DNA of 64,000 nucleotides. It comes from Candidatus Poribacteria bacterium (GTDB lineage: Bacteria > Poribacteria > WGA-4E > WGA-3G). The translations under genes and the position numbers were made by a program. Shown piece after piece: positions 1 through 64,000 of the stretch (position 1 is the first letter of the stretch; each line of letters begins with the position of its first letter). The notes beneath the pieces are model-generated. The model searched no databases and was not told where the DNA came from. It was given only the letters and a program-made list of their open reading frames with translations. The DNA is taken from assembly GCA_965214095.1 (NCBI GenBank), contig OZ243938.1, forward strand, positions 3,008,001 through 3,072,000, read 5' to 3'.

Positions 1-792
1 CATGATTTCGCTGATGGTAATCGGTCTAGATGGATCCTGCACAATTGGTAGTTCCGGAGGTATTTTTAATATTGTATTTGAACCAAGGATACCGACAGAA
101 CTAATGTCGTTCTCATCGCCATAGTAAGTTTTTTGGACCTCAAGAAGACTCGCGTCTGCGGCGGAAACCCAACTCTCCTTTTTTGTGCCGTCAAGTGCGA
201 CACCGTTGTCATAAACGCGAAGGAGTGATGTCCGATTGCCTGCTCGGATTCTACCCCTGTTGTAATAGTAAGGTAAATTCCATAAAGTTGTATTTCCGTC
301 ATAGTTTCTAACCTTATCAACAACGTTCCCCTCATCATCAGTTAAGCTAAGAGAAAAGCCTTCCGCACTGAGGAAGGTATCCCAAAAACTAATATCTAAC
401 CCGCCTCGCCACCGAAGTGCGAATATTTGGTCATCCATGAAACCACCTGAGTTGTTACTATCTTCGTCTACAACAATTATGAGTGTATCATTCGGCCATA
501 TCCGTGGTGCCTCACCCCGAAACTCGTCTTCAAATACAATAGTCCCATTTTCTGGACCGATAAGGTCCACTGAATTTACATTTTGAAAAGTCAGTTTCCA
601 ACCTGTCATATTAACAGGGGTTGTCCCGGTATTGGATATCTCTATCCATTGGTGTGGCGTATGACTTGGCTCCGAACCATACATGATTTCACTGATGGTA
701 ACTTCGCTATAAGTTGTTTCTGTGATAAAACATAAACACATCAGCATCAGAATAACCGCAATGTTTATTTTTTTTATAACTATTGATTTCAT
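1..792 (-). CDS. Secreted lamin-tail-domain(LTD)-like protein, truncated by the window edge (not in the ORF track)
   Basis: ATG at 790-792 with GGAG upstream. The frame is open to base 1: MKSIVIKK...signal peptide, then VTISEIMYGSEP...QWIEISNTG, and a second 'PITISEIM' domain starts at the edge. Clear paralog of 872-1744. Confidence 0.8.
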   Translation of the reverse strand, partial: MKSIVIKKINIAVILMLMCLCFITETTYSEVTISEIMYGSEPSHTPHQWIEISNTGTTPVNMTGWKLTFQNVNSVDLIGPENGTIVFEDEFRGEAPRIWPNDTLIIVVDEDSNNSGGFMDDQIFALRWRGGLDISFWDTFLSAEGFSLSLTDDEGNVVDKVRNYDGNTTLWNLPYYYNRGRIRAGNRTSLLRVYDNGVALDGTKKESWVSAADASLLEVQKTYYGDENDISSVGILGSNTILKIPPELPIVQDPSRPITISEIM

Positions 793-810
793 TTTAAACT
801 CCTATATTTA

Positions 811-853
811 AAAAGGAATTGGTTTTATGATTTAGATGTAACCAATTCCTTTT
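811..853. terminator. 14-bp inverted repeat, terminator-like hairpin between the LTD genes
   Basis: AAAAGGAATTGGTT (811-824) and AACCAATTCCTTTT (840-853). Confidence 0.55.
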
Positions 854-871
854 ATCGTGTAGACGATTGAA

Positions 872-1744
872 CTATTCACCTATTTCCGGACCGAGAATAC
901 CGGGTGAACTAATATCGTTCTCATCACCATAATAGGTGAGTTGGTCTTCAGCTAGATTTGCATCTGCTGCGGAAACCCAGCTATCTTCAAGTGTGCCATC
1001 AAGCGCGCTACCATTACTATAGCGGCGAATGAGTGATGTCCGACTACCTGTTCGGGTTTTTCCTCTGTTATTACCGTAAGGTAAATCCCAAAGCGTTGTA
1101 GTCCTGTCATAGTTTCCTGCTTCATCTACCAAGTTGCCGTCAGCATCAGTCAATGTTATACGGAAGCCTTCTGCGCTTAGCCACGTATCCCAGAAACCAA
1201 TGTCTAAGTTGTCTTTTCGCACACCTTCTATCCATCTGAGATCGTAAACCTGATCCTCCATGAAGCCTCCTGAGTTATCATCAGTGGCAGATGTCACTAT
1301 CATGAGAACGTCATTTGGCCATATCCGTGGGGCATCCTCAAATGTGGTATCTATAAAATTGATTGTCGCCGTCACAGGTCCGGTTAGGTCTTCCGAGTCT
1401 ACATTTTGAATTGTCATTGTCCATCCTGTAAGATCAACTATCTCTGTCCCAGTGTTGGATATCTCTATCCATTGTTTTGGTGAAAAGCTTTGCTCCGAAC
1501 CATACATGATTTCACTAATAGTAACTGGAGTGGACGTTTCCTGCATTACTGGCGGTTGTTGCGGTGTTTCTACCACTGGTGGAGGATCAGGCGTTTCTAT
1601 TATCGGTGGTTGTTGCGGTGTTTCCTGCATGTCATCAACCGGCATGACCGGATCTATCATTTGCTTTGCTTGATCACATGATATGAAGGCAAAACAACAG
1701 ATCAGAATTGTTAGTATAAAGTACTGGTAACTAAACTTTTGCAT
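872..1744 (-). CDS. LTD-like lipoprotein with a Pro/Gln-rich repeated linker
   Basis: Lipobox-like FISC, ETPQQPP-type repeats, LTD signature ISEIMY...WIEISN...DLTGW, AGGAG RBS. Confidence 0.8.
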   Translation of the reverse strand: MQKFSYQYFILTILICCFAFISCDQAKQMIDPVMPVDDMQETPQQPPIIETPDPPPVVETPQQPPVMQETSTPVTISEIMYGSEQSFSPKQWIEISNTGTEIVDLTGWTMTIQNVDSEDLTGPVTATINFIDTTFEDAPRIWPNDVLMIVTSATDDNSGGFMEDQVYDLRWIEGVRKDNLDIGFWDTWLSAEGFRITLTDADGNLVDEAGNYDRTTTLWDLPYGNNRGKTRTGSRTSLIRRYSNGSALDGTLEDSWVSAADANLAEDQLTYYGDENDISSPGILGPEIGE

Positions 1745-1781
1745 TTTATTGCTCCTTATATTATTTATTAGGATTTTATCT

Positions 1782-1884
1782 TATAGTAGATTTTGAAATT
1801 ACTTGAACACTCTGCATAGGCGAGGTTAGGAAACCTCGCCTACCGTGGGTCGAAAGTGTCAACTTATATTTATAATTCACTATA
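1782..1884 (+). mobile_element. 103-bp MITE-like element, family A copy 1 (TATAGT...ACTATA ends, central REP-like hairpin)
   Basis: Near-identical to 45482-45584 and similar to the inverted copy at 13907-14009. Internal hairpin GGCGAGGTT-AGGA-AACCTCGCC followed by CTAC. Confidence 0.75.
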
Positions 1885-1934
1885 ATGATGATCAATAGTC
1901 GTGGGAACCCTTTTAACCACTTACTACTGTGATT

Positions 1935-1957
1935 ATGCTTCTAAAGTTTAGAAGCAT
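1935..1957. repeat. 11-bp perfect palindrome downstream of the 3845-aa gene (terminator or operator)
   Basis: ATGCTTCTAAA-G-TTTAGAAGCAT. Confidence 0.4.
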
Positions 1958-2067
1958 GTTTGGTGTTGAGCCCATAGTCTATAGGTTGTGTAGAACTTTA
2001 AAACTCAACATTTCATTCTATTAGACAAAAGTGTAATGGCTAAATGCTGATAGCTGACAACCATTTC

Positions 2068-5000
2068 CTACTTCCGTATCAACATTTTGCGCGTAGCAGT
2101 AAAATCACCTGCTTTGAGTGTGTAGAAATAGACACCTGCCGCGACCTTCTCACCAATTTGGTTTCTGCCATTCCAATGGATAGCACGAGAACGACTGGTA
2201 TACACACCCGCTGCTTTCTGTCCTAATTTCAACTGCCGAACTACAACACCACGCATATTGTAAATTGTCAAGGTTACATCCGCATCTGTGGAGAGTTGAT
2301 AAGGTATCCACGTTTCTGGATTGAACGGATTTGGGAAGTTCGCTAAAAGAGTTGTTTCTGATGGAACAGCGGGGAGTGCAGGTGCTCCGTTATCATCCTC
2401 TTCAGGGATTCTAACACCAAAAATCTCTATGCCCGGATTATTTGCTTTGAGTCTACGGAGTTGCTCAAAATCCTCTATTGGATTGTTGTATACGTTAAGA
2501 TATGTGAGTGCGCTGAGGTTATCAAAGATACCATCAGGGAATGACACTATACCGTTGGCGTGCAGAAAGAGTGAAGTCAACGCGCTGAGATTGTCAAAGA
2601 TACCCTCTGGCAACGAACTCAAGCTGTTGCTGCCCAGAGTAAGAAATGAAAGCGCACTGAGATTGTCAAAGACATCAGCCTGCAATGAACTCAAACCGTT
2701 GCCGCCCAACCTGAGTGCTGTCAACGAGGTACAATTGTCAAAGATACCATCTGGTAATGAACTCACTTGATTATTAAACATCCAAAATTCTATCAACTCA
2801 GCGAGATTGTCAAAGATACCATCTGGCAATGAACTTAAACTGTTGTAGCCTATATTGAGATATGTTAGTTTTGTGAGATTGTCAAAGACACCCGTAGGCA
2901 ATGAACTCAAAGGGGTATTGGACCAAAATCCCCTCAGTGTAAGAGTTGTCAGCGAAGTAAGATCGTCGAATATACCATCTGGCAATGAACTCAAACTGTG
3001 GTCAGACATAGAGAGTGCCGTGAGTCCTGTGAGTCCATCAAAATCACCGATTTTCAAGGTGCTGAGGGACGGCTGCGAATGACCGCTATAAGACAAAGAC
3101 TTAATGCTTGCAAGATGTGTTTCGGTCACATCTCCGGCAGATTCTACTCCTGCTGCTCTCACTATAATATCGCGAATTACCGATGTACGTTCACTCACTG
3201 GTGTAAATCCAACAGTAGAGGCGGGTTCATTGTTCGTGTCAGTGTCGGTGACGCTTTCACCATTTTCATCGGTATCAGTATCTGTTGACGTTCCATCTTC
3301 ACTTGTAACAACTTCGGCAACATCTGTGACGTTGATGGTAACTTCTATCGTAGCAGTAAGACTACCGTCTGAGGCAGTAATTGTAACTGTATAAGTGGTT
3401 TTGGTTTCGTAGTCAAGTGCTGCTTTTGTTTTTAGTTGTCCGGTGCTGCTATCAATATCAAATGCACTTGCATCCGTGCCATCGAGGGTATAAGTCAACG
3501 TATCGTTATCCGCATCTGTGGCGGACACTGCCAAACCGATGTCTACACTGGAGGATGTATTCTCAACGACTGTGCGTGTTGCAGTTTCCCCGTCTGTGAA
3601 CACAGGCGCGTTGTTTGTAGAAACTTCTTCAACTTCCTCTGGGTCTATAGGCAATTCATCTACATTGGTTACATTGATCGTAACAGTGATGGATGTATTG
3701 AGTTTCCCATCAGAAACAGTGATTGTTACCGAATAGATGGTTTTAGTTTCATAGTCAAGTGCAGCACTTGTTTTCAACTGTCCGGTTTCGGTATCAATAC
3801 CGAACGCTGCAGCATCTTGTCCACTGAGACTATAGGTTAACGTGTCGCCATCTACATCGGTAGCACTGTATGCTGTGCCGATGTTTGTCCCTGCTACCGT
3901 ATTCTCTGCCACAGTATGTGTTGTTAGACTGTCAGCAGCAAATACTGGTGCTTCGTTGACATTGGAGATATTGATTGTAACTGCAATTGTCCCCGTTGCA
4001 ATACTATCAGAAACGGTTAGCGTAACCGAATAAGCGTTTTTAGTTTCATAGTCAAGAGCTACCTTTGTTGTGAGTTGTCCAGTTGTGCTATCAATATCAA
4101 ACGCTGCTGCATCCGTCCCACTCAACGTATATGTCAGGGTGTCAGCTGTATTAACATCGGTTGCGGTTATAGCATCACCGATATTTGTGCCTATTGCTGT
4201 ATTCTCCAAGATTGTGCGGGTTGTGCTTGCACCTTCTGTGAATACCGGTGGCGAGTTCAATGGCGGCAGCACTTCCAACGGCAAGGTACGAGATTTGAGA
4301 AGATTATATCCGTTGTGATTTGAAGGTAGCCGCGGTAATGCAGTACCGATATCCACTGTAACAGCAGCGACGGTACCTGCCGTGCGCGTGATTGTCAACG
4401 GTTGACTTTCAACCGCGCCTATCGGAATCGTCATAGTCGTTGCCCCACCTGCTAAAACGCCATTCTCAATCTGGACTGGGATTGTCATCGTAAATGGTGC
4501 CCCACTGGGGACAACAGCTTTAACACTGTTTGTTCCTACCTTCTGAAGCGATATTCTTAACGTCAACAGTGTATTTGCGTTCGGGTTCAAACTCAGATGG
4601 AGCTGACTTAGCTGCGTCAGACCTTCAAAAATCCCAGCTGTTAATGATGTTAGTTTGTTGTTTGATAACGAAAGCGAAGTTAGCGATGACAATCCACTGA
4701 ATATATCTCCCGGTAGGTATGTCAGTTCGTTGTTTTTCAGAGATAATGAAGTAAGCGCGGACAACCCGGTAAAAACACTGCTTGGCAATGAGTTCAAATC
4801 GTTATCAAATATATCAAGGTGTGTCAGTGAGGTTAATTTGCTAAAGATACCACTTGGCAAAGTCGTCAACTTGTTTTCATTGAGTGATAAGAAAGTCAGC
4901 GATACCAAGTCGTCAAAAATGTTGTTTGGTAGACTGGTGAGTTCGTTGTTCTCCAGGTAAAGCGTTCTGAGGGAGACCATGCCATCAAAATCACCAGTTT

Positions 5001-8000
5001 GCAAGGATGTAATTGCGGAACCTGACAGATCAAGTCGTGTAATGGTAGCGAGGTCAACCTCTGTAACATCGCTGCAGTCGCTCACGCCAACCGCCGCTGC
5101 AATCGCATCTGCCACTTCGGTAGTGCGGTTACAAACTGTGAATTGTGTAAGCGTATAGCCGAAATGACCTTGTGGTATACTGGGAAATGTCCCGAAAGAC
5201 ACTTTAGCGGCAGTGCCTATCACTGTAAATGAGGTGCTTTCTGCCCTCCCTTGTGGAATCGTAACGCTCGTTATGCCGCTACTAATACTTCCGTCCGTGA
5301 CAGTGATCGGCAACACCATACTAAACGGTGCTCCTGTCGTAATCACTGCCTTGAACTGACCTGTGCCGACACTTTGGAGGGATACGAAAAGCGGTAGTGG
5401 GTCAACAACGTTGTCCCCTAATCGCAGGGTTGACAATGCTGTTAATCCATCAAATATCCCTGGTGGTAGTTCGGAGAGTTGGTTTCTAAACAGATTGAGG
5501 TCTGTCAGTGCTATCATTCCAGAGAAATCACCTGTTTTGAGCGATAAAATACCCTTACTGCGTAGATTGAGACTTGTAATAGCAGCGACCTGTGATTCGG
5601 TAACAGTTGCAGCATCTGTCACGTTCGGTACTGCATCAACGATTGCATCTCGCACCTGCGCCGTGCGATCCGCAACAGGCACAAACCCGGAACTTAGGAC
5701 AGTATCGTTCACATCAATCACACTGATAATCACTGTGGTCGTATCCGATAGTTCATCATCAGCGGCGGTGATGGTAACTGAATAGACGCGTTTGCTTTCA
5801 TAGTCAAGCGATGCTTCTGTTTTGAGTTGACCTGTTGTGCTATCAACATCAAATGAGGCGGCATCTATACCACCGAGCGAATATGTCAACGTATCGTTAT
5901 TTGCGTCCGTTGCGTTCACGGGATTTCCGATGTTAGTGCCAGCAGCCGTATTTTCGGAGACAACACGGGTCGTGCTTTCACCATCTGTAAATGTTGGTGC
6001 GACGTTTGTCGTTGGTGGATCAACTACTACGGCTTCGTCTATATCGGTAATGTTAATGGTAACCGTGATTGTATCCGTGAGACTGCCATCCGAAACTGTA
6101 ATTGTAACGGTATAAGTGTTCTTTGTTTCATAGTCAAGAGTTGTCTTCGTTTTTAGTTGTCCGGTGCTGCTATCAATATCAAACGCACTTGCATCCGTGC
6201 CACTGAGTGTGTAGGTCAAGGTATCGTTTTCGGTGTCTGTGGCAGCGATCGGTGTGCCGATGTTGGTGGTAGCAACAGTGTTTTCTGTTACAGTGCGCGT
6301 GATTGCGGTGCCATCCGTAAATACGGGAGCAGTGTTGATACTTGTGATAACTGCTAACGGTAGGTCATCAGGTTTTACCAGTGCGTAACCGAAGTGGTTG
6401 CGCGGTAGACTCGGTAAGGTCCCAATATCAATGGTGACATCCGCGGTTGTGCCAGCGGTGCGTGTTACGGTGAGGGTCTCGCTTTCGGTGCTGCCTTGCG
6501 GAATTGTGAGTGACGATGCATCGCCCGTGATGCTACCGTTGCTAACAGTGATTGGCAGGACGAAATCAAACGTCGCCCCCGTGGGGACAACCGCTTTGAA
6601 CTGACCTTCTGCAACCTTTTCCAATGATACGGTAACAGGAAGTGGATCAACTGTATTGCGTGCTAACCGGATCGTTGTCAGTGATGTCAACCCTTCAAAT
6701 ATGCCATCAGGTAGGCTGCTCAATTGGTTGTTAAACAGATTGAGATTTATCAGTGCGGTTAGTCCGGAAAAAATACCTGAAGGTAGAGAAGTTAATTGAT
6801 TATTATTGAGACGGAGGTCTTCTAAACCGGTAAGTCCATCAAAATCTCCTGATTTCAGAGTAGTAATATTTTTGTTATTCAGATATAACGCTGTCGGTGA
6901 AGCAATGTGTGTAGCAGTAATCTCCGCGTAGGTGGAGACATTCGGATAGTCTAAACGGACGACACCGAGGATTGCCTGTGCTACTTGTGATGTTCGGTCA
7001 CCAACAGGGGTAATGTAAACAACTACCGGTGCGGTTGCTGTCGCAGTAAATGTAATCGTCTGTGTGACACCCGGCACACTAACGCTAACGGTATTTGTGC
7101 CAGCAGTATCGCCAAGTGTCAATGTGGTTTGTGCCCTACCGTTTGCATCGGTTGTAGTGTTTGTTGCACTGAGTGTGCCACCACCTGCTGTAATAGCAAA
7201 AGTGACAGGCACTCCCGCAAAAATGACACTACCTGAATCTTTCACTTCAACGATAAATGGCTGTGTTAGTGTTGCGCCGGTTTCACCGGATTGTGTATCA
7301 CCAGATATTTTCACTGGTGTGGTGGCTACTCGGTTGTCAAAGTCAATATACACATCTTTCGCTTGTAGCGCGGGTATGTGTGTATAGATAGACGGATAAT
7401 TCAACGGATTACCACGTATATCAATTTCGGTGGACTCTCCAAGCCCAGTATTTCCGACTAAAGGCGATAGATCGGAGACGCTATTATTTTGAAAATACAA
7501 CTCTACCAGTGACGTTAGATTTTGAACAGCGGATATATTGGATATTTGGTTGTTCGGCATATCTAACCATTCAAGGTTCGTTAGGTTCTGAACAGGTGTT
7601 ATATCTGATATTGTGTTACTGCCGATGCGTAGTTCTGTGAGGTTTGTTAATCCCGTTATCGCTGAAATGTCCGTTATAGTGTTTTCATTCAGATATAACT
7701 GCGTCAGGTTTGTTAAGTTTGAAACTGTACCTATATTTGTGATACTGTTTTCACCGAGTCGCAGCTGCATCAGACTTATCAATCCAGATAAGTCAGAGAT
7801 ATCTGAGACAGTGTTTCCCCACAGGTATAACGTTGTTAGGTTGGTTAATCCGGATAAGTCGGACAGTGTCGTAATCTGGTTGTCCCAGAGTTGTAACTCG
7901 GTGAGTTTTGTCAAGTTCGCAAGTGCCGAGATGTCAACTATTGCATTGTTGCCAAGTTTCAACGTTGTTAGGTTGGTAGCCGTCTCAAGCCCGGTTAAAT

Positions 8001-11000
8001 CGCTAATAGAACTGTCCTGTCCGTTAAGTGAAGTGAGCGTTTCCATCTCTGTAATGGTAATAGTGTCACCCGATGATTTATTGAGGGCATCTTCTATTTT
8101 AGTGCGGAGATTGCTATCAGGGATATTGATACCTGAGGCTATTGATTCTTGTGTTCTATCTCCGATTTGTTCTATCTGCCAAGCATCGTTCTCAACGGCT
8201 TTTGCCTCGAATCGGTAGGTCTTACCGTTGACAGTTGAAATGACACTCATTGAATCGTTAGTAGATATTCTATTTACAACCGTGGCAAGCCAATCCGGTA
8301 ATCCCGGGATGTTCCATTGAGACCTACCATCAGCGATCACAGAGAAAACAGCGTCTGTGTCTGGGTAAGTGCAGCTTTCACCGAGAGTGAGAATATCACC
8401 GACCTTACATACACCTTTGTTGACGAGAACAATTGGGATAACCTCACTGATAACCTCTATAGGCAGATCTGCCGATTTGACAAGGGTATAACCGATATGA
8501 TTTCCAGGTTGACTTCGTAATGTGCCGATATTGACTGTGGTAGCATAGGTCGCACCGGGTGTGCGGGTAACGGTAAGCACTTCGCTTTCCATGCTACCTG
8601 CAGGTATTGTTAGGGTTGTTGCACCACCGCTAATGCTGCCATCGGTAACGCTAATCGGCAGCACCATCTTAAACGGTGCCCCCGTGGATACCACTGCCTT
8701 GAACTGCCCATCCACAACTTTTTCTAATGTGACAGTAAGAGGTAAAGGATCAACAGGGTTTTTATGGATATAGACCGTTGTCAGCAATGACAGACCAGAA
8801 AAGAGACCTTCTGGAATACTCGTCAACCGGTTTTCATGTAAATTTAATACCTTCAACGAAGACAATTCTGAGAACGCACCATTAGCTATACTCGTAATTT
8901 GGTTACGATATAAGGTGATATTATTCAAGTTGGACAGACCCGAAAATGTCTCCGCATCTATGGATGTTATCTGGTTCTGATGTAGGAAGAGACTCGTCAA
9001 CGATGGTAGACTGATAAAGACCTTCGCAGGTAGACTCGTTAATCGGTTGCCATCCAACCGCAGAGATTTCAGTGGGGGCAGACCAGATAAATCGTCCGAC
9101 ACTAAGGAGCTAATCTGGTTTCCATGTAGACTAAGTTCTTCTAACGAGGACAACTGAGAGAATGTATCCCCATCTAACGTCGTAAACTGATTAGCATACA
9201 GATTGAGATGTTTCAGAGCCGGTAGATCAGAAAAGATGTTAGCATCAAAGGTCGTAAACTGGTTGTTTTGCAGTTCAAATGATGTCAGTGACGACAGACC
9301 TTTAAAAACACCTGTTTCAAGTGAGTTTAACTGATTCGAACCAATAGAAAGTGACGTTAGTGATGATAAATCGGAAAATACGCCTTTAGGCAGAGCTGTT
9401 AACCGGTTGTTTGTTAGACTGAGGTAATCAAGTGCTATCAAACCATCAAAGTCGCCCTCTTTCAGTTTTGTGATATTCACACTACTAATGCTCAATCGAA
9501 CAATACCAGCAAGATGTGCTGCGGTTACATCGCTGGCAGAATTCACACTCGGCACCGCCGCAACAATTGCATCACGCACCTGCGGTGTGCGTTCGCTGAC
9601 GGGAGTGCTACCATCAGGAACAAGAATCGGCAGATCAGTAGATTTGACGAGTGCATATCCACTGTGATTTGATGGTAGGCTCGGTAATGTCCCGATATTG
9701 ACGGTAACAGCACCCGTTGTGCCGGGTATGGGCGTTACAGTAAGCACTTCACTTTCCACACTGCCTGCGGGGATCGTGATCGTTGTTACACCACCACTGA
9801 TGATCCCGCTAACGTTAAGTGGTAGGACAATATGAAAAGGTGCCCCCGTGGGTGCCACTGCTTTGAACTGACCATCTGCAACTTTTTGTAACGAAACAAG
9901 AAGAGGCAAAGGGTCAATATCCGAATTCGTAAAACTGAGTAAACTAAGCGATGTCAGCCCTACCAAGATTCCGTTTGGCAAAGAAGTCAATTTGTTGTTA
10001 TATAGATTAAGCTCCTCCAAATTAATGAGATTACCAAAGACACCATCGGGCAAAGAACTTATTTCGTTGCTAGGCAACCAAAGGTCTCTCAACATTGTAA
10101 GATTGTCAAAAATACCAGATGGTAAAGAACTTATCTTATTACGATTTAAATCAAGGCGTTCCAGCTTTGTAAGATTATCGAAAATACCAGATGGCAAGGA
10201 GTGAAAAGAACTACTATCCTCCATATGAAGCGCTGTTAATGCTACGAGATTGTCAAAAATATCATCTGGCAAAGAACGTAAATTGGAACCTTGCAGATTA
10301 AGGCGTTCCAGCTTTGTAAGATTATCAAAAATACCAGATGGCAAAGAACTGTAGTTGTTGAAATCTATTCCAAGGTCTCTCAGCTTTGTAAGATTTTCAA
10401 AGATATCAACTGGGAAAGAACTAATCTTGTTCTGAGCCAGACTAAGCGATGTCAGCGCAGTGAGATCGTCAAAGATATCATCTGGTAAAGAACTTATCTC
10501 GTTGTGAACCAGACTAAGCGATGTTAGCGCAGTGAGATTGTCAAAGTCGCCTTCACCTAGTGCTGTGATGTTCTCATAACTTATAGATAACCGAGTAATA
10601 CCAGCAAGGTGTTCTTCAGTAACATCTGCAGCAGAATTCACACCTGGCACCGCTGCGACGATAGCATCACGCACCTGCGGTGTGCGGTCACTCACAGAAA
10701 GGAATACGCTACCACCCAGTTCTGGGAACGCGAGCGGTAGATCAACGGATTTGACAAGGGAATAACCGGTATGATTTGCTGGTAGACTTGGTAATGTGCC
10801 GATATTGACTGTGGTAGTATCGGTTGCACCGGGGGTGCGGGTCACGGTAAGCACTTCACTTTCCACACTGCCTGTAGGTATTGTTAGGGTTGTTGCACCA
10901 CCCCTAATCCTGGCATCGGTAACACTCAGCGGCACCACAATATCAAAAGGCGCACCCGCGGATGCGACTGCTTTGAACTCTCCATCCAATACCTTCTCCA

Positions 11001-13605
11001 ATAATACAGTAAGCGGTATCGGGTTGACAGTGTTACGTTCCAAGCGAAGTGTTGTCAGCGACGACAACCCAGAGAAGATACCCGCGGGTAAGCTGCTCAA
11101 CGTACCAGAAGACAAGTCAAGAAACGTTAACGATGATAGACTGGAAAAGATACCATCTGGCAGGTAGGTGGGTTTAAGACCTGCCATGCTGAGACTCGTC
11201 AACGATGTCAACTGATCAAACACGTCAACTGGTAGGGAAGAGAGATTATAAATACGGTTCAAGTTGAGACTTTCCAACGATGTCAAATTGTCAAACACAC
11301 CATCTGGCAGGGAGGTCATGTCGTTTTGAGCAAGGTTAAGGAGTGTCAATGATGTTAAGTTGTCAAATACACCATCTGGTAGAGAGGTAAAAGTATTAGC
11401 AGGGGAAGCAGCATCCAAAATAAGTGTATTTAGCTGGGTCAACTGGTCAAAAGCTCCAGCAGGGATGGAAGTAATTCGGTGGAAACCTAAATTTAGACTC
11501 TTCAATGAGGTGAGACTAAGGACTGCTTCAGGGACTGAAGTAAGTCGTGTGTTGTAAAGACTGACACTTTCCAGCGTGTTTAGCCCATCAAAGATGCCGT
11601 CTGGTAGACTGACACCATTCCACCTGTCTATCTCAAGTATTCTCAGTGCGGTCAACCCCGAGAAATCTCCTATCTGAAGGTTAAGAGGTCCTTGTGTCTC
11701 AATCCCTGGGAGGTTAACTCTGAGAGTAGTAATTGCTGCAAGGTGTGCTTCGGTAACATCGTCAGCAGAATTCACACCCGGCACCGCTGCGACGATAGCA
11801 TCGCGCACCTGTGGCGTGCGTCCACCGAGTAAGCTTGGAATTGTGATATCAAGTTCTAAACTTCTACCAGCTGCCTCAATGGCTGCGACGAGCCTACGGA
11901 GCGGTCCGTAATCTGAAATAGAATTGCCAGACAGATAGAGGCTTGTCAGACTTGTCAAATCTTCAACTGCGGATACATCACTAATGGAATTATCTGACAG
12001 ATAGAGGCTTGTCAGACCCGTAAGATTATCAAATATGTCATCCGGTAACGTGGTTAACTGATTCCCAACCATACGCAGATCTGTCAACGAAGTCAGTCCA
12101 TCAAAAAGACCCGCTGGTAACGTCGTCAACTGATTGGAACCGAAGCGGAGCGTTGCCAGTGACGATAAGCCATTAAATATCCCCGGCGGTAACGTGCTTA
12201 ACTGATTTACACCGAATTGGAGCGTTGCCAGTGACGATAAGCCATTAAATATCCCCGGCGGTAACGTGCTTAACTGATTTACACCGAATTGGAGCGTTGC
12301 CAGTGACGATAAGCCATTAAATATCCCCGGCGGTAACGTGCTTAACTGATTATCATATAGGGTAAGTGTTGTTAGTGCGGTAAGTCCGCTAAAGATATCC
12401 TCTGGTAGACTCGTAAGTTGATTATCATAGAGACGCAGCTCCTCCAAACTGGTGAGGCCTTGAAAATCACCAGATTTTAGGGATGTGATGTTTCTATCAT
12501 TCAGATATAAGGTAGTAATTCCAGTAAGGTGGCTATCCGTGATTTCTGCGTAACTGGAAACATTCGGATCGTTTAGACGGACAACGGCGAGGATCGCTTC
12601 TGCTACCTGTGGTGTGCGTGCCCAGATTGGGATAAATACAGGCACTTCGGTAAATGTTAATGGCAGATCGGTAGTTTTTATGAGTGTATAGCCACTGTGA
12701 TCCTCTGGAAGCGGAGAGATACTTCCAATATCCACACTCACATTAGGTGTTTCATCACTTGTGCGGGTTACGGTAAGCACATCACTTTCCAAACTACCAG
12801 CCGGGATTGTAACCGATGTACCCCTATCCAAAATGAGACCATTTGTAAGAGTGAGTGACAATACAATATCAAAAGGTGCACCTGTTGGAATTACTGCTTT
12901 GAACTGTTCCGTTCCAACAATTTCTAATGAGACAGATAGGGACAAAGAACCATTGGTCTGACCTAAATTAACATTCCTAAGATTTGACAACCCATCAAAT
13001 ATTCCATCTGGAAGTTCTGTCAGTTGACTGTACTCCAGACGAAGAGTTACGAGATTTGACAACCCATCAAATAATCCATCTGGAAGTTCTGTCAGTTGAT
13101 TTCGATCCAGACGAAGAGTTACGAGATTTGACAATCCATCAAATATTTCATCTGGAAGTTCTGTCAGTTGATTTTGACTCAGATAAAGAGACTGGAGATT
13201 TGACAACCCACCAAATATTCCATCTGGAAGTTCTGTCAGTTGATTTTGACTCAGACCAAGAGTTATGAGATTTGACAACCCATCAAATATTTCATCTGGA
13301 AGTTCTGTCAGTTGATTACCATCCAGACCAAGATGGCGGAGATTTGACAACCCATCAAAGTCGCCCTCTTTCAGTTCTGTGATATTCTCATCAGCCACAG
13401 ACAAGGTAACAATACGAGCGAGGTGTACCTCAGTCACATTTGCAGCAGAATTCACACCTCGCACCGCTGCGACGATAGCATCGCGCACCTGCGGTGTGCG
13501 GTCACTCACAGGGGTAATGTCTGCATAACCTGTAAGATATGTTCCCAACAACATAAAAATTGTCACGAATATGGATACGATCTGACTTTTCTTTGAATTC
13601 AACAT
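2068..13605 (-). CDS. Giant secreted LRR/cadherin-like/Big protein (3845 aa) with a FlgD/T9SS-CTD-like C-terminal domain
   Basis: AGGGAG RBS and signal peptide. About 10 LRR blocks, mostly 24-aa 'LTSLPxGxFDxL' with an RTxQVRDAIV N-cap, plus one 22-aa internalin-like block. One Big_1-like domain (GVPVTFAITAGGG...TDANG), 5 LDYE cadherin-like repeats, C-terminal NFPNPFNPETW...TRKMLIRK. Confidence 0.92.
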   Translation of the reverse strand: MLNSKKSQIVSIFVTIFMLLGTYLTGYADITPVSDRTPQVRDAIVAAVRGVNSAANVTEVHLARIVTLSVADENITELKEGDFDGLSNLRHLGLDGNQLTELPDEIFDGLSNLITLGLSQNQLTELPDGIFGGLSNLQSLYLSQNQLTELPDEIFDGLSNLVTLRLDRNQLTELPDGLFDGLSNLVTLRLEYSQLTELPDGIFDGLSNLRNVNLGQTNGSLSLSVSLEIVGTEQFKAVIPTGAPFDIVLSLTLTNGLILDRGTSVTIPAGSLESDVLTVTRTSDETPNVSVDIGSISPLPEDHSGYTLIKTTDLPLTFTEVPVFIPIWARTPQVAEAILAVVRLNDPNVSSYAEITDSHLTGITTLYLNDRNITSLKSGDFQGLTSLEELRLYDNQLTSLPEDIFSGLTALTTLTLYDNQLSTLPPGIFNGLSSLATLQFGVNQLSTLPPGIFNGLSSLATLQFGVNQLSTLPPGIFNGLSSLATLRFGSNQLTTLPAGLFDGLTSLTDLRMVGNQLTTLPDDIFDNLTGLTSLYLSDNSISDVSAVEDLTSLTSLYLSGNSISDYGPLRRLVAAIEAAGRSLELDITIPSLLGGRTPQVRDAIVAAVPGVNSADDVTEAHLAAITTLRVNLPGIETQGPLNLQIGDFSGLTALRILEIDRWNGVSLPDGIFDGLNTLESVSLYNTRLTSVPEAVLSLTSLKSLNLGFHRITSIPAGAFDQLTQLNTLILDAASPANTFTSLPDGVFDNLTSLTLLNLAQNDMTSLPDGVFDNLTSLESLNLNRIYNLSSLPVDVFDQLTSLTSLSMAGLKPTYLPDGIFSSLSSLTFLDLSSGTLSSLPAGIFSGLSSLTTLRLERNTVNPIPLTVLLEKVLDGEFKAVASAGAPFDIVVPLSVTDARIRGGATTLTIPTGSVESEVLTVTRTPGATDTTTVNIGTLPSLPANHTGYSLVKSVDLPLAFPELGGSVFLSVSDRTPQVRDAIVAAVPGVNSAADVTEEHLAGITRLSISYENITALGEGDFDNLTALTSLSLVHNEISSLPDDIFDDLTALTSLSLAQNKISSFPVDIFENLTKLRDLGIDFNNYSSLPSGIFDNLTKLERLNLQGSNLRSLPDDIFDNLVALTALHMEDSSSFHSLPSGIFDNLTKLERLDLNRNKISSLPSGIFDNLTMLRDLWLPSNEISSLPDGVFGNLINLEELNLYNNKLTSLPNGILVGLTSLSLLSFTNSDIDPLPLLVSLQKVADGQFKAVAPTGAPFHIVLPLNVSGIISGGVTTITIPAGSVESEVLTVTPIPGTTGAVTVNIGTLPSLPSNHSGYALVKSTDLPILVPDGSTPVSERTPQVRDAIVAAVPSVNSASDVTAAHLAGIVRLSISSVNITKLKEGDFDGLIALDYLSLTNNRLTALPKGVFSDLSSLTSLSIGSNQLNSLETGVFKGLSSLTSFELQNNQFTTFDANIFSDLPALKHLNLYANQFTTLDGDTFSQLSSLEELSLHGNQISSLVSDDLSGLPPLKSLRLDGNRLTSLPAKVFISLPSLTSLFLHQNQITSIDAETFSGLSNLNNITLYRNQITSIANGAFSELSSLKVLNLHENRLTSIPEGLFSGLSLLTTVYIHKNPVDPLPLTVTLEKVVDGQFKAVVSTGAPFKMVLPISVTDGSISGGATTLTIPAGSMESEVLTVTRTPGATYATTVNIGTLRSQPGNHIGYTLVKSADLPIEVISEVIPIVLVNKGVCKVGDILTLGESCTYPDTDAVFSVIADGRSQWNIPGLPDWLATVVNRISTNDSMSVISTVNGKTYRFEAKAVENDAWQIEQIGDRTQESIASGINIPDSNLRTKIEDALNKSSGDTITITEMETLTSLNGQDSSISDLTGLETATNLTTLKLGNNAIVDISALANLTKLTELQLWDNQITTLSDLSGLTNLTTLYLWGNTVSDISDLSGLISLMQLRLGENSITNIGTVSNLTNLTQLYLNENTITDISAITGLTNLTELRIGSNTISDITPVQNLTNLEWLDMPNNQISNISAVQNLTSLVELYFQNNSVSDLSPLVGNTGLGESTEIDIRGNPLNYPSIYTHIPALQAKDVYIDFDNRVATTPVKISGDTQSGETGATLTQPFIVEVKDSGSVIFAGVPVTFAITAGGGTLSATNTTTDANGRAQTTLTLGDTAGTNTVSVSVPGVTQTITFTATATAPVVVYITPVGDRTSQVAQAILGVVRLDYPNVSTYAEITATHIASPTALYLNNKNITTLKSGDFDGLTGLEDLRLNNNQLTSLPSGIFSGLTALINLNLFNNQLSSLPDGIFEGLTSLTTIRLARNTVDPLPVTVSLEKVAEGQFKAVVPTGATFDFVLPITVSNGSITGDASSLTIPQGSTESETLTVTRTAGTTADVTIDIGTLPSLPRNHFGYALVKPDDLPLAVITSINTAPVFTDGTAITRTVTENTVATTNIGTPIAATDTENDTLTYTLSGTDASAFDIDSSTGQLKTKTTLDYETKNTYTVTITVSDGSLTDTITVTINITDIDEAVVVDPPTTNVAPTFTDGESTTRVVSENTAAGTNIGNPVNATDANNDTLTYSLGGIDAASFDVDSTTGQLKTEASLDYESKRVYSVTITAADDELSDTTTVIISVIDVNDTVLSSGFVPVADRTAQVRDAIVDAVPNVTDAATVTESQVAAITSLNLRSKGILSLKTGDFSGMIALTDLNLFRNQLSELPPGIFDGLTALSTLRLGDNVVDPLPLFVSLQSVGTGQFKAVITTGAPFSMVLPITVTDGSISSGITSVTIPQGRAESTSFTVIGTAAKVSFGTFPSIPQGHFGYTLTQFTVCNRTTEVADAIAAAVGVSDCSDVTEVDLATITRLDLSGSAITSLQTGDFDGMVSLRTLYLENNELTSLPNNIFDDLVSLTFLSLNENKLTTLPSGIFSKLTSLTHLDIFDNDLNSLPSSVFTGLSALTSLSLKNNELTYLPGDIFSGLSSLTSLSLSNNKLTSLTAGIFEGLTQLSQLHLSLNPNANTLLTLRISLQKVGTNSVKAVVPSGAPFTMTIPVQIENGVLAGGATTMTIPIGAVESQPLTITRTAGTVAAVTVDIGTALPRLPSNHNGYNLLKSRTLPLEVLPPLNSPPVFTEGASTTRTILENTAIGTNIGDAITATDVNTADTLTYTLSGTDAAAFDIDSTTGQLTTKVALDYETKNAYSVTLTVSDSIATGTIAVTINISNVNEAPVFAADSLTTHTVAENTVAGTNIGTAYSATDVDGDTLTYSLSGQDAAAFGIDTETGQLKTSAALDYETKTIYSVTITVSDGKLNTSITVTINVTNVDELPIDPEEVEEVSTNNAPVFTDGETATRTVVENTSSSVDIGLAVSATDADNDTLTYTLDGTDASAFDIDSSTGQLKTKAALDYETKTTYTVTITASDGSLTATIEVTINVTDVAEVVTSEDGTSTDTDTDENGESVTDTDTNNEPASTVGFTPVSERTSVIRDIIVRAAGVESAGDVTETHLASIKSLSYSGHSQPSLSTLKIGDFDGLTGLTALSMSDHSLSSLPDGIFDDLTSLTTLTLRGFWSNTPLSSLPTGVFDNLTKLTYLNIGYNSLSSLPDGIFDNLAELIEFWMFNNQVSSLPDGIFDNCTSLTALRLGGNGLSSLQADVFDNLSALSFLTLGSNSLSSLPEGIFDNLSALTSLFLHANGIVSFPDGIFDNLSALTYLNVYNNPIEDFEQLRRLKANNPGIEIFGVRIPEEDDNGAPALPAVPSETTLLANFPNPFNPETWIPYQLSTDADVTLTIYNMRGVVVRQLKLGQKAAGVYTSRSRAIHWNGRNQIGEKVAAGVYFYTLKAGDFTATRKMLIRK
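12147..12351. repeat. Perfect 72-bp tandem repeat (about 2.85 copies) encoding identical LRR units
   Basis: Units start at 12147, 12219 and 12291 and encode NQLSTLPPGIFNGLSSLATLQFGV. Confidence 0.9.
12981..13359. repeat. 72-bp tandem LRR array (5+ units) with constant framework and variable 21-nt window
   Basis: GATTTGACAA recurs every 72 bp from 12981 to 13341. Confidence 0.9.
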
Positions 13606-13906
13606 TTCAAATATCTCCCTTAAATCGTAGTTATGTCAATAATACGATTTTTTGGTAGTGAGTTTTAAGGTGTTCGTAGTCGCAATTCATTGCGCCTCGG
13701 ACATTCGCTGGTAGACAAGGTCCCCGAAACTCGTCTATTCAAAGTGTCAAATTAATTCTTAAATCTATTATTGTTACCCCTACACTCCGCAGTTATGGAT
13801 CTGGAAAATGGACATTTTTGACTTCTTTACCTAATATGTTGATGATTTTAGAATGTATCTCATTTAGATTTGCAATAGTGCGTTGTCCGTGATCATTTTG
13901 TCTTAT

Positions 13907-14009
13907 CATAGTAAATTATGAATAAAAGTTGACACTTTCGCCCCACGATAGGCGAGGTTTCCTAACCTCGTTGATGCAGAGTGTTAACGTGATTCCAAAA
14001 TCTACTATA
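13907..14009 (-). mobile_element. MITE-like family A copy 2 (inverted, more diverged)
   Basis: Reverse complement of 1782-1884, same length, same hairpin core. Confidence 0.7.
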
Positions 14010-14378
14010 ATACGCTAAGTTGCTACAATACTTTGTGAATATTCAGCGTTTCTCTATTAGAAACGGTATATCTGTGTAAAAAAATCTTGTAAGTAGCAAC
14101 TTGAATTAAGGTAATTATAATAAGTAGTCATATTAAAGTCAATATTATTTAATATTGTATTATTATATTTTATTAGTTTAACATGACTTTTAATGACAAG
14201 TTATCATTTAGAAATGGTATAATAACCTAATGGAGTGTCTACACTAAAATTACGGGTATATGATTTTGAAGAGGGCGAGGTGACCTCGCCCCTACGATCA
14301 TATTACCCTAAAAATAAAGGTAGACAGAACACTAAGTTGCTACCTAATAAATTGCTTTTAAATCCATGGGATTTTCTC

Positions 14379-14454
14379 CCGGTATTCAATGGAATCAACT
14401 CCGCAGACGGCGTAATGAACTCGATTGGTCTAACGTCTATAAATGACATAATCG
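14379..14454 (+). pseudogene. Remnant of the IS5-family transposase found at 22864-23863
   Basis: 72/76 nt identical to 23144-23219, including a TGG to TGA change. Weaker similarity may extend to about 14525. Confidence 0.8.
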
Positions 14455-14615
14455 GAGAAATATGATCAATCTTTTTCTTCTTCATAGCTTAGGAAGGGGT
14501 ACCAATCTGTCTATGAAAAAGGCGGTTGAGGGGTTTATCTGCCGCATCGGGTTTTAATCTGAATGACAAAATTATCAGTCGGCGAGAATGGGCCTCACCA
14601 TCTAATCCTTATAAT

Positions 14616-15029
14616 TCAATCCGTGCACTCGGGATAAGCAACCAAAAAGTAAATATCTTCACCATTTGTTAAGACCGAAGTTATGCCATAATCTTCAGCA
14701 AAACTCTGACCTAATGACTGCGCCTCCGATAAATCAGTAAACGCAAATGTAAAGAATGGAACGATAAATACTTCACCGCCACAATTATCATCCTGCCACT
14801 TCAATATAGTTTTAATTACTAACTCTTTATCTTCTACACTATACACAAACTTTGGCACCCATGCCTCATTGCGAGAACCATCATATAAGAAGAATTCACC
14901 ATCCCGAAAAAATCCGTCTAAACCACTGTCAACCTCTTCCTCTGTAATGACTGGATCAACAATAACCTTTGTAGGCTCGCAACCAAATAACAATAATAAC
15001 AGGACTAAAGAGAAATATTTCATATACAT
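14616..15029 (-). CDS. Hypothetical lipoprotein
   Basis: MKYFSLVLLLLLFGC lipobox. The start is probably ATG 15029 or 15023 rather than 15041. Confidence 0.65.
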   Translation of the reverse strand: MYMKYFSLVLLLLLFGCEPTKVIVDPVITEEEVDSGLDGFFRDGEFFLYDGSRNEAWVPKFVYSVEDKELVIKTILKWQDDNCGGEVFIVPFFTFAFTDLSEAQSLGQSFAEDYGITSVLTNGEDIYFLVAYPECTD

Positions 15030-15046
15030 AAAAAATTCCAATCTTA

Positions 15047-15456
15047 TATAGTAAAAACCATAATTATTTGAGGGGTGTGCATAAATATATTATGTGCCAA
15101 CATTGGCAGCGTCTCTCATCAAGTATTTCTTTATATGTAATTGTCCCCTTTGTGGTAGCATAATCTATTGAGACGTTTTGATCTTGTGGACGGCACGCGG
15201 AGCGTGCCTACTACTTTTAAGACTATCTTTGAGATTGCTTTTCTTTATGTACACTTCTCAATTAATTACACACGACGGTAGGTTTGGTTTCCTAACCGAA
15301 CCGGTGTTTGTTCAGTCTCATAGTCAGGCAGAATGCGCCAAATCAACGGTATGAATCATGGAGCATGCTACACGCGCATGCTTCATTAGGCATTCTGCAT
15401 TGGTTCGGAAACCGCATCTACCGGGGAGTGTGCACGTGTTTTTACATTTCACTATA
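15047..15456. mobile_element. Composite nested MITE: family B element (as at 54359) carrying two inserted elements
   Basis: Outer ends TATAGTAAAAACC...TTTCACTATA. Insert 15070-15259 has IRs GAGGGGTGTGCATAAA / TTTATGTACACTTCTC flanked by AATTATTT / AATTAATT. A second insert has GCAGAATGC...GCATTCTGC ends (about 15328-15398). Confidence 0.7.
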
Positions 15457-15568
15457 ATTCAAAAGTTTACTATAATCACAATCCAATTAGAAGGAGACAT
15501 TTGAGCGATGTTCAACCCATCTTCAAACGGTGAGACAATACACCAAAGTATGAGCGAATAAACATCAA

Positions 15569-15597
15569 CAATCCAGTTATCATAAGGTCTTATGATA
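15569..15597. terminator. Hairpin directly after the stop codon of the IS-interrupted giant gene
   Basis: TATCATAAG-GT-CTTATGATA. Confidence 0.4.
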
Positions 15598-18589
15598 CTA
15601 TTTCCGTATCAACATCTTGCGGGTAGCAGTAAAATCACCTGCATTGAAAGTGACAAAATAGACACCTGTGGCGACTTTCTCTCCGATGCTGTTTCTTCCA
15701 TCCCAATGTGCTGCGTGTTGTTGACTCGTGTAGAAACCTGCTTTCTGCTGTCCTAATGCTAATGTCCGAACGACAACACCACGCATATTATAGATTGTCA
15801 ATCTGACATCGGCAGGTTTAGACAACTGATACGGTATCCACGTTTCCGGGTTAAACGGATTGGGAAAGTTGGATAGGAGCAAGGTTTTTTCTGGTACTTG
15901 TTGGATGTTGACGGGAGCTTGACTAACAGCAGGTATCACTATAAGAGGCGGATCTGGATCGACAATGCGGATTTCATATCCGCGGTTATACAAACTGACT
16001 GGATTTAGTGTCAAAACAAGGTCTACTCTAACAGCATCCGTCGTGCCTTCAGTGCGTATCACGTTAATAATTTTGCTCTGATTTTCACCCGCTGTCATCC
16101 GTAAATCGGGGACGGAGCTATAACTACCTGATGTTCCTGTAATCTGATTAGGATCTATTACACCGTTAATAACAGTGACGAATGAGTGAAACGTAGCTGG
16201 TACACCGATAGGACATATCGCGCGGAATTGACCGTCTGCAACTTTTTCCAGAGACACACGGATATCCATAGCTTTATAACCAGCACCTTGGTCACCACAT
16301 TCAAAACTGGATAGTTTTGTGAGACCAACCAACAAACCATCTGGCAATGAACTTAGGTTGTTATTGTCTATATATAGATTAGTCACTTCAGTTAAATTAC
16401 TAAAGATATCAGATGGCAACGAAGAAATATCATTATATGCAACGTCGACTTTTGTCAATTTGGTATTTTCGTCAAATAGACCACTTGGCAATGTAGTCAA
16501 CTTGTTAGCACTGATATCTATTGATGTGAGTTCTGTAAGTTCGTCAAATTCGTCTCCATCCAACGAAGTTAAGTCGATGGCAGATACTGCAAGCGACTGA
16601 AGTTTGGTGAGTTGGTCGAAAATATCATCAGGCAAAGTTGAGATTCCATTACGCGCTATCACCAGATAGGTTAGTTCTGTGAGATTATCAAAAACACCAT
16701 CAGGCAAGGTTGTTATATTATTTACACTTAAATCAAGTCCTTCCAGTGCTGTGAGATTATCAAAAACACCATCAGGTAAGGAATTCAATTCGTTCCGATT
16801 AAATAGAATTTTCTTCAGTGCTGTGTTATTGTCAAAAATACCGTCAGGTAAAGAAGTTATCAAGTTGTTATATATTTGTAATTCTTCCAGAGATGTTAGT
16901 CCATCAAATACCCCAGCAGGTAGGGAAGTCAATCGGTTTGTGCTAAAACTCCTATCATCGTATAGATAGAGTCTTTTCAAAGATGAGAGATTATCAAAAA
17001 TACTTTCAGGCAAAGTTGTGAGTTCTGTGAGACCGAGGTTAAGTTCCTCAAGAGCAGATAGACTGTCAAAAACATCTGATGGTATTGTAGTGAACTTGTT
17101 TGCGAAAAGGTCCAGTTTTATCAATCCTGTGAGTCCATCAAAATCACCTGATAGAAGTGCGGATTGCGTTCCACTTAACACACCAGGAATCTCAAGGTCA
17201 GTTATTGCGGTAAGGTGTGCAGCTGTTACATTTGCAGGATCGCTGACACCCGGAACCTTACCCACAATTGCATCGCGTACTCTCGGTGTGCGTTCATCCA
17301 CAGGTGTGTCCGGAATATCTTCGTTTACATCCGTAATAGTGATTGTGACAGTGATTGTCGCACTATTATTACTTGCACCACTGTCATCCGTCACCTTGAC
17401 AGTCACAGAATACGTACTCTTTTCTTCATAATCCAATGCAGCACTAGTTTGCAGCTGCCCTGATGTGGTGACAATACTGAATGAGGACGCATCCGTGCCT
17501 TCAAGACTATAGGTCAATGTGTCACCTGTATCAGCATCTGTTGCAGCGACGGCGGTCCCGATGTTTTCACCGGACGCGGTATTTTCTGCGATAGAACGGT
17601 CGGTGCTGGCACCATCAGTAAACACAGGCGTGTTGTTTTGGTTTTGCCGTGAAATGCGTGTGACAAGGATTGTCCCAGATATTTCAGCAGTGCCACCATT
17701 CCCGTCTGATGCGATTACGTTTATTGAATACGACGAACTGGTATGATCAATAAGCGTTTGCGTGACTTGGATCTTTCCTGTGGACGTATTTATGGTAAAA
17801 TAAGAGGCATCCGTTCCACCCAGACTATAGGTCAATGTGTCCTCATCAGGATCCGTCGCGGTTACAGCGGTACCGATCGTATCACCGACCGAAGCAGACG
17901 CAATATCTGCTATGCGATAGTTAAAACTATTTGCTGAAAATGTTGGTGCACGGTTCTCATCTACGTCTGTGATGTTAATCGTGACGGTGATAGTGGTGGC
18001 ATCATTACTTGCACCACTGTCATCTGTTGCTGTGACGGTTACTGTGTAGGAAGTCTTTGTTTCATAGTTCAGTGCTGCCTTCGTTTTCAACTGACCTGAA
18101 GTAGTAACGATGCTGAAGGATGCAGCATCTGTGCCAGCGAGGCTATAGGTCAAGGTATCATTGGTATCCTGGTCTGTGGCAGTAACAGCATTTCCGATGT
18201 TGGTATTAGCAACGGTATTCTCAGCGATGGCACGTGTGGTTGAAGCCCCCTCTGAGAACACAGGTGCATCGTTTGCGTCTGTGACGTTAATCGTCACTGT
18301 GATAGAATCTGTGGCATTATCTGGGTCTGAAGCAAATACCGAGATGGAATATGAACTTTTCGTCTCATAATCCAGTGCTGCCTTTGTTTTCAACTGGCCT
18401 GTGCCACTCTCAATACTAAACGATGCAGCATCTGTGCCACCGATACCATAAGTCAAAGTATCATCGTCTGCGTCAGTTGCTGTGATAGCATCGCCGATGT
18501 TCTGAGCAGCGGCTGTATTCTCAGCGATGGATCGGGTCGTGCTTGCATCTGTGAAGACTGGCGCACGATTTTCATCCACGTCCGTAACA

Positions 18590-19800
18590 TTGATTGTCAC
18601 AGCGATAGAAGCTCTACCACCATTTCCATCAGAAACAGAGACTGTCACGGAATATGATGTCTTTGCTTCATAGTTCAATGCTGCTTTTGTGCGTATTTGA
18701 CCTGTTGTGCTATCAATGTCAAAGGAAGCTGCATCTGTGCCAGTCAGACTATAAGTCAGTGTGTCGCCAGTGTCCGGGTCTGTTGCAGAGACAGCACTGC
18801 CAATATCAACACCAGAACCCGTATTTTCGGCTACGGAGCGGGTAGCACTATTTGCAGAAAACGTAGGAGCACGGTTCTCATCTACATCCGTAACATTGAT
18901 TGTCACAGTGATAGAGGCACTACCACCATTCCCATCGGAAACAGAGACGGTAACTGAGTATGAATTCTTATCTTCATAATCCAGTGCTACTTTTGTTCGT
19001 ATTTGCCCTGTTGCGCTGTTAATGTCAAAAGAGGCAGCATCTGTGCCAGTCAGTCTATAAGTCAGTGTATCGCCAGTGTCCGGGTCTGTTGCGGAAACAG
19101 CACTGCCAATATCAACACCAGACCCCGTATTTTCTGCTACAGACAGAGTTGCACTATTTGCAGAAAACGTAGGAGCACGGTTCTCATCTACATCCGTAAC
19201 ATTGATTGTCACCGCGATAGAGGCACTACCACCGTTTCCATCAGAAACAGAGACTGACACAGAATATGATGTCTTTGTTTCATAATCCAATGCTGCTTTT
19301 GTTCGTATTTGCCCTGTTGCGCTGTTAATGTCAAAAGAGGCAGCATCTGTGCCAGTCAGTCCATAAGTCAGTGTATCGCTAGTGTCCGGGTCTGTTGCGG
19401 AAACAGCACTGCCAATATCAACACCAGAACCCGTATTTTCGGCTATAGACCGGGTGGCACTATTCGCAGAAAACGTAGGGGCGCGGTTCTCATCCACGTT
19501 CGTAACATTGATTGTCACAGCGATAGAGGCACTACCACCATTTCCATCAGAAACGGTGACTGACACAGCATAAGAATTATCATCTTCATAATCCAATGCT
19601 GCTTTTGTGCGCAACTGACCTGTTGTGCTAACAATACTGAAAGATGCGGCATCTGTGCCAGTCAGTCTATAAGTTAGGGTATCGTCAGTGTCCGGGTCTG
19701 TTGCTGAAACGGCATCGCCGATGTCTACACCCTGTCCAGTATTCTCGGCGATGGAACGGGATGTGGTTTCACTATCATCAAAGGTTGGTGCGCGGTTCTC
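18590..19800. repeat. 306-bp tandem cadherin-like repeats with high DNA identity
   Basis: 306-bp period visible (19076/19382/19688), encoding ENRAPTFSANSATRS...GGSASIAVTINVTDVD. Confidence 0.8.
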
Positions 19801-22800
19801 ATCTACATCTGTCACATTGATTGTGATGGTGATCTCGTCCTCAAGAGTGCCATCAGACACTTTGACCTTGACTTCATAACGAGCTTTTGTTTCATAGTCA
19901 ATAGCAGCCTTCGTTTTTAGCTGCCCACTTGTGCTAACAATATCAAACGATGCAGCATCCGTCCCACTCAGGTTATAAGTGAATGTGGTATCAGCATCTG
20001 GATCCGCAGCGGTAACTGCTGTGCCAATGTTCGCACCTGCAGCAGTATTCTCGGCAACGCTACGTGTGGCGTTTTCACCTTCCGCGAAAACAGGTGCTTC
20101 ATTGACGTTGGTTATGTTCACCGTGACAGTGATAGTATCACTCAAACTACCATCAGATACGGTGACTGTAACTGTATAGGTGGACTTAGATTCGAAGTTG
20201 AGGACTGTACTGGTTTTTAGCTGCCCAGTTTCACCATCAATACTAAATGCTGATGCACCTGTTCCACTCAGTAGATATGCGAGTGTATTTGTATCTGCAT
20301 CAGTGGCACTGATCGGTGTGCCAATGTTGACACCAGTTGCTGTATTTTCTGCGACAGTCCGTGTTGCGGTTGCCCCCTCTGTGAACACAGGTGCGATGTT
20401 TGAAGGTGTTTCGTCTAAATTTCTGACAGTGATAGTTACGGTAATACTATCACTTCCATTGTTTCCATCTGATACACCTATTGTGACTGTATAGGAGGCT
20501 TTCGTTTCATAATCAAGCGCAGCTTTTGTTTTTAACTGTCCCGTCGTAGATTCAATGTCAAACGAAGCAGCATTTGTGCCGGTAAGGGAGTACGTCAATG
20601 TATCACCATCAACGTCTGTTGCAGCAACAGCACTGCCAATATTTATACCCGCACTAACGTTTTCTGCGATGGTGCGGGTAGTGCTTGCACCATCTGTGAA
20701 CACAGGTGCTTCATTGACGTTGGTAACGTTTATCGTAACAGCGATACTATCACTGCCACCGTTCTCATCAGAAACATTGACTGTTACTGTATAACTCGAT
20801 TTCGTTTCATAATTCAGAGCAGCTTTTGTTTTCAATTGTCCCGAAGAAGTATCAATACTAAAGGAAGCAGCATCTGTGCCAGTCAGACTATAGGTGAGTG
20901 TATCGTTGTCCGCATCCGTTGCAGACACAGCATTCCCAATATTTGTTCCTGATGCTGTATTTTCAGCGACCGTGAGGGTTGTTGTATTACCCTGTGTAAA
21001 GATAGGAGCGTTGTTTGTAGGTGACTCGTCAACATCAGTTACATTGATTGTGACGGTGATGGAGGCACTGCCATCCACACCATCAGACACGGAAATCGTG
21101 ACCGTATAGGTGGATTTAGTTTCATAATCTAATGCTGCATCTGTTCGAAGCTGACCTGAAGTGCTATCAATCGTAAACGATGCTGCATCTGTGCCTTCAA
21201 GACTATAAGTCAATGTGTCATTATCAGCATCCGTCGCAGATACAGCATCCCCGATATCTAAACCTGTGCCAGTATTTTCTGCGACTGAACGTGTTGTGCT
21301 GCTGCCATCTGAAAAGACAGGAGCGTTATTGGCAGGACTCTCATCTACGTTTGTTATGTTAATGGTTACCGTGATGCTATCGCTGCCTTCATTTCCATCA
21401 GAGACAGTAATTGTTACGGAATAGGAGGCTTTCGTTTCATAATCAAGCGCAGCACTTGTGCGTAACTGACCTGAACTACTGTTTATGCTAAAGGAGGAAG
21501 CATCTGTTCCACCGATACCATAAGTTAAGGTATCATCATCTGCATCTGTTGCAGAGATAGGATTTCCAATGTCAACACCAGAACCCGTGTTCTCAGCAAC
21601 AGAACGTGCGGCACTTTCGCCTTCTGTGAACACTGGCGCAGTATTGGTAGAACTCTCATCAACATCGGTAATATTTATAGTGACAATAATAGTGTCGCTA
21701 CCTCCATTTCCATCAGAGACCGTGAGTCTTACCGAATAGGAGTCTTTCGTTTCATAATCAAGCGCAGCACTTGTGCGTAACTGACCTGAACTACTGTTTA
21801 TGCTAAAGGAGGAAGCATCTGTTCCACCGATACCATAAGTCAAGGTATCATTATCTGCATCTGTCGCAGAGATAGGATTTCCAATGTCAACACCAGAACC
21901 CGTGTTCTCAGCAACAGAACGTGTGGCACTTTTGCCTTCTGTGAACACTGGCGCAGTATTGGTAGAACTCTCATCAACATCGGTAATATTTATAGTGACA
22001 ATAATAGTATCACTACCTTCATTTTCGTCAGTGACCGTGAGTCTTACTGAATAGGAAGTTTTCGTTTCATAATCAAGCGCAGCACTCGTCCGCAACTGAC
22101 CTGAACTGCTGTCTATGCTGAAGAAGGAAGCATCTGCGCCAGTCAGACTATAGGTCAAGGTATCCTTGTCAGCATCTGTCGCAACAACAGGATTCCCTAT
22201 GTTGACACCAGAACCCGTATTCTCCGCAACGGAACGTGTTGCGCTACTCCCGTTTGTAAATACAGGTGCACTATTCGCTGTTTCTGGAACAACACCTGTA
22301 GACGTTTCATCTATGTCCGTAACATTTATGGTGATACTTATGCTGTCGCTATACTCACCATCGGAAACAGTAATTGTTACTGTGTAGGAGGATTTGGTTT
22401 CATAATCCAACGCTGCTTTTGTTCTCAACTGTCCAGATGTGCTGACAATACTGAATGCAGACGCATCTGCACCTTCAAGGCTATAGGTCAAGGTATCGTC
22501 ATCAGCATCTGTCGCTGCCACAGCACTGCCAATATCAACTTCTGCACTGGTATTTTCTGCTACAATTCGTGTAGCACTCTCACCTTCGGTAAACACGGGT
22601 GCGCGGTTATCTACGACATCCGTGATATTGATTGTAATGTTGATAGTATCCGTAAGCTTTCCATCAGATACTGTTATCATGACCGCATAAGTCGCCTTCG
22701 TTTCATAGTCAAGAGCAGCTTTCGTTTTTATCTGTCCGTTTGTGGTATCAATGTCAAAGGAAGCAGCATCCGTTCCTGTAAGACTGTAGGTTAATGTGTC

Positions 22801-22863
22801 CCCATCAGCATCTGTCGCTGATATCGGACTCCCAATACCAACATCAGAACTGGTGTTTTCACT

Positions 22864-23863
22864 GAACTCATATTGAGTAAAACATAATAATGCTATATAA
22901 TAGGGAAACACAAGAGTTTATTTATGTCCTATTCTTTCACTTCATATATCTATAACTTATTGAAAGGTGTTGTTATGGCAGACAAGGTTCAAGAGCCCCT
23001 CAGATACAATGGTATTCCGAAGCAGGTTTCACGTAAGGATTTTAATCGTTATATCAAACCTCATCTAAAGAAACGCATAAAAGGTCCCAAACCGAAACTG
23101 TCTTTCTATAAGATATTCAACTATATCCTCTATGTTTTACATACCGGTATTCAATGGGATCAACTCCGCACACGGCGTAATGAACTCCATTGGTCTAACG
23201 TCTATAAATGGCATAATCGTTGGTCAAAAGATGGTTCTTATGAGAAACTTTTTGAAGCATCTGTCATACATCTTCATGATAGTGATCAACTTGACACCTC
23301 TTGTTTACATGGTGATGGTTCAAACACTGTTGTAAAAAAAGGGGTGACACCATAGGGTATTCAGGTCATAAACATCAAAAAGGTGAAAAAGAGGTGGCTA
23401 TCACCGACAATAAAGGTTTTATCATTGGTCCAATAACCCTCAAACCAGTGAACCAACATGATACAACGATTTTGCCCGAGGCATTGACCGAACTCATCTC
23501 CTTCAGCAATCGGATTGGCATGGCACTTGATGGTTCCGCGCTAACGCTGGATTCTGGTTTTGATTCCAAGGTGAATCATAAGATTATTAAAGAACAAGGA
23601 CTGATCCCAGTGATCTACCCTAACAAACGAAACACTAAAGAACCTATCGCTATCGCTCGCAAGTTCCGGTGGTTTAGAAAAGATATATACAAAGACCGGT
23701 ATAAAGTAGAGCGAACTTTCGGGTGGCAAGATACTTACCGAAGACTCGTTCTAAGTTATGATAAACTCAAAGAAACACGTTTAGGTTTTCGTAATTTAGC
23801 ATATTCAATGATAAATTTTCGAGCAACTTTCAACGATGCTTAGATGTTACTCGCTATGAGTTC
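22864..23863 (+). mobile_element. IS5-family insertion sequence, 1000 bp, 3-bp target duplication ACT
   Basis: IRL GAACTCATATTGAGTAA and IRR (reverse complement) GAACTCATAGCGAGTAA match 15/17. ACT at 22861-22863 and 23864-23866. The empty site TTTTCACTTACAG is present in the paralog. Confidence 0.93.
22975..23843 (+). CDS. IS5-family DDE transposase, two ORFs joined by a probable -1 frameshift
   Basis: ORF-A (YVLHTGIQWDQL...HGDGS) and ORF-B (TLDSGFDS, RYKVERTFGW). A7G4 run at 23334-23344, with ORF-B in the -1 frame and open from that run. Confidence 0.85.
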
Positions 23864-26495
23864 ACTTACAGTTCGAGTCGTACTGCTTCCTTCTGTGAAT
23901 ACAGGAGCACGGTTTTCTGATACATCGGTTACATTGATCGTAACCGCGATAGAATCGCTGCCGTCTTTGCCATCGGAAACAGAAACATTTCCTGAATATG
24001 TAGTTTTGGTTTCATAGTCAAGAGCAGCTTTCGTTTTTATCTGTCCGTTTGTGGTATCAATGTCGAACGAAGCAGCATCCGTTCCTGTAAGACTGTAGAT
24101 TAATGTGTCCCCATTAGCATCTGTTGCGGCTATAGCACTTCCAATATTGATACCCGCTGCTGTGTTTTCTGCGATGGAGCGAGAGGCGGTCTCACCCTCC
24201 GTGAACACAGGTGCGACATTCAAGGCTTTGAATATTTCCAACGGTGTCTGGTTCGTTTTATCAAGTGCGTATCCAGTATGACCTGTCGGTAGACTCGGCA
24301 CACTGTCGATACTCACGGTGACAGCACCGAAGGTGTTGGGTGTGCGAGTGACAGTATGGAGCTGACTCATAACACTGCCTTTGGCAATGCTGATAGCAGT
24401 GAGGTTATTACTTAGACTGCCATTTGCTACGGTGATAGGCAGCGAAATATCATAAGGTGCACCTGTCGGGAAGACCACTTGAATCATGTTATCGCCAACC
24501 TTCTGCAGTGTTAGAGATAACAACAATGGGTCAGTTGTGTTGCCACTCAAGTTGAGTGTTGTCAACGATGTCAGACCTTGAAAGATGCCATCAGGTAGGT
24601 CTTCTAATTGGTTATTGCTTAGGTTCAGAGTTGTGAGAGATAATAAGTCTGTGAAATCACCTGTATTGAGGGATACAATGGACATACCACTCAAATCCAA
24701 CGCAGTGATAGTTGCAAGTTGGACCTCTGTCACGTTGTTACAATCACTTACACCGGAAACTGCGGCAGCGATTGCATCGGCAACTTGTTGGGAGCGATTA
24801 CAGACTGTCGACTTGGCGAGGATATAGCCAAAATGATTCGTAGGCAGGGACGGTAATGCACCTAAACGGACATCTGTCGTTGTAGCAGTAAAGGCATCAC
24901 TTTCAAGACTTCCTTTTGATATTGTAATCGTTGTTATACTTGCGTCATTGAGTGGCACCACAATATCAAACGGCGCACCTGCGGGGATAATCACCTTAAA
25001 CTGATTTTCTGCGATCTGTTGCAATGAAACCATCAGTGGCATCGGATCAAGCAGATTTCCACCTAGACGGAGCGATGTGAGCGAAGTAAGTCCTTTAAAG
25101 ATACCGACTGGTAGTCCATTCAGCATATTACCGTATAGGTTAAGGTTCGTGAGAGCTGTCAGCCCACCAAAATCACCCGTTTTGAGTTCCGTAATATCAA
25201 CATTACGTAGATTAAGACTGGTAATGGCTGCGAGGTGGGTATCGGTTACATCTTCGGCAGCATCTACACCAGGGATTGCTGCCACGATAGCATCACGGAC
25301 TGCAGCAGTGCGATCACTGACAGCAAGTGATGTTATATCCGTCGTGGTGTCACTGGCATCAATGACATTTACAATCACAGTAATCGTATCTGTCAGTTCA
25401 CCATCAGAAACAGTGATTGAAACGCTATACAAGTGCTTCGTTTCATAATCTAAATCCGATTTTGTTTTCAGTTGTCCATTAGAAGAATCAATCTCAAATG
25501 AATTCGCATCAATACCACTGAGTGTGTATGTCAAGGTATCTTCGTCTGTATCCGTAGCGGAAACGGCACTGCCGATGTTTGTATTTGCTACCGTGTTTTC
25601 TACGACTGCGCGGGTAGTAATGCTACCATCACTGAAAACGGGTGCAGCGTTTACGGTAGGATCGGTAACTCCAGTCATTTCGGTTGGGTCGGTAACTTCA
25701 GTCATTTCGGTAGGGTCAGGATTCTCAGTAGAACTTTCAGCACCGATTATTTCAAGTGGTAACGACCCTGGTTTTGTCAAGGTATATCCGTAGTGATTTG
25801 CGGGCGAACTTGGCAACGAGCCGATATTTGCAGTAACCGCATTGGTCGTATTCGCAGTGCGCGAAACCGAAACCGCATCGCTTGCTGTGCTGCCTTTAGA
25901 GACGGTGAGTGTAGTAACATTCTCTGCAAGGGTGCCGTTTGCAACAGTCACAGGTACGACTATAGAGAAAGGTGCGCCGGTCGGCACAACTGCCTTGAAT
26001 TGATTTTCTTCAACCTTTTCAAGCGTTACGGATATCTGCATCGGGTCAACGGTGTTGCTTCCCAATCGAAGTGTTGTTAACGCTGTGAGTCCTTCAAATA
26101 TACCATCGGGGAGACTGCTTAGTTCATTGTCGTATAAATTCAGACTTGTTAATCCTGTCATCCCAGAAAAATCACCAGTTTTAAGAACGGTAATACCTTT
26201 TTCTCTCAGATTGAGAGCAGTAATTGCTGCAAGGTGTGTTTCTGTTACATCCGTAGCAGCGTTGACACCTGCCGCGGTGACGATAGCATCCCGCACTTGA
26301 GTTGTCCGCTCATTCACTGGCGTGACATCCGCAATACCTGTAAGGTTTGTGCTAAGAAGTATGAGAAGCACGACTAAAATGAGTAAGGTGTTGTTGTTAT
26401 ATAAAGCTAAACGATTTTTCACGGTAATAAATGTCCTTTCATATTTGTGTTTCTGATGGGTAGCAGGAGACAACCCACCCGCCAAGTGGGTATTG

Positions 26496-29400
26496 CTATT
26501 TCCGTATCAACATTTTCCGGGTAGCAGTGAAATCGCCTGCTTTGAAGGTGACGAAATAGACACCTGTAGCGACTTTCTCTCCGATACTGTTTCTACCATC
26601 CCAATGTGCAGCACGTTGTTGACTTGTATAGAAACCTGCTTTCTGCTGTCCTAATGCTAATGTCCGAACGACAACACCACGCATGTTATAGATGGTCAAT
26701 GTGACATCGGCAGGTTTAGACAACTGGTAAGGTATCCATGTTTCCGGGTTGAATGGGTTTGGGTAGTTCGGTAAAAAGTCTGTCTTGTCTGGTATCTGCA
26801 CCAACTCTTGTGGGGCAAGATTGATAGCGGGTAAAATTACCGGTGGTCGAGTAGGATCTATAGCCAATAGGTAGCCACGGTGTCCTGGCTCTATCATAAA
26901 GTGGGCAATGGCTCGGACTAGGATAACAGAATTAGTGGAGGTGCGGACAATATCAAGGACACCACCCTCGGTGCTGCCTGCAGGGATTACCATCGAATCA
27001 TAAGATAAACCATTGTGGGTTTCCTCGCCACTTGCTGCGCCATTGAGAATTATAACCGCCACATTCAAATCAACTGGGGCTCCTACCGGACACACCGCTT
27101 TGATCTGCCCATCAGCGACTTTCGTTATTTTAATAAAAATTGTGAAAGGATCGGTACTGTTTCCCGACAGATTGATGGTAGTCATTAGCCTGCCATTAGC
27201 CAGCAATCCATCTGGTAATGTACTCAAACTGTTATTGCTTATATCAAGATTGTCCAATGTCGTCATGCTTGTTAACAGATTGTCTGGCAACGAACTAATA
27301 CTGTTATCACTTATGTCAAGAGTCACCATGGCAGTGAGATTATCAAAAATACCTGATGGAAGAGATGTTAAACTGTTGTTTTCCAGGTTAAGGTATGTCA
27401 ATGCCGTGAGATCGTCAAACACATCATCAGATAGTGATGTTAAACCGTTGTTTCCCAGATTTAGTGACACCAAAGACGAGAGACCGTCAAATATACCAGA
27501 GGGTAACGAACTCAGGTTATTACTGAAAATGGTCAGCTCTCTTAGGTTTGTAAGTCCATCAAAATCATCTGCTGTCAGAGAGGATATTGATTCCGAACTG
27601 AGATCTATTGCGAGAATCTGCAAAAGGTGACCCGTTTTGACATCGGCAGCAGTTGACACATTAGATAGTGCTTGGACAATCGCATCACTCACTTGCGAAC
27701 TGCGGCTACTAAGTGAAACTGAGGGATCGGAATCATCAAACTCTGTAACATTTATCGTGATGTCAATGGAGTCAGTTCCCCCGAATCCATCGGACACAGA
27801 TACGGTTACGGCGTATGAGTTTTTCGTATCATAATCTAATGTTGCGCTGGTTTTGAGTTGTCCTGTTGTGCTATCAATACTAAATGAGTCAGCATCTGTA
27901 CCTCCAAGACTGTATGTGAGTGCATCATTTGCATCAGCATCCGTAGCAGTTACAGGCTCACCAATTGTTCTCCCAGATGGAGTCCCCTCAATGACTGATC
28001 GGGATGCGCTTGTTCCTTCTGTGAATTCGGGTACTTCGTTATTTCCCTTAAAGATATTAATTCTGGTCTCATCATAAATAAGTTGATAATCCGCTCGATC
28101 ATCAGGTGGGGGCAGCGGTAAAAGGGAAAGATAAACGACAGCATCCTCCGTTGTCCCCGCATCTCGGACTAAAGTATATTCGGGACTTTCTACTGCACCC
28201 TTTGGAATTCTGGGGGTGATATTTCCTCCACTATAACTACAGTTTACAGTGATGACCGATGCGCCAATACTAATGGGGGCACCAATGGGACACACAAGTT
28301 TTATTTTATCCGTGCCAACCTTCTCAATACTTACAGTTATATCAAAAGGAGCCCCTGGATTAAGAGATAAACCAAGAGAAGTTAAACTGGTGAGTCCATC
28401 AAAAAATCTATCTGGCAATGATAGTAGGTTGTTATTTGACATTACAAACCATTCTAGCTTTGACAAGTTACTGAGAATACCCTCTGGTAATGAAGAAATT
28501 TGGTTATCAGACAGGGTAAGACTCCACGAATTTGAGAGTTGGTCAAAAATACCACTGGGTAGTGAAGTCAGATTGTTGTTGTGCATATCCAGTCGTGTCA
28601 GTGAAGTTAGGCTATCAAAGACTGTGCTCGATAAGGAGGTTAGTCCTGTAGCTTCTAGGTCCAGTGTACTCAGTGAAGTTAGGTTATCAAAGAGACCTGA
28701 AGGTAGCGTACTGATGTTACAACCTTCAATATGCAAAGTATTAAGGGATGTAAGATTGTCAAATAAACCGGCGGGTAATGACGTGAGATCATTATAACTG
28801 ATGTTCAGAAAAGTCAGTGATGTAAGGTCATCAAAGACATCTGCGGGGAACGAGGATATGTCATTTTGTTGCAGGTTGAGATACGTTAAACCAGTGAGAC
28901 CGTCAAAGTCATCAGCACTTAACGAAGATATTGATTTCCAAGAGAGATCAATTGAACGAATGCCATTAAGGTGTACTTGGAATACGTCGTCTGCTGAATG
29001 GACATTGGGTAGTTTGCCGAGAATAGCATTCCTGACAGCAATATTTCTATCACTGAGTGGAATTTCGGGAGGTGTTTCATCTAAATCGGTGACATTGATT
29101 GTGACTGAAATGGAAGCGGTTCCACCGAAAGTATCAGCAACGTCAACGGTCACGACATGGGATGTACTCGTTTCATAATCCAACGCGCCATTGGTTATAA
29201 GTTGACCTGTGGTGCTTTCAATACTAAATAGAGCTGCATCAGTTCCGCTGAGTGTATAAGTGAGTCTATCGTTATCAGCATCCGTAGCCGATACGGGATC
29301 ACCGATGTGAACATTAGAAGGTGTTCTTTCTTGGATAGAACGTGTTGTGCTGCTCCCATCTGTAAATACAGGTATGTTGTTGTCAGCTCTAAACACATTC

Positions 29401-32400
29401 AAATCACTCCCTTTTGTCAATACATAACCGCTGTGATCTGAGGGTCTACCAGGTAAAGTTCCGATAGACGCGATAACATCGTCTGTCGTCCCGGCAGTGC
29501 GTGTCACTGTCAGTGTCTCACTATCAGTAGCACCTTGTGAAATTGATACACTTGTTGCCCCACCAGTGATACTCCCATTTGTAACACTCACAGGCACGGT
29601 TATATCAAAAGGCGCGCCCGTAACCGCGACTGCTTTGAATTGTCCTTGTGCAACCAGTTCCAAAGCGATAGGCAGTGATAGTGGCTCAACAGAATTTTCT
29701 TCTAAATGAAGTTCTGAAAGACTGGTCAGGTTGACAAATATGCCAGCGGGTATAGAGGAGAAGTCGTTGTCTCTGAGGTCAAGCGTTGACAGGGATGTGA
29801 GTTTCTCAAAAATACCAGGTGGTAGTGTGGTAAAACTGTTTGAATCCAGGCGAAGATCTGTTAATGATGTCAGATTATCAAAAACACCGGACGGTAGACT
29901 ACTCATTCGACAGTAGAACAAATCAAGTGATCTTAGTGAAATAAGATCGTCAAAAATTTTGGGAGGTAGGGTGCCTATAGCAGTGTTAATAGACAAATTA
30001 ATACCCGTCAAACTGGTAAGTCCATCAAAATCACCCACTTTCAGTCCCTGGATGTTATATGCCCTTAGATTTAATGTTCCGCCTATTGCTGCAAGATGTT
30101 CTGCCGTTACATCCGTAGCATTGTAGATGCCAGGGACCTTACTCACAATTGCATTGCGCACATCTGCGGTGCGCTCACTCACAGGAGTTATACTTTCGTT
30201 TACATCTATAATGTTGATCGTGACGGTGATCGTCGCACTATTGTTACTCGCGCCGCTGTCATCCACCACCTTGACGGTTACCGAATACGAACTCTTTGTT
30301 TCATAATCCAACGCGGTACTGGTTTGCAGCTGCCCTGATGTGGTGACAATACTAAACGAGGACGCATCCGTGCCTTCAAGCGAATATGTGAGAGTATCAC
30401 CAAGATCTGTAGCAGATATAGGATCGCCAATGTTGGTACCGGCATCCGTATTCTCTCTTATAGAACGTGTGGTACTACTACCATCGGTAAAAACTGGGGT
30501 AACGTTATCACCTCTTATTACGATAGCATTTTGCCCCTTGGTAAGCGTGTATCCTGTATGGTTTGTGGGAATGTCAGGTAAAGTGCCAATAGATGCCACA
30601 ACATGGGCAGTTGTACCGGTGGTGCGTGTCACTGTCAGTGTCTCACTATCAGTAGCACCTTGTGAAATTGTTACACTTGTTGCCCCACCCGTGATACTCC
30701 CATTCGTAACACTCACAGGCACGGTTATATCAAAAGGCGCGCCCGTAACCGCAACCGCTTTGAATTGTCCATCAACAACTTGTTCCAAAGCGATAGGCAG
30801 TGGGAGTGGATCAACAGGATTTGCGTGGAGATTAACATCTGAAAGACTGGTAAGATTAACAAACATCCCGTTCGGTATAGAATTGAACTGGTTTCTAAAT
30901 AGTTCAAGTTTTCTCAGTGATGTGAGATTGGCAAAAATACCTGCAGGTAATGAACTCAATTTGCACCCATCCAGGTCAAGATTTATTAATGATGTAAGGT
31001 TGTCAAAAACACCTGTAGGTAATGAACTAATTTTGTTGTTTTCCATCTCAAGTGTTGTCAGAGAGGTAAGATCATCAAAGATTCCAGCAGGTATTGAAGA
31101 TAAATTTGTGTTCCAATCCAAGTCAAGATATGTCAAACTGGTCAGTCCATCGAAATCACCTGCTCTGAGTGATACAATGTTCGACGTTGCGAGACTCAGT
31201 GTGCCCGTTATCGCTGCGAGATGTTCTTCCGTTACATCCGCAGCGTTGCTGATGTCAGGCACCTTATTCACAATTGCATCGCGCACTACTGGGGTGCGTT
31301 CACTCACAGGAGTTGTACCTTCCTCTACATCGGTGATATTGATAGTAACAGCAATGGTTGCACTATTGTTACTTGCGCCACTGTCATCCGTCACCTTGAC
31401 AGTCACAGAATACGTACTCTTTTCTTCATAATTCAACGCAGCGCTTGTTTGCAGCTGCCCTGATGTGCTCACAATACTGAATGAGGACGCATCTGTACCC
31501 TCAAGACTATAGGTCAATGTGTCACCTGTATCTGCATCTGTTGCAGCGACGGCGGTACCGATGTTTTCACCGGACGCAGTATTTTCTGCGATAGAACGGT
31601 CGGTGCTGGCACCATCAGTAAACACAGGCGTGTTGTTGGTTTGGTTTTGCCGTGAAATACGGGTGACAAGGATTGTCCCAGATACTTCAGCAGTGCCACC
31701 ATTCCCGTCTGATGCGATTACGTTTATTGAATACGACGAACTGGTATGATCAATAAGCGTTTGCGTAACTTGGATCTTTCCTGTGGACGTCTCTATGGTA
31801 AAATAAGAGGCATCTGTTCCACCCAGACTATAGGTCAATGTGTCATCATCAGGATCCGTCGCGGTTACAGCAGTACCGATCATATCACCGACCGACGCAG
31901 ACGCAATATCTGCTATGCGATAGTTAAAACTATTTGCTGAAAATGTTGGCGCACGGTTCTCATCCACGTCTGTGATGTTAATCGTGACGGTGATAGTGGT
32001 GGCATCGTTACTTGCACCACTGTCATCTGTTGCTGTGACGGTTACTGAATAGGAAGTCTTTGTTTCATAGTTAAGTGCTGCTTTCGTTTTCAACTGTCCT
32101 GAAGTGGTAACGATGCTGAGGGATGCAGCATCTGTGCCGGCGAGGCTATAGGTCAAGGTATCATCGGTATCCTGGTCTGTTGCAGTAACAGCATTTCCGA
32201 TGTTAGTATTAGCAACGGTATTCTCAGCGATGGCACGTGTGGTTGAAGCACCCTCTGAGAACACAGGTGCATCGTTCGCGTCTGTGACGTTAATCGTCAC
32301 CGTGATAGAATCTGTGGCATTATCTGGGTCTGAAGCAAATACCGAGACGGAATATGAACTTTTCGTCTCATAATCTAATGCTGCCTTTGTTTTCAACTGG

Positions 32401-35400
32401 CCTGTGCCACTCTCAATACTAAACGATGCAGCATCTGTGCCACCGATACCATAGGTCAAAGTATCATCGTCTGCGTCAGTTGCTGTGACAGCATCACCTA
32501 TGTTCTGAGCAGCGGCTGTATTCTCTGCGATGGATCGGGTTGTGCTTGCATCTGCGAAGACTGGCGCACGATTTTCATCCACGTCCGTAACATTGATTGT
32601 CACCGCGATAGAGGCACTACCACCATTTCCATCGGAAACAGAGACGGTAACTGAATAAGAATTCTTATCTTCATAATCCAGTGCTGCTTTTGTTCGTATT
32701 TGACCTGTTGTGCTATCAATGTCAAAGGAAGCTGCATCTGTGCCAGTCAGTCCATAAGTCAGTGTATCGCCAGTGTCCGGGTCTGTTGCGGAAACAGCAC
32801 TGCCAATATCAACACCAGACCCCGTATTTTCGGCTACGGACCGGGTGGCACTATTCGCAGAAAACGTAGGAGCACGGTTCTCATCTACATCCGTAACATT
32901 GATTGTCACTGCGATAGAGGCACTACCACCATTCCCATCGGAAACAGAGACGGTAACTGAGTATGAATTCTTATCTTCATAATCCAATGCTGCTTTTGTT
33001 CTTAATTGACCTGTTGTGCTGTTAATGTCAAAAGATGCAGCATCTGTGCCAGTCAGTCCATAAGTCAGTGTATCGCCAGTGTCCGGGTCTGTTGCGGAAA
33101 CAGCACTGCCAATATCAACACCAGACCCCGTATTTTCGGCTACGGACCGGGTAGCACTATTCGCAGAAAACGTAGGGGCGCGGTTCTCATCTACATCCGT
33201 AACATTGATTGTCACTGCGATAGAGGCACTACCACCATTCCCATCGGAAACAGAGACGGTAACTGAGTATGAATTCTTATCTTCATAATCCAATGCTGCT
33301 TTTGTTCGTATTTGCCCTGTTGCGCTGTTAATGTCAAAAGAGGCAGCATCTGTGCCAGTCAGTCCATAAGTCAGTGTATCGCCAGTGTCCGGGTCTGTTG
33401 CGGAAACAGCACTGCCGATATCAACACCAGACCCCGTATTTTCGGCTACAGACAGAGTGGCACTATTCGCAGAAAACGTAGGGGCGCGGTTCTCATCCAC
33501 GTCCGTAATATTAATAGTGACATTGATGGTGTCACTACCACCATTTCCATCAGAAACGGTGACTGTCACAGCATAAGAATTGTCGTCTTCATAATCCAAT
33601 GCTGCTTTTGTGCGTAACTGACCTGTTGTGCTAACAATACTGAAAGATGCGGCATCTGTGCCAGTCAGTCTATAAGTTAGGGTATCGTCAGTGTCCGGGT
33701 CTGTTGCTGAAACGGCATCGCCGATGTCTACACCCTGTCCAGTATTCTCGGCGATGGAACGGGATGTGGTTTCCCCATCATCAAAGGTGGGTGCGCGGTT
33801 CTCATCTACATCGGTCACATTGATTGTGATGGTGATCTCATCCTCAAGAGTACCATCAGACACTTTGACCTTTACTTCATAACGAGTTTTTGTTTCGTAG
33901 TCAAGTGCAGCCTTCGTTTTTAGCTGCCCACTTGTGTTGACAATATCAAACGATGCGGCATCTGTACCACTCAGGCTATAAGTGAATGTGGTATCAGCAT
34001 CTGGATCCGCAGCGGTAACTGCTGTGCCAATGTTCACACCGGCAGCGGTATTCTCAGCAACGCTACGCGTGGCATTTTCACCTTCCGCGAAGACAGGTGC
34101 TTCATTGACGTTGGTTATGTTCACCGTGACAGTGATAGTATCACTCAAACTACCATCAGATACGGTGACTGTAACTGTATAGGTGGACTTAGATTCGAAG
34201 TTGAGGACTGTACTGGTTTTTAGCTGTCCAGTTTCACCATCAATACTAAATGCTGATGCACCTGTTCCACTCAGTAGATATGCGAGTGTATTTGTATCTG
34301 CATCAGTGGCACTGATCGGTGTGCCAATGTTGACACCAGTTGCTGTATTTTCTGCGACAGTCCGTGTTGCGGTTGCCCCCTCTGTGAACACAGGTGCGAT
34401 GTTTGAAGGCGTTTCGTCTAAATTTCTGACAGTGATAGTTACGGTAATACTATCACTTCCATTGTTTCCATCTGATACACCTATTGTGACTGTATAGGAG
34501 GCTTTCGTTTCATAATCAAGCGCAGCTTTTGTTTTTAACTGTCCCGTCGTAGATTCAATGTCAAACGAAGCAGCATTTGTGCCGCTAAGGGAGTAAGTCA
34601 ACGTATCACCATCAACGTCTGTTGCAGCAACAGCACTGCCGATGTTTATACCAGCATTAACGTTTTCTGCGATGGTGCGCGTGGTGCTGACACCATCTGT
34701 GAACACGGGTGTCTCGTTGACGTTGGTGACGTTTATCGTAACAGTGATACTATCACTGCCACCGTTTCCATCAGAAACATTTACTGCTACAACATAAGAG
34801 GATTTCGTTTCAAAATTCAGAGCGGAACTGGTTTTCACTTGTCCCGAAGAAGTATCAATACTAAAGGAAGCAGCATCTGTGCCAGTTAGACTGTATGTCA
34901 AGGTATCATCATCTGCGTCTGTGGCAGATACAGCATTCCCAATATTTGTTCCTGATGCTGTATTTTCAGCGACCGTGAGGGTCGTTGTTGCACCTTGTGT
35001 AAAGATAGGAGCGTTGTTTGTAGGTGACTCGTCAACATCAGTTACATTGATTGTAACGGTGATGGAGGCACTGCCATCCACACCATCAGACACGGAAATC
35101 GTGACCGTATAGGTGGATTTAGTTTCATAATCTAATGCTGCATCTGTTCGAAGCTGACCTGAAGTGCTATCAATCGTAAACGATGCTGCATCTGTGCCTT
35201 CAAGACTATAAGTCAATGTGTCATTATCAGCATCCGTCGCAGATACAGCATCCCCAATATCTAAACCTGTGCCAGTATTTTCAGCGACTGAACGCGTTGT
35301 GCTGCTGCCATCTGAAAAGACAGGAGCGTTATTGGCAGGTCTCTCGCTAACATCGGTGATAGTGATTGTGACAGTAATAGTGTCGCTACCTCCATTTCCA

Positions 35401-38400
35401 TCAGAGACAGTAATTGTTACGGAATAGGAGGTTTTCGTTTCATAATCAAGCGCAGCACTCGTTCGCAACTGACCTGTCGTGCTACCTATACTGAACGAAC
35501 CCACATCTGTTCCACCGATACCATAAGTCAAGGTATCATCATCTGCATCTGTCGCAGAGACAGGATTTCCAATGTCAACACCAGAACCCGTGTTCTCAGC
35601 AACAGAACGTGTGGCACTTTCGCCTTCTGTGAACACTGGCACAGTATTGGTAGAACTCTCATCAACATCGGTAATATTTATAGTGACAATAATAGTGTCG
35701 CTACCTCCATTTCCATCAGAGACCGTGAGTCTTACCGAATAGGAGGCTTTCGTTTCATAATCAAGCGCAGCATTCGTCCGCAACTGTCCTGTCGTGCTAC
35801 CTATACTGAACGAACCCACATCTGTTCCACCGATACCATAAGTCAAGGTATCATTATCTGCATCTGTCGCAGAGATAGGATTTCCAATGTCAACACCAGA
35901 ACCCGTGTTCTCAGCAACAGAACGTGTGGCACTTTCGCCTTCTGTGAACACTGGCACAGTATTGGTAGAACTCTCATCAACATCGGTAATATTTATAGTG
36001 ACAATAATAGTATCACTACCTTCATTTCCATCAGTGACCGTGAGTCTTACTGAATAGGAAGTTTTCGTTTCATAATCAAGCGCAGCACTCGTGCGTAACT
36101 GACCTGAGCTACTGTCTATGCTGAAGAAGGAAGCATCTGCGCCAGTCAGACTATAGGTCAAGGTATCCTTGTCAGCATCTGTCGCAGCAACAGGATTCCC
36201 TATGTTGACACCAGAACCCGTATTCTCCGCAACGGAACGTGTTGCGCTACTCCCGTCTGTAAATACAGGTGCACTATTCGCTGTTTCTGGAACAACACTT
36301 GTAGACGTTTCATCTATGTCCGTAACATTTATGGTGATACTTATGCTGTCGCTATACTCACCATCGGAAACAGTGATTGTTACTGTGTAGGAGGATTTGG
36401 TTTCATAATCCAACGCTGCTTTTGTTCTCAACTGTCCAGATGTACTGACAATACTGAATGCAGACGTATCTGCACCTTCAAGGCTATAGGTCAAGGTATC
36501 GTCATCAGCATCTGTCGCTGCCACAGCACTCCCAATATCAACTTCTGCACTGGTATTTTCTGCTACAATTCGTGTAGCACTCTCACCTTCGGTAAACACG
36601 GGTGCGCGGTTATCTACGACATCCGTGATATTGATTGTAATGTTGATAGTGTCCGTAAGCTTTCCATCAGATACTGTTACCATGACCGCATAAGTCGCCT
36701 TCGTTTCATAGTCAAGAGCAGCTTTCGTTTTTATCTGTCCGTTTGTGGTATCAATGTCAAAGGAAGCAGCATCCGTTCCTGTAAGACTGTAGGTTAATGT
36801 GTCCCCATCAGCATCTGTCGCTGATATCGGACTCCCAATACCAACATCAGAACTGGTGTTTTCACTTACAGTTCGAGTCGTACTGCTTCCTTCTGTGAAT
36901 ACAGGAGCACGGTTTTCTGATACATCGGTTACATTGATCGTAACCGCGATAGAATCGCTGCCGTCTTTGCCATCGGAAACAGAAACATTTACTGAATATG
37001 TAGTTTTGGTTTCATAGTCAAGAGCAGCTTTCGTTTTTATCTGTCCGTTTGTGGTATCAATGTCAAAGGAAGCAGCATCCGTTCCTGTAAGACTGTAGAT
37101 TAATGTGTCCCCATCAGCATCGGTTGCGGCTATAGCACTTCCGATATTGATACCCGCTGCTGTGTTTTCTGCGATGGAGCGAGAGGCGGTCTCACCCTCT
37201 GTGAACACAGGTGCGACATTCAAGGCTTTGAATATTTCCAACGAGGTCTGGTTCGTTTCTTCAAGTGCGTATCCAGTATGACCTGTCGGTAGACTCGGCA
37301 CACTGTCGATACTCACGGTGACAGCACCGAAGGTGTTGGGTGTGCGAGTGACAGTATGGAGCTGACTCATAACACTGCCTTTGGCAATGCTGATAACTGT
37401 GAGGCTATTGCTTAGACTACCATTTGTTACGGTGATAGGCAGCGAAATATGATAAGGCGCACCTGCCGGGAGAACCACCTGGATCATGTTATCGCCAACC
37501 TTCTGCAGTGTTAGAGATAACAACAATGGGTCAGTTGTGTTGCCACTCAAGTTGAGTATTGTCAACGATGTCAGACCTTGAAAGATGCCATCAGGTAGGT
37601 CTTCTAATTGGTTATTTGACAGGTCAAGCGATGTGAGTGAAAGTAATCCAGAGAAATCGTCTGATGATAGAGAGGCAATAGATTCACTACCCAAATCAAG
37701 CATTGTAATGGTTGCCAACTGCACATCTGATACATTTCGGCAATCGTCTATATCCTGCAATGTTTCCACAATCGCATCACTTACCTGTATTGTGCGATTG
37801 CACACTGTCGATTTGGCGAGGATATAGCCAAAATGATTCGCTGGCAGGGACGGTAATGCACCTAAACTGACATCTGTCGTTGTGGCAGTAAAAGTATCAC
37901 TTTCAACACTTCCTTTAGAAATTGTAATCGTTGGTATACTTGCGTCATTGAGTGGCACCACAATATCAAACGGCGCACCTGCGGGGATAATCACCTTGAA
38001 CTGATTTACTGTGACCTGTTGCAATGAAACCATCAGTGGCATCGGATCAACAAAATTCCCACCCAAACGGAGCGATGTGAGCGAATTAAGTCCTTTAAAG
38101 ATACCGATTGGTAGGCTATCCAACATATTACCGTATAGGTTAAGGTTCGTGAGAGCTGTCAGCCCACCAAAATCACCCGTTTTGAGTTCTGTAATACCAA
38201 CGTTACGCAGATTAAGACCGGTAATGGCTGCGAGGTGGGTATCGGTTACATCTTCGGTAGCGTCTACACCAGGGATTGCTGCCACGATGGCATCACTCAC
38301 TGCGGCAGTGCGGTCACTGACAGCGAGTGATGTTATATCCGTCGTGGTGTCACTGGCATCAATAACGTTTACAATCACAGTAATCGTATCTGTCAGTTCA

Positions 38401-39392
38401 CCATCAGAAACAGTGATTGAAATGCTATACAAGTGCTTCGTTTCATAATCCAAATCCGCTTTTGTTTTCAGTTGTCCTGTCGCACTATCAAGCTCAAATG
38501 AATTCGCATCAATACCACTGAGTGAATATGTCAAGGTATCTGCGTCTGTATCCGTAGCGGCAACGGCATTGCCGATGTTTGTGTTCGCTACCGTGTTTTC
38601 TACGACTGCGCGGGTAGTAATACTGCCATCAGTGAAAATGGGTGCGGCGTTTATGGTAGGATCGGTGACCTCAGTCATTTCGGTAGGATCAGGTTCCTCA
38701 GTCTGACTTTCAGCACCGATTATTTCAAGTGGTAACGACCCCGGTTTTGTCAAGGTATATCCGTAGTGATTTGCAGGCAAACTTGGTAATGTACCAATAT
38801 TCGCAGTAACAGCATTGGTCGTGTTCGCAGTGCGGGAAACAGAAACAGCATTGCTTGCTGTGCTGCCTTTAGAGACGGTCAGGGTCGTAGTGCCTCCTGT
38901 AATAGTGCCGTTAGTTACGCTGACAGGCACTATTATAGCGAAAGGCGCACCAGTCGGCACAACTGCCTTGAATTGATTTTCTCCAACCTTTTCAAGTGTT
39001 ACCGATATCTGCATCGGGTCAACGGTGTTGTTTCCCAATCGTAGTGTTGTTAACGCTGTGAGTCCTTCAAATATACCATCGGGGAGACTGCTCAGTTCGT
39101 TGTCGTATAGATTGAGACTTGTTAATCCTGTCATACCAGAAAAGTCACCAGTTTTAAGAACGGTAATACCTTTGTCTCTCAGGTTGAGAGCAGTAATTGC
39201 TGCAAGGTGTGTTTCTCTCACTTCGTCGGCAGTGTTCACACCTAAGGCTGCAATAATAGCATCGCGGACTTCTTCAGTTCGATCGCTAACAGATGTAATG
39301 TCTGCATAACTCAATGTCTGTCCGCTTAGTATTGTCAATAGTGATAGTAAAATGGATAAAGTAGATTTGTGGTTGATGAAAAACGTATTCAT
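26496..39392 (-). CDS. Giant secreted LRR/cadherin-like protein (4298 aa) with C-terminal sorting-type domain
   Basis: GGGGAG RBS and signal peptide. Three short LRR modules, about 23 cadherin-like repeats (19 contiguous), four long C-terminal LRR modules separated by single cadherin repeats, NYPNPFNPETW...TRKMLIRK. Confidence 0.93.
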   Translation of the reverse strand: MNTFFINHKSTLSILLSLLTILSGQTLSYADITSVSDRTEEVRDAIIAALGVNTADEVRETHLAAITALNLRDKGITVLKTGDFSGMTGLTSLNLYDNELSSLPDGIFEGLTALTTLRLGNNTVDPMQISVTLEKVGENQFKAVVPTGAPFAIIVPVSVTNGTITGGTTTLTVSKGSTASNAVSVSRTANTTNAVTANIGTLPSLPANHYGYTLTKPGSLPLEIIGAESQTEEPDPTEMTEVTDPTINAAPIFTDGSITTRAVVENTVANTNIGNAVAATDTDADTLTYSLSGIDANSFELDSATGQLKTKADLDYETKHLYSISITVSDGELTDTITVIVNVIDASDTTTDITSLAVSDRTAAVSDAIVAAIPGVDATEDVTDTHLAAITGLNLRNVGITELKTGDFGGLTALTNLNLYGNMLDSLPIGIFKGLNSLTSLRLGGNFVDPMPLMVSLQQVTVNQFKVIIPAGAPFDIVVPLNDASIPTITISKGSVESDTFTATTTDVSLGALPSLPANHFGYILAKSTVCNRTIQVSDAIVETLQDIDDCRNVSDVQLATITMLDLGSESIASLSSDDFSGLLSLTSLDLSNNQLEDLPDGIFQGLTSLTILNLSGNTTDPLLLSLTLQKVGDNMIQVVLPAGAPYHISLPITVTNGSLSNSLTVISIAKGSVMSQLHTVTRTPNTFGAVTVSIDSVPSLPTGHTGYALEETNQTSLEIFKALNVAPVFTEGETASRSIAENTAAGINIGSAIAATDADGDTLIYSLTGTDAASFDIDTTNGQIKTKAALDYETKTTYSVNVSVSDGKDGSDSIAVTINVTDVSENRAPVFTEGSSTTRTVSENTSSDVGIGSPISATDADGDTLTYSLTGTDAASFDIDTTNGQIKTKAALDYETKATYAVMVTVSDGKLTDTINITINITDVVDNRAPVFTEGESATRIVAENTSAEVDIGSAVAATDADDDTLTYSLEGADTSAFSIVSTSGQLRTKAALDYETKSSYTVTITVSDGEYSDSISITINVTDIDETSTSVVPETANSAPVFTDGSSATRSVAENTGSGVNIGNPVAATDADKDTLTYSLTGADASFFSIDSSSGQLRTSAALDYETKTSYSVRLTVTDGNEGSDTIIVTINITDVDESSTNTVPVFTEGESATRSVAENTGSGVDIGNPISATDADNDTLTYGIGGTDVGSFSIGSTTGQLRTNAALDYETKASYSVRLTVSDGNGGSDTIIVTINITDVDESSTNTVPVFTEGESATRSVAENTGSGVDIGNPVSATDADDDTLTYGIGGTDVGSFSIGSTTGQLRTSAALDYETKTSYSVTITVSDGNGGSDTITVTITITDVSERPANNAPVFSDGSSTTRSVAENTGTGLDIGDAVSATDADNDTLTYSLEGTDAASFTIDSTSGQLRTDAALDYETKSTYTVTISVSDGVDGSASITVTINVTDVDESPTNNAPIFTQGATTTLTVAENTASGTNIGNAVSATDADDDTLTYSLTGTDAASFSIDTSSGQVKTSSALNFETKSSYVVAVNVSDGNGGSDSITVTINVTNVNETPVFTDGVSTTRTIAENVNAGINIGSAVAATDVDGDTLTYSLSGTNAASFDIESTTGQLKTKAALDYETKASYTVTIGVSDGNNGSDSITVTITVRNLDETPSNIAPVFTEGATATRTVAENTATGVNIGTPISATDADTNTLAYLLSGTGASAFSIDGETGQLKTSTVLNFESKSTYTVTVTVSDGSLSDTITVTVNITNVNEAPVFAEGENATRSVAENTAAGVNIGTAVTAADPDADTTFTYSLSGTDAASFDIVNTSGQLKTKAALDYETKTRYEVKVKVSDGTLEDEITITINVTDVDENRAPTFDDGETTSRSIAENTGQGVDIGDAVSATDPDTDDTLTYRLTGTDAASFSIVSTTGQLRTKAALDYEDDNSYAVTVTVSDGNGGSDTINVTINITDVDENRAPTFSANSATLSVAENTGSGVDIGSAVSATDPDTGDTLTYGLTGTDAASFDINSATGQIRTKAALDYEDKNSYSVTVSVSDGNGGSASIAVTINVTDVDENRAPTFSANSATRSVAENTGSGVDIGSAVSATDPDTGDTLTYGLTGTDAASFDINSTTGQLRTKAALDYEDKNSYSVTVSVSDGNGGSASIAVTINVTDVDENRAPTFSANSATRSVAENTGSGVDIGSAVSATDPDTGDTLTYGLTGTDAASFDIDSTTGQIRTKAALDYEDKNSYSVTVSVSDGNGGSASIAVTINVTDVDENRAPVFADASTTRSIAENTAAAQNIGDAVTATDADDDTLTYGIGGTDAASFSIESGTGQLKTKAALDYETKSSYSVSVFASDPDNATDSITVTINVTDANDAPVFSEGASTTRAIAENTVANTNIGNAVTATDQDTDDTLTYSLAGTDAASLSIVTTSGQLKTKAALNYETKTSYSVTVTATDDSGASNDATTITVTINITDVDENRAPTFSANSFNYRIADIASASVGDMIGTAVTATDPDDDTLTYSLGGTDASYFTIETSTGKIQVTQTLIDHTSSSYSINVIASDGNGGTAEVSGTILVTRISRQNQTNNTPVFTDGASTDRSIAENTASGENIGTAVAATDADTGDTLTYSLEGTDASSFSIVSTSGQLQTSAALNYEEKSTYSVTVKVTDDSGASNNSATIAVTINITDVEEGTTPVSERTPVVRDAIVNKVPDISNAADVTEEHLAAITGTLSLATSNIVSLRAGDFDGLTSLTYLDLDWNTNLSSIPAGIFDDLTSLTTLEMENNKISSLPTGVFDNLTSLINLDLDGCKLSSLPAGIFANLTSLRKLELFRNQFNSIPNGMFVNLTSLSDVNLHANPVDPLPLPIALEQVVDGQFKAVAVTGAPFDITVPVSVTNGSITGGATSVTISQGATDSETLTVTRTTGTTAHVVASIGTLPDIPTNHTGYTLTKGQNAIVIRGDNVTPVFTDGSSTTRSIRENTDAGTNIGDPISATDLGDTLTYSLEGTDASSFSIVTTSGQLQTSTALDYETKSSYSVTVKVVDDSGASNNSATITVTINIIDVNESITPVSERTADVRNAIVSKVPGIYNATDVTAEHLAAIGGTLNLRAYNIQGLKVGDFDGLTSLTGINLSINTAIGTLPPKIFDDLISLRSLDLFYCRMSSLPSGVFDNLTSLTDLRLDSNSFTTLPPGIFEKLTSLSTLDLRDNDFSSIPAGIFVNLTSLSELHLEENSVEPLSLPIALELVAQGQFKAVAVTGAPFDITVPVSVTNGSITGGATSVSISQGATDSETLTVTRTAGTTDDVIASIGTLPGRPSDHSGYVLTKGSDLNVFRADNNIPVFTDGSSTTRSIQERTPSNVHIGDPVSATDADNDRLTYTLSGTDAALFSIESTTGQLITNGALDYETSTSHVVTVDVADTFGGTASISVTINVTDLDETPPEIPLSDRNIAVRNAILGKLPNVHSADDVFQVHLNGIRSIDLSWKSISSLSADDFDGLTGLTYLNLQQNDISSFPADVFDDLTSLTFLNISYNDLTSLPAGLFDNLTSLNTLHIEGCNISTLPSGLFDNLTSLSTLDLEATGLTSLSSTVFDSLTSLTRLDMHNNNLTSLPSGIFDQLSNSWSLTLSDNQISSLPEGILSNLSKLEWFVMSNNNLLSLPDRFFDGLTSLTSLGLSLNPGAPFDITVSIEKVGTDKIKLVCPIGAPISIGASVITVNCSYSGGNITPRIPKGAVESPEYTLVRDAGTTEDAVVYLSLLPLPPPDDRADYQLIYDETRINIFKGNNEVPEFTEGTSASRSVIEGTPSGRTIGEPVTATDADANDALTYSLGGTDADSFSIDSTTGQLKTSATLDYDTKNSYAVTVSVSDGFGGTDSIDITINVTEFDDSDPSVSLSSRSSQVSDAIVQALSNVSTAADVKTGHLLQILAIDLSSESISSLTADDFDGLTNLRELTIFSNNLSSLPSGIFDGLSSLVSLNLGNNGLTSLSDDVFDDLTALTYLNLENNSLTSLPSGIFDNLTAMVTLDISDNSISSLPDNLLTSMTTLDNLDISNNSLSTLPDGLLANGRLMTTINLSGNSTDPFTIFIKITKVADGQIKAVCPVGAPVDLNVAVIILNGAASGEETHNGLSYDSMVIPAGSTEGGVLDIVRTSTNSVILVRAIAHFMIEPGHRGYLLAIDPTRPPVILPAINLAPQELVQIPDKTDFLPNYPNPFNPETWIPYQLSKPADVTLTIYNMRGVVVRTLALGQQKAGFYTSQQRAAHWDGRNSIGEKVATGVYFVTFKAGDFTATRKMLIRK
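32570..33800. repeat. 306-bp near-identical tandem cadherin-like repeats
   Basis: 306-bp period (32773/33079/33385/33691). Confidence 0.85.
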
Positions 39393-39434
39393 ATTCTCCC
39401 CTTTATAATCAATTAACTTGATTGGTAGTTAGTC

Positions 39435-39717
39435 AATTGATAATATCCCATGAATATGTAGGTAGTGAGTTCATTGCATATTGGATCAGACCTTTGAGAC
39501 CTATAAAATCAAAATTCACATTTATATAAGTAATTATAAATCAGATTATATATATATTTATATTTTATAAGTATATGATTTAACATGACTTAAATAATAT
39601 ATTAAATCGATTCATTTTGCAAGTAAATATACATTTATTGCGTATCATTTTCATTTTATAAGCATTTTGTGTGGGTAGTTGATATCAAAAATTGAACAGT
39701 TTTTCAGGAATTACGCA
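39435..39717. repeat. AT-rich upstream/promoter region of the 4298-aa gene, duplicated at about 44963-45239
   Basis: Collinear shared blocks such as CATGAATATGTAGGTAGTGAGTTCATTGCATATTGGATCAGACC, TTTTCATTTTATAAGCATTTTGTGTGG and AATTGAACAGTTTTTCAGGA. Confidence 0.85.
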
Positions 39718-39826
39718 AGAACGGTCGGTACGTTTTGTAAACGTGTCGAGTTTCCACATTTCTGCTGAAATGAACACCTTTTTTGTCAAAAAAAGCGTAA
39801 AATCAAGAAAATTCCGTAAGTACTGA
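39704..39826. mobile_element. Degenerate MITE with TCAGGACTTACGCA-type ends
   Basis: TCAGGAATTACGCA...TCCGTAAGTACTGA (11/14 IR). A related end TCAGGACTTACGC is at 45227-45239. Confidence 0.5.
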
Positions 39827-39840
39827 ATAGAATTGGTATA

Positions 39841-39954
39841 ATACCATTTCTATAAATGTTTATCCCATTAACATTTATTAAGAATGTCTTGAAGGATGGC
39901 ACAAACTGGCAGTTTGTGCTACAAAAATGCGGTGTTTTCAATTAGAAATGGTAT
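39841..39954. mobile_element. 114-bp MITE-like element with 12-bp perfect IRs and an internal REP-like hairpin
   Basis: ATACCATTTCTA...TAGAAATGGTAT, inner GCACAAACTG-G-CAGTTTGTGC-TAC. A lone matching end is near 14209-14220. Confidence 0.6.
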
Positions 39955-40310
39955 AACCTACGAGTGCCTTGTTATTTAGATGGGGTATGATTTCCTGTAA
40001 ATGATTGAGCAATGCAACAAAAACGTCAGCAACTGAAAGATGCTGACGTTTTTGTTGTTAAACATTTTAAAGATTGATCAGCCATATTAGCTACGGGGAG
40101 TTTATCAATCTTTATCTTTTTCATAAAATAGAAAGGGGTATCTATTCGTCCATGAAAAAGACGGTTGTACGGTTTATTTACCGTATCGTGTTTTGTACAT
40201 GCATCCACTGGGTTGATAAGACAAAACGTTTTTAGTTGTAGTATTCGCCTACATTCCACGTTATACCATTAAAGAAATTACTGGTTCGTAGTCGCGCAAT
40301 TCATTTGATA

Positions 40311-40489
40311 CTATTTCCGTATCAACATCTTGCGCGTAGCGGAGAATCCTCCTGCTGTGAGTCTGTAGAAATACAGGTCGCTCGCCACCTTTTCACCGAA
40401 CTCATTTTTATCGTCCCAATACACAGCACAGGTGCGAGTCTGATACAGACCAGCAAGCTGATTCCCCAAATCCAAAGTTCTAACTAACT
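40311..40489 (-). pseudogene. Orphan 3' fragment of the C-terminal sorting domain
   Basis: LVRTLDLGNQLAGLYQ...WDDKNEFGEKVASDLYFYRLTAGGFSATRKMLIRK*. Homology stops at the MITE end at 40490. Confidence 0.8.
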
Positions 40490-40718
40490 GAGGGGTGTGT
40501 ATAAATAGATTTGATTCTAAGCTTATGTCGTAGGTCGGGTAGAACGCCGTGAAACCCGACACAATCGTATCCAGTCTTGCATGTCGGGTTTCGCAAGCTC
40601 TACCCGACCTACAAAATCTTGTCCTTTTTGCACTAAGAATAGTGTCCATCCACATGAAGAAGTTTGTGACGTGTGTCACCATCTATGTTGATCCACCGAT
40701 TATTTGTGCACATCCCTT
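40490..40718. mobile_element. MITE with GAGGGGTGTG-type IRs containing an inverted REP pair (REPIN-like)
   Basis: GAGGGGTGTGTATAAATA...TATTTGTGCACATCCCTT, inner GTAGGTCGGGTAGA...TCTACCCGACCTAC. Same IR type as 15070-15259. Confidence 0.65.
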
Positions 40719-40745
40719 AGGTAGATACACCCTACCTAACTTAAT

Positions 40746-42848
40746 TTACATTTTCATATCTGCCCAACGGATCGTCAGTTTTCCACTTGCTGAGATTAAC
40801 CCTCTTAACCGTACCGTTGCTAACTGCTCGCGTTTCCCTGCGTGTGAGACATCCTCTATTCGGTAATAGTAGACGGTATTCGGTTTAGCGGTGGTATCTG
40901 TCCACGTATATTCGTTGCGTTCAGCTGTGGTACCGGCACCTTGTATCATTGTTGGATTGACGACATTAAATTCGCCATCCTTTGTTTCACTGCGATATAT
41001 GTAAAATCCTGCGTTGTCCACCTCTGATTCTGTTGTCCATTTGATAACAACGCCTGTATTGGTGTGTTCTGCGCGGAAACTGGACAAAGTAACAGGTAAA
41101 GGCTCATCATAGTTTTTGAGGTATATCTTGACATCTGGATTCTTTCGTAAGAGTTCAAGGAGTGGTTCTCTGTTCTTGATAGGATTTCCGATGAGCCCCA
41201 ATTCTCTAATGTTTATGAGTTCAGCGAATGGTTTAACATCACTAATCTGATTGTCATCGAAAAATACTCGTAGTAACGATGATAAATGCTTGATAGGCGT
41301 GATGTCACTGATTTGGTTGTTTGAAATATATAAATAGCGTAAGCTGCTTAACGCTGTGAGCGGTGTTATATCGCTGATTTGGTTGCCCGAAAGACTTAAC
41401 CTCCGTAAATTGGTTAACGCCCCGAGTGGCATGATGTCACTGATTTTCATTCCATCCAAATATAAGGATCTTAATCTTGTCAATTGTGTCAACACTGAAA
41501 ACAGCATTTCAGTGTTTATTGGATTAAACATGATGGCGAGATCTGTTAATTGTGTTATTTTTCGTAAGGGGGTTATATCACTAATTTGATTACCATCAAG
41601 AAATAAAGCTGTTAATTTTTTCATTCCTATAAGGGAGGGAATATTGCTGATTCGATTGTTGCTAAGGATGACCCGTTTCAATTTTGTTAACTCTGTAAGC
41701 GGTGTCATATCCTTAATTTGATTATGGTTGAGCGTTAATTCTTGTAGGTGCGTTGCATGTTCAAGTCCGGTGAGATCGCTTATATTCAGGTCTTCTTGGA
41801 CATTAAGTTTCGTTAGTTTTAATATATCCAGTTGCGTAATGGGACTATTGGCCCCTAAATTAAGAGTTTCCCGCACCACATTTGCTAAATCTATGTCAGG
41901 GATTAATATGGGTTCAGAATCAGGTAATATAGGGGTAATATCAATATGAAATGGTGAATTTTTAATATTACCTTGAGAATCAATAACACTAAGGGATATA
42001 GTACCACTTTCGATTGCTAACAATTCGGTAGTAACGAATTCAATTGTGACTTGTTCTTGCATTAAAGATTTACAATCAATCAAAGAGTTACTCATTTCTG
42101 ATGGAATGATAAGCTGTGCCTGATGGAGCCCATCGGGGTCGGTTATCTCAAATTGGAGACGGATCGCATATGGGGATGTAACAAAGTCTGGCGTAAGCAT
42201 TTGAATTTTTGTGTTATCGTTGAAAGTTTTGCTGGTAGGATTGAAATACTTATGTGCATCCAACCATTTTGCCGCGCACCATGACAATTCACTTGGGTGT
42301 TCCCCGTAAGTCATTATATAAGATTCGCTTCGCCAATCGTGCCCTAAACCGAAGACGTGTCCGAGTTCGTGACTGAAAAGATATCTGAAATTCTCAGTCA
42401 CAGTAGTGCCATAAGCATTTCCGCCTGAAGCAAACCCGCCAAAATTTAAGCTAGTGTCTATTACAACAATATTTTTGTTTTTTGAACTGTTAAACCTTGT
42501 ATCAAGTTCTATAGGTATGTTTCTGAAGTTTTGATCCTTATAATATGCTTCGTTGAATTCTCCTTTTACATGGTGTATCATAACTTGATCGGATTCATTA
42601 ATCTCCAACATAAAGGTTTTTTCCCCGAACCCGTGGCGTTCCATCTCGTCAGCGTAAAACTGTTGGATATCTTTTATCTGTGTATCCAGTTTTGTGTCTA
42701 TGTCAGGATCAGGTTGACGATCACTCGGAATAAAATAGATCACACCTACAACATATTCAGGTGAGTCATCTTGGGCGGAACTGTCTGGCACAAACGCTAT
42801 GGTTACAATAGTGATTAACGTGAGTGTGAAACATAGTATCGTTTTCAT
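40746..42848 (-). CDS. Secreted metzincin-like metallopeptidase + internalin-type LRR + C-terminal beta-sandwich protein
   Basis: Signal peptide, HELGHVFGLGH with Met-turn (YIMTY), IPD-capped 22-aa LRRs, LPVTLSSF...WTTESEVDNAGF...YYYRI and terminal GKLTIRWADMK. Confidence 0.88.
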   Translation of the reverse strand: MKTILCFTLTLITIVTIAFVPDSSAQDDSPEYVVGVIYFIPSDRQPDPDIDTKLDTQIKDIQQFYADEMERHGFGEKTFMLEINESDQVMIHHVKGEFNEAYYKDQNFRNIPIELDTRFNSSKNKNIVVIDTSLNFGGFASGGNAYGTTVTENFRYLFSHELGHVFGLGHDWRSESYIMTYGEHPSELSWCAAKWLDAHKYFNPTSKTFNDNTKIQMLTPDFVTSPYAIRLQFEITDPDGLHQAQLIIPSEMSNSLIDCKSLMQEQVTIEFVTTELLAIESGTISLSVIDSQGNIKNSPFHIDITPILPDSEPILIPDIDLANVVRETLNLGANSPITQLDILKLTKLNVQEDLNISDLTGLEHATHLQELTLNHNQIKDMTPLTELTKLKRVILSNNRISNIPSLIGMKKLTALFLDGNQISDITPLRKITQLTDLAIMFNPINTEMLFSVLTQLTRLRSLYLDGMKISDIMPLGALTNLRRLSLSGNQISDITPLTALSSLRYLYISNNQISDITPIKHLSSLLRVFFDDNQISDVKPFAELINIRELGLIGNPIKNREPLLELLRKNPDVKIYLKNYDEPLPVTLSSFRAEHTNTGVVIKWTTESEVDNAGFYIYRSETKDGEFNVVNPTMIQGAGTTAERNEYTWTDTTAKPNTVYYYRIEDVSHAGKREQLATVRLRGLISASGKLTIRWADMKM

Positions 42849-42931
42849 GAAATAGTTCCCCTGTTTTTAAAGAGCGGTCCTCTGTTTCCATCTGAATAAA
42901 GCATGGAGGTAACAGTGATAAAAGAAAAAGA

Positions 42932-43051
42932 TTACTTCTGTATCAACATCTTACGCGTAGCCGAAAAATCTCCAGCGGTGAGTGTGTAGAAATACAGGTC
43001 GCTCGCCACCTTTTCACCGAACTCATTTTTCTCATCCCAATATGCAGCACG
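42932..43051 (-). pseudogene. Second orphan C-terminal sorting-domain fragment
   Basis: RAAYWDEKNEFGEKVASDLYFYTLTAGDFSATRKMLIQK*, with an in-frame stop 5 codons upstream and no start. Confidence 0.8.
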
Positions 43052-43225
43052 GTTATAGTTGCTTTACCTGCTTTGCCCGAAGAAAAATAGGAGTCCGATA
43101 CTACTTCTTTTTTAAAGCCAATATTTTGTCCGCTATCACTGGAGAAACGCTAAGACCATTTCAAGGATATACCGCTACACCGTCTATATCCGACAAACTA
43201 AAGCATGGTATTTGACGGAATGGTG

Positions 43226-43936
43226 TTAAAATCCTATGGAAATCGAGAAACCAAATGTTCCACCCTCCAGTCCGACCATCCAATCCTGTCGGAATTCAAT
43301 TCTAGTGCGAAATTTGGTATTATGCGGCATTTCTACTCCAAGTACACCGTATATCCCTGGTCTTGTCGCACTTTCTATACCTTCTTCAAAAATAGTAGCA
43401 CCTTGTATGTAATTGATTGAAAGACCACCACCGATATAGGGTGAGATAAATGTGTTCGGAAAGACACGTCCACCAATTGTTACAGAATTGATTTCAATGG
43501 CGGTAAGAATTAAGGTGACGACTGTTCGCCTAATGTCCACTCCGACACTATAGTTAGGTGTCTCGTAAGACGCACCAGCGTCACTCCCAATACCTACCCC
43601 TCCAGTTGCGATATCACTTTCATAGACAGCTCCATAAAAGCCTATGTGGGCTCGCAATGACAGTTTTTGTGACACATCTGCATTTTTCTCTGTAGCATTA
43701 AATGCGGTTTGTCCTTGATAGATTTGTGCCGTTACGAATCTATTTGATAATGTTACATCAACATATCTTTGATCATTGGGCATAGAGATATTTACGTCAC
43801 GATATACACTTGGTGTGGCATTGACATCCACCGATAAGGTAAGTAATATAAACAAGAACACAGGTACCGTGAGAATTGTGTTATACTTTTTGTCAAATAC
43901 AATTTGCATCTCAAAGATTCTCCTTATATCAATCAA
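43226..43936 (-). CDS. Putative small outer-membrane beta-barrel protein
   Basis: Signal-like N-terminus (start may be 43909), PYIGGGLS motif, alternating strands, terminal FSISIGF. Confidence 0.6.
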   Translation of the reverse strand: MIDIRRIFEMQIVFDKKYNTILTVPVFLFILLTLSVDVNATPSVYRDVNISMPNDQRYVDVTLSNRFVTAQIYQGQTAFNATEKNADVSQKLSLRAHIGFYGAVYESDIATGGVGIGSDAGASYETPNYSVGVDIRRTVVTLILTAIEINSVTIGGRVFPNTFISPYIGGGLSINYIQGATIFEEGIESATRPGIYGVLGVEMPHNTKFRTRIEFRQDWMVGLEGGTFGFSISIGF

Positions 43937-44005
43937 TAATGTTATACCTTACCAACATTGGATGGGTAGCACTGTTGTCGCAATATTTCCGATGTTGTCA
44001 TGAAA

Positions 44006-44524
44006 TCAGTTCTCTGCGTCAAGATTATACAGTATCCATAGCAGCAAAGTTCCAGCCCCAATACCTGCCCCCACTGATGCTGCTTTGAACCGATTCCTTT
44101 TGGTATTTGTTGCATAGTTGCCTGTATAAATTTGAACATACTCAGGTGTCTTTCCGAGGAGACGAACAGCCGGTGGAGATATCGGATAGTAATAAAGTGG
44201 GATCATTGACATTGAGCTTCCGAACATGAGGCCAATACCACCACCCCAAAAAAAAACACCACAAGTATCACTTATTCCTGAACCAGAGCCGGTGCCAGTT
44301 GCATCTGCTGCGAGTCGCGCTCCACCTAAGCAACCGAGACACGCTAAGAAAGGGGTAGTGAAACCGACACCGGTCCATATTAAGCTATTCACATCAGTAT
44401 TGGCATCAGTCTCAGCATCTCTCTTCGCTTGGATTTCAACAGCATTTTGTTGTGCCAAAATAACAAATGGATGGCTAAAAATGAGTGTCAGTATTAGTAA
44501 TGTAACAAACTGCAATCGGAACAT
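44006..44524 (-). CDS. Hypothetical exported/membrane protein
   Basis: 172-aa ORF with signal peptide and Gly-rich hydrophobic segments. Confidence 0.7.
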   Translation of the reverse strand: MFRLQFVTLLILTLIFSHPFVILAQQNAVEIQAKRDAETDANTDVNSLIWTGVGFTTPFLACLGCLGGARLAADATGTGSGSGISDTCGVFFWGGGIGLMFGSSMSMIPLYYYPISPPAVRLLGKTPEYVQIYTGNYATNTKRNRFKAASVGAGIGAGTLLLWILYNLDAEN

Positions 44525-44651
44525 TTAGTTCACCATAATGATCACCTTTTGAAATCGATTTAATCTCACATTTCCGCTAATGAAGTCAAGATGTTATGAT
44601 TCCTCCATCAACGCAACCTACGAGATATTCGGTGATGTTGGGTTTCGTACC

Positions 44652-44978
44652 TCAACCCAATTTGCTTATCAACATCTTCAGAGTAGCAGTGAAATCACCT
44701 GCTTTGAAAGTGACGAAATAGACACTTGTAGCGCCTTTTTCTCCGATGTCTCTCAGATTAAAAGCAGTAATTGCTGCGAGATGTGTTTCTTTCACTTCGT
44801 CGGCTGTGTTCACACCTGCGGCTGCAATAATAGCATCTCGGACTTCTGCAGTTCGCCCGCTGACAGGTGTAACGTCTGCATAACTTGATATCTGTCTGGT
44901 TAGTATTGTTAATAGTAATAGTAAAATGGATATAGTAGATTTGTGGTTGATGAAAAACGTTAAATTGATAATGTCCAT
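44652..44978 (-). pseudogene. Internally deleted mini-copy of the 4298-aa gene (signal + N-cap fused to last residues of the CTD)
   Basis: FFINHKSTISILL...ETHLAAITAFNLRD joined in frame to IGEKGATSVYFVTFKAGDFTATLKMLI. The original ATG and RBS are deleted and the 3' end runs into a REP-like hairpin. Confidence 0.85.
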
Positions 44979-45293
44979 GAATATGTAGGTAGTGAGTTCA
45001 TTGCATATTGGATCAGACCTTTGAGATCTATAAAATCAACATACACATTATAGGTAATGATAATCCATAATATTTATATAAATATAGAATAATATATTAT
45101 GATTTAACATGGCTTCTATAATATATTAAATCAAATCATTTTGCAAATTAATTTGCATTTTTTTTCGTATAATTTTCATTTTATAAGCATTTTGTGTGGC
45201 TAACTGATCAAGAATTGAACAGTTTTTCAGGACTTACGCCGGGGTTATTTATAGTGGATTTTAAATGATGAACGTTACTAAAAGTTTAAATCG

Positions 45294-45370
45294 TCTGTCG
45301 GGTAGAGCGTTAGCAAAACACTACAAGCATTGAACGTATCGGGTTTCGATAACGTTCTACCAGACCTACA
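45294..45370. repeat. Degenerate REP pair related to 40529-40612
   Basis: GTCGGGTAGAGCG...GTTCTACCAGACCTAC. Confidence 0.55.
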
Positions 45371-45481
45371 GGTTGTTATATTGAAATGTGAAAAATATAG
45401 CAGAAAAACCGAAAACGAAATAGTCCTGCTCACCCTTAGTTATTCTTGAATCAAAAGGGATTTAATGCTAATATATTATTA

Positions 45482-45584
45482 TATAGTAGATTTTGAAATT
45501 ACTTGAACACTCTGCGTCGGCGAGGTTAGGAAACCTCGCCTACCGTGGAACGATAGTGTCAACTTATATTTATAATTCACTATA
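45482..45584 (+). mobile_element. MITE-like family A copy 3
   Basis: Near-identical to 1782-1884. Confidence 0.75.
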
Positions 45585-45614
45585 AATAATCTGATATTGG
45601 TTTTGATATGGCTT

Positions 45615-48600
45615 ATGAATACATTGAAAAATATTATTGAACGGTGCCACCAGCGACACCGAGAACCGCTTCGGCAGCGAAAAACGGTCGTTGAACCTGC
45701 CCCTTACAATGAACTGCCTTATTATTTCACAGTATATTGCGCACACGGATATCCAGTGAATCTCCACGACTTGGAAGAGGCAGATATATCATTCATGCCA
45801 ATAGGTGCTGCCCCTCGCTTCGATCAAGCCCCGATGTATTTTGACGATGAACGGTTCTTGAAACCGCAACGCGCAAGTGATTGGCCACTCAGGCTATGGT
45901 ATTCCTCATGGGGCATCAGTATACTCACTGGTATCCCTTCACAACGTTATGGCACCCGATGGCACGATATCAACTTCAAATATGATGCTATCTGTGCTGC
46001 ACCAGAGGAAGTTTACAACTGTATTGAAACACTTGTTCATGCTGTTGCGAACCCACTATTGACAATGTCAAAGTCCGGTGGATTACGTTTTTCTTGCCGG
46101 ATTAGGGATTACTTACATCCAAATACTGAAGAGGAAAAGTCCTATATTTACAAACACACACCGACCTCAGAAAATTCATACCAAAACATCGTGTACCTTG
46201 ATATCTTGGGCGATAAAGGATGCAACAGATGGGATGCTCGCTACGAAATTCTTCTTGGAAATCTATTAGACCCACCTGTCATTTCAAAAGAAGTCCTTTT
46301 TAATGCTATTGATACACTACGTGATAAGATTCATGAACCTGCACCAACGCAACACCAAAACCCTAAACTTTCCCCGAAATCTGAATCTTTTATTCCTGAT
46401 TCACACAATTTCCATATTTTAGCTCTGGCAGGACAAGCCTTTCTTAAACGTGGTTATGTTTATATTGGACAAGATAACGGCTACTATCAATGGAAACCAT
46501 CTGACGCTGTCGGAGAAAATACTTATGTGTTGCTTTGGAAAAGTGAAGGGACTGTGTGGATACGTGCATCTACACCTGACATCGGACTGCCAACAGAACC
46601 AGTATCAATTACAGACTTATGGGACGATACAGGCATTTTACCGCCACCACCTGCGAACGGTCTACCTGTATCTGATAAAATGCTGGCTGTTCGGGAGGGA
46701 AAATTGAGTCCGTTAGCTATAAAACGCCTACAACCTGTGCTTGACAAGTCTGAGCACACGAAAAAGCAATATAGCAGCTATGACGAGAACACCGTTCAGA
46801 TACAACGAGTGTTTGACCAGACCGCACGCATTGTTGGACTTACTACTGAAACTGGAGCAGGAAAAACCCATACGATAGAAAATTATGTTCTCAACGGTGG
46901 CACAATCAGCTTAAACGCTCCGTTCAAGATAGTAGAAAAAGTAGATAAACACTTTCAAAACCAAAACATTCCATTCAGTCGGTGGAGAGCACGGAAACAC
47001 CGTTGGGATCAGGTGAAAGACATACCGTATGAAGAGCGAATGGCAACTCCTTTTCAATACGGGAATGTTTGTGAGGATTATGAACGGTGCTATACACTTG
47101 AGCAAAGAGGTGGAGAACCTAACGAGATTATCTGTCCTGAATGTCCTATTTATACAGAGTGTCAACAGCGTGGCTATTTATCACAAACCACTGTATTAAA
47201 ACACAATCAAGTACAAATGTCCGGAACACCTCATCAGTTCTTTGATCCAATACACGCTGAAGTGGTGATGGAGATGCTTGAGCAAGATGATAATATGGAT
47301 CGACTTTGTATTATTGATGATGTTGATACAACTGATCTATTCTTCGAATGTCAGATCTCAAAAAATACATTAGAAGAATGGAATGTAAACTGGCGAGGCG
47401 ATGTATTAGGAAACTTTGCACATGCTATACTAAACGCATTAAATACGAAGAACGATCAAAATGATAGTGCTGTTAGACGGATTCATGCTGTAGTGCAAGC
47501 ATTTCAAAAGCACGAAGATATACTTGTCAGGCAGATGTGTGAGGTAAATGTGCGAGGGAGGGTTATTGATCGCGGGATTGTTGATGCTGAAACCGATAAG
47601 GAATTGGCACGTTTCAGCATTGCGTTTCAGGCAGGTGTTACGGCATATATTCCGTTGGACAAAAATGCCGAAGACATACTCAAAACAAAAGGGTTACCGT
47701 TTTTTGCATTAACTGATTTCCAGCTTGATCAAGATATGAATATCCCGATGCAGATGACGCAAGCTATTCAATTAGGTGTCTTGAACACAGAAACCTTGGA
47801 GAACATCCAGCAATTTCCCACTGTTTGCCGATATCCAAACTGGACGTTTTGGCATCAGTTGAAACATTTCTTCGAACATTACATACATGATGCGGCTGCA
47901 CCAATGATATTATATCATAAAACACTACGATTCTGGGTGCCACCTATCCTGCATCCAAGTGTCAATAGGCTGCTGTTAATGTCATCAACCCTATCTGAAC
48001 AACTATTGCATAAGGCATTTCCACATGAAGATGTGGAATTTAACCGAATTGAACCGGCAACTTGGGTACAGGGTAACCAGGTTTTTCAGATTCGGACAGA
48101 CACCTATCCGAGTGAAACATTGTTGGATTTTGATAACAATTGGGGTGTACCCGGAATGTCTAAATTAGGACAGCACATTTTTCTGCGTATCTTGTCAGAA
48201 ATCAAGAGAGACACTAAAGTTAAGCATGCTATTATTTCATACTTTTTAATTGCCAAGCAAATGGCAGATATTGCCAAAGAAGAGAATGTCAGTATCATAA
48301 GGAGTTTTCAAATGTTAGATGGGTTGGAAAACGCTTTTGAAGAAGCACAAGTTGTTTGGATAGTCGGAACGCCGTATTGGAAATCCGGTTACACCTGGCG
48401 GCGTGCCCAGATTTTGTTTGGAAGCGACGAAGTCCCTCTCTCTTATGAGATAGAAACGGAACCATTTCGATATAAAGATGAACGTGTCCAACACGTTTCT
48501 GAACAGCATGTAACCAGTATTCTCTCAAAACTTATTGGTATGGTCGGTTTAAATCGATTTCCGAATAAGAGAGTTATGCTGATCACAAGCTTCTCATTGC

Positions 48601-49016
48601 CCGATATTATCAACAGACCTGAAACCGTCCTGTTTGACTGGGAAGATTTTGAAATTGCTGGAAACTTGGATAAACTCGTTGAGACAATAACTACACGTCA
48701 ACGATATGAACAAGATCGGGACAACCTAACCTTCAACTCCAGTAGAGAAAAAGTGGAGCAAGTTTTGGGATGTTCGAGAAGTAGTGCGAACCGTCTATTA
48801 CGAAAACTTGGAGGCGGCCGTCTCCGACGTGTTCCCTTCCAAGATCAGATCTTCTCGCTTCTTGCCGATGGTGAGAAAAAAACAGCAGACTTGATTGAGG
48901 TCATTCAAGGACACCCTAACTCAGTAAAAAACGAACTGAAACGTCTTTTAGAAACTGGTGAAATTGTGAAGGTGCGAAGAGGTGTATATGCAATTCCAGA
49001 AACTAAGAACAACTGA
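45615..49016 (+). CDS. Large primase-polymerase-like / SF2 helicase-like / HTH fusion protein
   Basis: Prim-pol-like TMSKSGGLRF, Walker A TETGAGKT, Cys cluster (C-x5-C...CPECPIYTEC), Walker B LCIIDD, motif III-like LMSST, C-terminal HTH and winged HTH (GEIVKVRRGVY). ATG 45615 preferred to 45597. Confidence 0.6.
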   Translation: MNTLKNIIERCHQRHREPLRQRKTVVEPAPYNELPYYFTVYCAHGYPVNLHDLEEADISFMPIGAAPRFDQAPMYFDDERFLKPQRASDWPLRLWYSSWGISILTGIPSQRYGTRWHDINFKYDAICAAPEEVYNCIETLVHAVANPLLTMSKSGGLRFSCRIRDYLHPNTEEEKSYIYKHTPTSENSYQNIVYLDILGDKGCNRWDARYEILLGNLLDPPVISKEVLFNAIDTLRDKIHEPAPTQHQNPKLSPKSESFIPDSHNFHILALAGQAFLKRGYVYIGQDNGYYQWKPSDAVGENTYVLLWKSEGTVWIRASTPDIGLPTEPVSITDLWDDTGILPPPPANGLPVSDKMLAVREGKLSPLAIKRLQPVLDKSEHTKKQYSSYDENTVQIQRVFDQTARIVGLTTETGAGKTHTIENYVLNGGTISLNAPFKIVEKVDKHFQNQNIPFSRWRARKHRWDQVKDIPYEERMATPFQYGNVCEDYERCYTLEQRGGEPNEIICPECPIYTECQQRGYLSQTTVLKHNQVQMSGTPHQFFDPIHAEVVMEMLEQDDNMDRLCIIDDVDTTDLFFECQISKNTLEEWNVNWRGDVLGNFAHAILNALNTKNDQNDSAVRRIHAVVQAFQKHEDILVRQMCEVNVRGRVIDRGIVDAETDKELARFSIAFQAGVTAYIPLDKNAEDILKTKGLPFFALTDFQLDQDMNIPMQMTQAIQLGVLNTETLENIQQFPTVCRYPNWTFWHQLKHFFEHYIHDAAAPMILYHKTLRFWVPPILHPSVNRLLLMSSTLSEQLLHKAFPHEDVEFNRIEPATWVQGNQVFQIRTDTYPSETLLDFDNNWGVPGMSKLGQHIFLRILSEIKRDTKVKHAIISYFLIAKQMADIAKEENVSIIRSFQMLDGLENAFEEAQVVWIVGTPYWKSGYTWRRAQILFGSDEVPLSYEIETEPFRYKDERVQHVSEQHVTSILSKLIGMVGLNRFPNKRVMLITSFSLPDIINRPETVLFDWEDFEIAGNLDKLVETITTRQRYEQDRDNLTFNSSREKVEQVLGCSRSSANRLLRKLGGGRLRRVPFQDQIFSLLADGEKKTADLIEVIQGHPNSVKNELKRLLETGEIVKVRRGVYAIPETKNN

Positions 49017-49079
49017 AGGGAATTAACTGACAATCCCAAGCATTATAAGGCAAAAGAAGGTTCCATTAATTTAGAAGGA

Positions 49080-50141
49080 TTACGTTTCTAATAATTGACG
49101 AATTGTACTGACTGCTTGCTGAGTGTCTTGAAGATAGGTGTTAACGGATGGTTGCGTAATTGCAGTAGTTATCTGTTGTGCTAATTCCTCAAGATTACAC
49201 ATGTTTATAATGGATTGTTCTAACATATGCTGATATACAATATATCGCTTCGGTTGCTTTTGATGTCTCTGTGATAGAGATAGTACAATCACATTTCGTC
49301 CACTACTTGCCGCCTCACATACCATCGAAAAACTATCCGCACTAACGATAAGCAGATCGCTTATTGCCAAAATAGCATTATATGGATCGTCAAGTTCTGA
49401 TAGTGTATTTGGCTCAACAAAAAGTGGACACCAGTCTACAGACTCAAATGTTGATTTCAAATATGCTGTGACTTCCGACGGTGTTCTGCGAGATGTTGTC
49501 AGTAATATTTCAGCATTCAATTGTGTTGCTACGAAATGACAGATGTCATATAACTGCATAGCATCTTCAACATTTATTGTTTCGTATCGATCTGTTCCAC
49601 CGAGGAGAATACCAATACGAGGACAATCTTTCAGTTTAAGAGACTCTATAAAGGATGAACGTGTGTTATTTAGTATGTCTACTGAGATTGGATTTGGTAC
49701 GCCAATGGTTTTACAAACATTTCTTCTATTCTTTGCGCTCTTCCATGAAAGCATAGGTAGAATAGCAAGGTCAAAATGTCGGATACCAATAGGGGAGGGT
49801 CTACCACATGTAACCGTTTTAGCATGTAAGATTTTACCAAGAAGTATATTGATTGCTGCAACTGAGGAACCTGTGGATAGAACTACATCGGTATCTTGGA
49901 TTTTGAAAAGCGCATTATAGGAGAATGTATCCAGACTCCACCGAAGAAGAGATCGAATTAACGATGTTGATAGTCCTATGCCACCACATACAGACGTGAA
50001 AATACGGAGGATATTGTCGCGCCACTTATCTCTATATTGTATCTCAAGCCATTCCATCTGGCATTCAGTCATATTTTGCACAATGCCCAATGATTGATTG
50101 TAATGCCCTGGTTTCTTGTCGCTTAAGACTACAACTTTCAT
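49080..50141 (-). CDS. ELM1/GtrOC1-family putative glycosyltransferase-fold protein
   Basis: Motifs LSDKKPGHYNQSLG, TTSRRTP and ADSFSMVCEAASSG. Confidence 0.8.
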   Translation of the reverse strand: MKVVVLSDKKPGHYNQSLGIVQNMTECQMEWLEIQYRDKWRDNILRIFTSVCGGIGLSTSLIRSLLRWSLDTFSYNALFKIQDTDVVLSTGSSVAAINILLGKILHAKTVTCGRPSPIGIRHFDLAILPMLSWKSAKNRRNVCKTIGVPNPISVDILNNTRSSFIESLKLKDCPRIGILLGGTDRYETINVEDAMQLYDICHFVATQLNAEILLTTSRRTPSEVTAYLKSTFESVDWCPLFVEPNTLSELDDPYNAILAISDLLIVSADSFSMVCEAASSGRNVIVLSLSQRHQKQPKRYIVYQHMLEQSIINMCNLEELAQQITTAITQPSVNTYLQDTQQAVSTIRQLLET

Positions 50142-50914
50142 TTTAGTGTATATTCAATCAATTCTGATACGCCTTTATTATCCTCAATTTTGACAATACC
50201 AACATGTGGCGTGAACCAAATTATGTATATTTGAATGAAGGAATCTTCCTCTGAAAAAACTGTATGTGTTGTTTCAATCTGATATTCAATCTGATAAGTA
50301 TCCTCAAAACTACCAGCAGGGGTTTCGGTCAGACCTACGCCTAATACTTCAGCCGCAATATTTATCATGACTTCAAAAGGGATATGTAGAAGAGTGAGGT
50401 CTTGCAAGATAAGGTTACCTTGTATTTCTACATCAAATGCTTCCCAATTGAAATCTGGAGTTAGAGGTAGATGTAGAAATACTAAATCAGGATAAGATAT
50501 CTGCTCTGTGACAACCTTGATATCTAATCCTGCAAAATCATCTTGGACTGACTTTGGTAATTCAGTTTGAATATGTTGATCTATCTTGTCACTTACATTG
50601 AAAAGCAGGTTGTTTTGAGTAACTCGAAAGTATTTCGGTTTTAGAATATTGGTATCTGTTTCAAAATCGGTAGGTGTGTAATTGAAGGTCTGATAGTTAT
50701 TGTCTTGAATGTCTTTTCTGTCTGTAATTTCACGTGTCCATTCTTGTCCATCATCATTCCAATAAACCCATCTACTTCCGATAGAATCTGGAAAATAGTT
50801 CAGTTTCGTTTCAACAGGTTGAGGAATGTCATCCGACCCACATGAAAATAGCAGATATACGATGCAGAGTAATGGTAAAAAACGCCTCATCCTATTATGC
50901 GATTTATAGTTCAC
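50138..50914 (-). CDS. Hypothetical lipoprotein
   Basis: LFSC lipobox, NYFP...GSRWVY, ETPAGSF and WFTPHVGIVK. 4-bp overlap with the next gene. Confidence 0.75.
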   Translation of the reverse strand: MNYKSHNRMRRFLPLLCIVYLLFSCGSDDIPQPVETKLNYFPDSIGSRWVYWNDDGQEWTREITDRKDIQDNNYQTFNYTPTDFETDTNILKPKYFRVTQNNLLFNVSDKIDQHIQTELPKSVQDDFAGLDIKVVTEQISYPDLVFLHLPLTPDFNWEAFDVEIQGNLILQDLTLLHIPFEVMINIAAEVLGVGLTETPAGSFEDTYQIEYQIETTHTVFSEEDSFIQIYIIWFTPHVGIVKIEDNKGVSELIEYTLK

Positions 50915-50941
50915 TCCGTATTAAACCTGAGAAAATTGGTT

Positions 50942-50967
50942 GTAGGCGTGGATTTAACCACGCCTAT
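50942..50967. repeat. GTAG-type REP-like hairpin
   Basis: GTAGGCGTGG-ATTTAA-CCACGCCTA. Confidence 0.5.
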
Positions 50968-50978
50968 CGATATTTTGA

Positions 50979-52301
50979 TTATTCTTCTTCAGCCTTAACA
51001 TTCAGTGCTTCCACGATCATACTCTCTAACTTTTCGCCTCTGGCTTTGTGAGAGATGAGTTTGCCTTCCCTGTCAATAAGCCACATCGTAGGAATGGCAT
51101 AAATACCGTACTGACGTGAGACAGGACTTTTCCATCCTTCGCCGCTAAAGACTTGCCGCCAAGGAATTTCGTTCTCTTTTAGGTAATCGCGCAATCTATT
51201 TTCTTCTGTGTCAAGACTGATTCCAATGATATCAAATCCCTTGTCTTTATATGATTCATAGACCTTCTTGACATTTGGCATTTCTGCAATACACGGACCG
51301 CACCAGACAGCCCAGAAATCTACCAATACGACTTTCCCGCGATATGCTTCAATGGAAATAGGTTTACCTTCAAGGTCTGTTGCTTCAAAATCTGGGACCA
51401 TCTCTCCAAGGAACGCTAAACCCGGCACATACTTTTTCCGGTATTCAAATGCCAATTCCTCATTTCCGCGTAGTTTATGTATGTTCTCAAGCCGTTGTAA
51501 AACAATACGGTTCTTCGGCATCTTTTCTTCAAGTTCCTCATAGAGTTGAAGCTCCTCATCATGCCGATTCATATCTTTCAACATATCTCCAAGGTACCCA
51601 TAATGATACACGTTTTTTGAATCTATGACTGTTTTGTAACGCTCTATGAGTTTCTCAGCATCATCCATTTTATCAGTGCTGATATAGAGTTTAAGAAGTG
51701 TAGGGTAGCTGCTGAAGAAACGCGGATTGTTAGGCATTTTCTGGAAGCCATCTTCCAATGCACTGATTGCTTCTTCAACGTCTCCATAAATTTCTACCAA
51801 ATTATTCTGCCAATAATAATGTGCTTGATATACTTTATAACCAAAACTCAGGTTTATGATGTTTTCAATAGAATTTTTCTCGTTATGATGCATACAACGC
51901 ACAAGCGGAGTGATATCACCAAACATTTCATGTGTATCAAGTACCTGCGTTCTCTGCGCGGCGAGTAACTCGTGATTATAACTTACAGGTTGGTTTGGGT
52001 CTTGTGCGCGTGTGTAGAGAGCTTTACCAACATTCTTATCTGCTGGACAGATCAAAATGTTGGTATCATCTAAATGTTCCGTGAGAAGATCTGAGAGCCA
52101 TTCAGGATAATCTCCATTTTTCTCATGATATTCCTTTATGGCTTTGCCGATTGTTTGTAAGTTATGTTTGCAGGTTTCTGTATGTTTATCAACGTTTTCT
52201 TTCTGAACATCTTTTTTAGGTTCTTCTGCAATGACGATACCAGAGTTAATTAGTGCTATCATCAAACAGGTAAGTATGGTTAAAGTCAATTTTCTATGCA
52301 T
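50979..52301 (-). CDS. Exported TlpA/ResA-family thiol-disulfide oxidoreductase with TPR-like and pilin-like N-terminal regions
   Basis: GKVVLVDFWAVWCGPC, YGIYAIPT, signal peptide. Confidence 0.85.
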   Translation of the reverse strand: MHRKLTLTILTCLMIALINSGIVIAEEPKKDVQKENVDKHTETCKHNLQTIGKAIKEYHEKNGDYPEWLSDLLTEHLDDTNILICPADKNVGKALYTRAQDPNQPVSYNHELLAAQRTQVLDTHEMFGDITPLVRCMHHNEKNSIENIINLSFGYKVYQAHYYWQNNLVEIYGDVEEAISALEDGFQKMPNNPRFFSSYPTLLKLYISTDKMDDAEKLIERYKTVIDSKNVYHYGYLGDMLKDMNRHDEELQLYEELEEKMPKNRIVLQRLENIHKLRGNEELAFEYRKKYVPGLAFLGEMVPDFEATDLEGKPISIEAYRGKVVLVDFWAVWCGPCIAEMPNVKKVYESYKDKGFDIIGISLDTEENRLRDYLKENEIPWRQVFSGEGWKSPVSRQYGIYAIPTMWLIDREGKLISHKARGEKLESMIVEALNVKAEEE

Positions 52302-52473
52302 TTTTTTACTCCTAATTTCATTTTTTTATTTTGTTATTATAACCCAAGTTACTACCTACAAGATTATGGATATGAAGTCATTGCTTTTTATACAAAAATC
52401 GCATTTATACGACACTTCAGGCTTCCGCTCCAGCGGAGCGATATGTTTATAGCACGCTCAGTTTGCGTGTGCC

Positions 52474-52773
52474 CTATGTAGCTCTTAAAGTTACTTCCAA
52501 TTCATTTCCTTGGAAGTCAACATTTTTCTGTATATCATTTACGTCAACACGCGTCATTATTGTCATCCCCATATCTAGTACCCTAAGAATTTGCCGCAAC
52601 ATGTAACTAATATCTTCTTTTTTTACATCAACGAGGAATAAAACTTCACAATAAGACTCATCCGTATATTTGTAGAGCCGTTTGACAAGAGATTTAGTAA
52701 TCTTATCTAATCCTTCTTTCTTGATCGCATTAGGACCTACGATTATCCGAATCATATAATTACACTCCTTCAA
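52474..52773 (-). CDS. Small hypothetical protein
   Basis: ORF between two co-oriented genes. GAAGGAG lies upstream of the internal ATG (MIRIIVG), the likely true start. Confidence 0.55.
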   Translation of the reverse strand: MKECNYMIRIIVGPNAIKKEGLDKITKSLVKRLYKYTDESYCEVLFLVDVKKEDISYMLRQILRVLDMGMTIMTRVDVNDIQKNVDFQGNELEVTLRAT

Positions 52774-52852
52774 TATTCAAGCGATATTCAGCCAGCATCC
52801 CATAATCAATAGTACTGTCTGTTATATGTTAAATCATTCACCATAATGTTAT

Positions 52853-54217
52853 CTACGCAAACCCAATGTAACGTGCGATAAAGAATACTGCGAAATAGTG
52901 AACCAATGGGTTGACTTCCTTATGGCGTTTTGTAACGATTTTTAGTAAGGAAATAGAAATAAAACCGAATGCAATTCCATCGGTAATACTGAAAGATAAA
53001 GGCATCATAAACACGGTCAAGGCAGCAGGAATTGACTCAGTAAAATCGTCCCAATTGATATTGATTAGGTCTTTAAGCATAATACATCCGACAGCAATTA
53101 ATGCTGGTCCGATGATGGGATGGAGTGGAATTGTTTGTGTGGTAAGATTCCCATTGATTACTATAGAATGATTAAACTGAAATGCACCACCTACAAGTTC
53201 AATGAGCGGTGAGAAAAATAGAGCGAGTAACATCAAAAGACCAACGACAACTGAAGTAAGACCAGTTCTTCCTCCTTCAGCAATACCAGAAGCACTTTCA
53301 ATATAACAGGTCACTGTAGAAGTTCCGAGGCAAGCACCACCCACTGAACCAATTGCATCTGTCAAAAGAGCTTGACGTCCTTTAGATAGTTTTCCATCTT
53401 CAAGCAGATCAGCCTCATGGCCGGTTGCCGTGAGTGTGCCAATACTATCAAACATGTCTACAGAAAAGAAAACGAAAATGATAGGTATCAACTCTACTCT
53501 ACTGAAGATGTCGGGTAATTTTAATTGAAGAAACGTTTGACCTAAGGATGGAGGTGGAGAAACGACACCATTGAATTTTACAATTCCAAAAAGCAAAGAT
53601 AGCACAGTTGTCGCAAGAATGCCCATTAGAATGGCACCCTTTACTCTGTGTGCCATAAGGGTGAAAATAACAATAATACCGAAAATTGCTATCAGAACAG
53701 GCTTAGAATGGATATCACCGAGTGTGACAAATGTAGCACCGTGTGACGTGATGATTCCACTCATCTGCAAGCCAATGAACGCAATGAAGACACCGATGCC
53801 CACCGCAATTGCGTTGTGAAGTGAAGATGGTAAAGCATTCATCACTGCAGCACGTAGTCCAACGAATGATAGTATAACGAACAACATGCCTGATATGAAA
53901 ACGATACCTAATCCCTCTTGCCATGGTAGATTTAACCCAGCTGGACCGCAGACGGTAAAAACAAAATAGGCATTTATACCCATACCTGGTGCAAGAGCAA
54001 CAGGATAATTCGTCATGAACGCCATCAGTATCGTCGCGCCTGCGCTTGAAAGACAGGTCGCAACCATTACCGCACCGTCATCCATTCCTGCCATCTTCAA
54101 AAGTGCAGGTTGAACAAAGATGATGTAAGAGAGAGTCGTAAAAGTTGTAAAACCAGCAACTATCTCTCGTCTAACGGATGAACCGTTTTCCTTAATTTTA
54201 AATAATTTTTCTAACAT
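52853..54217 (-). CDS. NCS2-family (AzgA-like) purine permease
   Basis: REIVAGFTTF, ALAPGMGINAYF, YIESASGIAEGGRTGL. Confidence 0.92.
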   Translation of the reverse strand: MLEKLFKIKENGSSVRREIVAGFTTFTTLSYIIFVQPALLKMAGMDDGAVMVATCLSSAGATILMAFMTNYPVALAPGMGINAYFVFTVCGPAGLNLPWQEGLGIVFISGMLFVILSFVGLRAAVMNALPSSLHNAIAVGIGVFIAFIGLQMSGIITSHGATFVTLGDIHSKPVLIAIFGIIVIFTLMAHRVKGAILMGILATTVLSLLFGIVKFNGVVSPPPSLGQTFLQLKLPDIFSRVELIPIIFVFFSVDMFDSIGTLTATGHEADLLEDGKLSKGRQALLTDAIGSVGGACLGTSTVTCYIESASGIAEGGRTGLTSVVVGLLMLLALFFSPLIELVGGAFQFNHSIVINGNLTTQTIPLHPIIGPALIAVGCIMLKDLININWDDFTESIPAALTVFMMPLSFSITDGIAFGFISISLLKIVTKRHKEVNPLVHYFAVFFIARYIGFA

Positions 54218-54358
54218 CGTACCTATCCCCTATTAACGATGTGCCAATTCATAATCTCAATTATAAATTGCTCTTTCTGATTTTTTGCCGAAATTCACTA
54301 AGGATTCACAGTTTCGTAGATATAAACCTCCGATAAAGAAAATAGTGATCAATTATAT

Positions 54359-54593
54359 TATAGTAAAAACCATAATTATTTACACACGACGGTAGGTTCG
54401 GTTTCCTAACCGAACCGGTGTTTGTTCAGTGTCATAGATGCGGTTAGGAAACCGCATCTACCGAGGAGTGTGCACGTATTCTTACATTAATTATTTACAC
54501 ATGACGGTAGGTTCGGTTTCCTAACCGAACCGGTGTTTGTTCAGTATCATAGATGCGGTTAGGAAACCGCATCTACCGAGGAGTGTGCACGTA
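54359..54593. repeat. Family B element with two tandem 115-bp REP-doublet units (BIME/REPIN-like)
   Basis: Units start at 54374 and 54489. Each has GTAGGTTCGGTTTCCTAACCGAACC and an inverted TAGATGCGGTTAGGAAACCGCATCTAC. Confidence 0.85.
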
Positions 54594-54617
54594 ATTGGTA
54601 TTATTCATGAAATACCG

Positions 54618-54671
54618 TAGCGCACCTGTTAGTTTGCGTATTGATATGCACAAACTAACAGTTTACGCCAC
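54618..54671. repeat. REP-like pair downstream of pckG
   Basis: GTAGCGCACCTGTTAGTTTGCG...GCACAAACTAACAGTTTACGCCAC, related to the hairpin at about 39899. Confidence 0.5.
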
Positions 54672-54696
54672 ACAAGTATCAACTTAGATCAGTTCA

Positions 54697-56487
54697 TTAT
54701 TTCTGTCGTAGACGTGTTTCTAACGCCTCTAATTCTTCTCTTAACGCGTCAGGTAGTTTGTCCTCAAAACGTTCATAGTGTTCACGAATGGACTTAATTT
54801 CGTTTAGCCATTCGTCTTTATCCACGTTCAAGAGTTCATTCATCTGCTGCTCGGTTACATCAAGATCGGATGTATCAAGTGCATCAGGAGAAGGTAAATA
54901 ACCGATAGGTGTTTTGACAGCATCCGCTTTACCACTGATCCGTTCAACAATCCACTTCAGGACGCGACTATTTTCACCAAAACCAGGCCATAACCAACCA
55001 CCATCGGCATCTTTTCTAAACCAATTGACATAGAAAATTTTGGGGAGTTTGTCCGCATCGGATTTATTACCCATTTCTAACCAATGTGCAAAGTAGTCTC
55101 CCATGTTATATCCGCAGAAGGGAAGCATTGCCATCGGATCACGACGGAGTTCACCGACTGTACCTGCGGCGGCAGCAGTTCGTTCAGAAGAGGCAATTGA
55201 TCCGATGAATGTGCCATGTTGCCAATCAAATGCTTCAAAAACAAGCGGGACTGTGGCAGCACGTCGTCCACCAAATAGAATAGCTGAAATAGGCACACCA
55301 TTCGGATTTTCCCAATTCGGGTCTATGATAGGACATTGTGATGCAGGTGTTGTATAACGTGAATTCGGATGCGCTGCAGTCTTTTCATCACCGGGATGCC
55401 ATTCTTCTCCAAGCCAACTTGTAAGTGTTTCAGGCACTTCTTCGGTCATGTCCTCCCACCAGACATCTGTGTCTTCCGTAAGGGCAGCATTTGTAAAGAT
55501 AGAATTTGATGCAAGTGTGTGCATTGCATTTGGATTTGTATCCATAGACGTTCCAGGTCCAACACCGAAAAATCCAGCTTCAGGATTGATAGCATAGAGT
55601 CGTCCATCTTCACCAAACTTCATCCAGGCAATATCATCTCCAATAGTTTCAGCTTTCCAACCGGGTATAGTAGGTGTGAGCATTGCAAGGTTCGTTTTAC
55701 CACAAGCACTGGGAAATGCAGCAGCAATATAGGTTTTTTCACCTTCTGGGTTGGTCAATCCCAAAATAAGCATGTGTTCTGCCATCCAACCATCGTTTTT
55801 TGCCATAATTGAAGCGATGCGAAGGGCATAACATTTTTTACCGAGTAATGCATTACCGCCATATCCACTTCCATAAGACCAGATGGACCGTTCTTCAGGA
55901 AAATGAACTATATACTTATTGTCAGGATTACAGGGCCATGAAACATCTTCTTGTCCGGGTTCAAGTGGCATTCCTACAGAATGTAAGCACGGGACAAAAT
56001 CCCCATCTTCACCTAAAATGTCCAATACATCCTTACCCATGCGAGTCATAATCCGCATATTAACTACGACGTAAGGTGAATCGCTGATTTCCACACCGAT
56101 ATGAGATATAGGTGAACCGAGTGGCCCCATACTGAAAGGAACGACATACATCGTGCGTCCTTTCATGCATCCTTTAAATAATCCTTTTAAGGTTTCTTTC
56201 ATCTCATCTGGGTCGTGCCAGTTGTTTGTAGGTCCTGCTTCAGTCGGAGTTTTGGCGCATATATATGTTCTACCTTCTACACGGGCTACATCTGCCGGGT
56301 TAGAACGTGCAAGGTAACTTCCTGGACGTTTATCTGGGTTCAACCGTACAAATGTCCCATTCTGAACGAGTTCCTCACATAGACGGTCATTCTCTTCCTG
56401 AGAACCGTCGCACCAATAAATATCATCAGGTTGGCACAATTCTGCTGCTTCTTGTACCCAACTGAGCAGTTTACTATTGTTCGTCAT
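54697..56487 (-). CDS. pckG: Phosphoenolpyruvate carboxykinase (GTP)
   Basis: [47 protein letters not shown]. Confidence 0.97.
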
Positions 56488-56659
56488 TCAATTCCTCCAT
56501 TGTTGTTAGTCAAACTATATTAGCAAATTTAAAGAAATGTTGCAATTTTTAAATTAAAGTTTGATGTTGCGTATATATAACCGTTTTCTACTTATTATGC
56601 TTATAATTCAAGACGTGTAATTGTTGGTAAAGTTGATATAATCATTCAAAGTTCAGGCA

Positions 56660-58531
56660 TCAAAACGATGCTCCTAACTTCACATGTATTTTGCCTCGTA
56701 ATGCTGAATCACCCGCTGCAAGACCGTAATCCAGTTGAATAATCCCACCTTTAGATTCCAGCCTTGCACCAAACCCGTATCCAATCCTTAATCTGTCAAA
56801 CTCAGAAGGTCGGTCGATGAATGTAACTGAACCTAAATCAAGAAATGTAAAGAATTGTGAATTGCGTCCCATTATGAATCTATATTCAAAGTTTGCATGT
56901 ACTCTGCGTGGACCTGAAAACCAATCTTCATCATATCCCCGTAAATTGCTTGCCCCTCCTAAATAAAAGAGTTCAGTGGGAGGAATGTTGACACCCCAAG
57001 CAGCTGCCCCGTGTAATTCAATAGCGATTATCTGATTTTCCCATGTTTGAAAGTACTGTTGAACGTCAAGCCAGATTTTGCGAAGTCTAAAATCACTTCT
57101 TGAAAGTTCAACTGCAAAACTATCACGTCTTCCACGCGTCGGATTCAGATAATAATCACGTGAATCTCTGGTCACCCTTAAGGTGATACTATACTTTGAT
57201 CCGCTTCCACTTTCTGTGGCAGGTATTCGGTCTACATCGGTAGGATGTGGTGGTACATTCAGCGGATCACCTATGTTTTGCGGAGGCAGTGTTGGTGTGA
57301 TATTTTCAAAATTTAGATACTTATATCCGAGTGTAACTTCACCTTCATAATATCTATCAAATTTGGAAAACCCGCTTAAGTTTGCTTCTTTTTCTTCAGA
57401 TTCGTCATCATTGAAGGGATTTCGTTGCTTAAGTTGACTGTATGCTACACCTAATGTAATAGGTCTTCCCAATATCCACGGTTCTTTATATCCAACTCGT
57501 AGTGCATTCAGTAGACCTGATTTCCAATGGAAATGGATATCTCGTCCAGTTCCTAATAGGTTTGTTTCACCGAATTCCAAAACACCTGTAAGTTGCGGAA
57601 CAGATTCTGAGCCTTCAACAGGAGGCGCATAACCGAGTACACCTATGAGTCGTCCCGTTCTTCCTTCCGTCACTTTGGCATGAAAGATGACCGTATTTTC
57701 AGTTGCTCCCTCCTCAATTAAAGTTGGATTGACATAGTGAAAATATCCTAAATTCCGCAGACGGTGATAGCTACCATCAATCTTTTTCTGGTCATAATCC
57801 TCATTGGCTTTTATCGGCATTTCTCGTATCACCACATGCTGCTTCGTTTTCTCAAGACCACTCACCTTCACATCACTAATTCTAACTTTTTCTCCTTCAC
57901 GTATATGCAAACTGAAATCTAAACTTCCATGCGTAGGTGAAAGATTTTGTATAGTCGGTTCAATCTCAACTTTGGGATGTCCATATTCACTGTATATCAT
58001 CTGAATCCGTTCAATACCTGTTTCAAGAGCCTCTTGTGTGAAGAACTGTCCTTTTCGTAAACCGAGTTCACGTAGTATTTTGGATTTTGAGAACAGTTGA
58101 TTACCTAAAATAGAGAAACTGCCAAAACGCAATCTTTTTCCTTCACGGATTTTCACCTCAATACCGATGCTAACATTGTTTGTTGAAGCAGGAGAGGATA
58201 ATGGAACAACTTGTGCGAACACGTAGCCATCTTTTCTGTATGCCATCGTGATACGTTCAAACCCATCACTGATTTCATTCCGAGAATATACTTTTTTCGG
58301 ATGCCAACCGAATAGATCGCGCAACTTCCTTTGATTGAAATGTTTATTTCCATCAAATTTGAGTTGGGATATGATGTAGATCGGAATTGAATCTTTGTTT
58401 TCTGTTTCGTTGGTAAGTGGTGTATCCTGTTGTGTTGCGTCAATGGCTGACACACTATTTGGTACTGATGCAAGAGCGAGAAATATGATGGAGAGGAATA
58501 AGTAGTATTTTCTGGATGGTTTTGTGTGCAT
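56660..58531 (-). CDS. Omp85 (BamA/TamA) family outer-membrane protein with POTRA domains
   Basis: POTRA-like repeats (F.GN..F, Y...GY), ETNLLGTG, FYLGGASNLRGY, terminal F. Confidence 0.9.
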   Translation of the reverse strand: MHTKPSRKYYLFLSIIFLALASVPNSVSAIDATQQDTPLTNETENKDSIPIYIISQLKFDGNKHFNQRKLRDLFGWHPKKVYSRNEISDGFERITMAYRKDGYVFAQVVPLSSPASTNNVSIGIEVKIREGKRLRFGSFSILGNQLFSKSKILRELGLRKGQFFTQEALETGIERIQMIYSEYGHPKVEIEPTIQNLSPTHGSLDFSLHIREGEKVRISDVKVSGLEKTKQHVVIREMPIKANEDYDQKKIDGSYHRLRNLGYFHYVNPTLIEEGATENTVIFHAKVTEGRTGRLIGVLGYAPPVEGSESVPQLTGVLEFGETNLLGTGRDIHFHWKSGLLNALRVGYKEPWILGRPITLGVAYSQLKQRNPFNDDESEEKEANLSGFSKFDRYYEGEVTLGYKYLNFENITPTLPPQNIGDPLNVPPHPTDVDRIPATESGSGSKYSITLRVTRDSRDYYLNPTRGRRDSFAVELSRSDFRLRKIWLDVQQYFQTWENQIIAIELHGAAAWGVNIPPTELFYLGGASNLRGYDEDWFSGPRRVHANFEYRFIMGRNSQFFTFLDLGSVTFIDRPSEFDRLRIGYGFGARLESKGGIIQLDYGLAAGDSALRGKIHVKLGASF

Positions 58532-58846
58532 GTGTTGTCAACCGATGATGGGATTATAGGATATTTTAACATGCACGATGTGATAAATGCAAATGGCTGC
58601 TATATTTAATGTCAGGGTTATTTTGTTTTAGGATTTTTGTTTAATATTATTCATAAACGTTAAATTCATTATGGGTTTGTATTCCTTATTTGTCTGAACC
58701 AGGATTTTCAGGATTAGTAGATTTTCAGGATTATGAGTTTGGCTCTGCAAAGTTCCTATTCCCAATTTGACGTTTATTTTCTGGATAGCACTTTGATGTT
58801 TAGTCCCGTAGGGACGGCATCTGTATAGGGAATATTAACTACCGAT

Positions 58847-61801
58847 TTATTCTTCATACCAACTCGGAAAAGCAATCCCCTTTTTCTTAAGATCTATCAA
58901 CTCCTTATCAAGATTACACCTTTTCTGCTTTCCGCCGTGTATACTCGGTTCAGCACACAGCATCTCACGTAGAGTCTGCATAGACTCAAGCACGTTGTCG
59001 CTTGTAATACCCAACACCTCAGTTAGCAGACAGCGATCCAACTCCTTACGCACAGGGTCATACGCGCATTCATTGACAGGCAGCATCCGTTTATATTTCA
59101 GACGTTCAAAAATTGCCTCAGCATTTGCTAACGCTTCATCGGAGAGTTCACGGACATCCAGCGTAGGCAGAGTTCGTAATGTTGTTAATCTTAATTTTCC
59201 GCGTCCAGCAGTTTGTTTGCCACTGTGCAACCAGTGACAGAAAAGCCCTAAGGTTGAATTACACCAAAGTGTCCAAGGAATCTCGTGTCTTGGGTTTTCG
59301 AATGCTACGTTCGTTATCAATGTTGGACCGATAGCAGGCTGCTCAGTAAAAAGAACTATTATTGAACAGGCAGTGAATCTTGGAACCATGTTGTAGTGAG
59401 TTCTGCTATTTCGATCTACTCGATTTTGAACTTTAGTTTCAGCGTTTGGAATAGGTATAGCGCGCGAATCTGGGAGGACAAGCATTGATCGCTGGACTTC
59501 GCTCTTTGCATTCCACAAGCAAGCGTACCCATCTTCGTTGTGTTGAAAACCTTCCACTTTACGAAACACACCCCTAACCTCAGCTAATCCCAATGTCGCT
59601 ATGTCTCCGACTTGGCAAATTGGAATCTCAGTAATCGTTTCCTGAAACTCCTGCAGTGGTAATTCTAGTCTGCCTTTTTTCAGTCGTTGGGCAGATTGAA
59701 GTACTGCCATTGACTTCACGCGGACAGCAATCCACCCTTCACCGCGAGGTAAAGGACAGTCAAGCATATATCCGAAAGTTTCCTCTCCGACCTTTATTGC
59801 ATCGCCACCACTTGGCGTATCTTCTAATCGGTACGTTCCGTTACTTCGGATGATTCTGTTAGTAATCTCAAACGCCTCAAGTAAACTTTTTGGACGTTGG
59901 TTTAGGCAAACAAACTTTCCACGTCCTGTATTATTACCTTTCCCTTTTGTGGCAACGATAATGCACTCTGCCATATCTGTATCTGCAGAGAAAGCACAAT
60001 CAAACCCTTTAGCCTCAGCAATGGTTATCACAACCACATCATGATATGCAGTTGCCCACATGTCACGTAATTTCTGGGAAGTTGGTGAAGCTAGCACCGT
60101 TGCAGGCAGGATACAACCCATTACACCTGTAGACTTAAGCATACTGTGGGCAAGTTCTACAAAATAGGAACTGAGTCCTGCTTGTCCATTAGCAATATGT
60201 GCGATTTTTTTCTTGAGGGCGGTTTGCATTGCCTTTGTATACTCTTTAGGTCGATCGCTACCTTGGAATGGAGATTTTGCTCCGTCTATTCCCGCTGGAT
60301 CTGCCCCCGGTTTCGTAAAAGGTGGATTCTGAATAACGATGTCAAATTTTTTGTAAGGAAATTCCTTTTGGAGATCAACAATCCTATTTTCTTCACCACC
60401 AACCTGTTCACCCTCCGTACCAAATAACTTCATATCAAGCAATTCAAGTGAACCTACCGCGTATTTGCTATTGTCTAATTTACCGTAAGGAGCAGTAAGG
60501 ATACGCGTACCACCAAGTTTCATATCAGCATATCTACTTGCAAGTGCAGCAGCCGTAAGATGTGTCGCATTCGGCATAATATCTACACCGCCGATGTTTT
60601 TCTCTAACATCCGCTGATGGATATCCTTGCCATTTCCACCCGCTTGTTCATACAGTGATAAAATACGTTGATAGACACCGTTAAGCAACGCACCTGTACC
60701 GCAGGCGAAGTCTGCAACTTTCGGAAGTTTCCCTTTCGGCAACTCAGGCATTACAAGCGTAGACAGCAGCACAGCACTTTCCGGGAGCGTATAGTTCGCC
60801 TTTACATATTTCCTATCCGTGATTAACTTTTGGAACACAATACCCGAGAGCTCGTGTATCTGCGCGATACCCGTATCAACAAGGTCTTTAGCAGCTTCAC
60901 ACAGGAGTCTTAAGATATGTCTAACAAGCCTGTCATCCGTAGCGAGTGCTTCAACGAGGTTACGAGCATCTTCAAAAATAGGACGATAATTTACCTTAAG
61001 GATAGTGTGCCAGTCGTCAATGACATCAGTATAATCAATTGTCGGTAGGAGTTGGCGGAGTGAACGGACAGATTCCATCTCTGCTTTACCTGCAAGGGAA
61101 CTCTGAAACACAAAAGCATCAGTGATAATCAGTGCTGCCATGCGAAGCGTTTGGATGTTCGGTTTCTCTTCCGAGTTGTCTCCCTCTTTAGAGAAAACCT
61201 CTTGGTGCAAAATTGTCTCAATCTTCTTGCCGATGACAGGATGGTCAACGATAGCATCTTCAAGTAGATATGCTGCCTTGTTGATGCTTTTCTCCATCTC
61301 TTCTGCTGCCGCTTCAAGATGAGAATTCGGCATTGCACCTACGTGCAGAGCATTTGCGATGTCGCTTACTTTGCCTGTTGCCCATCCGTTTTCTGGGAAG
61401 TGTCCTACGGTATCACCGACTGTAGTGACAAGTTTGTATTGTAGGTCATCAGCAGTGCGAAGTTGTGGATTGATATCCTTTCCCGCCATCTTCTTAAAAC
61501 GGTCAGGATAAAGGATTGCCATAACGTTATTGAGCGTTTTCCCGACAACGTGATATTCAGTTTCAAGTTCAAGAACAAGTCTTGTTTCCGCTTGTGTTAT
61601 GAGATTGTTAGCGTTGGTAGTGGTAGCAAATTTCGCTTCAATGCCGACTGGTTCTCTACCGTGTTCAATTACAATGGCATCAAGTTCGCTGTTGCCTTTA
61701 AGGAAAGCGTTGACTTCTGTTTCGAGCTCCCATCCGTGACGCATGTGTCGTAGGATGTTCACCAGTTCATTTGTGATTGTGGTTTCGCGTTGGTTTGCCA
61801 T
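58847..61801 (-). CDS. Fused restriction-modification enzyme (type IIG/IIL-like): nuclease + N6-adenine MTase + specificity region
   Basis: N-terminal LD...IEAK (PD-(D/E)XK-like), motif I DFACGTG, motif IV NPPF in gamma order. Confidence 0.8.
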   Translation of the reverse strand: MANQRETTITNELVNILRHMRHGWELETEVNAFLKGNSELDAIVIEHGREPVGIEAKFATTTNANNLITQAETRLVLELETEYHVVGKTLNNVMAILYPDRFKKMAGKDINPQLRTADDLQYKLVTTVGDTVGHFPENGWATGKVSDIANALHVGAMPNSHLEAAAEEMEKSINKAAYLLEDAIVDHPVIGKKIETILHQEVFSKEGDNSEEKPNIQTLRMAALIITDAFVFQSSLAGKAEMESVRSLRQLLPTIDYTDVIDDWHTILKVNYRPIFEDARNLVEALATDDRLVRHILRLLCEAAKDLVDTGIAQIHELSGIVFQKLITDRKYVKANYTLPESAVLLSTLVMPELPKGKLPKVADFACGTGALLNGVYQRILSLYEQAGGNGKDIHQRMLEKNIGGVDIMPNATHLTAAALASRYADMKLGGTRILTAPYGKLDNSKYAVGSLELLDMKLFGTEGEQVGGEENRIVDLQKEFPYKKFDIVIQNPPFTKPGADPAGIDGAKSPFQGSDRPKEYTKAMQTALKKKIAHIANGQAGLSSYFVELAHSMLKSTGVMGCILPATVLASPTSQKLRDMWATAYHDVVVITIAEAKGFDCAFSADTDMAECIIVATKGKGNNTGRGKFVCLNQRPKSLLEAFEITNRIIRSNGTYRLEDTPSGGDAIKVGEETFGYMLDCPLPRGEGWIAVRVKSMAVLQSAQRLKKGRLELPLQEFQETITEIPICQVGDIATLGLAEVRGVFRKVEGFQHNEDGYACLWNAKSEVQRSMLVLPDSRAIPIPNAETKVQNRVDRNSRTHYNMVPRFTACSIIVLFTEQPAIGPTLITNVAFENPRHEIPWTLWCNSTLGLFCHWLHSGKQTAGRGKLRLTTLRTLPTLDVRELSDEALANAEAIFERLKYKRMLPVNECAYDPVRKELDRCLLTEVLGITSDNVLESMQTLREMLCAEPSIHGGKQKRCNLDKELIDLKKKGIAFPSWYEE

Positions 61802-61827
61802 AATGTTTCTGTTTTAATTTATCGCAA

Positions 61828-63054
61828 TCACTCTGACCTCAAATCAAAAACAGTTTTAAAACTGGCAGTTTTCCCAGTATTCAGGGCAGTTTGGATGGCG
61901 TGCTTGTAGTCTCGGAGGGGAAAGGGAGTACCAACCAAAGGCAGAAATTGCTCCCCATGTTTCTGTAGCAGCTGCAGACCGAGTTGAAATGTATGCAGTT
62001 GTTCATCATTATAAGTTTCAATTCCGTAGGCATAAGACCCTTTAACCTGTAACTGCTTATACCAAATAGAGGTCCAATCTATATTTTTTGGAATTCCAGG
62101 CATACCAATTAAAACAACCTGTCCACCAAACTGTGTAAAACGGAGGGCATCGTCTATGGTAGAACTTGAACCGACACAGTCAAAGGTAATATCTACACCA
62201 CCCTGTAAGACCAACTTACCGATTTCAGGTTGATATGAAGCCGCATTTGTCAATTCACAGAAAACATCATAACTACTACTATTAACCGGAATTATCTCAT
62301 CTGCACCGAGTTTCTCTGCTAATTCCTGTTGATGCGGGTATTTAGCAGAAATAAGGATCCTGTTTTGATGACCCAACATCCGTAGCGATGCAACCGTCAA
62401 CAAGCCTATTGTTCCACCACCAATTACACAGATTTCGTCTGAATCAGAGATTTCTGTTTGTAGGACACCATGCAACGCACACGCAAACGGTTCAAGCAGC
62501 ACAGCAATTTCATCCGATATATCATCAGGCACATGATGAACTTGTGATTGATGTGCCAGCACAAAATCACTCCAACCTCCTCCTGTATCTCTACAAAAAC
62601 CTGTCTGTAGTCCTTCAGCGATACTCCCCTTTGTAACATTCTCACAGTTTACATACTGCTGATTTTGACATTGAACACAAGGGGGATCAATCTCTCGCAC
62701 GCTACAAGCTAATACAGGTTCAACAACTACCCTATCACCGATAGACATACCGTCAACGTCCTCACCCATTTCAGCGATTTCACCAACTATCTCATGTCCT
62801 AAAACAAAAGGGTCTGATGTGAATGGGGACAGATAGACACTCCCCTTGGCTGTAATCGTGGATAAATCTGAGCCACAGATTCCACTCAATCGGTTCTTGA
62901 TTTTCACCCATTGAGGCGTGGGGAGTTGCGGTTCGGGTAGGTCCACGAGACGTGTGCATGAGAGTGGAGACGTATAGAGACTTCTCCACCTATGTCCAAG
63001 GTAGCGTAGGACTACATAACGTTTGATGCTTTTGGTGTATTGTATGGCTTTCAC
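61828..63054 (-). CDS. Zinc-dependent medium-chain dehydrogenase (MDR family)
   Basis: GICGSD, LGHE, structural Cys cluster, GGGTIG, DCVG. Confidence 0.9.
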   Translation of the reverse strand: MKAIQYTKSIKRYVVLRYLGHRWRSLYTSPLSCTRLVDLPEPQLPTPQWVKIKNRLSGICGSDLSTITAKGSVYLSPFTSDPFVLGHEIVGEIAEMGEDVDGMSIGDRVVVEPVLACSVREIDPPCVQCQNQQYVNCENVTKGSIAEGLQTGFCRDTGGGWSDFVLAHQSQVHHVPDDISDEIAVLLEPFACALHGVLQTEISDSDEICVIGGGTIGLLTVASLRMLGHQNRILISAKYPHQQELAEKLGADEIIPVNSSSYDVFCELTNAASYQPEIGKLVLQGGVDITFDCVGSSSTIDDALRFTQFGGQVVLIGMPGIPKNIDWTSIWYKQLQVKGSYAYGIETYNDEQLHTFQLGLQLLQKHGEQFLPLVGTPFPLRDYKHAIQTALNTGKTASFKTVFDLRSE

Positions 63055-63063
63055 GGTATCTGT

Positions 63064-63999
63064 CTAATTTGCCTCGTTTTGATAATACTCCATCAATATC
63101 TCAGCAACTTCAGGTCTTGATATTTCAGGTGGAAGCTGCTCACCTGCGCCAAGCATTTCACGCATTTTCGTGCCAGAAATTGAGAAATAATCATCCGATC
63201 CATGCGGACAGTCACCCATCATAATAATCTTATTGCATTTATTGCACCACATTGTCCAATTACCACGGAATATCTCAATTTCTAACGCATCTTTCGGGAT
63301 GTCATCAAAGATTGTCTGTGCGTCAAATGGACCATAAAAATCACCTGCACCAGCATGGTCACGTCCAACGATAAAGTGGGATGCACCACAGTTCTGACGA
63401 AAAACCGCATGAAGCAGTGCTTCTCTCGGTCCAGCATATAACATATCAAATCCATAACCAGTGATAGAGACGGTATTTTCAGGAAAATAGTGGTCTACCA
63501 TAGTTCTAATTGCGGCATCACGAACAGCAGCTGGAATATCACCCGGTTTCAGTTTGCCAAGCAACATGTGAATTAGAACACCATCAGCATCCACATCTCT
63601 TTGTGCTATCTTACAAAGTTCTTCATGTGCACGGTGCATCGGGTTTCGAGTTTGAAATGCAACTACAGTTTCCCAGCCACGTTTCGTAATGTCTTCGCGA
63701 ATCTCAATGGCTGTTCGGAATGTATCAGGAAAATCCGTTGGAAAATAGGAATAGTTCAAAACTTGAATTGAACCGGATAGCACGTTATCACCAACATCTG
63801 CAAAAGCGGGAACACCCGGATGGTCAGGATCGGTTGTGCCAAAAGTCTTTTCTATAATAAGTTGCTTTTGTTCATCTGAAATCTGTTCTATTGTCGAAAC
63901 TTTCATAATTGCAATGGGTGGATTGCCATCAACATTCGGGTCACGAAGTGTAATACGGTCAGTGTTTTTGACTGCATCCGATAGTTCATCGTCAGAAAC
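63064..63999 (-). CDS. sat: Sulfate adenylyltransferase (ATP sulfurylase), 5' end beyond the window
   Basis: AFQTRNPMHRAHE, MLYAGPREA, GRDHAG, SGTKMR. The frame stays open upstream of 63906 (...TLRDPNVDGNPPIAIMK). Confidence 0.95.
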   Translation of the reverse strand, partial: VSDDELSDAVKNTDRITLRDPNVDGNPPIAIMKVSTIEQISDEQKQLIIEKTFGTTDPDHPGVPAFADVGDNVLSGSIQVLNYSYFPTDFPDTFRTAIEIREDITKRGWETVVAFQTRNPMHRAHEELCKIAQRDVDADGVLIHMLLGKLKPGDIPAAVRDAAIRTMVDHYFPENTVSITGYGFDMLYAGPREALLHAVFRQNCGASHFIVGRDHAGAGDFYGPFDAQTIFDDIPKDALEIEIFRGNWTMWCNKCNKIIMMGDCPHGSDDYFSISGTKMREMLGAGEQLPPEISRPEVAEILMEYYQNEAN

Positions 64000-64000
64000 A

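Follow-up and report, generated by a model that had tools for sequence, protein, structure and literature searches.

Diversification of the binding face of repeat proteins is a regime known from plant LRRs and from the repeats of fungal NLRs, and we found no report of such a regime in bacteria in the literature that we searched. The parallel beta sheet of an LRR protein, its concave face, is the usual ligand face, and constraint within the LRR motif is lowest at the x positions. In plant R-gene LRRs (NLRs and receptor-like proteins), classic Ka/Ks work has established that the solvent-exposed residues of xxLxLxx are hypervariable. For TAL-effector repeats, concerted evolution limited to the framework is commonly assumed, and the repeat-variable diresidues form a small and old repertoire of variants. 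Candidatus Poribacteria, to which our locus belongs, are sponge symbionts. The fungal NLRs (HET-E/HET-D/NWD) described in the relevant parts of Dyrka et al. (2014; PMC4986451) carry highly internally conserved WD40, ANK and TPR repeats, which undergo concerted evolution by repeat shuffling and exchange between paralogues and are polymorphic in repeat number. The corresponding parts of Kamke et al. (2014; PMC3909097) describe eukaryote-like repeat proteins of the same phylum and with the same domains as ours (LRR, cadherin, Ig-like), many of which carry the Por C-terminal sorting domain TIGR04183; these parts give domain counts and predicted localisation, and hold nothing on variation between units.

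The window that we analysed is a 64,000-nucleotide stretch of a poribacterial genome. The ORF list and translation place a gene for a protein of 3845 amino acids on its minus strand at 2068..13605, and this protein is a member of a very large LRR/cadherin 'eukaryote-like' family in Candidatus Poribacteria. Regular expressions for the cap motifs divide it into nine modules, each a helical cap followed by an LRR array, and an Ig-like 'FKAV..GAPF' domain was found by the same means in six of the nine. The protein also contains one internalin-like LRR block, cadherin domains and a C-terminal T9SS sorting domain. Pfam matches comprise LRR_8 (E=5.6e-271, 36 stretches) and Cadherin (E=4.9e-57, 5 stretches). 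The sorting domain lies at 2077..2337 (minus strand), where TIGR04183, T9SS type A, scores 42.2 bits, above its curated cut-off of 23, and Pfam FlgD_ig scores 31.7 bits against a cut-off of 27. The product is predicted to be a giant cell-surface or secreted protein, sorted as T9SS type A cargo by this C-terminal domain. At the N-terminus (13339..13605, minus strand), translation gives a hydrophobic stretch that, read by eye, is probably a signal peptide, a helical cap (RTPQVRDAIVAAV...) and a first non-amplified LRR unit, whose last 21 nt (FDGLSNL) already carry the framework of the array that follows.

That array belongs to the N-terminal-most module, as a preliminary description made from the sequence alone had proposed. 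Tandem Repeats Finder reports a period of 72 at 12980-13359 (5.3 copies, 86% matches), and unit alignment resolves five 72-nt LRR units on the minus strand, spanning 12979-13338. Unit 1 (13267..13338) has the variable window RHLGLDG at 13318-13338, unit 2 (13195..13266) has ITLGLSQ at 13246-13266, unit 3 (13123..13194) has QSLYLSQ at 13174-13194, unit 4 (13051..13122) has VTLRLDR at 13102-13122 and unit 5 (12979..13050) has VTLRLEY at 13030-13050. In the coding register each variable window is followed by NQLTELPD(E/G)(I/L)F(D/G)GLSNL. The units share 71-83% of their amino acids and 79-90% of their nucleotides in pairwise comparison. Both leucine codons of the variable window are fixed, Leu3 as CTT and Leu5 as CTG in all five units. 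The x-codon variants are shared in a patchwork: GGT occurs in units 1 and 2, AGT CAA in units 2 and 3, and GAT in units 1 and 4. Wherever units have a residue in common at an x position, the codon is identical, and the variable windows therefore carry no silent divergence. The third position of x codons 2 and 4 is T in every unit. Units 4 and 5 differ by a clustered multi-base change (GAT CGA AAT versus GAG TAC AGT). The place of the array, its five variable windows, its near-frozen framework, the fixed leucine codons and the patchwork had all been listed in the preliminary description, and we recovered each of them. Among the Logan contig pieces listed, from three runs of one study (X2, X3 and X5; depth ~27 to 330), 12400-13025, 12998-13165 and 13288-13490 are matched with no other letters; these pieces leave 13166-13287 uncovered, and contigs drop rare variants.

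Variation is concentrated in the x codons, where 13 of 15 bases vary among the five units, compared with 6/51 in the framework and 0/6 in the leucine codons (13/15 versus 6/57 for all other bases; Fisher exact p=3.3e-8). Pairs of units differ at 4-11 of the 15 x-codon bases and at 1-4 of the 51 framework bases. The x-codon pN is 0.62 and the framework pS 0.056, figures for unit pairs that are not independent and in which recombination inflates simple dN/dS counts. A conservative count, on a minimum-spanning basis and with as many synonymous steps as possible, finds 17 nonsynonymous changes over 11.5 x-codon sites, or 1.48 per site, versus 5 silent changes over 17.7 sites, or 0.28 per site. The resulting ratio of 5.3 (binomial p=3.3e-4) indicates positive selection at the binding-surface positions, by counting methods only. 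In addition, the patchwork requires exchange among the units by recombination, or homoplasy, since the four-gamete test fails for 5 of the 15 informative site pairs.

The x positions also lie where a binding face is expected. The units follow the consensus LxxLxLxxNxLxxLPxxxFxxLxx with a 24-residue period, and we take their LRR subtype to be the 'typical' one. An AF2 single-sequence model (pLDDT 70-92 over the LRR part) predicts one short beta strand per 24 residues, at positions 2-4 of each variable window (model residues 41-43, 65-67, 89-91, 113-115, 137-139 and 161-166), and stacks these strands as a parallel sheet. The x positions thus fall on the repeating strands of the modelled solenoid, in line with the earlier proposal. 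Helices are predicted at residues 12-22 and 33-36, with pLDDT <50 over residues 1-35. The closest solved sequences are LRRC15 (E=3.9e-96), LRRTM, SHOC-2, variable lymphocyte receptors and Leptospira LIC11098. Module 1 ends at 12616..12978 (minus strand) with a degenerate closing unit (RNVNLGQ...) and an Ig-like beta domain by translation; AF2 predicts long strands here, but their fold is not established because pLDDT is below 50.

The five-unit array is best read as recently amplified or homogenised in a lineage-specific manner. Its framework pS of 0.056 compares with a dS to the sister species (G041), in the same gene, of 0.32 in the cap and 0.34 in a 5-kb region, which agrees with the recent amplification that had been suggested. 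The cap (13339..13605) is 84-85% identical in nucleotides both to the sister species and to a paralogue in its own genome, and nucleotide homology of the cap ends at the first base of the array. The array of the sister species has nine variable windows, of which the ninth lies in a degenerate closing unit, and a different framework (NQISSLPADVFSGLSSL); its windows are unrelated to those described here and none is held in common. Among 39 other genomes of the genus, no nucleotide match at E<=1e-10 spans the five-unit array, and only two weak matches (70-71% identity) lie inside it. A pattern search of genome-contig and metagenome-contig collections did not find the exact framework patterns.

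The array is not unique; the same habit runs through the family, and this array shows it most clearly. We surveyed 227 arrays (831 units, 1739 within-array pairs) from its own genome and from loci of nine other genomes. Fifty pairs, from 14 arrays in five genomes, have at most 3/51 framework differences, nine of them in the five-unit array. Of these 50 pairs, 41 differ at 5 or more of the 15 x-codon bases, eight at 2 or fewer and one at 4. Several other pairs, in several arrays and species, combine 0/51 framework differences with 8-9/15 x-codon differences. Module 2 of the same protein (12116..12351, minus strand; period 72, 3.3 copies, 95% matches by Tandem Repeats Finder) contains two units (each ATLQFGV followed by NQLSTLPPGIFNGLSSL) with no differences over the 66 scored framework and x-codon bases, and an adjoining unit, TTLTLYD, which differs from the ATLQFGV units at 0/51 framework and 9/15 x-codon bases. 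The family also holds the opposite case, three units with the identical window EELRLGN that differ at 7/57 non-x bases (framework and leucine codons), as well as whole-unit duplicates without x change. Thus, diversification is not universal in the family.

Pairs picked for a near-identical framework are subject to ascertainment, and we therefore used one half of the framework to pick pairs and the other half to measure them. Unselected framework third positions then differ at 0.12-0.19, third positions of the variable-window leucines at 0.145-0.25, and x positions 1+2 at 0.43-0.52, compared with 0.12-0.25 at silent sites. The nonsynonymous excess claimed in the preliminary description thus extends to the family. 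After this correction, silent sites in the variable window are about as young as those of the framework. Therefore, the variable window is not older than the framework, and the acceleration is in the x codons only.

Each of the known systems shares part of this pattern. Plant R-gene LRRs have the same motif and positions, with a nonsynonymous excess on the concave beta sheet, and they form clustered multigene families with recombination, which is also indicated here. However, plant LRRs have been compared mostly between alleles or paralogues and not between tandem units of near-identical DNA framework, and plant R proteins are immune receptors, whereas our protein is a bacterial surface protein with predicted T9SS sorting. 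In TAL-effector repeats, too, the DNA of the tandem units is frozen except at the codons that determine specificity, but these repeats have another fold, their ligand is DNA and their variable codons are adjacent rather than interleaved with conserved leucines. Lamprey variable lymphocyte receptors (VLRs) and diversity-generating retroelements (DGRs) also focus diversity on a binding face of their repeat or scaffold proteins, and VLRs, whose chains are among our sequence matches, use the same 24-residue LRR type. Both systems depend on donor cassettes or a template repeat, and a DGR requires a reverse transcriptase as well; none of these was found in the genome studied here. In the fungal cases, according to Dyrka et al. 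(PMC4986451), near-identical tandem units likewise have a few binding-surface positions under positive diversifying selection. The same paper states that the fungal cases are without LRRs, and it describes exchange between paralogues, whereas the framework here is unique to the five-unit array in its genome. Our units, at 71-83%, fall below the 85% amino-acid identity used there, the 51-nt framework alone showing 1-4 differences. RIP mutagenesis is not applicable here.

We propose, with a probability of roughly 65%, that this is a young array shaped by amplification or homogenisation, by recombination within the array and by positive diversifying selection on the concave face. One 24-residue 'typical', animal-like LRR unit may have been amplified, or the array homogenised, by unequal recombination after the split from the sister species, and the units may still swap short pieces among themselves. 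Fixation of amino-acid-changing substitutions would then have favoured the five solvent-exposed x positions of xxLxLxx, and positive diversifying selection would have led to new binding specificities on the concave parallel beta sheet. We infer that selection, and not a mutational device, drives the x-codon changes. The ligand may be a surface molecule of the host, of phage or of prey.

It is possible, although we consider it unlikely, that the variable windows are old and distinct and that short-tract gene conversion has homogenised the 51-nt framework alone, so that the array only looks young. The framework differs from array to array in the family, which is characteristic of concerted evolution, and the four-gamete failures are signs of exchange among units. 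Uncorrected family data also show about four times more divergence at the silent sites of the variable window (0.17 at leucine third positions versus 0.038 at framework third positions). However, this excess is gone after split-half selection (0.145-0.25 versus 0.12-0.19; 0.64 in saturated pairs). In the five-unit array, the leucine codons interleaved with the x codons do not vary, and a residue common to several units is always encoded by one codon; 3-nt islands flanked by diverged codons are beyond the reach of conversion tracts. Moreover, the sister species has none of these windows.

Relaxed constraint alone, under which the x positions of a young array would be free to vary with no positive selection, would fit their low constraint in LRRs generally and the saturated family pairs, in which x positions and silent sites are about equally diverged. 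We consider this quite improbable because neutral change cannot exceed the silent rate, which is exceeded 5.3-fold here even by the strictest count (p=3.3e-4) and about 3-fold across the family.

A dedicated device that rewrites the variable windows, such as a DGR, cassette copying as in lamprey VLRs or pilin antigenic variation, or another targeted mutator, seems still less probable. The extreme pairs (0/51 framework with 8-9/15 x-codon differences) would allow for a mutational or recombinational device that has gone unrecognised, and the multi-base clusters, as between units 4 and 5, point the same way. Point mutation and selection would not readily give a ratio as high as that of the five-unit array (5 to more than 10), and this speaks against our preferred reading. 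Against a device, the 5.25-Mb, 94.5%-complete genome contains no second copy of the framework; blastn of a unit across it returned only the array itself, and exchange with paralogues was not seen. Each 21-nt variable window occurs once, with no recurrence at <=3 mismatches, and no RVT_1 reverse transcriptase matched, in a search whose control was positive in 3/14 genomes. Leucine third positions in the variable window show no clear excess of mutations over framework third positions, and the constant third-position T of x codons 2 and 4 agrees with point changes during descent and not with replacement. A single form appears among the listed contigs of the three runs (up to ~330x), which drop rare variants. 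We rejected the array as a DGR target, since neither RVT_1 nor a second copy of framework or windows was found in the genome, and as a case of VLR-like or pilin-like cassette variation, since no silent donor cassettes were found there. The targeted micro-conversion of the preliminary description gained no support from these searches; its recent amplification, nonsynonymous excess and N-terminal placement are supported.

An assembly or polishing artefact is hardly credible: repeat arrays are prone to collapse and part of this one is uncovered by the listed contig pieces, but independent contigs of three runs match the three covered intervals exactly, the differences are in frame and codon-specific, and four other genomes show the same pattern.

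Pairs with 0/51 framework and 8-9/15 x-codon differences recur in several arrays and species, and they are the basis for a broader conjecture, a long shot in our judgement. Poribacteria may run a dedicated system, independent of reverse transcriptase and donor copies, that rewrites concave-face codons faster than silent change. If so, their dozens of giant LRR proteins would be a constantly replenished repertoire of sites that bind surfaces of the host, of phage or of prey, and would parallel, in bacteria, the variable LRR receptors found in jawless fish.

The array under study lies in the first module of a giant LRR/cadherin protein of 3845 aa (ORF 2068..13605, minus strand). Tandem Repeats Finder reports a period of 72 and 5.3 copies at window 12980-13359. 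In coding register on the minus strand, the units are RHLGLDG (unit 1, 13267-13338), ITLGLSQ (unit 2, 13195-13266), QSLYLSQ (unit 3, 13123-13194), VTLRLDR (unit 4, 13051-13122) and VTLRLEY (unit 5, 12979-13050). Read this way, all five are identical to those of the preliminary description, with its variable xxLxLxx and near-fixed framework, and the patchwork sharing of variants that it reported among units is present. Across the five units, 13/15 x-codon bases vary, compared with 6/51 framework bases and 0/6 Leu-codon bases; the x-codon excess has a Fisher exact p=3.3e-8. Pairwise differences between units amount to 4-11/15 at x-codon bases and 1-4/51 in the framework. A higher-order period of 216 nt, offered by Tandem Repeats Finder with the same 86% matches, was rejected because the pairwise tables lack a three-unit structure. 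We believe that this pattern is best explained by diversifying selection acting on an array that was recently amplified or homogenised, with a probability of roughly two in three.

Contigs from three public sequencing runs (X2, X3 and X5) reproduce most of the array with 0 differences; among the pieces listed none lies over 13166-13287, and among the rows listed the array has one form only. These runs belong to one study, which is possibly that of the source sample. Among the pieces listed for a viral metagenome (X1, share 0.07), a 102-nt piece on 12996-13097 shows 12 differences. The read data for the array are contigs from essentially one study, with at least 82 more difference rows and 409 more pieces, and contigs are uninformative on rare variants.

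The pattern is genuine, has sound statistical support and is general across the LRR family. We surveyed the 24-residue LRR arrays of the same genome and of loci in nine other genomes (227 arrays, 831 units, 1739 within-array pairs of units). Framework differences of at most 3/51 were found in 50 pairs from 14 arrays and five genomes, nine of them from the array under study. Among these 50 pairs, 41 had at least 5/15 x-codon differences, eight had at most two and one had four. The extreme pairs combine 0/51 framework differences with 8-9/15 x-codon differences, which is a lot for stepwise substitution and does not fit it neatly. One such pair is ETLYLHD and KALRLSG in another genome with LRR arrays (G021), and another is TTLTLYD and ATLQFGV in module 2 of the window gene. 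In that module (window 12116-12351), two ATLQFGV units have 0 differences at 66 scored framework and x-codon bases, and the adjoining TTLTLYD unit differs from them at 0/51 framework and 9/15 x-codon bases; module 2 is a sharper case of the pattern than the array under study. The family also holds counter-cases in which whole units were duplicated without any change. The reverse case occurs outside the window at C1:129987 (minus strand), where three EELRLGN segments are identical and their units differ at 7/57 non-x bases (framework and Leu).

Could the xxLxLxx segments be old, with conversion confined to the framework? The uncorrected values for the 50 pairs pointed this way, with 0.17 at the Leu third positions within the segment versus 0.038 at framework third positions. 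This excess is an ascertainment effect, as the pairs had been picked for low framework divergence. With one half of the framework used to choose the pairs and the other half to measure them, Leu third positions gave 0.145-0.25 versus 0.12-0.19 at framework third positions, and x positions 1 and 2 gave 0.43-0.52; saturated pairs reach 0.64 at silent sites. The silent sites of the segment are therefore about as young as the framework, which argues against old segments. Acceleration is confined to the x codons and is about three-fold without correction for multiple hits. A local mutator acting on the whole segment is argued against by the same data, since it would also strike the Leu third positions.

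The preliminary description had suggested targeted micro-conversion as an alternative to selection. Rewriting of the segments from donor cassettes or by a DGR was not supported. A blastn search of the same genome (94.5% complete) with one unit matched only the array and found no second copy of the framework. The proposed search for donor copies of the five 21-nt segments, run as a fuzzy search with up to three mismatches, likewise returned only the array itself, and a search of this genome for RVT_1 gave no match. Neither framework nor segments recur there, and conversion from donor copies was not borne out. Within the array, exchange among units is indicated as a probable process, because all four gametes occur at 5 of the 15 informative pairs of sites.

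Diversifying selection on the array, in turn, is supported by codon counts. At its x codons the array has a pN of 0.62, against a pS of 0.056 for its other codons. We also made a conservative count, using a minimum spanning tree of the distinct codons in each column and maximising synonymous steps on multi-step paths. This gave 17 nonsynonymous changes over 11.5 sites at the x codons and 5 silent changes over 17.7 sites in all 24 codons, a ratio of 5.3 (binomial p=3.3e-4); unit pairs are not independent, and these estimates are counts rather than the output of a recombination-aware codon model. Relaxed constraint alone at the x positions cannot exceed a ratio of 1 and so cannot account for 5.3. 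Neither of the two Leu codons interleaved with the x codons varies among the five units, and x-position residues common to two units use the same codon every time. Additionally, x codons 2 and 4 have T at the third position in all units, which fits one ancestral segment altered by point changes at the first two codon positions.

The closest genome that we reached is that of a sister species (G041, via its locus L011), whose orthologue-like gene encodes 6671 aa. This gene and the window gene share 85-88% nt identity over the N-terminus and several kilobases; dS is 0.32 for the cap and 0.34 over a 5-kb region. Nucleotide homology ends where the array begins, at its first base; behind the cap the sister gene has nine xxLxLxx segments (the ninth within a degenerate closing unit), unrelated to ours and set in another framework. 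A DNA search of 39 other genomes of the genus gave no array-spanning match at E<=1e-10, and inside the array only two weak matches at 70-71% identity. Taken together, the end of homology at the array start, the dS to the sister species and the lack of a spanning match in the genus indicate that the framework coalesced, by amplification or homogenisation, well after the species split. Recent amplification, as proposed earlier, is supported in this wider form. Exact framework patterns had 0 matches in public genome contigs and 0 in metagenome contigs (own-genome records may be excluded there), and a protein search of metagenome contigs for closer relatives gave only three loci, at 40-41% identity.

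The sister counterpart of the window gene (L107, G041:C4:1578300-1598299) is far longer, with an open frame of 6671 aa. Behind module 1 it has a stretch resembling cadherin, and also a region that contains the zinc-metallopeptidase-like motif HELAHAFGLHH and is missing from the corresponding position of the 3845-aa protein. The gene is a mosaic, with modules both gained and lost. Outside the window, at C1:3458661-3459006, a 4703-aa ORF has an upstream region, signal peptide and cap 85% nt identical to those of the window gene, and diverges where its LRR array starts. It would seem that the leader and cap at the N-terminus are reused as a cassette.

The 3845-aa protein begins with a hydrophobic, signal-peptide-like stretch (judged by eye) and contains nine modules, each consisting of a helical cap motif (RTPQVRDAI...) followed by an LRR array. 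An 'FKAV..GAPF' beta domain closes six of the nine, and an internalin-like LRR block and cadherin domains are also present. Pfam reports LRR_8 in 36 stretches (E=5.6e-271) and Cadherin (E=4.9e-57), and the C-terminal end is a T9SS type A sorting domain (TIGR04183, 42.2 bits versus a cut-off of 23). In a single-sequence AlphaFold2 model of residues 27-330, the array has a pLDDT of 70-92 and one short predicted strand per 24 residues at segment positions 2-4, with a pLDDT below 50 at the cap start and the Ig-like part. This strand sheet is the usual ligand face in LRR structures. The nearest relatives of the array by sequence are animal 24-residue LRR proteins, namely LRRC15 (E=3.9e-96), LRRTM, SHOC-2, LGR4, variable lymphocyte receptors and TLR3; Leptospira LIC11098 and LIC10831 also match.

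The window region is a cluster of surface-protein genes. A whole-genome search with the LRR module of the array gave 91 matches within the genome, including at least three further window genes (ORFs 15598..22911, 26496..39392 and 40746..42848). These genes belong to a set of very large minus-strand ORFs at window 15598-22911, 23840-39392 and 40746-42848, in which the ORFs of 2437 aa and 4298 aa match the module. A 700-aa protein combines LRRs with weak metallopeptidase-family matches, and a tandem repeat at window 18563-19714 has 3.8 copies of a 306-nt unit. On both sides of the giant gene, in inverted orientation, lies an interspersed repeat of ~104 nt that contains a palindrome (window 13908-14009 and 1782-1884). 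These two copies gave 151 and 181 blastn matches in the genome, the sister genome has dozens of copies at 96-99% identity, and depth spikes at the repeat in the contig runs; the repeat resembles a REP or MITE element. The window also has a PEPCK gene, with an identity of up to 98% to those of Candidatus Poribacteria MAGs. Contig C2 of the genome (32 kb) has 64% G+C versus 41% in the main contig; it is possibly contamination of the bin or a foreign element within it.

In plant resistance genes, the hypervariable x positions of xxLxLxx are under diversifying selection, and TAL-effector repeats offer another analogue. The eukaryote-like repeat proteins of sponge symbionts form very large sets. 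Our literature search on xxLxLxx, diversifying selection and bacteria returned titles from plant work only, and titles and abstract openings gave no description of the pattern in Poribacteria or sponge symbionts. Poribacterial 'eukaryote-like' LRR, cadherin and Ig-like proteins with a Por sorting domain are described by Kamke et al. (2014, PMC3909097). Dyrka et al. (2014, PMC4986451) describe fungal NLR repeats whose tandem units are near-identical, hypervariable at positions on the binding surface and subject to concerted evolution; these repeats include WD40, ANK and TPR but no LRRs. The regime is common to both systems, whereas the fold is WD40, ANK or TPR in fungi and LRR here. The array follows a familiar evolutionary logic in a new setting.

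Our results extend the regime of plant LRR receptors and fungal NLR repeats, a near-identical framework with hypervariable binding positions, to bacterial surface proteins. In many arrays and several species, concave LRR faces are remodelled faster than silent sites, and the fast x codons point to predicted ligand-contact residues. Framework identity combined with x-codon divergence is a simple signature for the most actively evolving binding modules of uncultured symbionts. The remodelling itself suggests that the proteins are in continuing conflict, or in a matching process, with a partner that varies, for example host receptors, phages or other microbes.
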